From Nemertoderma westbladi (lineage: Eukaryota; Animalia; Xenacoelomorpha), in contig JAUCBJ010006217.1 in the NCBI GenBank assembly GCA_032718475.1, positions 1-40,807 on the forward strand: DNA of 40,807 nucleotides. Reading direction: 5' to 3'. This document shows, one piece after another, positions 1 through 40,807 of this stretch; positions within the stretch are counted from its first letter, which is position 1; each line of letters starts with the position of its first letter. The notes under the pieces are model-generated. The model saw nothing but the letters and a program-made list of their open reading frames with translations. It did not search any database and was not told the DNA's origin. The translations under genes were made by a program, and so were the position numbers.

Positions 1-450
1 TATGTATAGTACTGATGTACTGTACCGGTAGTCTGGTAGTAGGCCTGTGTATATCTGCATGTATATCTAGTAGGCCTTGATTCAGTAGTTTGTAGTTACC
101 ATACCGGTACAGCTCTCTATTACAGTATTATTATTATTATTCACACTAAATAAAAAAAAATTTCTAGGTAACAACAGGCAGACAGGTATCAACAAGTTCA
201 CCAATGTAGGCCTATTTCAGTATTTAGTAGTCAGTGGTAGGCCTACATCAGTACATACAGCAGTACAGTGACTTGATGTGGGTGGATAGGCTACCTGGCT
301 ACAGTCTACAGACAGACAGGTCAGCCTGTCAGCCGTACCGGTACTGTGCTATGCAGCTATACCTATGATATTTAGATTTACCTTGTCCCAAATTCCCCAG
401 TCTGCCAGTTTACCGCAGCTACCGGCAGACCGGTCCGGACCCGGCCAGAC

Positions 451-997
451 TGGAATCCATACACTTGCACTTTGCGCCGAATTAATCCGGCGCACTTTAC
501 AATAAAAGCGCGCCAATTGCCAATGTGGCGCGTGGGCGTGGCGCGCTCGAAAATCGTAAAGTGCGCCGGCTTTGGCATTTGGCGCGTGGCTCTCCCAAAA
601 AATAAAAACCGGCTCCAATTTGTTGGTTTAACAATTACGGAAAGTGCCTTAAAGATTGCATTAGCTGTTAAAAAATTTAGGCTCGCTTCGCTCGCCTTTC
701 TTTTTTCTGTCAGTCTGTATGGTTACAGGGTTAGGCAGTTAGGGCTACTGCTGAACGAACAGGGACATGTCTGCATGTACAGCTCTACAGCAGTACTGCA
801 GTACTGACATTGGCAGACTGGTTAGGTTACACTCCTTCTTGAGATTGCATTGGCGCGGCATTCTTCAATATTGTTTCACATGTGCGGCACGCTTAAAAAT
901 TTCGTTGGCGCAGGGTTTGCTTTGAAATTGCATCGGCGCGTGGCGTGCATAAAAATTGGTTGGCGCACTATCCGGCGCACTTTTTGGGTGGATTCCA
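451..997. mobile_element. Possible non-autonomous DNA transposon (MITE) remnant
   Basis: 9-bp inverted ends TGGAATCCA (451) / TGGATTCCA (989-997), many GGCGC/GCGCC motifs and a GGCTCGCTTCGCTCGCC motif at ~680. No TSD found. Confidence 0.35.
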
Positions 998-1551
998 TAC
1001 AGCTGTGCAGGGGTATCTGGCATCTGGGTATAGGCACTACTGCACTAGGCAGATAGTCTAGTTTAATTTCAATTTAAATAAATTAATTTAAATTTAGGCC
1101 TAAGTTAATACCGGTAGCGGTAGGCCTATATGTGTAGTGTAGTTTATGTACCGGCTGACCGGTACTATCTGACTATACTAAAATTTTCGATATTCAACAT
1201 GGCTCAAGGCTCAACTACAAAATACTGCAAAAATGTGTGCGAAATTGTGAAGTGTGATCAACATTATCATTTTGCTTTAAATTGAGTGGAACTAGACAGC
1301 TAGAGGCCCGTCTATTTCAGAGAGAAATTTCACTAAAAATAGCACTTCCACTACGTACCGGTACTGAACTGAATAAAAAATAGGCTCATAGCAATCGAAG
1401 TTACGATAGGCCTACCGGTATCGCTATCGATTTAGTTTAGTGGGGTTCTGGGGGTAGACACCTTCAAAACGTGACTAGCTGACTAGAGTCATTGGGTATT
1501 GCTGTATTGGGATAATTCCACTCAATTTAAAGATAAATGCAGAAATGATGT

Positions 1552-2801
1552 CAGTTAGGTACAATGGCCAAATCTGGCAACCTCAAAAGTTGCCACATAT
1601 GGCAATGTTTATTGCCAAATCTGGCAATTTTTGGTTTTTCTAATTTTCGCACGCCCAGAAGCAAAATCGCATTTTGGTAAATAGGTAAGTGAAAAGAGCG
1701 CGAAATTTAAATATAATTGACCGTATAAGAAAAAAAATCATCGTCTGAATTTCTCTTAGCAATAGGCCGAAATGTGCCTAAAATAATTATTGCCATTTTT
1801 GGCAACCATTAGAATTAAAGAAAAATAATGGTTGCCATTTTTGGCAACAATTACAGAATTATTATTGTGCAGCCCTGTCAGTTACTCTGTCCTGTCATTG
1901 TAGATTACTTCAAAATTGCTTACTGCTTGCTTACCCTTGTCGAGTTGTGATGATTTATAAACATTAGTCGACGAAATGTCAGAATGTAGGCCTATATCTG
2001 TATATGATATGTTGTTAAAAATGTTAATGGACAGATGGATGAGTATGTAACCAGGTAACAGATACCGTACTGGATAAAATTTGACAACGTGAACCTGAAC
2101 ATCACCACAAGGCGGCAAGGTGGCATTAAAGTTTGAGAAACGGTGTGACAGAAGAAAAATCGAATTTGTGTCGAAATTCAAAATTTAGAAAGACTGAGAA
2201 AACCAAAACGCGTGTTAAGAGATTCAACCAAATTGTTTCTAGTAAGCGTAGGCCCTAATGAAAAACGGGATGAAATTATTTTCATTATATGTCTTTATGC
2301 TGTTATGTAGGAATGGTACTGAATGGAAATATAGATATACTGAACTGTGAGTGAAGGATGATTTAGATTGCAGGGCAATTGTGTCAGCATTACACAGTCA
2401 GACAGTTACAATCTTTAACTATTATTGCAGTATTGGTACAAACAACACTCAAACACCTCCCCAAGCAGCGCCAGAGATTACTAGCAATAATAAACTATCA
2501 CCAGTCAGTCTGTGTTTGTGTTATTGATACTCATTCAGTCATTCTCACCTTACGCCTTATATACGATTTATTAGGATATATTGCTGTATTGCAGTATTGG
2601 TTGTTGGTTAGAACTTAGAATACTGGAATATGCCACTACCGGTATAAGTATAACCTGGCCCTTACTGCCAAGTTGCCAAATATGGCAACAATGGCTTTAT
2701 ATAGTTGCCAAATGAGGCAATCAGAAATGTTGCCAGGTTTTGCTTGGTTGCCAAATATGGCAATCACAATCATTGCCAGATTTGGCCATTGTACCTAACT
2801 G
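1552..2801. mobile_element. Non-autonomous TIR element (MITE), 1250 bp
   Basis: Perfect 29-bp TIRs CAGTTAGGTACAATGGCCAAATCTGGCAA (1552-1580; 2773-2801 reverse complement). 5-bp TSD GATGT (1547-1551; 2802-2806). Repeated palindromes RTTGCCA-N4-TGGCAAY. Confidence 0.9.
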
Positions 2802-2981
2802 GATGTTGATAAATAGATCACACAATTTCACACCAGTAGGCCTACATGTTTTTGCAATATTTTGTAGTTGAGCTGAGTTGAATATCAAATTTTTTGGGCC
2901 ACCCTAACTGTCAACGCTCGTGACTATTTTGTACTACAGGTATTTTAACAGACTGTCACTTTTGAAATTTAAACTTTTAAA

Positions 2982-5429
2982 ATGCTTATTTGCATTCATT
3001 GCCCACTTCAGTTTAGAAACATTCATTCATACCGGGAGCACCTGAGAACATTTCATAGATTGCGGATTTTTTCACAAATAAAACAAATTGTATGCGGCCA
3101 AGAAGGTTGCAATCTCGATTTTTATACATTCTCTACTTTGAGTCGTCATATTAAAGCAAAGCACCCCAGTTTACTATCTTCCCATTCCATGTCAAATATC
3201 AGTGCCGGTTGCAGTACTAATCATGAAACTGAAACTCATGTAATTACTGATGATGTTCCAGAAGGTGATACCGGTATTGCAGATGCAACGACTGTGGAGG
3301 TTGAACCAAATCCAACTGAGCAATTAAAGGATCTAATAAATAAAAAAACCATAACATTTTCGGGGAAACGCATTAATGCTGATGCACTTTTGTTTATTTC
3401 AAGTCTAAGGGGTAATGCAGTAATACCTTCAATTGCAACGATTGACATTATAACTTCAGTCGAAAACTATTTTTTGGTACCTTTAAGGCTTGTTTTGAAT
3501 TGTTTGACTCATTTATCGCATAATAATAATAATTTTGATGATTTGAATGTCCTAATTGAGGCACTGAAATTGTACTCTAATGCTTTTGAATACTTGAAGT
3601 CTGAATATCGGCAGTCAAAATTATTGCAGGAGCTGAATTGCTACTTCCCTCCTATCAAATATATAATCAACCAGTCTATGCAAGCCACTATTCAGCACGG
3701 CTTCCCAAACAGTGTAATGTATGAGTCAAAGCTTCTGTGTGGATTCTACATCCCAGTCAAAGCTTTGTTTCATAGGTTTCTGTCACTTCCTGGTGTATTC
3801 AACACAATGCTGACATACCTTAACTCATCCGCTGATGGATTACGTGACTTTATAGATGGTGAATTATGGCAGACTAACAAAACATTGATCTTGCATAAAA
3901 ACTCCCCAAATACAGTTGTTATTCCAATTTTTATTTATCATGATGATGTTGAGGTTGCAAATCCCCTGGGTTCAAAGGCTACAATTCATAAAATTAGTGA
4001 TGTATTTTTGGTTAATAAAGCACTGCCTCCAAGATTTAATTCAAGATTATCCAACCTTCTCCTAATTTTAATGCATTATGCTTCAGATAGGCAGCAGTTC
4101 GGAAATGAGGCGACGTTTTCAGTACTCATCCAGCTTTTTGGTGACTTAGAGTCCCATGGTTTTGAATTCATTCACAATCAGACAACATACAATATTTATA
4201 TAGTTTTAGCTCAAGTTATTGGTGACAATCTTGCATTAAATTCATTATTGGGATATATAGAATCTTTCACAGGTAACTACCCATGCCGTAGGTGTAAATG
4301 TCACAGAAATGCTTTTGTAAATACATTATTTGAAGATACCACAATCCTCCGTTGTGTTGCTGATTATATGAATGATTTGAGTATTTGTGACCCTTCTGTA
4401 ACAGGATTAAAAGAAGAATGTTGCCTCAATGCGTTACCATCATTTCATGTTTATGAGAATTATACATTTGATATTATGCATGACTGCTTAGAAGGTATAT
4501 GTGATTATGTTTTATCCAAATGTTTCTTTGAGTTAATATTTAAGAAAGAATATTTTACTACAAATGACCTAAATAGACGCATAAAGTCGTTTTGTTTTGA
4601 TCACTCTTCAGTTCCACCATTTTTTGATGAGGCAAAACTGAAAAAATTTAAATTAAACTTGAGTGCTGTGCAAATGCTAAATTTGACACTTGGTTTGCCA
4701 CTGCTTATTGGTGATTTTGTTCCTACAGATAATGCTATTTGGTCAGTTTTTCTGAAACTACGAGAAGTGCTACTCAATTGCATGGCCCCAAGCTTCTCAG
4801 AACCCGATTTAAAATTGCTTTCAGTGCTTATCGCCGAATTTCTTGATTTATATATTTCAGTTTTTCAACTTGACAGGCTCCAACTAAAATTTCACAATTT
4901 AATACATTACCCTTCGTCAATTCGTAAAGTTGGCCCTTTATTATGGACATGGTGTATGCGTTGTGAAGCAAAACATCGGGACTTGAAAAGGACATCCTCA
5001 GTAGTATGTTGCTTTAAAAACATTATCAAAACGTTATCGAAACGACACCAGATGTCTCAGGCTTATAAGATTCATAGTGGAATTGACATTGGTGCATCCG
5101 ATGAGATTAAATGTAAATCCCCAAGTTCATCAATTTTAGCAAAGTTTCAGAACTGTATTTCTTTAAGTGAGCATTTGGGCAATTATGGAATCTACAAGGA
5201 AATTCTTACTTGTGAAGGCATCGAAATACGCTGCATTTTATATCTAATCGGCCATGCTCTATGTCTTGGCTTTACCAATGACATCTTTGCTTTTCCCATT
5301 TTTTTTCGTATCGATCATATATTTATAACTTCTGAGGGGGACTTTAGACTGGTGTGTTCAAGACTTGAGACTATTGATTTCGATCACCACCTTCAGTCGT
5401 ATCTTGTTGAGACTGCCAATGAAACATAA
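2982..5429 (+). CDS. EnSpm/CACTA (CMC)-type DDE transposase with N-terminal C2H2 zinc fingers
   Basis: 815-aa ORF with motifs typical of animal EnSpm transposases: IFIYHDDVEVANPLGSK, GDNLALNSLLGYIESF..YPCRRC, DIMHDCLEG, KFHNLIHYP..I.KVGPL..WCMRCEAKH. The frame stays open past the TAA to 5531. Confidence 0.85.
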   Translation: MLICIHCPLQFRNIHSYREHLRTFHRLRIFSQIKQIVCGQEGCNLDFYTFSTLSRHIKAKHPSLLSSHSMSNISAGCSTNHETETHVITDDVPEGDTGIADATTVEVEPNPTEQLKDLINKKTITFSGKRINADALLFISSLRGNAVIPSIATIDIITSVENYFLVPLRLVLNCLTHLSHNNNNFDDLNVLIEALKLYSNAFEYLKSEYRQSKLLQELNCYFPPIKYIINQSMQATIQHGFPNSVMYESKLLCGFYIPVKALFHRFLSLPGVFNTMLTYLNSSADGLRDFIDGELWQTNKTLILHKNSPNTVVIPIFIYHDDVEVANPLGSKATIHKISDVFLVNKALPPRFNSRLSNLLLILMHYASDRQQFGNEATFSVLIQLFGDLESHGFEFIHNQTTYNIYIVLAQVIGDNLALNSLLGYIESFTGNYPCRRCKCHRNAFVNTLFEDTTILRCVADYMNDLSICDPSVTGLKEECCLNALPSFHVYENYTFDIMHDCLEGICDYVLSKCFFELIFKKEYFTTNDLNRRIKSFCFDHSSVPPFFDEAKLKKFKLNLSAVQMLNLTLGLPLLIGDFVPTDNAIWSVFLKLREVLLNCMAPSFSEPDLKLLSVLIAEFLDLYISVFQLDRLQLKFHNLIHYPSSIRKVGPLLWTWCMRCEAKHRDLKRTSSVVCCFKNIIKTLSKRHQMSQAYKIHSGIDIGASDEIKCKSPSSSILAKFQNCISLSEHLGNYGIYKEILTCEGIEIRCILYLIGHALCLGFTNDIFAFPIFFRIDHIFITSEGDFRLVCSRLETIDFDHHLQSYLVETANET

Positions 5430-5691
5430 ATTTTTGTGATTGATGACATTGACAGGATAATTAGCCCATGGCCTTTAAATATAAGAAAACTAAATCAAAA
5501 TAACTTTGTTTCATTGAGGCACCGTTTTTGATTTGTAAAAGGTACCAGTACTATGTTAATGTATGTACACTTAACATCACTTTGCTTTCAAACTGTGTAT
5601 AGCCTATATAGTTGCATTATTGGTACCGGTAATTGATAAATGTTTCAATTGGATTAGATCTCTGTTTGTTATATGATATAATAAGATACAT

Positions 5692-7254
5692 TTGAAAATG
5701 AAAGATTTAAGAGGATTTCTAAGAGGATATTGCAAAGAATGTGGTGAAGATGAGTGCTTCGACTATATAAAACCTGTTGATGATACAGCAAGCCAAAACT
5801 GTACATATTGCCAATGCCCCCCTACAAAGCACATTAAGCAAATATTACATGTTAGTTCGCCTGATAGTGATGTTACTGGTTCTTCAATTCTTAACCATGG
5901 TCCTGAGACCAATATGGGACTTTCTGTTGATATAAGCAATGTCTCCAGCTTTGAGCTTCCATTAGAAGCTAGCACCCCATGTGGTAAGAGCTCCAATGAC
6001 GGGGCATCGAAACAACCTTCTGCTGAATATGAAAATATCAACACTCTGTCAAGATCAACATATACCGGTAGCGATTGTGAATCATCAAAGTTGCATCAAT
6101 ATCTAAAAACCTGTTCTGAAGGACGTGAGTTATTAAAGAGATGTGATTTAGCTCTAGGTGAATCCCAGAGAAATGTCCTAGTTTCTTTAGCAATTAGAAA
6201 TGCGATGGATAATGACGACAGCCTTACACTCGATACCTTGGAGAGAATTGCTATTCAAATATCTCAACTCTTTACAAAGGAACATAAAGAGACTTACTTT
6301 TTCAAAAAGGCGGTTATCAAAAAGAACGGTGAGAAATCGTATGAAACACAAGTCCCATATGGAAAGTTGTACAACCGGTTCGTCACTGTAAAAAAGCGAG
6401 TTAGGTGTATTAATAAAATCGAAGATGGTGCCGCCAAGAAACATCAAGCTGTATCAAAAACGTCTACTGCTTTTACGGAATTTAGTTTGAAAGATCTATT
6501 TAAGGAAGCTGAGGATGATGTTAAGTTCATGGTCTACAATGGGTACAATTCTCAAAGGCACAAGAATACTTCAGTATATCGTGTAGTTGGGTTTCAGCGT
6601 GATGTATTGGAGCTGAAAAATTTCCCATATATGATGGACAATTCTTTCATATATGACTGCATAACGTATGATTTCTCTACGCTTCTGCAAGTTCGTGGGT
6701 GGAAAAATGTAAACACTAACGTTTTATTTGAATGCTCCTTTATTGATCTATGTCGATGTTTACTGCAGTCGTCCAAAGTAGATTGTGATGGTTTATCTGA
6801 TGACGCTTTGGTGAAACGTGGTCTGCTACATCTTCCAGCAAAGCTTTGTAATAAAGTGACCGTTCGCGTTAAGGGGTCGGGGAGGCGATTTTGGCGGCCG
6901 TCTATTGCTGATGCTGCAGAATCCTTTGTTATGGCAGCGAAGGACCATGCAGAAATGGACACGAAAATAAATGATATGGCTACAAAATATCTGGATAAAG
7001 ATCTTAAAATCAACCCGTTTGTTGTGTACCACTTAGATAGTGAGCAGGCGACTGTCATATACAACGACCAACGTTTTATTCGCCCGTCGGTTGTTCAAGC
7101 TGTTGATCTAGCTTTCAAACTGGCGCATGTGTTTCATCTCGAATACCAATCAGCTTGTCTTCCAGTTTGGCTCTTCTTAGAACAGTTATTTGGGATACCG
7201 GCGAGTGGAATATCCTCGAAAGTATCAAGCCTCTTGTCTGATATTGGAATGTAA
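5692..7254 (+). CDS. EnSpm/CACTA accessory protein (ORF2)
   Basis: 520-aa intronless ORF co-oriented just downstream of the transposase. Cys/His-rich N-terminus. The C-terminal AVDLAFKLAHVFHLEY...WLFLEQ motif resembles second ORFs of animal EnSpm elements. Confidence 0.7.
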   Translation: MKMKDLRGFLRGYCKECGEDECFDYIKPVDDTASQNCTYCQCPPTKHIKQILHVSSPDSDVTGSSILNHGPETNMGLSVDISNVSSFELPLEASTPCGKSSNDGASKQPSAEYENINTLSRSTYTGSDCESSKLHQYLKTCSEGRELLKRCDLALGESQRNVLVSLAIRNAMDNDDSLTLDTLERIAIQISQLFTKEHKETYFFKKAVIKKNGEKSYETQVPYGKLYNRFVTVKKRVRCINKIEDGAAKKHQAVSKTSTAFTEFSLKDLFKEAEDDVKFMVYNGYNSQRHKNTSVYRVVGFQRDVLELKNFPYMMDNSFIYDCITYDFSTLLQVRGWKNVNTNVLFECSFIDLCRCLLQSSKVDCDGLSDDALVKRGLLHLPAKLCNKVTVRVKGSGRRFWRPSIADAAESFVMAAKDHAEMDTKINDMATKYLDKDLKINPFVVYHLDSEQATVIYNDQRFIRPSVVQAVDLAFKLAHVFHLEYQSACLPVWLFLEQLFGIPASGISSKVSSLLSDIGM

Positions 7255-8713
7255 ACAATATATGGTATCTGAATGTTCCACGTTTTAGTTTTCGCTATTT
7301 TAGTTTCCACGTATAACCACTTTTATATATCACTTTTGCTTCCACAATTTCTCATGCTGTGATTTATCATGGCGCATTTTCTGCACCACAATTTTTTTAA
7401 ATTAAATTTAATTGCGCATTAATTATTTTTATCAATAGTTCACAATAATATCAATATTCTAGAACATCGAATTATGGTACATTGAAGTTAATGAAGTATC
7501 GTTTTACAAAAACTGTGGTACCGGTACAGAAAACATGACACAATTTATCATGGCACTAAATCACGCCATGAGAAATCACGCTCACCGGAAATTGTGGCAG
7601 CAATGTGGTCTATATATTTCATTGAATACTGAAATGGTTGTTACGCATAGTTAACTCAAATATATACTTCCACTGTGCTACATTAAAATTAAATTGTAAA
7701 ATGTGTATCATATTTGAATATGAAAATGTGTAAATTGAAATCTGTATATAAAATGTGCTATTATAACATAATACCGAAAATATTATCAATAATTATAGTA
7801 AATGTTTTTTTATGTTTTTCAAATATAATCTACCCTAGTTTTATATACATTTTTTATTGGGTATTATTACAATATTGGCAAATTACGTAGACATCTAGGT
7901 AGTTTGACTACACAGATTATTATGCAGATTAATAAGTCAGCTGGTGAGGTTACCTAAATAATTTTGCATAATAACTCGATAATCTAGGTATTTTACCAAG
8001 ATTACCTAGTTAGTTCAAATGACAAGATAATCTAGTCAATCTGCCATGGTATCTTTCAGCACAATATTGGATGGATTATCGTGTCAGTCTCTTAATTTTT
8101 TTTGGCAGTTTGCAAAGATAGTTTTTTGAGTGTGCTGCATTTTTAAATTTTGGATGAAAATTACAAGTGTTGCCATAACTCGAGAACGAAACTACTCAAA
8201 TCAAAAACTAATTTCAGATCCGGAATTACCATAAAATTTAACAACGGAATACTCTTTAAAAAAAATAAAAAAAGATTGGGCGTAACCCGAGTAGCTAAAT
8301 GAGTACGGTACTGGAGTTTCCTCTGGGGAGTATATATAGTTCTGTGGGGACCGCACGGGAAATAAGTCGTCAGACTATCGCGTAATCCCTGGCGTAGCGG
8401 CCGAAGAAAACTTTACTTTTATTTAAGAATACAAGTGATACAACTCAAGCACTGAGCTCGACCTCGTGCGCTACTAAGTAAGGTTAACAAAACACTACCG
8501 ATACTAAAAAAAACACTACTGGTACTTCTCTTTAAACTACACTATTTAGTCATACCAACGCCGTCCAGGAGTGATTCAATTAATACCGTTGAACATGATA
8601 GAACATACGTACGAAGTCACCCAGCCATTTACGAAATCTCAGGTAGACATAGACCAGCCGCCCACATTCCGTACATTTCTATTTCCACTAAATAAAATAT
8701 AAAATAATCGTAC

Positions 8714-10432
8714 CTTTAGGGTCAGTGACGTCACGAAGTCTTATGTTATCCAGATCGTAGGGAGTGCGAGAAAGAGAGACCATCCAGGACTCTGGGGTCT
8801 CCAGTGTCATCGTCAACAACGACTTCTCTGGGAGGCCAACAAACCGAGCAGACGGACCAGCTGAGGCAGCACCGTCGTCACGGAAACGTAACTCTGACTC
8901 CAACACGTAGCGGTAGAAGGTCTTTAACGGAATCTCCGACCATTTCTCGGCGGGGTTGAGAACGAGAATGATGTCGATGTTAATCACGTCATGGAGAGCC
9001 TCGAGGATGGGAACAACCCTCTGGGCGTCCCGGGACAGCGGGTCCAATACCAGGACCACATCGTGAGCCGGAGATGCGGCATCGCGTCGGGGGATAGGGA
9101 TCGCGGCGGGGATCAACTCCCGGGGGAAGCGGACGGACTCCCGGAGGTCGGCGCGTTGGTGACGGGATAGCAACGCGCACGCCGCCATAACGGCGTCGCT
9201 GCGGGCGGCAGGGTCCGCTAACGAGGGTAGACCCGCGAGGGACTCAGACACCGCGCCGCCGCACGAACCCAGCGAGAGCTTCTCCAATAGCATAAAATCC
9301 TGAGTGAGGAATGGCCGCAACAGGGGACCCAACTTCCAACCGTTAACCACAACAGCCGACTCGCCTGGGTTCAACCTCATAACAGTGGAAGAAAAGTCCA
9401 TATGCAGCTGGAATGCAGCGGATAATTCCAAACTCGACAACATTTCGACAACAGAATCTTTACTTATTGCACTGGGTAGGATGTCAAACAGCTGTTTACT
9501 CTGTGAATGAATCTCCAGTAGATTATCTTCGTTCATAAGTTTCTGTATAGCGATTCTCGACGCGCTCTGTCCCGCAACTCCACCAGTTTTTACTCTCAGC
9601 AAACTCTCGCAGACGGCAGCTACACTGGTAATCCCCCGAGGGACCACACCAGCTCCGGGGTTGTGGATTACAGCAAGCCGCGCCATCCGCGACGACTTTA
9701 TATGGGCGAGCGCGGCGGCTAGCACAGCGCGGCCCTCCGCCGCGTCCAGGTCTGCGACCACCCACAAGGTGACGGGTCGCACTGCGTCCGCTCCCTTGGC
9801 GAGGTACCGCAGACTCGACCGCAGTGCGGCATGCTGCTGCCCCTCCCCCAGGTACTCCCGTGTCCCGCGCAGGATAACCTCGTTGAGTCGGGGCACCACA
9901 TTGTTCTGCTCCATCAGGTGATCCAACAGGTTGGTTGAGTCAGTGACGTCGCCAGCCACCACCCACTGCTGCCACGAGTTGGTAGAGGTAAACACACTGC
10001 CTACTATTGACTGTTCTAGAAGGTCAGAATTCCCCAATGTTTCTGGCTCCACTGGAACTCCATTGAATAGAACTTGAGGAGTGGATTCCAATCCCGAAGT
10101 AGCAATGAATTCCGCAGCTGACTCCAACTCGGGCCATTGTGAACCGTCTATGTCTCCAAGATCGTCGCTGTATTGAGTAGCAAACGTAGTTTCCAAAAAT
10201 GTAGCATCGGAGTGGACAGATTTAAGAATGCGATGAAGTTTATGTAAAGCTGGCAATCCGCCCTTTTCGCGATACTCTTTCATTACGATTCGGGGAATAC
10301 CGATAGATGGATCTAGGGTTGCTTGTACGCTAGCTCCGCTGTTACTGTCGCTTGTTGCTAGAACTATTCCTAATCGTATTGGAATGTTGTTGTTGGCTAA
10401 AGACATCATAAAGTCCACTAATTCGTAAGCCC
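8714..10432 (-). CDS. UGGT: UDP-glucose:glycoprotein glucosyltransferase, coding exon 3
   Basis: IPIRLG, PQVLFNG, VRPVTLWVVADLD, DPLSRDAQR, KTFYRYVLESEL, PESWMV..YDLDNI match UGGT. Acceptor AG at 10434-10433 and donor GT at 8713-8712 (both phase 1). Confidence 0.92.
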
Positions 10433-11189
10433 CTGAATAAAATTAGATTACGATTATTTTATGGCCATCAATTTTATTGTTAAAAGAAAGGAACACAAAA
10501 CAAAATAGAAATACAAAAAAATTATAAATTCATACAGACAAGGGGGGGGGGGGGGGGGGGGTTGTCGTTTCAGAACTCCGTAAACGTTGTAGCAAGTTTG
10601 TATGGATTAGTGTGTTCAAATGGATTACAATTGCAAATAATGGGATCCCGCAGAATAAAAACAACAAAGATGCATATCATAATTATTGTGTCGGAATCTC
10701 GCAGTTAGAATGGTGAACGGATATTGACAATGATTTCATCCTTAAATTGAAGCTAATTGAGTATCAGTTTCATCTCGGGGGAGGGGGATGGCAATAAGTC
10801 GTTATAATGTGCTTAATTTAATAACTGACATAACGGCCCAAGAAAACTCACTGTTTTGGCTTTTACTTAACAATTTATATCCATGTAAAGGATCCAATAA
10901 TTCACTATCAATTGACCTCATTATCATTTCGTTCACATATTGTATGATTATATTCACATCACACCAATATTTCTGTGAAATAAAGTGACATGAAGTCGAA
11001 CTAAAACAGCTACAACTGTAGGCTGTTTATGGCGGCCGTTTAATCGAGTTTAAATAAAGTTCTTGAATCTTGAAAAAAAATAACATCCAACTCTTGAATT
11101 ATTGTAACAATGATGAACCTATTACTTAGGAAAATGAACGGAGGGGCAAGCCCCTTGAAATGCATTGGTTATAGGTTCAGCCCCACCCG

Positions 11190-11250
11190 GCTCCATTCAG
11201 CCTTTCATCCCATGGGGTGGACAAATTGAGGACCAGTTTAATTACTGGGT
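11190..11250 (+). mobile_element. Deu/Nin-domain SINE fragment in UGGT intron 2
   Basis: TCAGCCTTTCATCCCATGGGGTGGACAAATTGAGGACCAG resembles the conserved DeuSINE/Nin central motif (from memory: TCAGCCTTTCATCC..GGGGTCGATAAAATGAGTACC). Confidence 0.55.
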
Positions 11251-11419
11251 GCAAAACAAGGGATAGGGGTAATGCGAATCGGGTAGGAACCTACAACCTA
11301 CCGAGAGAGGAGCCTTCGGGTAGCCTCCGGTTTCGGCCGATTGTTTGCTTGGACAATGTTATAAAATAAAATTAAAAAATTAAGGCAAATTGAAAATACT
11401 AAACTAAGCGATAGAATAC

Positions 11420-11999
11420 CTTTATCGTTAGTCGGGTTAACAAGTAGAACGAGGTGGTGGAGATTCTTGCGAATGTGTCGTAGCACTCCGGGGAAGGTTG
11501 GTCGCAGGAGATCCCGCACCGAGGAAGGCCAATCCCGGTACAGGCGATCCGTCTCGAGATCATTGATCCACAGGATCCCCGGGTGTCGGATATCCAGTGC
11601 GTATTCGAATCCCTGCGAGACCACCGGGACCCGTAGCAGAGTCTGCAGCAATGCTGACTGGTCTACCGTGAGTCCCAGCAGGTTGGTTAGTCCGTGGATT
11701 AATTTAGTCTCGTCGTTGAGTAGAGACAACAATACGAACGGATCCAGTGTGTCTATGTTAATGGCCAACCCGTTAATGAACAGAGCCGAGGATGAGTGAG
11801 GTTGGAGAAGGTTCTCGTAACTTTTAAACGTCGTTTTTATCTTTTCGACGAAGGAGTTTTCAAGGCGAATATCAGCTAGAGAGTGAGAGAGGCGGGGGAA
11901 GTTGCCGCTGATGTTTTTGAGTGTGGCCAAGGCTATGGAGGCATCAACGCCAACTACAAACTGAGAAGCTTGATAGCTCAGACTCTGTATTTGCCACAC
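11420..11999 (-). CDS. UGGT: UGGT coding exon 2
   Basis: VWQIQSLSYQASQ, LFING, WINDLETDRLYRDWPSSVRDLLRPTFPGVLRHIRKNL. Acceptor at 12001-12000 (phase 0) and donor GTATTC at 11419 (phase 1). Joins in frame to both neighbours. Confidence 0.92.
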
Positions 12000-13181
12000 C
12001 TAGTGTTAAATATATAAGAAGAAATACAATGATTATATTTGTTTACCCAAACTACTAGTAGTACAAGTCAAGGACACAACACACATAGTTCAAACAGTAG
12101 AATTAATATAAATAGTAGAAATTCGCGAAATGCAAAAGTTAATAGGGCAATCTTTGAATCTCAGAGCCATTGTATATTTTGGGTATATTTGTTTATTATT
12201 TTGGTTAGGATTAGTTGGTCAAGCCTTAACCGTAATTAAAACTGTCATATAACCCTAACCCTAAGTCATAATCTAAGAAATTTAGTGGAATTTATTGCCA
12301 TAAGGCCGTTAGCCAATGAGGAGAGCTTATTAAAGGAACAGCCAATTAGAAGCCCAGAAATACTCCCATAGGCACCCCAATTGGAAATATGCGCACTGGT
12401 TTCAGTTTCATTTCTACGCCTAAGTCATTGATTGATGACGTTTATTTATTGATTAAATTACTTTTGATTAAACTCCAGAATTGTAATACTGTACTGTAAT
12501 TACAATTACTTGTAGGCCTACTGAAATAAAGCAACAAGTTCCTTTTAAAGTAATTTCATCTCAAGGAGGTCTGGCCTACTCTGCTACCCGTTTCATAAAT
12601 TTCTGTTTCAGATCGTAAGGTTTTTTTCCAATTTGTAAATATTTTTAACTTGATAAATTTTTAAGACAAATTACAAATATAGGCCTATTAACTATTAAGT
12701 AATGTATTACACCACGTCAACATATCAGCGCTCAGTGATTTATATTCATCACGTTGCGAAATACCGCAATATCCATGTAACTGGACTATTTACGCATAGG
12801 CGGATATTCTTAGATTTGCCATTGGCTATCATTGCCAGTACAATTGGATTGGCGTATTAAACTAAACTAGGCCTAAAGAAATATCTTACCGGTATCTTAT
12901 CTTATCTTAATAAATATCTTATTCTATTAACATCCATAGATTGTATAAATTATTTATCCTGCTTAAATTACTTAATAATAAATCAATATATATTTAATAC
13001 TACTTTAACTATAATTACGCGTTCTGCCCATAGTAGTTTTATTTGTAAATTTACTTTGAATGCGCAATGCGCATACGGACATAAACTCTTTTTATTAATA
13101 TACGTGGCAAGACCCTCTTCCCAGCTGTTCCCTCCAGCCCCCTGGAGGCTCAGCATGAAATATCTTATGATATATATTTAC

Positions 13182-14105
13182 CTTTAGGGGTTTCATTTCA
13201 TCCGAAGTATCTTTGAGATGCTGTCGGAAAGTTGTTAACTCCACTTTCAATTTGGGGTGCAGATCTGTTAGCTTTCCGAATAGGAAGCCCTGGATATCAG
13301 CCACATTATCGACATCATCTCCGTTATCACTACCGGCTGTTTCATCTATCACTTTATATTCCGTTGATTTTAGAGCCAATTCTACGCCGAAACCACTCAA
13401 CCTTACGGGAACCGCACGCACATCGAGATCACTCACGTAATGACGCACCAGGTAAACTATTCGGCCTTCTTCAGCCAAATTAATTAAATACGTGTAAAGT
13501 TGGTTGAAAGCTTTGGTCGCCAATTCGCCATAGTGTATGACCAGAGGTAAAGAATTGCGTGAAAAGTTATTATTAATCGGATAAGTATGATCAAAAGAAA
13601 ACACCGTGGATTTAAGTTGAGTAAAGGTTGACTTAGAAGGTTCTTTTAATTTCCGCAGTTCTAATTCGACTTCGTTCACAGAACACAGAGTTTCATTATT
13701 TATAATAACGAAGGAATTGCACGGGGGAATAGTGGGAATATTCTCGACCAACTGGTAATGAAGTTGAACAGCAGGAGAATAAGCCCTTAACGATAAGGCG
13801 AATCGGAGTAAAGGTATTTGCAAGTCTTTGAGGGCCCCAGATATTAATGATAATTCAAGTACTTTGTTATAATAATCTAGGTCGGTATAGTCCGCATCAA
13901 ACTCAAAAGAAGAAACGCTCCGCAAAAAACGCCAAAAGCCACTTTCGTCATTTACTCTGGCAATAAACTCGCTGGTTTCAAGAAGTAATGGAGTATTACC
14001 CCAGTTGGATTCGAGAATTGTATTTACAGGTTTCGCTTGAGAACCGTAAACATGTTCTTGTGACACTATAGACATAAGGATGAAACTCCGCAAAAATAAG
14101 TACAT
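13182..14105 (-). CDS. UGGT: UGGT coding exon 1 (signal peptide and N-terminal domain)
   Basis: Hydrophobic N-terminus MYLFLRSFILMSIVS, then W..TPLLLETSEF, LSLRAYSPAVQ, VRLSGFGVELALKSTEYK, IQGFLFGKL. Donor GTAAAT at 13181. An alternative ATG lies at 14150. Confidence 0.9.
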
Positions 14106-16043
14106 TGCTCGAGATGTTGAGGTGCTGAAGGTGAACGGCGATAATGCCATGATGAACCAAACCAACAACTGAAGAAACCCTAATCTTCAGTTGATAAACC
14201 GGCCACTCTTCCCGTACCGCCGTACGACCAGCCTTATACTGTTATATCGGTAGACGGTAGCAGAGAGGCCGAGCCGAGGCCTATCTCTGTATCTAGAACA
14301 GTAATAGCAGAATAGAAATTAATAGGCCTAATACTGTAATAGATCACCACCACCACCACCAGGTGTAGGCCTAAATAGGCCTACACTACAGAAATATTTT
14401 TATAACTATTTACATAGGCCTAGGGTACTTGTGTGTAAAGTAGCACTTTACATGGTGATGATCAGATCTGAGTGATTTGTTACACGAACGAACGTTAGTG
14501 AGTGAGTGAGTGAAAATAAAGCCACGAGGATTAGAACACTATAAAGTACTTTGTAACAAGTATGTATGTAGTTTTATTCCAAAATTGTAACATTCTGACA
14601 TTACGAAATGATTGTATATATATTATAATACAGTAATAAGTGATAGAAACTGCACAAATTAAATTAGTTGCTGTGTAAATAAATGTAAAAATAACATAAA
14701 TGTAACGCTGTAAGCATATCTGGCTGTCAGGCAATTAATCATCAATGCCACCTATTGTTTACGTGGTAAGTGGTAACCAATGACGCCGTAACTTTACAGC
14801 TCGCCGTCATTCAGTCATTGGCAATTGGTTACCACACAGCCACATACTGACTGAGACTGACTGACATAACAGCATACTAACGGCTGAACGGCGTTGAGTA
14901 CAGGAGTACAGGAGTAGTTACAATTTTGGAATAATAATTATTTCGGTATTTATTGACAAAATGACCAAAAAAACAAAATAACTGCTGACAAAATGACCAA
15001 AAAAACAAAATAACTGCTGAACTGTAAAATAACACCATAGATCTCAATTGTCCAACAACACTCAGTCAGACACGATATCGAAAGCATGTAACTGTGTAAC
15101 ATAGGCATAAATTAATTAATTACCGGACCGGGGAATATCAAACACAAACAACAATAACCTACAGGTTGGCAGTTGGGCGTGGGCGCGGCAGTTAGACTCA
15201 TCTGCTAATGGCTGAATCTGTGAATGGCAAATGGAAAGAAGACAATTGAGATAGTATTCTGTGATCTGTATCGTATGCCATGCACTGATGCAGTATAAAC
15301 GTAAATTGCACTTTATTGCTTGTTTTGTTCAGTTGTTAGGCCTCCGTACCGTACAGCCGTACTGTAGTACTGCTGGTTCTTTTTCAGATGTGCAATTGTG
15401 CAACAGTATTACTGCTGTACTGTAATACCAGACCAGTCAGCCAATTCTCTTACAGTCTGGCAGTACAGCAGACCTGCAGTATAAAGGTATAAAGCAATAT
15501 GAAGTGAAATAAGTAGGCCTAATACAATCTGACAATAGGTACTGCATACTGCCGTACTGGGAGACTATTATTGCGAGCGAAGAAGGTGTCTCCTTGAAAT
15601 ACACCACCCAACCGCACAACCGCTCAATAACAAATCAATGGGAAGCATCAGCACTGCGACGTTACGACTTGTGATTGGTTGAGTAATTTGTACTGTATTG
15701 TACTACCACTCTCCATAACATATATAATTAAATTGTATATTGATACTTGATAGACACTTAAATGTAAATAAACAGTAAAAGTAGCAGATATTAGTTGTGT
15801 TTGTGTATAGGAGGGAAAAGACCGCCAATGACATGCAGAAGCAATTAGACCTACTAATGTTGGTCCCAAAGTGAAAAATATTATAAAATATTATCATATT
15901 TAAAATAATTTCCAAAAATAAAAATGGCGGAAAGCACTGTTTTTAAAACAATAGAAAGTTTGACTTTTCTATAGGTAGTGTGTATTTGGCAAGACATAAT
16001 TAATAATATTTATATTATAAAATGACTAAAATCAACACTCTTA

Positions 16044-18297
16044 TAGATTTATTTATACATTATGTAAAAACAATAACAAATACACCAAACAATGTACCGG
16101 TATAAAGGTATTGTCCAACATAACATATAGGATTACCCCTAAAGCTTTGCAGCTTATTTCCAAGGGGGTCCTTTATGTTACTTGGTTACAAATACAATAT
16201 TACACTACGCTAACCTAAAACCAATATAAAACGTAATTACACTATGTACATGTACAACTTTACCGAGAGCGTGACAATGCCCGACTCAACGATAAAGATG
16301 TACAGTAATGTACAGAACAATTTATTATAAAACGTAATTACAGTATAAATAGTAAATAATTAATAAACTAATAACTTACTGTAGGACTATTGTACCTATT
16401 TTTACATTGCACACGGAGGTGAGATTTAACTGCAGATTTAAAAGAATGTTGATTATTTATGTTTTTAATTTCATTAGGCAGAGCGTTCCAATTTTTTATG
16501 CCGTTAAAAAAGAAAGTATCAGATTCAAAGGATTTACAATTCGGGAGGTAGAAGTTTGAAGCACTAGCTCTGGTACTGTAAGAGTGTGTATCGCGTACTC
16601 TGTTGAATTTTTGTTTTAGGTAATTGGGACATTTACCATTATACACTTTATGCACATGGTTAAGGCGTAGCTGCTTAACTCTACTATCTAAGTTAAGTAG
16701 TCCAGATTCAGAAAAGTCATCTGGAGTTAGGTGGTGCCTAGGTTTGTAGTCTTTAATAAATCGTACTACTTTATTCTGAGCTACTTGTAATTTACATTTA
16801 AGCTGTTTGGTTAAGCCTTCATACCAAGAAGAGCATGCATAGTCCATGTGACACTGTATTAAAGAAGAGCAAAGTAACTTGCGGGAGTCGGTGTTCAAAC
16901 TATTTTTATTTCTGTATAGAAACCTAAGCCTACTGTTAACTTTCGAGAAAATATTTTTCACTGTACTTTCTCCTGATAAGCAGTTATCCAATGTGGCGCC
17001 TAAATATTTAACTTCCTTTTTATTTTCAATCTTATGTCCATTACTAGTGACTTCAAACTTAGTTACCTTCTTTAACTTTCTTTTGGAACCAAACAAAATA
17101 CTTTCAGTTTTACCGTAGTGAATGGATAGCTTATTATCAACCAACCACTCATTACAGGATTCTAGAACTGCACTTAACTTTTGGGAAATATGGATAGGAT
17201 CTTTATGAGAGAAAATAAGAGCACTGTCGTCGGCATAAAAAATGAGTTTAAAATCGGGATCTATACTACTTATCATATCATTTACATAGCATACAAAAAG
17301 CAGAGAACCTAATATACTACCTTGCGGTACCCCACAGGTAATCTCTTGTACAGTAGACTGCGATTTGCTAATGACTACAGTTTGACCTCTGTCTGACAGG
17401 TAGGACTTGAACCAGTCTATAGAACCTACACCCATCAGGCCTAACTTACCAAGCAGAATTTCGTGATCTACAGTATCGAAAGCCTTTTGTAGGTCCAACA
17501 TTACCATACCAGTATATAAACCCTTTGCGTTATTACATCTAATTGTATCAGTTAAGTTAATAAGGCAGGTGTCTGTAGAATATGATTTACGAAAACCGGA
17601 CTGAAGTTCATAGATCAGATTTAGCCTACTAAGATGTGCCTCCAGCTGTAGAAAAACAGAACGTTCTAGAATTTTAGATACAATACTTAAGATACTAACA
17701 GGTCTGTAATTACAGGGTTCTACTTTACTATTCTTTTTATACAGAGGAACAACCTTAGCTAATTTCAGTTCGTCTGGTACTACATTATCTACGATAGAGT
17801 AATTAATAATAAAAGTAATAGGCACTTTAAGTACTTGAGCACCATCCTTAAGAAAACGGGCAGGTATTAGATCTAGACCGGTACTTTTTGAGGCTGATAG
17901 GCTAAGTAGATTTTTAAAAACGAAATCCTCAGAAACGGGTTTTAAAAATAACTTTTCTGAATTTTGTAACTTTTCTAAATAAAAATTATTTAGAGTTTCG
18001 GACCCTATACTATATTTATTACTTGATAACGGTAACTTCTTAACTAAATTAGAGGCAACATTAGTAAAATAATTATTAAATAAATTACTAACTAGAGTAT
18101 GATCATGAATCAGCTCACCGTTATCTTGCAGAACAATATTCGATTTAGATTTAAGGTTTTTATAACCTAAAGATTTTAGGGTAGACCATAGACTTTTTGG
18201 ATTATCTTTATTCTCACTTATTTTGTTGTACAAATATTCAGATTTAGCTTTTTTTATTTCCCGTTGGACAAGGTTTCTACAATGCGTAAATGCTTCT
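16044..18297 (-). mobile_element. 5'-truncated CR1/L2-group (Crack/Daphne-like) LINE; RT ORF at 16368-18233
   Basis: [43 protein letters not shown]. Hairpin in the 3' UTR and an AATAAAT-type tail near 16045. No endonuclease domain. Confidence 0.9.
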
Positions 18298-20020
18298 TAA
18301 ATGCGTAAATTGATAGGCCTACTGTAGTTCGCTTGGCCTGCCTGCCTGCAGTGGTCGTGTGGGTGTATGAAAAGAAAGTCACCTTTTAAATAAACTAAAG
18401 TAAAGCTGCGCCCGACATGGACGACTTTGAACGAAAGACTTTTCAAAGTCAAAGTACTGTAAAATCACATCGAAATCTTTACGTCTATACGAAATCTTAA
18501 ACCATTCATTTGTGAACTCAAGTTATTGTGAGTTGAGGTTGATGTGTGTTTTAGAAATAACAGGATTAGCGATTAGCATTTTAGGCGTACTTTGTAGATC
18601 AGTTTATTGTTTAATTTTTGAAAATACAAGGTTGTTTCTAGGCCAGAATTTCATGGCGAATTTTTTTTAAACAAATCATCCTTATATCCATTCGACCCCA
18701 TGAGAAGGGTGCTATGCAATTTAAGATTCATGTAATATTGTTGGACATACCACACCAACCAGGGATGGCATGGCCACCCCACTGTAAAAGCTTTTGCGGA
18801 CATACAAATCATTTTTACGCAATGCGCTGAATACTCTAAAATAGCCCTAAATTTATCCAACTACGCGACGGGAAGGAATTAGAACCAAGATGACGACATC
18901 TGTCAGCTGATTCTTTGTGGACGTGGAGGTTCTTTGTTCTGTCTTGTTCAGCCAATCAGAGCAATTTTCACTTTATGTCTAACAGAAACCTATGGAAACT
19001 CGCGCAATGCATTACGGTCTTTGTTTACTATTTTCTGAGCATCAGAACCAACTCAGAATTTTCTGTGCTTCTGTGCGGAAGTTTCAGACTTTGGCCTAGG
19101 AACATCAGATGGCCTTGATTATAAGAACGTAAATCTATTAACTCTATTTACTATTAAACACCATTGAACATTTACTTTACTATTTTCTGATAACACATAC
19201 TGACTGCTCACCGCATTATTTTACTTCTGTTTATAGTATTAATTGTTGTTATATTAATGGATACTGATGTTATATTTGGAGAATACCGATAAATAATCAT
19301 AAACCCCCCAATCTTATTGATTACTGAGGTAAGAGGAATAGAGTTTACCGGTAGCAACTGCGACTTAAATTATAGTGGTTTTGTGTGAATTAAATGCTAT
19401 TTCATAATCCCTACGTGTGTCAGTTGCGATCCTCCTTATATATGATCAAATTCAGTGACGGTCGGCAGATTAGTGCGAACTAGTGTGAAGTAGTGTGAAG
19501 TCGTGTGAAGTAGTGTGAAGGTTAATAAAGCATCTCCTAAAGAATGCGCTATTTACGAAACTCTGTGGCCATCTAGTTGTGATTAGTATAAGTCATAACT
19601 CTGTTTTTATACTTAAAGCGCCACGTCCTAAAGGAACTGTGAATATTTCCCCGAAAGTAAATATATTTGTCAGAGATTATATAGTAGCGATCAATCGAAT
19701 AATACAGTAGGTCTACACTGCAATAACTCTCAAGGAATCCGAATCCAGTCTCCCACACCGTGGGTCATACGCCGCGCACGGACTGGCTTCGGCTGATGTA
19801 ACTTCAGTACACTAGGTAATTGGTAAAGGCTAAAGTCGATTTATAAACAAGAGGACAACTAAAATTGGCAGGTTAAACTGCTAAAGGTCTAAAAGCGCGA
19901 ACACCCACCTTCATTATAAAACAAACGCGAAATCGAGCAAAGGTCCGGGTCTTCTAACGTATGAATTGTCTCCTTTAATGGCTCACTAGGGGGTACCAAT
20001 TTTACTATCCAAAAAATTCA

Positions 20021-20085
20021 CCGGGAAGAGGGATTGAACTCGGTACCTAGCGATTCCAAATCCCGTGCTCTACCAACTTCGTCAT
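20021..20085 (-). mobile_element. tRNA-derived SINE head or tRNA pseudogene
   Basis: Minus strand reads TGACGAAGTTGGTAGAGC (A-box-like) ... GAGTTCAATCC (B-box-like) at tRNA spacing. No clean cloverleaf. Confidence 0.5.
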
Positions 20086-20579
20086 TGCGCCGTATAAAGC
20101 CTTATAAAACCAAAACCCAACTGGAAATTAACAACACCACCAACAAAAATAACAACAACAACAACGGAGTGTATATGGTCTCGCTGCAAAGCAATATAAA
20201 AATAAAAGAGCATTGAATACCCATAATAATAAATACCATTCAGGTAATGTAAAGGACAAGGTGCATATACCCATACGTCTAATGGAGGAGAAAATGTAGA
20301 GATCAACTTAAATAATATGACAGAGTTTGAAAATTGGAAACAGACGTTTGAAATTAACACAAAGTCGTAGCAATAAATATTAGTTTAATCGGTTATATAT
20401 AATATTCTTAATTCAAAACTTAAATACTAGCGGTGAATGTGTTAACGCCATCTAGCGGCCGATGCTGATGTTTTGGGTTTCTGACCTTACCTAATAATTA
20501 ATTGAACAGGTTATTCAAAACCAATGAAGTGTTTCAAAAGTTATTAAGCCTAGACTAAGTGATATTTAGCCTCCTAGAT

Positions 20580-20822
20580 GCGGACCCTTTAAATGGACGA
20601 CGCCAAAATTCTGAAAACTTTCTAAACTTTGATATACTTACTACTTGTGTACCACGTTTGGTTTTAATTTCATCCCAAAGATTCGCTGAATTACTGTATT
20701 AGCATTCAAAGATTAGACGGACCGACTGACCAACCGCCTGGCAGACCGACAGATAGACGCGACGCGAAGTGGAGTTTGGTACCCGTATTTTAAGCTCGCT
20801 CATTTTCGTGGCGCGCCCCACA
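20580..20822 (+). mobile_element. 3' portion of a Helentron-like (HINE) element
   Basis: GAC-rich microsatellite-like tract at ~20716-20765, then TTCGTGGCGCGCCCCACA, matching the ends at 24735 and 25655. Confidence 0.55.
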
Positions 20823-21204
20823 GTTTTAGTAAATGTTGCCGGGTAGTGCCTCTGGTTGTTTTAAGGGCTTCCGAAATAGTGACTCTAGTATTTTCAAGGC
20901 CCTTAAAAATAGTCCTTAAAATTACTAGAATCACTATTTCATGTCGCCATATCAGCAATATGGCCTTTTGAAATCAGCTGATGGCGTTGCTAGGTACCCA
21001 GTTTAAAACCAATCAGGAAATAGTGATTCTAGTAATTTTAACGGTTCAGTCCGGGACCTGACAATACGGGGAGACCAAGATACGACGTTACTAAGTCTCA
21101 ACTTGAATACCTCAAAGAGGCGGGATTTAACTGGACTCAGATTGCTGCGATATTTGGAGTGAGTCGATCAACTATTATGGATTATGTGATTATGAGTATT
21201 ATGT

Positions 21205-22723
21205 GTTCCCCCTGAGGTCTTTAAAATACCTGAGTGTTTAAAGCTCATCTATCCCATCATAGTAGACATGTACCGAACAACAGGAGTCCCACAAGAAATG
21301 AAAACAAATAAGTTGGTGCCAGTTCCCAAGAAGGGCAACCTAACACTCTATGGTTCTTTTCGGGGAATCTCATTGATCTCGATTGCTGCAAAGCTATACA
21401 ATAGGATTCTATTAAATCGCATCAGGGATCCCATTGAGAGACTGCTCCGTGGAAATCAGAATGGGTTCCGTAAAGGTCGTGGGACCATGGAGCCCATTTT
21501 GGCACTTAGAAGGATAATTGAAGAGTTATCAAAAAAGAAAGACAGGCATCTGGCTGTTATCTTTGTTGACTTCTTCAAGGCCTTTGATTCAGTCTCTCGC
21601 TCACGTATGTTCAGCATACTTTCATTATATGGGATTCCTGATGAAATTATTGCAGCAATCAGATCAGTATACGATGGTTCGACAACATTTGTGTCTACTG
21701 TTGAAGGTGACACAGAACCATTTGAAGTGTTATGGGGCGTCCTCCAAGGAGACACACTTGCACCATTCTTGTTCATTATTTTGGTTGACTATGTTCTACG
21801 CATGTCCTTAGATCATTATAATGATGATGGGGTGATGATAACTCCACCTACTGGCTCCAGAAGTCGAGGAAATCCTGCCAAGTACCTAACTGATCTAGAC
21901 TTTGCTGCTGACTTAGGAGTACTCTCAGAATCATTAGAGGGAGCCCAACGGCTCCTCAGCTCATTAGAACATGCTGCTTCTAGTGTTGGTCTTTTTATTA
22001 GCTCCAGAAAGACCAAAATTCTGACAGTTAACTTTGAAAGTCCTCAGCAAGTCTCTGATCGGATGAGCATAAGCTCAAAGGATGGTATGCTTGATCATGT
22101 GGACGACTTCTGTTACCTGGGATCATGGATCCGGAAGTCAGGTGAGGTCCTTCGAATACGTAAGGGAAAGGCATGGGCAGCCTTGAATAGGCTTTCCAGG
22201 ATTTGGAAGTCACCGAGAATTAATCGGAAACTTAAGGTCCGATTATTTAGAGCAGCAGTAGTTCCAGTACTCCTCTACGGGAGTCCATGCTGGGCTCTAA
22301 CTGCTGAGGACACCAAATCTCTGGATGGCACATTCACAAGAATGCTACGCCGGGTACATTGTGTCAAGTACAATGCACACATCTCCAACCAGACACTATA
22401 TAACATTGGAGGTGTCTCATTGGTTCCCCCAAGCTTGACACTAGAACAAAATCGCCTCCGCTTTGCAGGACATTGCTTTCGCCGTGAGGACCAGCCAGTG
22501 CATAATCTTGTACTTTGGCAGCCTCATGGAGTGAATAAGCATGGTGGACAGCCCATGACTTTCTTGAGACGCATCTTAAAGGACACTGGCCTTAAAGATG
22601 CGGATGATCTAGCAAATGTCATGGGTGATAGGGAGTTGTGGCGGTGCAATTTTGTTGACAAGCCGGCACAGCATTCTTAAAAATGCAGCTGCAATGCAGC
22701 ATGCCGATCCTAGTAGTAGTAGT
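21205..22723 (+). mobile_element. 5'-truncated RTE-clade LINE; RT ORF at 21268-22680
   Basis: FRGISLIS, QNGFRKGR, FVDFFKAFDSV, GVLQGDTLAPFLF, FCYLGS, RLRFAGHC. (TAG)n tail at 22711-22723. The catalytic FADD reads FAAD. Confidence 0.9.
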
Positions 22724-23348
22724 CTTCAATTAGGTTTGGGAGTTCGAAACGGTTTGGGAATTCGAGTTTGGGAGTTTTTCATTGTGAAATAACTAAAACT
22801 GAAGTGAAATAGCAAAATAGGTAATATAGGTATTATATATGATATTATGTTATGTGTTATGATATTATATATTTTCTAGAATATTAAATGTTGATGGAAT
22901 TTTAAAATTTCAATGTTGATGGAAACCGAAAGTTCATGATTGTTTACAATTGAATTTTTTCGCTAATTCGACTGTACTCGACTGTACGGTGGGATTGATG
23001 GATTTTCCTGTCTGATTACATACCTTTATCCATCGGGTAACAACTGTGCTGCAACTGTTTTGCCATTATTGGAGGAAGATGTTAGGAAATACGGCCTCCC
23101 TTCAAGGGTGAGAGGAGATAAGGGAGGGGAAAATAGACTGGTCGCCGAATATATGATAAGTCATCGAGGCACAAAACGAGGAAGCTTTATTGCAGGTAAA
23201 AGTACTCACAATCAAAGGATAGAACGCTTATGGAGAGATGTATTCCGTACTGTTGTTATTGTTTATTATGAGCTGTTTTTTTGGCTAGAAGACAACTCCC
23301 ATTTAGAAACCCCCTCTGTCGATGATATATATTGTTTGTATATTACTT

Positions 23349-24735
<1,387 letters not shown>

Positions 24736-25654
24736 GAAACAAATAAACGAGGCTCTAGAAAAATTTGTAATTGGTTGCAATGCGCATGGGTTACGCACGG
24801 AACGCTACTGGACCCCCCAGAAGATTTTCATCAATAGCCGATTAACATCGACTTGTGACATCGACAACGTACCAGATGAGCTGAACAATATTAACCTAGA
24901 TAATTACGGAGTAGATTGGTCAGGTCCGATTGTTGAGGATCAAGTGACAGTTGTTGATGTTACCAATATTGAACGTCCTATATCCGAAGAATCTGAAAGA
25001 CAGTTTACTCAGTGAAATCAATCACCGATTTGGGTCTGATAATTCAGATAATAAATACGGTGTTGACTGCTATTTATATTGCAAGCAATTTGTATTTAAT
25101 TATCAAGAATAACGATACTAGTTATTTTTTGTATCGATTTTTAGTTTATAATAATTTTATATTATTTCCAGCTATTTCGCAACCAATTTTCTGCTATTAC
25201 CTCATGGGACGGACGGGTATAAATGTAAGTAAGAGGGACGCGGCAAACTTCTCCCTCAATAATGTTTCGACCAAGTCAAACCTTCGCCCGTGAAATAATT
25301 ATAATTTATATATAATGTAATAGAACAATATGATAATGCCCTCCGTAGCGAAAAATGTCAACCGACCCTATTGGGGCTTGAACGCGGTAGCGTATTCCCA
25401 ATCCTTACACGACTAGGAACATCTCTTGCATTAACACCTGGGATTGGTTAATAAGCTATTATTTGATTGGACGTTGAAATCATGCAAGGAATGGGGAGAG
25501 GGGTCGAACTAGTGTAAGGCTTTTATACTTAGTTGGCAGGTAGAAAGTGTTTCAAACGCTGTAAGGAATGGAGAAATTGGGTGAAATCATGTAAGGGTTA
25601 TCTACCTATTAAACTGTTCATTGTCAGGTGACAGTAAAAAAATACGAATAGCAG

Positions 25655-27212
25655 TTGTGGGGCGAGCCACGAAGTGAGTGAGCCTTAGCGTAGTGGTACC
25701 ATTAATCAACCTGTCGTTCTGTCGTTCTGTCGTTCTGTCGTGTTCAATTTTAAACGTTAATAACTCGGCCAATCTTTGATGAAATCTATCCAAACTTGGT
25801 ACACATGTTGTTTGGCAAAAGTTTAGAAATTTTCCAAGTAGAATTTCCGTGTGGCCTTCGAGAAGCTAAGATAATAGCAGTTAATTAGTTAATTAAGTTG
25901 ATTGCGGTGAAAACGCCATTTTCAACCTGCCTTTTAAAGGAAATTAATTGTTTTACAGTATAAGATTTAAATAATTATACTTAAAAATTATACAGATATA
26001 ATCCCCATACGCCATTCTATTATAGTTTTTAATTAGTTTAAGTGATTTGCTTTAATAAATGTGTCTTTAATTGATCTAAACGTAATTAAACCGCACAATT
26101 ATTGAGTACAAATTTAATCCTTCCCATTATTGGTCAAGTCTCTGCTGGTGTGGAGCTAGCTGCTGGGAGTTGTGGCTGTAGACTAACCTGAGAGGAATTG
26201 TAATAGAGGCAACCAGTATTGCTATTCCAGCCCAATCACTGAATTGTGTTTATTATAGGCTGGACGGGCCGCATAACCGTTCGACTATTACTACTATTGC
26301 TATCTCAGTTAAATGACAGATATAATAACATAAATACAATCCATGGCATGGCTGTTGTAGGCTTCTGAAATAGTTTATTCCACAATGTATATATGTCTGG
26401 TTATTTTTTAATTGAATTTTTGCAAAGTAGTAAAATTAATGTTCTTAAAAATAATATTATTATTTTATATGTAACCTAGGAAATTAGCTACATTTTTTCG
26501 CTGCAGCTTTAAGAGTGTACATTGATTTAATATTATTTCAATACCCATATTACTACATCGGCATAAGATGCGTTGGCGTTGTATCACACATCTCCACATA
26601 TCACACATCTCCACATAGATGTATCAACAGTTACTCGCACAGTTTCGAAACTTCGCATAGTTATAACTGTATAAAGATCGTCAGTCTGCGTTTAGGAAAA
26701 ATATTTTATGACAAAACAGGACAAGCGACGAGCGCAACGAGGCATATAATGAAGACGAGTACTGCGTTGACTAAATTATTATATAAACTACCTGGCTTCA
26801 CATATTGATCGCATCCCTAGTTATTATTATTATAAAGATCGTCCTAGCTTGCGTTTAAGAAATATATTTAAATACAAAACAGGACGAACGCAAAGAGGCT
26901 TATAATGAAAACGAGTACTGCGTTTATTATATTCCTATAAACCACCTGGCTTTGCATATTTAACGTGCGATTGGAAATAAGTTCGTGCTACCCTTCCGTG
27001 GGTGGTAGATGTCGCGGTTATGTATTGGTGGTTGGGAAGGGTGGGGGGGGGGGGGGGAGATTAAAAGGGGTGAACACGTACTGTCCACCTTTCTTTGATT
27101 GATTGGTGGTGTGGGTAAATTTCTCAAAACCTGATTTTGTGATACAGTCGCTGCATTTTAATTTGTATATAATAACTAGGCCTCGTGCTGCGCGAAGTCC
27201 CCACGAACGTGT
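25655..27212 (-). mobile_element. Second Helentron-like (HINE) element, inverted
   Basis: Ends match 23349-24735: ACACG..GTGGGGACTTCGCGCAGCACG and CGCTAAGGCTC..CTTCGTGGCTCGCCCCACAA. (CTGTCGTT)n at ~25712-25740 and a ~160-bp tandem duplication at 26670/26831. Confidence 0.65.
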
Positions 27213-27624
27213 TACTGTATATTTAGAGTGGAAATAATGTTGTATAAGGAATCGTTTTACACACCATTTTCTCCTTGATTTTTCCGATCGAATAGATTAT
27301 AATAATACAGTAGTTTTATTGGTAGTATTAAATATTGAAATTCATTCATTTTAAATTGATATTTAAAAACATTTTCACAATTTGTAAACATAAAAGAGCT
27401 CCAATGAAATAAACTCTTAATTTTTGTAATGTCCTTTAGCATTTGTTCGATTTGCATTTACGTTTCTAGAGTGTTTTTTTTTAGCGCGTCAAGTTTTATC
27501 AGCACTGCATGAGGTTGGCCAGCGACGCTGCACGCATCCGTTTGCTTCTTAATGTAAGAGCTACTCGTCCTCGCGCTAGTGCAGTTTGATGTACACGAAT
27601 AGCAGACCGACTATTCCTAAGCAA

Positions 27625-27980
27625 CTACTACTGTACAGTTCTATAATCGGCCTGCTGCATTGAAACTGCACATTGTGATGCTATGCCAGCTTAACAAAAA
27701 CATTTTGTCCCCTCCATGCAATCCACAATTGGCAAGCAATCCGCAATGGCCATGGGCCTTAAGGATGCTATGCCGGCTTATCAACAAAGTTGCACCGCCA
27801 CAACTCAGTATCCCCCATGACTTTCACGAGATTATCCGCATCTTCAAGCCCAGTGTCCTGTAGGATAGGTGTCACGAAAGTCATGGGCTTTCCATCATGC
27901 TTATTTTCTCCATGGTGCTGCCAAAGCACAAGATTATGCACTGGCTGGTCCTCACGGCTAAAACAATGTCCAGCAAAGGA
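27625..27980 (-). mobile_element. 3' fragment of the same RTE LINE family as 21205-22723
   Basis: Minus strand translates FAGHCFSREDQPVHNLVLWQ..DTGLEDAD..ELWRCNFVDKPA, closely matching the C-terminus of the 21268-22680 ORF. Confidence 0.88.
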
Positions 27981-29149
27981 ATGTATCCTTAGACACTATA
28001 GTATCCAATGTTCCAATCGTTTTAGCTTACTGATGCAGCCCTGTAAAGCCTAAAACCATAACCCAATGTTCTACTGCCTAAAAGAATATCACATGTTAGT
28101 CTTAGTCTGCTCTTCTAATACTGATGGTATAATAACCCTTACATGAATTCACCCAATTTTTCCATTCCGTACAGCGTTTGGAACACTTTCTACCTGCCAA
28201 CTGAGTATAAAAACCCTTACACTAGTTCGACCCCTTTCCCCATTCCTTACATGATTTCAACGTCCAATCAAATAATAGTTCATTAACCAATCCTAGGCTA
28301 CAATTCAATATATGTTCCTACTAGTGTAAGGATTGGGAATACGCAACCCGGTACCTAGGTTTCAAACTTCTGGTTATCATCAGCCGGGTGTGTGTGTCCT
28401 AAGGCAACTGAGCTACCAGGATGGATGAATAATTTTATTCGCTATTGAGTGGGATAACATAATTTGGCCTTTAACTAATATATATATATTTAACTAATAC
28501 TTTTAATTGATTATTGATGATTATCAATGAAAATTGATTATGGAAGTTTAACCTGTGCTATTGACTCCCGTTTATTGTTTTGGTTAGAAATGCATGCCAC
28601 TATAACCTGTTTCTTTCCAATAATTGGTAATTATTGGGCGAAGATTGGAAAAGCATAAAGTACAATAGGAACACACGGGCCTAAAACGTAAGGAGCCTTC
28701 ATCTTGATAGTAAATTAAAAAAGTAAATTTAATAAATTAATATGTCAATTTCAATTAACTTAAATTATTAAGAAGGGGGGATGATTGGTTGTGGATATCC
28801 ATTCAATCCCAATGTTGCAACAATGAAAATGGTGAAGTTGGTGTGATATTATTTATACAGGTGACATATTTTATTACTGCCCACAGCGCAATATACACAT
28901 TGTACAATGTGATGCATGTATAAGGATGCTAAGTTTACTATAACACCTCAAATTTCACAGAACAAAACTCAACAACATAAAATGTTATCTACTAATAACT
29001 AAAGTACACTAATAATATAGGCCTACTTGGTTATCGATTAAACAATTCAAAAGTTTGAATTCTAAAATTAAAATAATTAAATTCTAGAATTAAAAATGAT
29101 ATCGAAAATTGCAATAACGAAATGCTAATTAATTATTAATTGTCTGATT

Positions 29150-30538
29150 TTTTAACAAAGCCAAAGCGAAATAGGATTCCACTAAAAGCCGCTTCACTTC
29201 TTGTTCTGAATCGATATTAATAGGGATGGTGAGTTCCATTGTACACCATAGTCGGCGGGGATGAGCCACATAGCCAGTTAAGAATATTAGATTTGGTCAA
29301 TGTGTGTTATTGTCAAACTAATGACCCACAGTCATCTAAACATTGAAATGAGGCGCCAAACCAAAATGAAATATCATCTTCCCTTTCGTAACCGTTTGAG
29401 CCTGGTTGGAGAGGATCCAAGAATTCAGCTTCACGCCAAATTTTGGAAACCATTATTTCCGGGGAACAAGAAAGGACTTTATAGATAAGGTGACTTGGAA
29501 AATCTTTTATGGACAGAATTGGCAGAATTCCTTCTTTCAGAGAATCTATAGCGCCTTTATTGAATATTAGTAACGACTTCAGAAACAACTCTGCAAACTT
29601 ACGCAGACTTAAATCACTGCGAGTAATATTCGCTTCAATCATAATCAATCCCATTTCGGAGGACTTGTATCGCAATTCGTCTGTGATGTTTCCTTGTAAC
29701 AAATTGGTAATTACTTCCGGCACTTCGTGAATCAATTCTAGAAATTCTAGACAACCAACATCCTGGCCATTATATGTAATATATCCCCCAACTAAAGGGT
29801 GAATTATGCCAATAACAAGCTCGCCATGTATAATTGCAATATCCAACACTTTTCCTAATGCCCTAAATTGACCATTGGCCACCTTAGATATATCAGCTAC
29901 GGAGGGTATTATTAATCCATCAATATTCGAAAACAGAGCGGAATTAATTAAAGCATTAATAAATGTTCCAAACATATCACGACGTAGGCTGCCTTGATCG
30001 CAACCGGACTCTCGTGAAAATGTTACCGCAATACCCTCTCCAGGGTTAAGATTATGCACCTTTTCTATTACATCATCCATTAGTTTTCTCCTTCAGATTA
30101 ATATCTTTTGCAGAAGATCGACATCTATGTATCCTGGCATTGTGTCGTCGTACTCATAGTAATGCTGCAAATTCTTCAAAACAGCCAAGTCTTCCTTTCT
30201 TAATTTCCAATTGCGTGCATCATCAATAATACCGGTACCTTCCATATTGCCGGATGGAGCTATATTCAATATTCATCCTCTATAAGCTCTGCTGGGCGCC
30301 TTGGCCTGTTAATGTTTTGACTGTTTGGAAATTGTAACTGTCCAGGTCCACTACCATTAGGGTTAACTAACGACCAATTGTGATTACTCGTAGACGTCGT
30401 CGTTGTTGTAAGATCAACTACAGGATGTTGAGGCACTGACAACTGTTGTAAACGGTGTCCACATCTTGTGCAATAAATATTATCATCGCCATAAAGTAAA
30501 TTACAGCAGCGGCGCTGTTCTTGGTCCATCCCATACAC
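29150..30538 (-). pseudogene. Degenerate HECT-domain E3 ubiquitin ligase-like gene with N-terminal zinc ribbon
   Basis: 30538-30266: CC..YCTRCG. 30080-29313: VTFSRESGCDQGSLRRDMF..LF..FRALGK..IIHG (HECT N-lobe pattern V.F.GE.G.D.GG.RREFF). ~29290-29150: ILNWLCGS..CTMELTIP (C-lobe catalytic Cys pattern). Disrupted by stops and frameshifts. Confidence 0.7.
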
Positions 30539-31419
30539 AACGAATTATGATAAGCTCTAAGCTACACAAAATGTTATGTATAGTCTACACTGTGCAGTAT
30601 ATCAGTACCAGATTACATGGCCTAATGTCAGGAATTCCCGTATTTAGTTCCAAAATAGGATAACAAATTTGTTTCTATTATAACTAAGTTCGCTTCTGAA
30701 AATGTGCGAATGCAACTAAGTTCGTGTAACAACTGGTTAGTAATATTACCGGTTTACTGTTTTGCTTCTTAGATACAACTTAATTGTATTAACATTGTAT
30801 TTAATAATGTTTTGTACATTACACTTAACTAAACTCTACTTTCCTGTATCTTGACTCCGCTATCTCTGTACTTATCTTTATTGATAAAGTATGATAGTAA
30901 TAATAATACAATATGAGTAATGTATTTTTCTCAATTAAAATTTTGGAAACTTAGAAACACTAACTACATTAAGTAAATAATAGTGACTAAGATACTAATG
31001 ACGTCAATACAACTTAGGCCTAGTAATCATTTATGGATTTATGTTATGCCCACTTTTACAGACCCAATCACCCACATCCACTAGTAAATCTTAAACTCTC
31101 GATAGTGCAGCAACTTTATGTACCGTCGTTATCATATGCTATTACAGAAACCATATGATTTCAACAGTAGTCCGATTCACGCTTTATACTTCTTTACAAT
31201 AGTGGAGAAAGGCCTTATCAATGATTGGCTAAAAGATGGGTGGCAATTATTCGAAGATGAGGCACAAATTCTTGATTGGTTAAAAGATGGGTGACAATTA
31301 TTAAAATTCTTAATCTTAATTAGTCTTATTAATTCTTAATTATTTTATTTAAATTATATTTAATTTAAATATTAATTCTTAGTCTTAATTTAGTGGTGCA
31401 GTTTTGTTAGGGTAGGGGT

Positions 31420-31491
31420 GGGGTTCGTGGCACACTGCTGATGAGGAGAACCACGAATCCCAGGGTTCAGTGTTTAAATCTCCGAAACCCT
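31420..31491 (+). ncRNA. Hammerhead ribozyme, non-circularly permuted topology (copy 1)
   Basis: ACACTG-CTGATGA-GGAGA ... AGGGT-T-CAGTGT ... TCTCC-GAAA-CCCT gives stem I ACACTG/CAGTGT, stem II GGAGA/TCTCC and stem III AGGGT/ACCCT. Predicted cut after GUU at 31467. Confidence 0.75.
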
Positions 31492-32092
31492 TTTATTTTT
31501 ATAAAATTTATTACTTAGACTTACATTTTCGGCGGACAAAATGTCCTATATTTTTCGTAATTTATGGGATAGCCTATTTCGTGCAATACTTACCGGAACC
31601 TGTAGTTACTGTATGGTTGGGTGTAACTTTTCTTGTGGTAGTTGGGTTGGGTTATGTAGCACTAAAATCGATTTGGTATTTTGTTTTTTGATGGGCATTA
31701 GTGCCTGAGTACTAACAGTGGCCCAAGTGGCCCTAAATGCTAGGTAGTATCTGAGGGAATAAGACCCCATGTGTCCTATTTTATTGTTTTCATATTAATA
31801 TCACAATCCCTCTAAAGTCGCGGTTGTCTAACATCATATAATTATATATTTACAGGGGCATTTTCTGACATCTGCGCAATTTTGTTAAAAAATCTGATAA
31901 TTTATCTGTACATACCGGTAGGTGCTAATTGGGGTTGGTTGCATTCAGTGGGGAATCATGTTTATGCATTTGGGGCTGATGGTAACATACATTGGGGGTG
32001 GGTGGTTTCAACTCTGTTCGGTGGTACGGTAGGATTTCTAATTTATTGGTCATTGTCTTAATTTAGTGGTGCAGTTTTGTTAGGGTAGAGGT

Positions 32093-32164
32093 GGGGTTCG
32101 TGGCACACTGCTGATGAGGAGAACCACGAATCCCAGGGTTCAGTGTTTAAATCTCCGAAACCCT
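32093..32164 (+). ncRNA. Hammerhead ribozyme, non-circularly permuted topology (copy 2)
   Basis: Identical to copy 1 over all 72 nt. Predicted cut after 32140. Confidence 0.75.
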
Positions 32165-32559
32165 TTTATTTTTATAAAATTTATTACTTAGACTTACCTT
32201 TTTCGGAGGACAAAATGTCCTATATCTGTATATTTTTCGTAATTTATGGGATAGCCTATTTCGTGCAATACTTACCGGAACCTGTAGTTACTGTATGGTT
32301 TGGTGTAATTTTTCTTGTGGTAGTTGGGTTGGGTTATGTAGCACTAAAATCGATTTGGTATTTTGTTTTTTTGATGGGCCTTAGTGCCTGAGTACTAACA
32401 GAACAGTGACCCAAGTGGCCCTAAATGCTAGGTAGTATCTGAGGGAATAAGACCCCATGCTGCCATGTCCTATTTTATTGTTTTCATATTAATATCACAA
32501 TCCCTCTAAAGTCGTGGTTGTCTATCATCATATAATCTATTAGCTCTCAACCTAAGATA

Positions 32560-32965
32560 AATTGCTATCCTGCTGAGTGCTCCTACCACCTTGTGGAAGC
32601 CGCCTTTGCGCTCTTGCCACTACGACAAACAATAGTATGCCTATTCATTGGCTTGCCCTAAGACCAATCTGCCAATCTGTACTTGCTTGTCGTCATAAAG
32701 TCTGTATAACGGGTGCTCCACTGGTTATTAGTTTTTTGGTTATTGGTTGATTAGTTTACTGGTTATCTCCATACCATGCTGCCAGGTTACGTAACAGCCT
32801 ATCTTTCCTCCTTGTTTGGCAGATTAGTTTAGACACCCATATGATGAGTATATTTGATTGGTTGTGGGAAATCTGTTGGCTGTCGCTACTGTAATGTTTT
32901 GTGTGGCAGATCTGATCTGTAATCTCCTGCCTGCCCCTCTTAGTCTTCAGCTCTTTCCAGTACAA
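32560..32965 (-). mobile_element. Possible highly degraded RTE-like LINE 3' remnant
   Basis: Weak motif echoes across frames on the minus strand (ELKTKRGR, YGC, RLADW..PMNR..STRW). Confidence 0.25.
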
Positions 32966-33070
32966 ATTACAAGTGTTTCAATCAGTTGAATTTCCCGGGC
33001 TATAGAGCAGGGTGTTGTTAGGGACTTGTGAGACCTGAGACCGTGTCTTATCCCAGTATCCACCACTGAC

Positions 33071-34546
33071 CAGTGGCGTGGTGGGTCCCAGTAAGGGGCC
33101 CGGGAAAACCCAAAATAAGGGCCCATTTATAAATGCCAGATCTCCTCGAATTTTGACCACCCCCCCCCCCCCCCCCGCCCCCATGCACAAAATATTTTCT
33201 CGAAAAAGGCTTTATACTGTTTTAAAGAAACAAATAAAATTACACAATTATTAATAAAAATAATGTAAGTAGTGATAAGGGCAGTACCAGGGCCTTCATA
33301 AAATAACTGTATTGTATTACAACTGTTATTTTATGAAGGCCCTGGCAGTACACAATAGATTTATTTCAACTTTTTAATTTTTACCGCGAAGTTTCGATTA
33401 AGTTATACTGCAGTGTTATGCAAAGGCTTCAAAATGTAGAGCATCCTTCACAAATTTTTCAATTATTACAAATAGTTCAAATTCCCCGGTCCAACTCCTG
33501 TTTAATTTCATCAGGAGAAATGCCTCCAAATGATAGTGAGATTGCATAAAACTTAAAATAGAGGTATAATCACGCAACTCCGGGGTGGGTGAGTTAGAAT
33601 TTGTATTTTTGCTTTCAATTATTAGTTACAAGCGTTTAAAAAAAGGTCGATATTGCACCAGTTACACCATACACCGCAGTTATTCTTCAACCATATCTGC
33701 TTATAGTATAGTAACATTCGTTGTAAAGGGTAAAAATTTACCTTTGAACCGAGAAAACGTTTATAGGCAATAAGATAAAAAATAACCAAAAGGTAATACA
33801 ACATTGCTGAGCGGCTGTAGCCTACATGTATTTTACACATTATTGTGTGGTAATTTATAATAGTTTTTGAGTTATTCAAAAAAAATCAAGTCTCCCCTAA
33901 AGTCAAGTCTCCCTCACTCTCCATAATGAAGGAAAGCTGGAGACTACCTACCTCTATTTCATGGGAGATCATTGATATATTGAACTCTGGTGGATGGTCA
34001 GCTCAGGTGAAACGAATGCATTCCCAACTGTATAGTTATATGTACATACACAGCACACAGCATTATAGGGGAAGAGGGCGCCCCCCTCCCCTACTGTGGT
34101 CAATTAGGCTCCCTTTTCCAAGTAACAACTCAATATTGACAGACTACTGCTAAAGAAAGGAAGAAACTAATGTAACTAACAACACAGTTTGCCTTGCCGA
34201 CGCCGCCGGCCGCCTGACGGCCTGAGGGGACTTTTTCAATATAGAATAATAGGCCTACTGGGTATGTGCTCCTACGTTTACACACCCCCCCCCCCCCCCC
34301 CCCCCCCACCCCCCCTCCTCCTCTCCAACCCTCTTAGTTTAGTGCTGTGCTTGGTAACTGCTACATGGGCCTCTATAGCTATTGTTTTGGTTTCGTTGCT
34401 TATATTTTATTGGAAATATGTAATACCTACTACTATAATTGTTTATAAGATCAATATAATTTTCTGACCCTGAGGGGCCTGGGGGCCCAGATCGTCAAGG
34501 GGGCCCGGGAATTTTCCCGAATATATGTATGGCCACCACGCCACTG
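33071..34546. mobile_element. Non-autonomous hAT element, 1476 bp
   Basis: 14-bp TIRs CAGTGGCGTGGTGG / CCACCACGCCACTG. 8-bp TSD CCACTGAC (33063-33070; 34547-34554). GGGCCC subterminal motifs. Confidence 0.92.
33288..33344. mobile_element. 57-bp hairpin mini-MITE
   Basis: 20-bp perfect TIRs CAGGGCCTTCATAAAATAAC. 7-bp flanking direct repeat GCAGTAC (33281-33287; 33345-33351). Confidence 0.85.
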
Positions 34547-35977
34547 CCACTGACTGACTGAAGGTAAGAAACATGTATTTTAATCTTTTAATTTAACTAT
34601 ATTTTAAGTGCAATTGTTGCCCGTAAGTGTTCATGTAACCTGGGTGATGTTCTCCCTTTTAATTAATTTATGTGTATGACAGTATGACGTCCTCCAAACA
34701 CCAAATCTCTGGTAATCGTAAATCGTTCAGGCACTTTGCACTTAAACTGGCATTCTTCCTCACCTCCCCGCTCCCCCCCACCAGTCAGCCAGTAGTGCCG
34801 GCCGTGGCCGGTACAATTCTGCAATTGAACATCGTCATTCTGCTGTTCTGCCATTTAAAATATTATTTGACTATTACAGTATTACTGTATTAGTTGATTG
34901 CCTAGCAGCCTAGGCCTCCTTACGGTACAGTGCATTAGGCCGGTAGGTACCGGTAGTCGGGTAGTGGTAGTCAAGTAGTGCGGTTGTCTGGCAGTCTGGT
35001 ACCGTACTGGGGGTACTGCAGTACTGATGTACTGGTAAGCAGGCAGGGCTGCAGTACATCGGTAGGGTCTACTGACAGCTGGACAGTGGACTGGACTGGT
35101 AAAATTAAGTCAGGTATTTTTCTAGAAAATACAGTGTTTTCAGTGCGCGAAGGGCACATCGTCCTCTGCAGCCGTAAAATTGGCACCACATTAAACACAC
35201 GACCTGTGGCATGTGGTGTCTGTCTGTACAGCTGTAGATTTTTCCGGCAAATTGATGTAAAATTGAGGAAATGGTGCACATTTGAAAACAGGCAAAAATT
35301 GACTTTTCGAGAAAAAAGCCATAAACTCCTGATTTTTAATCGTTCTGCACGAAATGGAGAATCAACTACCGGTACCGGCTGACCGGTAATTAAATTTTTT
35401 TTTTCTATGAAATTAGGCATCACTGCATTCTGCATTATGACGATACCCCATCCCATCACTCTGTCACTGCATACTGCATTTTACATTACACCGAATGATA
35501 CCAAATCACAACAAGTCACACCAAATCACAAAAAAAAAATTGGAAAGTAAAGTCTTTCTGTTTTTGAGCAGGTTACAGTCTGACAGTGGTCTGGTGGTAG
35601 CCAGAAGGAACCAAAACAATAAACTATTTGGAAAGGGTGTCGTTTTACTTTATAATGCAGTACGGTAATACCATGAAATTCTGAAATTACCCATACTGAC
35701 ATAGGTCAACAGTCAAAGAGTGTCTGTGCTGCTGTGTGAAATTTGAGACAAATCGGTCCAAAAATGCCCACTGCTGCACTGGGGAAAGGTGTTTGTCATT
35801 GTCACTGTGCCTCCAATGTGATAGAACCAATAATAGGGCCTACCTGTAAACTGGTACGGGTACCGATAGCCTAGCGTTGCGGTAGTTTTGTTTTGATACC
35901 CTGATATATTGTTTAATATATATATTATATATACCGGTAGCCTCTACACTGATAAATGAGATCAAAAACTGATAACT

Positions 35978-36417
35978 ATGGATCGCGGAAGAGGGCGAAA
36001 GAAGGCGAAACTTATAAAAACCTCATCCGTCGCAGCCACTAGAAATAGATCGCAGCTTGCTGCAAAGTCTACTGGATCGAGTACCGGTACGGTGGAAATG
36101 TACGGCGAGCGCACTTCGGGATTTGTGCATAATAAAATGGAAGATGTCAATGATAAAGTAAGCAGTAGACCTGCATGCCTAGTTTGCGAAGACCACTATA
36201 ACACCACCACAAATTTGCCGATGCTGCTTAAGTGTGGGCATTCTTTTTGTGATACATGCCTGCAAAAGTTGTGCAAGTTGCAACGCGGTTCGTTAATGTG
36301 TCCCGGCCCTGGGTGTCATACCATAACTGAGGTTCGTAATCAAAGTGTCAAGTCCTTACCAATCGATGTTTACACCGTTGGGTTAACTACTCTCAATAGA
36401 ACCCAAGCTCATAAAAG
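35978..36417 (+). CDS. TRIM/RBCC protein exon 1 (RING finger)
   Basis: CLVC..PMLLKCGHSFCDTC..CPGPGC. Donor AG|GTAATT (phase 2). Confidence 0.85.
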
Positions 36418-36827
36418 GTAATTATATTACTAATTACGGGTACCGGTATTTAAATCTGCAGTGAGATTGAATATTTAATGAAAATAATACTTCGGTAGGG
36501 CCTACTTTTCTTTGCAAAAATTGATCGAGATTTAATATACTGGTATGGTGGTATCACCATTCATATTTTATATTCATATTTCATTGGTCTATATCACCAT
36601 TTATGGTTGTGTAATCTACTAAATTGCTAAATTTCAAAAAATATATGGGGTTTTTTTTTTTTAACAAAAAATGTTTTTGACAACATTGGGCTAAGTATAT
36701 AGCCTATTATTTTGTGGAATGAAGATTGAAATTAAAGTTAATTTTATCTGTTTTTTAGTAATATTTAGATATTGTAATAACAAATAAGCTAGGGCAGGGG
36801 AATAATATATTAAATTTTTTTTATCAG

Positions 36828-37019
36828 TGAATTGAATGTTTCGAAGAAACAGACTTCCTCCCAAATGAAAGCCCAAATGGCAGCGCGATTCGGTTTGCCG
36901 TTACCTAACATGATTGACCCAACACGCCCTCGCAGGAGCAGTCATGTTACTCCATTGTCTCCCACTGAGGCCGTTTGCGCAGAATGCGCAACCACGATAG
37001 CATCCAGTCACTGTGCTCG
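36828..37019 (+). CDS. TRIM/RBCC protein exon 2 (start of B-box 1)
   Basis: Acceptor TTTTATCAG at 36827, in frame with exon 1. Encodes CAECATTIASSHCA. Donor CG|GTAAGT. Confidence 0.85.
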
Positions 37020-37902
37020 GTAAGTAATACACAACCACGATAGCAGCATCCAGTCACTGTGCTCGGTAAGTAATACACAACCACCATAGCAGCATCCAGT
37101 CACTGTGCTCGGTAAGTAATACACAACCACGATAGCATCCAGTCACTGTGCTCGGTAAGTAATACACAACCACCATAGCAGCATCCAGTCACTGTGCTCG
37201 GTAAGTAATACACAACCACGATTGCAGCATCCAGTCACTGTGCTCGGTAAGTAATACACAACCACGATTGCAGCATCCAGTCACTGTGCTCGGTAAGTAA
37301 TACACAACCACGATAGCATCCAGTCACTGTGCTCGGTAAGTAATACACAACCACCATAGCAGCATCCAGTCACTGTGCTCGGTAAGTAATACACTACACA
37401 ACCACGATAGCAGCATCCAGTCACTGTGCTCGGTAAGTAATACACAACCACCATAGCAGCATCCAGTCACTGTGCTCGGTAAGTAATACACAACCACCAT
37501 AGCATCCAGTCACTGTGCTCGGTAAGTAATACACAACCACCATAGCAGCATCCAGTCACTGTGCTCGGTAAGTAATACACAACCACGATAGCAGCATCCA
37601 GTCACTGTGCTCGGTAAGTAATACACAACCACGATAGCATCCAGTCACTGTGCTCGGTAAGTAATACACAACCACCATAGCAGCATCCAGTCACTGTGCT
37701 CGGTAAGTAATACACAACCACCATAGCATCCAGTCACTGTGCTCGGTAAGTAATACACAACCACGATTGCAGCATCCAGTCACTGTGCTCGGTAAGTAAT
37801 ACACAACCACGATAGCAGCATCCAGTCACTGTGCTCGGTAAGTAATACACAACCACGATAGCATCCAGTCACTATGCTCGGTAAGTAATTCACAACCACG
37901 AT
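36989..37902 (+). repeat. 43/46-bp minisatellite, 20 copies, spanning an exon/intron junction
   Basis: Unit CAACCACGAT(AGC)AGCATCCAGTCACTGTGCTCGGTAAGTAATACA. 20 GTAAGT counted from 37020 to 37881. Confidence 0.97.
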
Positions 37903-37932
37903 TAATCATTTTGTTCCGATATTATATTTCAG

Positions 37933-38167
37933 GTGCAACGTGAACTACTGTGGACTGTGTTTCGAGAACATTCACAAAGGGTCGAGGATCCTGCGTCAGC
38001 ACCAAGCTACAGCCTTGTTTGAACATTCGAGTATCCGCCGCCATGTCTGTGAGACCCACACTGATCGCGAGCCTGAGCTTTACTGCACCCCATGTCAAAA
38101 GGCTGTTTGTTCATTCTGCTTACCTGATATACACAAGGGGCATGAAGTTGTCACATTAGAAGCCAAG
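37933..38167 (+). CDS. TRIM/RBCC protein exon 3 (B-box 1 end and B-box 2)
   Basis: Acceptor TATTTCAG at 37932. Encodes RCNVNYCGLCFENIH..RQH and CETH..LYCTPCQKAVCSFC..HKGH. Donor AAG|GTTAGT. Confidence 0.88.
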
Positions 38168-38932
38168 GTTAGTTAATTTTTAAATCCTGACAATCTGTCC
38201 TGCAACGAACCTGCTACCTTTACCTTTAACAATATGTCATGACATTCCATACCATCATATTATTTTGCAACAGCTGGGCTCTATGGCAACGGTATGACGT
38301 CATTACATCACTTCTGGAAAGTCGATACCCCGGAACCCCTCACCCAATTTTTTTTACAAATCGTAGTGTGATTCATGGAATTTGAAACAGCTGGTTAGAC
38401 TTCTGTTGGTTTTTATGTCAGCTTAGAGAGTTGACAGTTGAGTGTACATCAGATAAACTAATATCTGCGAATGAGTAACTCAACAATATTTATCTGTTGC
38501 TTTTGGTATCGGTACCTAAGTAATACCGTAACGCCTAGCCCCATTGCCATTATGTATGGTTCCAATTTATGGGGTGATACGTATTTCATTTAGCCCATGG
38601 ATTCCACCACTCCTTCCCGGGTAGTCTACTTCGGCCTTAAACGACAGTGAATTCAATTTAATTTTTTCCAAAAGTTTTCCATTTATAGGTCCTTACCTAA
38701 AAACCGTCCGGGTTTCGCGTCATTGGGTACTTTGGTGCAATATCATGGTGTTATTAATGGAAATGAGTATGTTACAGTGACATGTTATTCGAACCAAAAC
38801 AATAAGACGAGAGTCAATATTACATGTTACAGTTTAATTTTTGCTGAGAATAGATTTAGATTTATGGTAAGAAATAGGTTTGTTGGAAATATAAATAAAA
38901 CTACTGTATTATGCAGCACCAAACGCTAACGA

Positions 38933-39060
38933 TCCAGGGTAATGGTCCAGGGTAATGGTACAGGGTAATGGTCCAGGGTAATGGTCCAGGGTAATGGTCC
39001 AGGGTAATGGTACAGGGTAATGGTCCAGGGTAATGGCCCAGGGTATTGGTCCAGGGTAAT
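38933..39060 (+). repeat. 13-bp minisatellite (TCCAGGGTAATGG), ~10 copies
   Basis: Seen directly, in TRIM intron 3. Confidence 0.95.
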
Positions 39061-39125
39061 CCAATTTAGAACTGGAGTCGATATTATTATAGATATTTTC
39101 TACCATTATGATGTTCTATTTATAG

Positions 39126-39302
39126 AATAAAGAAGTCTTGGAGCTTATTGAACCGTCTATGAGGTTAGCTAAGGATTTGGTTGAGCGGCTGAAGTCTTCG
39201 AGGGATATGTTGAACGAGGCGCCCCGGCAATTACAGGAGGAAAAGAAGATGTTAGAGAAACGGGGTTGCGATTTATTTAAACGACTGCATGGACTCTTAC
39301 AG
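39126..39302 (+). CDS. TRIM/RBCC protein exon 4 (coiled coil); gene probably continues beyond the window
   Basis: Acceptor TTTATAG at 39125 (phase 0). Helical NKEVLELIEPSMRLAKDLVERL..LFKRLHGLLQ. Donor CAG|GTAAGC. Confidence 0.8.
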
Positions 39303-39504
39303 GTAAGCAGTATAGTTACTTGATATATTATAGTGAGTTGATGAATGGTCAAGTTGTCATTATATTCTACATAGCCGCCATCATTTTTTTTATTTTAAAC
39401 CAATTATATTTTGTTAACTGAATATTATGTCGAACAAGGTATTAGATTAATATAATAAGGAATGCTCCAATTACAAATACAGTCCTACCAGATTATCCTT
39501 TGTT

Positions 39505-39990
39505 CCTTTTTTTTCTTTTTTTTAGAACATTTCCTTTTTTTCCTTTTTTTTAGAACATTTCCTTTTTTTCCTTTTTTTTTAGAACATTTCCTTTTTTTCC
39601 TTTTTTTTTTAGAACATTTCCTTTTTTTCCTTTTTTTTAGAACATTTCCTTTTTTTCCTTTTTTTTCTCTTTTTTTTAGAACATTTCCTTTTTTTCTTTT
39701 TTTTTAGAACATTTCCTTTTTTTCCTTTTTTTGAGAACATTTCCTTTTTTTCCTTTTTTTTAGAACATTTCCTTTTTTTCATTTTTTTGAGAACATTTCC
39801 TTTTTTTCTTTTTTTTTAGAACATTTCCTTTTTTTCTTTTTTTTTTAGAACATTTCCTTTTTTTCCTTTTTTATTAGATCATTTCCTTTTTTTCTTTTTT
39901 TTTAGAATGTTTCCTTTTTCCTTTTTTTTTAGATCATTTCCTTTTTTTCTTTTTTTTTAGAATGTTTCCTTTTTCCTTTTTTTTTTGGCC
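39505..39990 (+). repeat. ~28-29-bp pyrimidine-rich minisatellite, ~16 copies
   Basis: Unit TTTTTTTTAGAACATTTCCTTTTTTTCC. Confidence 0.95.
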
Positions 39991-40807
39991 ATTTTCACAC
40001 CTTTTATTCCTTTTTTTAGTTCAGAAAATAGCCTGCTGTAAGTGTAACATGTTCTATTCTGTACAAGGCAGCGGGGAGACAGCTGGACAGGTCTTGTAGT
40101 CTAATCAATTACTGGTACTGTACCACTGTCTGACTGTACTGTAGTTCCATATATGACGATTTCAGACTAAACTAACTATATACTATCAGATCAGTTGTAG
40201 TAGTCCTTGGTACTAAACTAATATAACAATGTACCGGTACCGGTACCTTTACCATTATCATACTACCATAGTCATAAATATTCAATTAATTGGCAAAAGT
40301 TCGTGTTTTTTTAAATCACATTGTCCCACTTTAGCCCAGGGGGGTAAAGTGAGTCATATTGTGTAAAATGGGACTGTTGACACTGGGATTTAGGTTATAA
40401 GTTGAGTTGAGTATGAAAAACGACAAATTAAACCAAACAATGAGTATATATGAATGTTTGGCTAGAGTTCAGTACCGGTATAGCACTACATTTTTAAAAC
40501 ATATATCATTGTTACTATGGCAACGTTGAAGAGTTATAGAACAATGTAAAAGTCTAGAACAATACATACATAATTTATTGTTAACATGAAATTTTTTTCT
40601 ATTGAGGCTGTGGCGATTCTATATATTATACACCATGACCCGTAATATAGTGTCATTTTCTGATGACAGGGACCCCCCCCCCCCCCCCCCAGATTTTTCT
40701 ACAAATCTTTATCATATTGTTTGAAATTTGAAACACAACTAGTTCCACTCATCGTGGTTGTTACCATGAAGCCGGAATTTTCGATTTCGCCTTTAAATTT
40801 TTTTTAT

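What the first reader, a model, noticed from the sequence alone, without database searches (positions are those of the whole stretch)
31382..32536. Retrozyme-like unit: two ribozymes 673 nt apart in direct repeats
Seen: the hammerhead occurs twice, identical, inside ~460-480 bp direct repeats that differ by substitutions and indels elsewhere. There is no credible ORF. Established: retrozymes and Penelope-like pseudo-LTRs carry hammerheads in direct or tandem repeats and release monomer RNAs that can circularise. Inference: cuts at 31467 and 32140 would release a 673-nt non-coding monomer, a possible non-autonomous circular-RNA retroelement using a permuted hammerhead. The tandem layout also allows inter-copy folding, where one copy's core cleaves the other's substrate strand in canonical order.
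Basis: partly seen in the sequence, partly recalled or inferred. Interest (0 to 1): 0.8.

Follow-up and report, generated by a model that had tools for sequence, protein, structure and literature searches.

The report
Knotted CSG hammerhead in animal retrozyme
A non-coding repeat in this animal genome carries, twice, every part of a hammerhead RNA (predicted to cut itself) wired in a knotted order so far published only from two soil-DNA sequences, and the same wiring can be read at the tail of published Naiad jumping genes that were said to lack one, so the repeat is likely a stripped-down parasite of such elements.

Summary
Observation confirmed: 461/482-nt direct repeats (93.8% identical), each with an identical hammerhead core 673 nt apart, and no credible ORF. 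The strand order is C-S-G: the type-CSG non-circular permutation of Eckert et al. 2023, known from two unique soil-metagenome sequences. Stem lengths (6/5/5 bp), the 5-nt linker and the I-II helix match those, with different stem letters. Chance controls: 0 of 200 shuffles and 0 of 135 core-motif matches elsewhere reach these helices. Sequencing contigs show a high-depth family with inverted junctions, so this is no one-off duplication. Read by eye in the Craig et al. 2021 supplement, 7 of 7 nematode Naiad 3' ends that I saw carry the same CSG fold. Best reading: a retrozyme-like, non-autonomous derivative of a Penelope-like (probably Naiad) element. CSG is the only one of the six block orders in which all three core helices hold both cut ends together, which predicts self-ligation. 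Not shown: cleavage, transcription, a circle, or the autonomous partner. The monomer folds no better than shuffles, and inter-copy folding is not needed.

The parts
31382..31842 (+). Repeat copy 1 (5'-truncated partial unit, pseudo-LTR-like)
   Evidence: summed contig depth rises from under 900 to 5,600-47,800 (X1) past about 31400
31843..32054 (+). Internal segment, present once in the locus but multi-copy in the family; in run X4 its 5' part is about 7-fold shallower than the ribozyme-bearing part
   Evidence: X4 depth 53 at 31871-31937 versus unitig depth 367 at 32056-32365
32055..32540 (+). Repeat copy 2; 3' end of the element, where depth falls to single-copy level
   Evidence: (X1 depth 29,029 at 32474-32540, 17.9 at 32541-32607; a 206-nt contig bridges the junction)
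31420..31491 (+). Type-CSG hammerhead 1. I-II helix 31420-30/31451-61 (11 bp); stem I 31432-37/31468-73; core CUGAUGA 31438-44; stem II 31445-49/31479-83; stem III 31462-66/31487-91; 5-nt linker 31474-78; GAAA 31484-87
31467..31468 (+). Predicted cleavage site 1 (after U17 of a GUU triplet)
   Evidence: structural analogy; not tested
32093..32164 (+). Type-CSG hammerhead 2, identical to 1 (offset 673)
32140..32141 (+). Predicted cleavage site 2
   Evidence: structural analogy; not tested
31468..32140 (+). Predicted 673-nt monomer RNA, 39% G+C, non-coding, not more self-paired than shuffles
31300..31381 (.). A+T-rich low-complexity stretch at the 5' junction (target site or junction filler; not resolved)

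Best explanation
This is a 1.7-unit partial-tandem copy of a non-coding repeat, likely present in hundreds of copies, whose unit carries a type-CSG hammerhead predicted to cut itself, and which is likely spread in trans by a Penelope-like (probably Naiad-type) reverse transcriptase. Shown: the anatomy, the four helices, the high-depth family with inverted junctions. Inferred: read-through transcription of tandem units; each ribozyme folds locally as a double pseudoknot and cuts after U17, releasing a 673-nt monomer; because stems I, II and III all bridge the two cut ends in the CSG order, the ends would re-dock and be joined (by the ribozyme or by an RtcB-type ligase) into a circle; a PLE enzyme then copies the circle, or an uncut multimer, for more than one round at an A+T-rich nick, leaving partial tandems and inverted copies. 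My odds by step: real CSG fold 0.9; cleaves in vitro 0.8; PLE-mobilised 0.7; Naiad clade specifically 0.5; circle in vivo 0.45.
For: Block order, core nucleotides and all four helices. Same stem I (6 bp), stem II (5 bp), stem III (5 bp) and 5-nt UUAAW linker as CSG-1/2, with different stem letters (compared by eye); both CSG-1 and CSG-2 cleave in vitro. Background: 0 of 135 core-motif matches in 134 viral and metagenome loci exceed a summed 8 pairs, against 16 here. Family: element bins at 5,600-47,800 (X1) and 1,000-26,700 (X3), against contigs of depth 16-24 on the unique right flank; seen in 3 studies, 2 if the best holder is left out as the possible source. 10 of 14 listed joints are opposite-strand joints inside the element at depth 6-32; 9 are distinct and 3 occur in both X1 and X3. 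This fits the partial-tandem and inverted 5'-truncated copies described for PLEs. Both repeats share the minority letter at 32306/31624 (X3: 4,410 of 4,429 depth have the other letter), pointing to one template. 7 of 7 nematode Naiad consensus 3' ends seen carry CSG with four pairing helices, one of them with U17 like this one (by eye). CSG alone has three bridging helices.
Against: No cleavage, transcript or circle was observed. No Naiad or other PLE ORF is linked: 53 of 63 frames of 45 aa or more in 28.5-36.5 kb were scanned, 0 RT or GIY-YIG hits; the window's two RT ORFs look LINE-type (recalled motifs). Sequence homology to a Naiad pseudo-LTR was not tested. The monomer folds no better than shuffles (z=+1.17; 19 of 20 shuffles as good), unlike described retrozyme circles. 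No target-site duplication of 9 nt or more and no shared 30-40-nt tail were found. No covariation within this family is available; ribozyme identity between copies has P=0.09. U17 is not the C17 of CSG-1/2 (GUU is recalled as slower than GUC). A G-rich tract just upstream can pair with the stem II and III 3' strands in nested folds. In the one PLE tested in vitro, cleavage was not needed and uncut RNA was the main template (PMC11167929). The non-nematode Naiad ends I saw show another order (S-G-C), and the host does not look like a nematode.
Confidence: 0.6

Rival explanations
1. An internally deleted relic of an autonomous PLE (pseudo-LTR, short remnant, pseudo-LTR), copied from uncut multimeric transcripts; the CSG ribozyme is inherited cargo and no circular RNA is involved.
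For: In X4 the 5' internal part is about 7-fold shallower than the ribozyme part, contigs join at 31991 from other sequence, and a 1,210-nt unitig of depth 463 shares only 31654-31772. The insertion spans both cut sites. The monomer is not self-paired. Uncut RNA is the main template for PAc in vitro.
Against: In X1 and X3 the internal part is itself deep (12,000-22,500 and 6,200-11,100), so the short unit has multiplied as such. No ORF remnant is detectable.
Confidence: 0.25
2. A SINE-like or retrozyme-like unit mobilised by a non-PLE retrotransposon (for example a restriction-like-endonuclease LINE) that also carries a permuted hammerhead.
For: Inverted junctions also arise by twin priming in LINEs (recalled). 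Unchecked notes of this scan report permuted hammerheads in Hero-like elements. The window holds LINE-type RTs.
Against: Partial tandem layout and no poly(A) or simple-repeat 3' tail. The CSG order is seen in Naiads.
Confidence: 0.1
3. The active form is a canonical-order ribozyme assembled from two copies, or the motif is an inactive satellite feature.
For: Some animal hammerheads act as dimers. The nested minimum-energy fold keeps only the I-II helix and stem III.
Against: All four helices are perfect within 72 nt; CSG-1/2 cleave as single units; each Naiad consensus shows one copy at its 3' end. Nested folding cannot represent the pseudoknots, so the absence of stems I and II there says nothing.
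Confidence: 0.05

Closest known systems
Type-CSG hammerhead ribozymes CSG-1/CSG-2 (Eckert et al. 2023, PMC10085705; seen: abstract, parts 3-5 of 8, Discussion part 1 of 2, passages, supplement passages with the CSG alignment)
   Same: [quoted passage not shown]
   Different: All stem letters differ; longer I-II helix (11 bp against 8); U17 instead of C17. Here it sits in a multi-copy repeat of an animal genome; the published pair came only from soil metagenome DNA with no known host.
Naiad Penelope-like elements (Craig et al. 2021, PMC8557442; seen: passages, supplement parts 1, 13, 14, 15 of 59 and motif searches)
   Same: Partial tandem layout and inverted copies. The paper flags 8 'half cores' with 35-50 nt spacing (39 nt here). 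By eye, Naiad_Ppac, Parc, 1/2/3_Nbra, Hcon and Hpol end in a complete CSG hammerhead (stem I 5-6, II 4-5, III 6-12, I-II helix 9-18 bp).
   Different: No ORF and a 0.7-kb unit instead of 3.4-4.4 kb; no tail or (TA)n target shown; homology untested. Coral and acanthocephalan Naiad ends seen use S-G-C order.
Metazoan non-LTR retrozymes (Cervera and de la Pena 2020, PMC7229834, parts 2-3 of 6 and passages; Li, Clavereau and Pollet 2026, 10.64898/2026.07.22.740005, parts 1-2 of 5 and passages, supplements not seen)
   Same: Non-coding tandem units with one hammerhead each, G+C under 50%, no primer-binding site or polypurine tract, many copies, proposed PLE dependence.
   Different: Ribozyme is type CSG, not type I; unit 673-694 nt (above 150-450, within the 51-972 range of Li et al.); monomer not highly self-paired; RNA not shown.
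Plant LTR retrozymes (as described)
   Same: Two hammerheads in direct repeats around an internal segment, with a monomer of similar size.
   Different: Those have type III ribozymes, primer-binding site, polypurine tract and 4-bp target duplications; none is seen here.

Membership tests
Type-CSG hammerhead | Block order C, then S, then G | tested here: met
Type-CSG hammerhead | Core CUGAnGA, GAAA, A15.1-U16.1, H17 | tested here: met
   H17 is U
Type-CSG hammerhead | Stems I, II, III | tested here: met
   6/5/5 Watson-Crick pairs; background
Type-CSG hammerhead | [quoted passage not shown] | tested here: met
   11 bp, pairing probability 0.99-1.0
Type-CSG hammerhead | Covariation | tested here: inconclusive
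   Different letters with kept pairing against CSG-1/2 and 7 Naiads, by eye only; no alignment statistic; no within-family variants seen in the rows shown (40 of 72)
Type-CSG hammerhead | Self-cleavage at the predicted site | not testable with these tools
   needs an in vitro assay
Canonical type I/II/III hammerhead | Circularly permuted order (CGS, GSC, SCG) | tested here: not met
   Rfam 0 matches
Metazoan non-LTR retrozyme | Tandem units, each with a hammerhead | tested here: met
   1.7 units, 2 ribozymes
Metazoan non-LTR retrozyme | Type I hammerhead | tested here: not met
   type CSG; hence 'works like', filed as a variant and not a member
Metazoan non-LTR retrozyme | Non-coding, G+C under 50%, no PBS or PPT | tested here: met
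   PBS/PPT and TG..CA ends checked by reading
Metazoan non-LTR retrozyme | Many genomic copies | tested here: met
   depth and inverted junctions; depth is not a copy count
Metazoan non-LTR retrozyme | Highly self-paired monomer | tested here: not met
   z=+1.1 circular (30 shuffles), +1.17 linear (20 shuffles)
Metazoan non-LTR retrozyme | Expressed as linear and circular RNA | not testable with these tools
   no raw RNA reads available
Metazoan non-LTR retrozyme | Long target-site duplication, when present | tested here: inconclusive
   best flank match 8 nt, far from the ends
Naiad PLE (autonomous) | ORF with N-terminal GIY-YIG and RT | tested here: not met
Naiad PLE (autonomous) | Partial tandem (pseudo-LTR) and inverted truncated copies | tested here: met
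Naiad PLE (autonomous) | 30-40 bp tail; microsatellite target bias | tested here: inconclusive
   depth is single-copy just after 32540; A+T-rich stretch at the 5' side
Naiad PLE (autonomous) | Homology of the unit to a Naiad pseudo-LTR | not testable with these tools
   no genome held for this window; no eukaryote repeat library
Plant LTR retrozyme | Type III hammerhead, PBS, PPT, 4-bp TSD | tested here: not met

The most novel reading that the evidence does not exclude
Type CSG is a resident ribozyme of Naiad retrotransposons and their non-coding parasites, the published soil CSGs come from soil-animal Naiads, and the knotted order is kept because all three core helices clamp the cut ends, making a self-ligating hammerhead that turns tandem transcripts into circular RNA without a protein ligase.
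Probability: 0.25. Interest if true: 0.85.

Novelty: new variant of a known kind. Interest (0 to 1): 0.68.

Why it matters
Eckert et al. called the evidence for biological relevance of type CSG weaker, having two similar sequences and no host. An animal repeat family plus seven published Naiad ends would give it hosts, a context and many changed-but-paired helices. It would also answer why Naiads seemed to lack hammerheads, and show that retrozyme surveys built on type I descriptors miss a class of elements. The topology gives a sharp test: type I retrozyme monomers self-ligate only 1-3% and need RtcB, whereas a CSG monomer is predicted to re-dock its ends through 16 base pairs. I found no paper placing type CSG in animals or retroelements (searches; open-access library only). 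Unchecked notes of this scan already report other permuted orders in Naiads, so the general link is not new within the scan.

Tried and rejected
No whole genome is held, so there is no direct copy count or partner search. Exact ribozyme pattern in metagenome contigs: 0 matches. No RNA holder listed. One run guessed to be RNA, of another organism label, has a 219-nt contig over 31830-32033 at depth 2.2; not counted as expression. A closer look at ribozyme variants and element ends among copies, and at two other organisms, could not be obtained, so these stay open. Host lineage unresolved: the UGGT piece is 36-40% identical to mollusc and vertebrate proteins, and none of the 120 listed hits (of 514) is named as a nematode. 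LTR-retrozyme reading rejected (no TG..CA, PBS or PPT). No tRNA genes. Clustering of inversion ends at 31772-31780 (4 of 18 ends) is not significant (P=0.055). A short resemblance between the internal segment and nematode Naiad 5' UTRs was seen by eye and dropped as post hoc. A possible kink-turn at 31688-31710 was dropped because the central pair varies between copies. A paper search on GUU cleavage rates gave 1 off-topic listing. Sequence and place look-ups in earlier findings were blank.

Full report
Observation. The region holds two direct repeats, 31382-31842 and 32055-32536, 93.8% identical with 9 substitutions and 5 indels, around a 212-nt internal segment. A 108-nt run covering the ribozyme is identical in both. 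There is no credible ORF: the longest Met-started frame in the circularised unit is 55 aa, and 0 of 8 element frames hit Pfam. Rfam finds nothing in the window at gathering thresholds, because the motif is not in a canonical order.

The ribozyme. Each copy reads: I-II helix 5' strand, stem I 5' strand, CUGAUGA, stem II 5' strand, I-II helix 3' strand, stem III 5' strand, U17, stem I 3' strand, a 5-nt linker, stem II 3' strand, GAAA, stem III 3' strand. Stems I, II and III have 6, 5 and 5 Watson-Crick pairs, and the I-II helix has 11. This is the C-S-G order of Eckert et al. 2023 (PMC10085705), a double pseudoknot. They found two unique, similar sequences, only in soil metagenome DNA; both cleaved (0.004 and 0.026 per min), and the authors called the evidence for biological relevance weaker than for SGC. 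Their alignment has the same three stem lengths and a UUAAW linker, with different stem letters. Chance is excluded two ways: 0 of 200 shuffles of the window give 6/5/5 in any order, and among 135 matches of the bare core pattern in 134 viral and metagenome loci the best summed pairing is 8 against 16 here. Differences that could matter: U17 rather than C17, and an upstream G-rich tract that competes for the 3' strands in nested folds. Nested folding cannot score the pseudoknot itself.

The element is a family. No genome is held, so I used contigs of public runs. Four DNA runs of one organism label from 3 studies hold the stretch; three of them plus one other run were laid. Summed depth over the element is 5,600-47,800 in X1 and 1,000-26,700 in X3, against contigs of 16-24 on the unique right flank; one X3 unitig has depth 4,354. 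That suggests hundreds of copies, though depth is not a count. 10 of 14 listed joints join opposite strands within the element at depth 6-32; they reduce to 9 distinct junctions, 3 of them seen in two studies. Both repeats share a minority letter at 32306/31624, which fits copying from one template. In X4 the 5' internal part is about 7-fold shallower than the ribozyme part and other sequences join at 31991, so sister families with other internal sequence exist. No target duplication of 9 nt or more was found. The host is an animal of unresolved lineage.

Link to Naiads. Craig et al. 2021 (PMC8557442) describe PLE insertions as partial tandems with inverted truncated copies, state that Naiads lack canonical hammerheads, and flag 8 half cores spaced 35-50 nt; the spacing here is 39 nt. 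In their consensus file I read by eye the 3' ends of 7 of the 8 nematode Naiads (Naiad_Asuum's end was not seen). All 7 (Ppac, Parc, 1/2/3_Nbra, Hcon, Hpol) carry a full CSG hammerhead: stem I 5-6 bp, stem II 4-5, stem III 6-12, I-II helix 9-18, linker 2-5 nt, C17 in six and U17 in Hpol. The two Pristionchus elements match this locus in 6/5 stems, a 5-nt linker and a C-A mismatch at the helix junction. Against a simple assignment: coral and acanthocephalan Naiad ends seen use the S-G-C order, I viewed only part of the 54 Naiad entries, I ran no alignment on these sequences, and no PLE ORF is linked here (53 of 63 nearby frames scanned).

Mechanism. Shown: anatomy, helices, high-depth family, inverted junctions. 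Inferred: tandem units are read through, each ribozyme cuts after U17, a 673-nt monomer is released and may close into a circle, and a PLE enzyme copies the circle or an uncut multimer for more than one round. A topological point follows from the block order alone: in five of the six orders one core helix links the cut products, while in CSG all three do. This predicts slow product release and favoured re-ligation, unlike type I retrozymes, which self-ligate 1-3% and need RtcB (PMC7229834). Against the circle: the monomer folds no better than shuffles, and for the PLE tested in vitro cleavage was dispensable and uncut RNA was the main template (PMC11167929).

Placement and novelty. The motif meets every sequence-level feature of type CSG; cleavage is untested. 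The element works like a non-LTR retrozyme but fails the type I criterion, so I file it as a new variant. Searches, and passages of PMC13725137, showed no paper placing CSG in animals or retroelements; the library is open-access only and bioRxiv supplements were not seen. Unchecked notes of this scan report other permuted orders in Naiad and Hero elements; none of those shown names a clean CSG in its own locus. Verdict: real, uncommon and testable; interest 0.68.

Noticed in passing
Craig et al. 2021 supplement File S5: Seven nematode Naiad consensus 3' ends carry complete type-CSG hammerheads that the paper did not recognise; three were flagged as half cores, one as core, three not flagged.
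   Followed up: partly
Craig et al. 2021 supplement File S5: Three Acropora Naiad ends and an entry near part 12 show the S-G-C order; the corals have a 5-nt UUAAW linker between stem I and stem II strands like the CSG here, with the other stem II strand apparently supplied from upstream.
   Followed up: no
window 31772-31780 / 32455-32466: Indel-rich spot among copies; 4 of 18 inversion-junction ends fall here (P=0.055), and a multi-copy form (depth 172 and 389) jumps from 31930 to 32463, skipping the ribozyme.
   Followed up: partly
window 31409-31418: G-rich tract upstream of the ribozyme can pair with the stem II and III 3' strands; the single change at 31416 makes this fold about 2 kcal/mol stronger in copy 1. 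Possible off-switch.
   Followed up: partly
window 8688-14186 (-): UGGT-type gene (Thioredoxin_12-15 domains) in three unusually long open frames (363, 233, 584 aa), only 36-40% identical to the best hits: an intron-poor, divergent animal gene.
   Followed up: partly
window 2973-7254 (+): Two long ORFs (818 and 525 aa) with no confident Pfam hit; they resemble a CACTA/EnSpm-type transposon by recall only.
   Followed up: no
window 16368-18296 (-), 21196-22680 (+), 22967-23395 (+): Two RVT_1 ORFs of LINE-like appearance and an rva_4 integrase-core fragment next to 315-nt tandem repeats (23622-24532).
   Followed up: no
window 31223-31306: A separate short multi-copy repeat (about 55-nt duplication, depth 640-850) just left of the element.
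   Followed up: no
window 36893-37998, 38901-39082, 39445-40048: Minisatellite arrays with periods 43-46, 13 and 28 nt.
   Followed up: no

Follow-up and report, generated by a model that had tools for sequence, protein, structure and literature searches.

Results and Discussion

A type-CSG hammerhead motif in two copies

Positions 31420-31491 (+) of the Nemertoderma westbladi contig JAUCBJ010006217.1 almost certainly fold as a true hammerhead ribozyme of type CSG, a wiring in which stems I, II and III all cross one another on direct reading, and an identical motif lies 673 bp away in the same stretch of DNA (40,807 nucleotides in all, referred to here as the window). On balance we favour an account in which this CSG ribozyme, present in two copies and predicted to cut itself, probably serves to process transcripts of a small retrozyme-like element that depends on Penelope. 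More tentatively, type-CSG hammerheads could be the working ribozymes of an undescribed eukaryotic class of tandem retroelements (retrozyme-like and Penelope-dependent), present here in hundreds of copies and again in an unrelated metagenomic array, L003. The elements of the motif, taken from direct reading of the sequence where nothing else is indicated, are as follows.

31420..31491 (+): type-CSG hammerhead motif, copy 1, 72 nt (direct reading, C-S-G descriptor, L003 alignment, covariance model)
32093..32164 (+): type-CSG hammerhead motif, copy 2, identical to copy 1; predicted cut between 32140/32141
31420..31461 (+): outer hairpin with block C in its loop (11-bp helix 31420-30/31451-61)
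31432-37 with 31468-73 (+): stem I, 6 Watson-Crick bp
31438-44 (+): CUGAUGA core
31445-49 with 31479-83 (+): stem II, 5 Watson-Crick bp
31462-66 with 31487-91 (+): stem III, 5 Watson-Crick bp (U16.1 = 31466)
31462..31473 (+): block S, formed by the stem III 5' strand, the GUU triplet and the stem I 3' strand
31467 (+): H17 = U31467; predicted cut 31467/31468, placed by analogy with other hammerheads
31474..31478 (+): S-to-G linker UUAAA, 5 nt (L003 and the two published CSG sequences have a linker of this length)
31479..31491 (+): block G, formed by the stem II 3' strand, GAAA (31484-87) and the stem III 3' strand
31409..31418 (+): purine-rich upstream strand in which the stem III 5' sequence recurs, giving block G an alternative partner (possible off-fold)

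Blocks C, S and G follow each other in 5'-3' order, each uninterrupted, and the core is complete, with CUGAnGA, GAAA, UH, G10.1-C11.1, A15.1-U16.1 and U as H17. The preliminary description had located the core nucleotides and the Watson-Crick stems correctly, base for base, and its reading of a non-circular permutation with three crossing stems, in the order [I-CUGANGA-II][III-UH-I][II-GAAA-III], is upheld; absent from it were the 11-bp outer helix and the identical second copy. This outer helix, worth about -22.8 kcal/mol as a duplex stack, joins the distal ends of stems I and II and closes a 20-nt loop containing the entire CUGAUGA block, while block S abuts it with zero spacer. The loop of the stem III hairpin holds the 3' strands of stems I and II with the 5-nt linker between them, and the loops of the two hairpins are complementary over 6 + 5 bp. 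The motif may accordingly be pictured as two kissing hairpins, in which the outer hairpin loop would pair with the stem III hairpin loop through stems I and II; this loop-loop pairing would build an ordinary hammerhead core, and the outer helix may replace the loop I-loop II contact.

A C-S-G descriptor found only two motifs in the window, 31420-31491 and its copy (match at 32111). Among 300 dinucleotide-preserving shuffles (24.5 Mb, both strands) there was a single match, a loose one with stems short of 6/5/5, and these 0 full motifs in 24.5 Mb rule out a chance origin. The motif does not belong to the canonical types I, II and III (Rfam clan CL00010), since its order is C-S-G and not the circular C-G-S with an unknotted three-way junction. 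It had been anticipated that standard hammerhead descriptors would miss it, and the Rfam search at the motif site indeed gave no match at E up to 10.

A further member of a very small class

Type CSG was defined in 2023 by Eckert, Friedrich, Weinberg and Weinberg (PMC10085705), who split the hammerhead into blocks C, G and S, and of the published permuted motifs with which a comparison had been proposed in the preliminary description it is this one that matches. The C-S-G wiring itself is already known, and the window ribozyme is a further member of a very small class. Its natural representatives, CSG-1 and CSG-2, are two unique sequences from soil DNA metagenomes, for which the parts of the paper covered give no associated element and no biological setting; both were assayed and cut at the predicted site, at 0.004 and 0.026 per min, and the authors grade the type as likely valid, although more weakly supported and with modest covariation (PMC10085705). 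The window motif, a predicted ribozyme, resembles CSG-1 and CSG-2 in its C-S-G order, full core, stems I-III, outer helix around block C and 5-nt linker of the form UUAA(A/U), and this four-helix layout and linker, common to two sequences that cleave, support the account given above. In all of these cases the outer helix is closed by a pyrimidine-purine wobble or mismatch (U-G in CSG-1/2, C-A in the window and L003, by eye). In contrast, the stem sequences are unrelated (published CSG sequences were compared by eye and left out of the pair counts given below), the outer helix has 11 bp in the window and 7-8 in CSG-1/2, there is no spacer between the outer helix and stem III where CSG-1/2 have 2 nt, and the source is a multi-copy, partial-tandem repeat of an animal nuclear genome instead of a soil metagenome.

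The type-SGC hammerheads described in the same paper (HRIMA-1 and variants, 583 predicted sequences, PMC10085705) have the same two modules, an S-linker-G strand and a block-C hairpin, but in the opposite order, and come from environmental sequence; HRIMA-1 adjoins hairpin ribozymes in metatranscriptomes, and many type-SGC sequences carry a bulged U after CUGAUGA. Since SGC, CSG and GCS are circular permutations of each other, a tandem or circular RNA can show either register. In the literature searched, which lay outside subscription journals and bioRxiv supplements, the 2023 paper was the sole match for a type-CSG hammerhead, and there was no report of one from an animal genome or from a tandem repeat resembling a retroelement; nor do the parts of PMC13725137 covered mention a CSG hammerhead in an animal or a retroelement.

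An independent family and covariation of the four helices

A scan of metagenome contigs with a general CSG pattern returned three loci, two of which (L001 and L002) were rejected as CSG motifs because their stem pairing fails. The third, L003 (1274-1530), is a tandem array of 114 bp x 2.3 with two full CSG motifs and a leading orphan S-G module, and has the ribozyme core alone in common with the window. Seven frames tested in L003 gave no Pfam match, and judging from its composition our guess is that its host is a eukaryote. The array, which can be folded as CSG or as SGC, begins ~10 nt before the first predicted cut, and its stem III differs between units with compensation. That this second family also sits in a tandem array supports the account proposed for the window repeat.

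Scans of prokaryote genomes gave 18 loci, and three scans of viral contigs gave 0, 1 and 113. None of these 132 prokaryote and viral loci was convincing (L017, a weak 4/3/3 match, was judged to be due to chance), so that L003 alone passes pairing among all 135 loci. A pattern for the exact window family gave 0 matches in metagenome contigs, and a covariance model built from three rows and run over the window and 99 of the 135 loci gave nothing new below E 0.009.

When the window motif was aligned with both L003 motifs (three rows, two independent families), all 68 of 68 cells paired and none was broken. Double-sided changes were present in 11 of 23 pairs (4 of the 7 aligned pairs of the outer helix, 2/6 in stem I, 3/5 in stem II and 2/5 in stem III), as against one at most in controls with slid partners, and none of the 11 changed pairs is among the core-adjacent ones, the only pairs fixed by the search pattern; with three rows from two families, this is a pair count and not a formal, R-scape-type covariation test. 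The covariation among homologues envisaged in the preliminary description is seen in this comparison with L003 and not among paralogues, where no compensatory change is listed for the contigs over the motif.

The S-to-G linker has a length of 5 nt throughout (window motif, both L003 units, CSG-1/2), consistent with joint action of S and G within a unit. This constancy bears on a different use of the same blocks, namely their assembly between two RNA copies or across tandem units, where the single-strand knot would not be the working form and C and G of one unit would meet S of the next, the blocks then being ordered as in a canonical type I hammerhead whose loop III is long. Tandem copies exist in the window, the direct succession of outer helix and stem III, with zero spacer, could put a monomer under strain, axolotl retrozyme hammerheads work better as dimers (PMC7229834), and the parts of PMC10085705 covered report no monomer-versus-dimer test; single-unit CSG constructs of 77-78 nt nevertheless cleave (PMC10085705), and with the constant linker we regard assembly from separate units as improbable.

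The repeat that carries the motifs

Both motifs are contained in a repeated block, composed of the following parts.

31382..31842 (+): first repeat copy, read as 5'-truncated and ending at the putative 3' end of the element (blastn; truncation deduced)
31843..32536 (+): second repeat copy, read as a full, non-coding unit of ~694 bp (no Pfam match, depth profile)
31468..32140 (+): putative 673-nt RNA between the two predicted cuts, 39% GC

In blastn, 31382-31842 and 32055-32536 are 93.8% identical, and the second repeat copy gave no Pfam match in frames of at least 62 aa. In DNA contigs from four runs of three studies, the block at ~31390-32540 is far deeper than its flanks. An exact 65-nt contig over the motif reaches a depth of 5800 (run X1) versus 14-82 for long diverged contigs, so that there are probably some hundreds of near-identical copies. 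Summed depth climbs from 31843 to 32536 and then collapses (Spearman 0.90, 0.77, 0.78 and 0.60), although these values sum contigs over two copies and are not copy numbers; as a hint, the rise and drop, which 5'-truncated copies of a + strand RNA would be expected to produce, suggest an element on the + strand with its 3' end near 32536, inserted at this locus first in 5'-truncated form and then as a complete 694-bp unit. Eight of the 15 joints listed (of 20) are strand switches inside the unit, and 5' loose ends lie at most 7 nt from a predicted cut in 3 of 9 distinct cases, among 19 of 57 rows. A joint from 31930 to 32463 appears in runs X1-X3 at depths of 703, 389 and 172 and implies a subfamily with an internal re-start. 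The insertion adjoins an AT-rich, low-complexity tract, and the search for a target-site duplication gave none above 6 nt (6-mers only).

Folding, triplet choice and predicted cleavage

The 72 nt of the motif alone already adopt a predicted minimum-energy fold with the outer helix and stem III. The upstream strand 31409-18 allows a nested off-fold of -32.0 (copy 1) or -30.0 (copy 2) kcal/mol that blocks block G, while the ribozyme scaffold has -22.2, to which pairing of stems I and II, taken as bare duplexes, would contribute some -20 more, less a penalty for the knot; the two folds may therefore compete. The triplet is GUU in the window, and GUC in all CSG sequences seen elsewhere (CSG-1/2 and L003). 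Hammerhead cleavage is slower with U at position 17. We expect with good confidence that the 31420-31491 sequence cleaves in vitro, and self-cleavage is predicted to take place after U31467 and, in the second copy, after U32140.

It could be argued that GUU and the upstream decoy now silence the motif, whose fold was once selected, leaving a relic of little or no activity, carried along as the repeat was amplified. The energetic reach of the decoy fold would agree with this, as would the lack of significance of the conservation between the two window copies, where none of the differences falls in the motif (0/16; P = 0.07). Across 32040-32200 (161 nt) no more than two minor variants attain 1%. 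The first lies immediately upstream of the motif; the second, a G12-to-A change in the core present in few contigs with ~2% of depth or less, would likewise agree with a relic. Against a relic, neither the two copies nor the dominant contigs of the three studies show any damage to the core or to the 22 pairs of the core stems and outer helix, while the repeat flanks outside the motif carry many frequent substitutions and indels. In addition, the major allele A at 32089 weakens the pairing of the decoy strand, U17 is present among predicted natural non-circular hammerheads (counted by eye, in 5 out of 33 rows of an SGC-variant alignment, PMC10085705) and GUU is listed as a cleavable hammerhead site (PMC3138052). 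No numeric rate for GUU cleavage was found in the literature searched. A silent relic is in our opinion quite unlikely.

Relation to retrozymes and Penelope-like elements

The window repeat shares with the non-LTR retrozymes of animals (Cervera and de la Pena, 2020, PMC7229834; Li et al., 2026, bioRxiv 10.64898/2026.07.22.740005) the organization in non-coding, low-GC tandem units with one hammerhead each: there are at least two tandem units with a complete hammerhead, their motifs 673 bp apart, and GC content is below 45% (39%, with no Pfam match over the unit). Dependence on Penelope is also proposed for both. Retrozymes, however, have type I hammerheads, units of 150-450 bp and stable, highly self-paired circles, whereas the window repeat has a type-CSG hammerhead, a unit of 673-694 bp and no unusual structure, its 673-nt unit being less stable as a circle than shuffled sequences (MFE -162.3 versus -170.2 +/- 5.7 in 30 shuffles, z +1.4). 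For these three reasons it was not filed as a retrozyme.

With Penelope-like elements, including Naiads (Craig et al., 2021, PMC8557442), the repeat may have in common partial tandems, 5' truncation, inverted copies and unclear target-site duplications. Within the window these traits come from one locus, a partial tandem of a 5'-truncated and a full copy with a shared 3' end, for which the joints and the depth gradient are weak hints. Unlike Penelope-like elements, the repeat has no linked reverse transcriptase/GIY-YIG frame within 24-40.8 kb of the window, where the 51 frames scanned (between 24 and 39.4 kb) gave no match to a Penelope reverse transcriptase or GIY-YIG.

The element as a whole could alternatively be larger than the unit described here. 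The same active CSG ribozyme might belong to a longer autonomous element, Naiad/Penelope-like or of another non-LTR type, with the repeat as its 3' end (pseudo-LTR or 3' UTR) and only truncated pieces of it in the window. The partial tandem with its shared 3' end, the depth peak at that end, the inverted joints, the adjoining AT-rich tract and the lack of a target-site duplication above 6 nt would all fit such an element. Hammerheads are typically found within pseudo-LTRs, and while canonical ones in Penelope-like elements are minimal type I, Naiads are reported to be devoid of these (PMC8557442); by eye, some passages of the Naiad consensus sequences contain S-linker-G strands with a UUAA or UUA linker (PMC8557442 supplement). 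These Naiad motifs are, however, wired differently from the window CSG motif, neither of two block-C words was found in that supplement, where line breaks could hide some, and Pfam gives nothing for 31843-32049, the 5' part of the unit. We consider a longer parent element rather unlikely, but the most serious of the alternatives discussed here.

The small retrozyme-like element that we favour would use the two ribozymes to process its own transcript. Cuts after U31467 and U32140 in a tandem transcript would release the 673-nt unit. Its ends, a 5'-OH and a 2',3'-cyclic phosphate, could be joined into a circle by an RtcB-type ligase of the host; ligation of this type has been shown in vitro for animal retrozyme RNA (PMC7229834). 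A Penelope-like reverse transcriptase acting in trans, as has been proposed for the copying of retrozymes (bioRxiv 10.64898/2026.07.22.740005), may then copy the unit back into the genome, giving rise to 5'-truncated, partial-tandem and inverted insertions such as those reported for Penelope-like elements (PMC8557442).

Together, the window and L003 add two unrelated families to the natural evidence for type CSG, and compensatory changes between them extend to each of the four helices. Tandem repeats carry both families, in one case within an animal genome, so the class can now be tested in a real host, in a setting that suggests a purpose. The long outer helix without a spacer to stem III also offers a useful case for how the knot is accommodated. 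If the proposed account is true, the rare C-S-G wiring gains a host and a job, that of serving a small jumping element. Under the more tentative reading of an undescribed retroelement class, CSG-1 and CSG-2, the orphan soil sequences of 2023, would have come from CSG-bearing tandem retroelements as fragments, and the knotted CSG/SGC family would represent a second, parallel ribozyme toolkit of animal retroelements, missed by all standard descriptors. Surveys of retrozymes and Penelope-like elements employ type I descriptors and hence pass over a set of ribozyme-bearing repeats.

Other features of the window

A type I hammerhead of the kind seen in Penelope-like elements is present at 28329-28401 (-), with a palindromic stem III, a weak stem II and a GUA triplet (Rfam HH9, 27.5 bits, E 0.0013, below gathering), and degenerate repeats spaced by 78 bp adjoin it at 28127-28251. 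Canonical and knotted forms are thus found 3 kb apart in this genome. Between them, 1.3 kb upstream of the repeat, 29313-30080 (-) holds an intact 255-aa frame with no Pfam match, and beyond the repeat a 24-bp near-perfect inverted repeat with an 11-nt loop (33287-33345) gave weak miRNA-model matches only.

Other mobile-element remains are two RVT_1 reverse-transcriptase remnants and an integrase-core frame (rva_4), at 16368-18296 (-), 21196-22680 (+) and 22967-23395 (+). Two long frames at 2973-7254 (+), of 818 and 525 aa and with a weak N-terminal zinc-finger match, presumably resemble a DNA transposon gene pair. A UDP-glucose:glycoprotein glucosyltransferase (UGGT) gene occupies 8688-14186 (-) in few, very large exons, one of them GC-rich (~59%); it is roughly as far from vertebrate proteins as from those of molluscs and arthropods, with 33-41% identity in its exon, and the first exon has at most 41% identity among the matches listed. 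Finally, RING and B-box exons of a TRIM-like gene at 35960-38173 (+) are split by a 46-bp minisatellite of ~20 copies (36999-37902).

Follow-up and report, generated by a model that had tools for sequence, protein, structure and literature searches.

The 72-nt segment at positions 31420-31491 of the window (the whole 40,807-nt stretch of DNA analysed here, to which all coordinates refer; the motif lies on the + strand) belongs, judged from its sequence, to the non-circularly permuted hammerheads of type CSG as defined by Eckert, Friedrich, Weinberg and Weinberg (PMC10085705). Its 11-bp helix 4 is very probably the fourth, stem I-stem II joining helix of this hammerhead type: it would form first, close a 20-nt loop carrying the CUGAUGA core and likely hold stems I and II side by side at their far ends in place of the usual loop-loop contact, enabling a predicted cut after U31467. 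The pairing potential of this helix, the C-S-G order of the blocks, the intact core, the covariation with a metagenome homolog and the presence of two identical copies in a partial tandem were all observed.

Type CSG was described in 2023 from two unique soil-metagenome sequences without context, CSG-1 and CSG-2, which cut at the equivalent position with rates of 0.004 and 0.026 per min and for which the published covariation is modest (PMC10085705). Helix 4 itself is not new, and the idea put forward in an earlier note on this DNA, that an additional helix could scaffold a hammerhead by joining stems I and II, is largely in print in that paper; the earlier note neither named the motif type nor saw its repeat context. 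Within the literature covered, which did not extend to subscription papers and bioRxiv supplements, type CSG appeared only in PMC10085705 and no paper tied it to Penelope-like elements, Naiads or animal repeats, and a term search for "CSG" in the available parts of PMC10761166 and PMC13725137 returned nothing.

A complete CSG layout with a dominant fourth helix

From 5' to 3', the chain consists of the helix 4 5' strand (31420-31430), a C joint (31431), block C (31432-31449), an A joint leading from stem II to helix 4 (31450), the helix 4 3' strand (31451-31461), block S (31462-31473), a UUAAA stretch linking stem I with stem II (31474-31478) and block G (31479-31491). Block C comprises the stem I 5' strand (31432-31437), the CUGAUGA core (31438-31444) and the stem II 5' strand (31445-31449); block S comprises the stem III 3' strand (31462-31466, ending with U16.1), U17 (31467) and the stem I 3' strand (31468-31473); and block G comprises the stem II 3' strand (31479-31483), the GAAA core (31484-31487) and the stem III 5' strand (31488-31491). 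The CUGANGA, UH (31466-31467) and GAAA core elements are intact, and stems I-III form uninterrupted helices of 6, 5 and 4+1 bp with only Watson-Crick pairs. By analogy with the sites of CSG-1 and CSG-2, cleavage is predicted at 31467|31468, after GUU. A second, identical copy of the 72-nt motif sits 673 nt downstream of the first, at 32093-32164 (+), with its helix 4 at 32093-32103/32124-32134 and its predicted cut at 32140|32141.

Helix 4, with its 11 bp, connects stem I to stem II at their distal ends through one-nucleotide joints, and the direct linker between the two stems is short (5 nt). All of this agrees with the earlier note: the helix has the 10 Watson-Crick pairs and one G-U pair claimed for it, as can be read directly from the letters; C31431 leads into stem I and A31450 comes from stem II; nucleotide 31461 abuts 31462 without any gap, so that in the window copy the helix does run directly into stem III; and the UUAAA linker is present. 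A twelfth pair of helix 4 is also possible if U31419 takes A31462 from stem III, a detail that, like the second copy of the motif, is absent from the earlier note. The classical hammerhead types I, II and III are circular permutations of a three-way junction closed by hairpin loops and do not describe this motif, whose stems cross. No Rfam family matched the window at gathering score and no hammerhead family matched 31300-32600 at E values up to 5; two Rfam matches at E 1.9 and 2.7 are unrelated to the motif and were set aside as chance.

Compared with CSG-1 and CSG-2, the window motif shares the C-S-G order, a 6-bp stem I, a linker starting with UUAA in the same register, a fourth helix whose strands lie close to stem I on its 5' side and close to the stem II 5' strand on its 3' side, a distance of 16 nt from the cut to GAAA and a short connection to stem III (PMC10085705). 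It differs from them by a longer helix 4 (11-12 bp versus 8 bp), by the absence of any tether to stem III (0 nt versus 2 nt), by its joint nucleotides (C/A versus U/G), by its cleavage site (GUU versus GUC), by its unrelated stem sequences and by its setting, an animal-genome repeat rather than soil metagenome DNA.

Helix 4 is the strongest helix of the motif, with a duplex energy of -18.7 kcal/mol compared with -5.6 to -6.1 kcal/mol for stems I-III, making it about three times as strong as any of these. All 11 of its pairs were predicted to form with a probability of 1.0 in four contexts ranging from 72 to 670 nt, in models restricted to nested folds, which cannot score stems I and II at the same time as helix 4. 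This predicted pairing was unchanged when a G-quadruplex was allowed in the G-rich leader. When the whole 40.8-kb window was dinucleotide-shuffled 300 times and searched on both strands, a loose CSG core appeared only once, and none of the shuffled sequences gave a core as strong as the window motif or one with a helix of at least 8 bp. Outside of the repeat itself, none of 79,114 background positions could pair at least 11 bases with the helix 4 3' strand, while 5 positions reached 10. In the motif, 65 of the 72 nt are either paired or part of the core, the other 7 being the two joints and the 5-nt linker. Helix 4 is real and far beyond chance.

Helix 4 is kept by paired changes in a metagenome homolog

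Using a scan pattern that did not include helix 4, we found a metagenome locus, L160, which carries two full CSG motifs in a 114-nt tandem. Between the window and L160, 10 of 10 compared helix 4 pairs are kept, none being broken although both partners have changed in 7 of them; changes on both sides also occur in stems I, II and III (2/6, 3/5 and 2/4 pairs, respectively), again with no broken pair. A model with 11 pairs has 94% of its cells paired, compared with 30-55% in slid registers, and the outermost pair is missing in L160. This test compares only two independent families in 3 rows, and the shuffle count returned by the tool is not a probability; the full MAFFT alignment was gapped inside the helix, and the comparison is based on a 42-column alignment and on coordinate blocks. 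The C/A joint nucleotides and the length of the linker are the same in L160, where the tethers between helix 4 and stem III measure 11 and 8 nt.

Several other features of this locus were recorded. The 114-nt tandem (L160 1279-1532) starts 5 nt before the predicted cut site, the stem III sequence differs between the two full copies with its pairing preserved, and the units can be read as type SGC (with a 33-nt tether) as well as CSG.

The pattern scans returned 35, 3 and at least 120 stretches from viral contigs, 2 from metagenomes and 7 from prokaryote genomes, and among the scan matches listed, L160 was the only one of 167 loci that passed a CSG descriptor. These scans are weak, since they required G-C as the first pair of stem I and since the metagenome scan missed the published CSG-1 and CSG-2 contigs although the pattern fits them, so that the positive control failed.

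Nematode Naiads carry the same layout in their 3' tails

Naiads, a kind of Penelope-like retrotransposon, are said to lack canonical hammerheads, some of their tails being marked HHR_core or HHR_half_core (Craig et al. 2021, PMC8557442). Examining the consensus sequences of File S5 of that study by eye, we found that 8 of 8 nematode Naiad 3' tails contain a C-S-G hammerhead with a helix 4 of 9-17 bp and of unrelated sequence. Naiad_Parc is identical to the window motif in the lengths of stem I (6 bp) and stem II (5 bp), the C/A joints, the 5-nt linker, the 11-bp helix and the zero tether, and the entry that precedes it (probably Ppac; its header was not in view) also has an 11-bp helix, a tether of 0 and a 5-nt linker. 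The others, still by eye, are Naiad Nbra-1 (helix of 12-13 bp, tether of 7 nt, linker of 2-3 nt), Nbra-2 (12-13 bp, 11 nt, 3-4 nt), Nbra-3 (9 bp, 16 nt, 5 nt), Naiad_Hcon (15 bp, 0-1 nt, 2 nt), Naiad_Hpol (17 bp, 0 nt, 3 nt) and Naiad_Asuum (10-11 bp, 0 nt, 3 nt). In the Naiad_Asuum tail, moreover, CUGACGA is separated from stem II by an additional U, and stem III contains a mismatch. All eight tails open stem I with an A-U or U-A pair, unlike the G-C of the window, and none of the eight would have satisfied the pattern used in the scans described above. Two arthropod Naiad entries viewed whole (Lpol and Ptep) did not, by eye, show the layout of type CSG; for the remaining 44 Naiad entries, and likewise for the Chlamys and Hydra files, coverage consisted of motif look-ups alone. 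From these sequences, the CSG motif is likely the missing ribozyme of nematode Naiads.

Helix 4 fits a clamp on stems I and II better than a strut to stem III

Together with the window family, the two L160 copies and CSG-1/2, the eight nematode Naiads give 13 sequences. Helix 4 is present in 13 of 13. Its joints to the two stems measure 0-2 nt and the linker between stem I and stem II measures 2-5 nt; across these members the helix varies in sequence and in length while its pairing is maintained. Facing one-nucleotide joints occur in 11 of the 13 (C/A in five, U/G in five and G/C in one), Naiad_Hcon and Nbra-3 not fitting this pattern cleanly. C-A and U-G wobble pairs are isosteric, so that what had been described as two one-nucleotide junctions is probably a capping pair on helix 4, and C31431 opposite A31450 is predicted to form such a C-A wobble. 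The tether between helix 4 and stem III is not conserved (0-16 nt). Joints that stay within 0-2 nt next to a tether that ranges from 0 to 16 nt point to a clamp on stems I and II as the conserved role of helix 4, and a strut is possible in the window copy.

Experimental evidence on a counterpart of helix 4 comes from type SGC. In SGC-3, the corresponding helix is required, as its disruption (M8) blocks cleavage and its compensation (M9) restores it, and in that paper the joining helix was mutated in type SGC (SGC-3) only, not in CSG (PMC10085705). Types CSG and SGC differ by a circular permutation of a common wiring, making this result relevant but indirect: HRIMA-1 and SGC-3 have the same helix that links stem I to stem II, a direct linker between these stems and a helix-to-stem III tether of 0-44 nt, whereas their chain opens elsewhere, their linker is typically 3 nt and they come from metatranscriptomes. 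The joining role that the earlier note gave to the helix, in replacement of the usual loop contact, gains from this disruption and compensation and from the covariation with L160.

The same note further proposed that the helix is a strut back to stem III. In its rigid form, helix 4 would pack on the stem II/III stack and enter stem III without slack, and this contact would organise the fold. The zero tether of the window copy agrees with such a strut, as does the length of the helix, 11-12 bp being close to the 13 steps (5 + about 3 + 5) that we estimate between the end of stem II and the end of stem III from the A-form rise and a coaxial II/III stack, a stack stated in PMC10085705; Naiad_Hpol (17 bp, a stem III of 9 and a tether of 0) and Naiad_Hcon (15 bp, a stem III of 10-11 and a tether of 0-1) scale alike. 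Other members point the other way. CSG-1/2 have a tether of 2 nt, the L160 copies have tethers of 8 and 11 nt, and those of the Nbra Naiads measure about 7, 11 and 16 nt. Three members that lack a tether altogether, Naiad_Asuum, Naiad_Parc and the entry that precedes the latter, combine a helix of only 10-11 bp with a 12-bp stem III, for which we estimate some 20 steps that could not be spanned without fraying. We therefore consider a rigid strut unlikely as the general role of helix 4.

In the mechanism that we favor, a clamp on stems I and II, helix 4 would form as soon as nucleotide 31461 is transcribed, displacing upstream mispairing; its pairing is predicted to be complete once 42 of the 72 nucleotides have been made, when blocks S and G are still missing. 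The closed 20-nt loop would present both half-stems around CUGAUGA, and the downstream strand would then pair with one end of this loop (stem I), cross through UUAAA to its other end (stem II) and fold back to close stem III, which would create two pseudoknots. C31431 would face A31450 in a wobble pair resembling the U-G of other members. Both strands would thus hold stems I and II together at their far ends, the job done by the loop-loop contact in classical hammerheads. In the window copy, the 11-12 bp helix would also be about the right length to lie beside the stem II/III stack and lead straight into stem III, an arrangement that is no requirement across the family. In types SGC and CSG, helix 4 and stem III are joined by a very short connection, which was noted not to fit the crystal structure in an obvious way and was left as an open question (PMC10085705).

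Helix 4 might also be a folding aid only, protecting block C against mispairing while blocks S and G are still to be transcribed, and contributing little to the active structure. Block C is indeed predicted to pair upstream until the 3' strand exists, this pairing being displaced by helix 4 at 31461. Joints of 0-2 nt and a linker of 2-5 nt in 13 of 13 sequences nevertheless point to a fixed geometry, and the helix is required in SGC-3 (PMC10085705). The two roles can coexist, and a pure folding aid appears very improbable to us.

Cleavage by the clamped hammerhead after GUU at 31467|31468 would release 673-nt units with 5'-OH and cyclic-phosphate ends from read-through tandem transcripts. U is the weakest natural nucleotide at H17, and the nested fold lets U17 pair with A14. 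The leader at 31409-31418 can pair with 31479-31491 (stem II 3' strand and stem III 5' strand) and extend helix 4, a possible off-state, and this pairing with block G cuts the predicted pairing of stem III to 0.2-0.7 in longer contexts. Both the U at position 17 and the leader speak against efficient cutting. One may then ask whether the motif is intact and yet mostly silent where it stands, through the upstream decoy or the GUU site, and is kept merely because the family is young; the copies show few differences overall near the motif. Arguing against this, neither copy has lost a core nucleotide, a GUU site is also present in Naiad_Hpol (by eye; PMC8557442), and the nested models understate the active fold since they leave out stems I and II, which are pseudoknotted. 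A mostly silent motif seems quite unlikely to us, and a ribozyme clamped by helix 4 remains our preferred reading.

The motif sits in a young, probably many-copy repeat of Penelope-like layout

The two motif copies belong to two direct repeats on the + strand, a first one of 461 bp (31382-31842) and a second one of 482 bp (32055-32536, the 3' end of the element lying at about 32536), which are identical at 445 of 454 aligned bases and are separated by 212 bp (31843-32054). Contig depth over the motif was 367, 4638 and 5800 in three DNA runs, compared with about 13-45 for rare variants; these depths are not a copy number, and they suggest that the element is present in many copies. The junction from position 32050 to the repeat was found on many family contigs in the three runs. 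From this high depth and frequent junction, we read the upstream repeat as a 5'-truncated copy, or pseudo-LTR, placed before a full 694-bp unit (31843-32536) of which the 212-bp stretch is the head. A truncated copy followed by a full unit is the partial tandem typical of Penelope-like elements (PMC8557442), and 31382-31842 followed by 31843-32536 has this layout.

Variants reaching a share of at least 3% occur at 36 positions elsewhere in the 668 bp and at none of the 72 nt of the motif (P = 0.015), and at a share of 1% helix 4 still has none, leaving no within-family covariation to count. The family is young, and the invariance of the motif therefore says little. A G12A core variant at 32157 (equivalent to 31484), the one change in the motif at a share of 1%, makes up 0.1-1.8% of the depth in the three runs and likely marks dead copies. 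An additional run, X5, carries another organism label and its RNA status is a guess; it covered 31830-32033 at a depth of 2.2, leaving the ribozyme uncovered, and was not used.

The 5' flank of the element (31305-31381) is AT-rich. It is a patchwork with short echoes of the first bases of the element and a 17-nt repeat (31305/31374). Searching the flanks for a target-site duplication of at least 7 nt gave no shared word. A Pfam scan of 8 frames of the window detected no GIY-YIG domain, the two reverse-transcriptase frames of the window are 9-15 kb away, and we found no sequence link between the window element and a Naiad. A minus-strand likeness of the 3' part of the repeat to a Naiad 5' motif was dropped, as its spacing differs between copies.

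Naiads and the window element share the partial-tandem layout, and they differ in that Naiads encode an endonuclease and a reverse transcriptase while the window element has no such frame (PMC8557442). The carrier is likely a non-autonomous Naiad-type Penelope-like element, and would rely on the reverse transcriptase supplied by a Penelope-like retrotransposon of the Naiad type.

An alternative that we hold to be possible, if doubtful, sees in the carrier a classical non-LTR retrozyme, spreading via a self-paired circular RNA, and not a Naiad-derived element. Like animal non-LTR retrozymes, the carrier is non-coding, rich in A and T and repeated in an animal genome, each unit holding one hammerhead; a monomer would be freed by the two ribozymes, which lie 673 nt apart, the GC content of the carrier is low, L160 is itself a 114-nt tandem, and reported animal non-LTR units span 51-972 bp (PMC7229834; bioRxiv 10.64898/2026.07.22.740005). 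However, the circles described in these two sources are highly self-paired, measure 170-400 nt and carry type I hammerheads, whereas the hammerhead of the window is of type CSG and its 673-nt monomer is unstructured, folding no better than shuffled sequences (z = +1.17; 19 of 20 shuffles as good). As animal retrozymes have themselves been proposed to derive from Penelope-like elements (PMC7229834; bioRxiv 10.64898/2026.07.22.740005), the retrozyme and the Naiad-derived readings overlap.

Bringing the Naiad tails and the carrier together, we lean slightly towards a broader reading, in which CSG, rather than an environmental curiosity, would be the working 3'-end ribozyme of an entire branch of Naiads and of its short dependants, overlooked since hammerhead descriptors assume hairpin loops. 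Soil animals carrying elements of this kind would then be the source of both soil CSG sequences, and the fourth helix, capped at a seamless junction by a conserved wobble pair, would be a portable clamp replacing the loop-loop contact. Type CSG goes here from two sequences to 13 comparable ones, with an animal-repeat and Naiad-tail setting. If the Naiad motifs cut, the claim that Naiads spread without a hammerhead needs revision, and the motifs would offer a natural series (tethers of 0-16 nt, helices of 8-17 bp) for the question of the helix 4-stem III connection left open in PMC10085705.

Other features of the window

On the minus strand, 8688-14186 contains three large exons of a UDP-glucose:glycoprotein glucosyltransferase; the best 120 named relatives of the exon searched were all animal proteins, at 36-40% identity, which identifies the window as animal DNA. 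The two reverse-transcriptase frames (PF00078) lie at 16368-18296 (-) and 21196-22680 (+), and part of the latter recurs inverted at 27759-27978. Two open frames of 818 and 525 amino acids at 2973-5429 and 5677-7254 (+) have no Pfam family above the cut-off and resemble a DNA transposon, and a frame with a RING finger (PF13445) is found at 35978-36421 (+). Finally, tandem arrays occupy 23717-24532 (period of about 315 bp), 36893-37998 (about 46 bp), 38901-39082 (about 13 bp) and 39445-40048 (about 28 bp).
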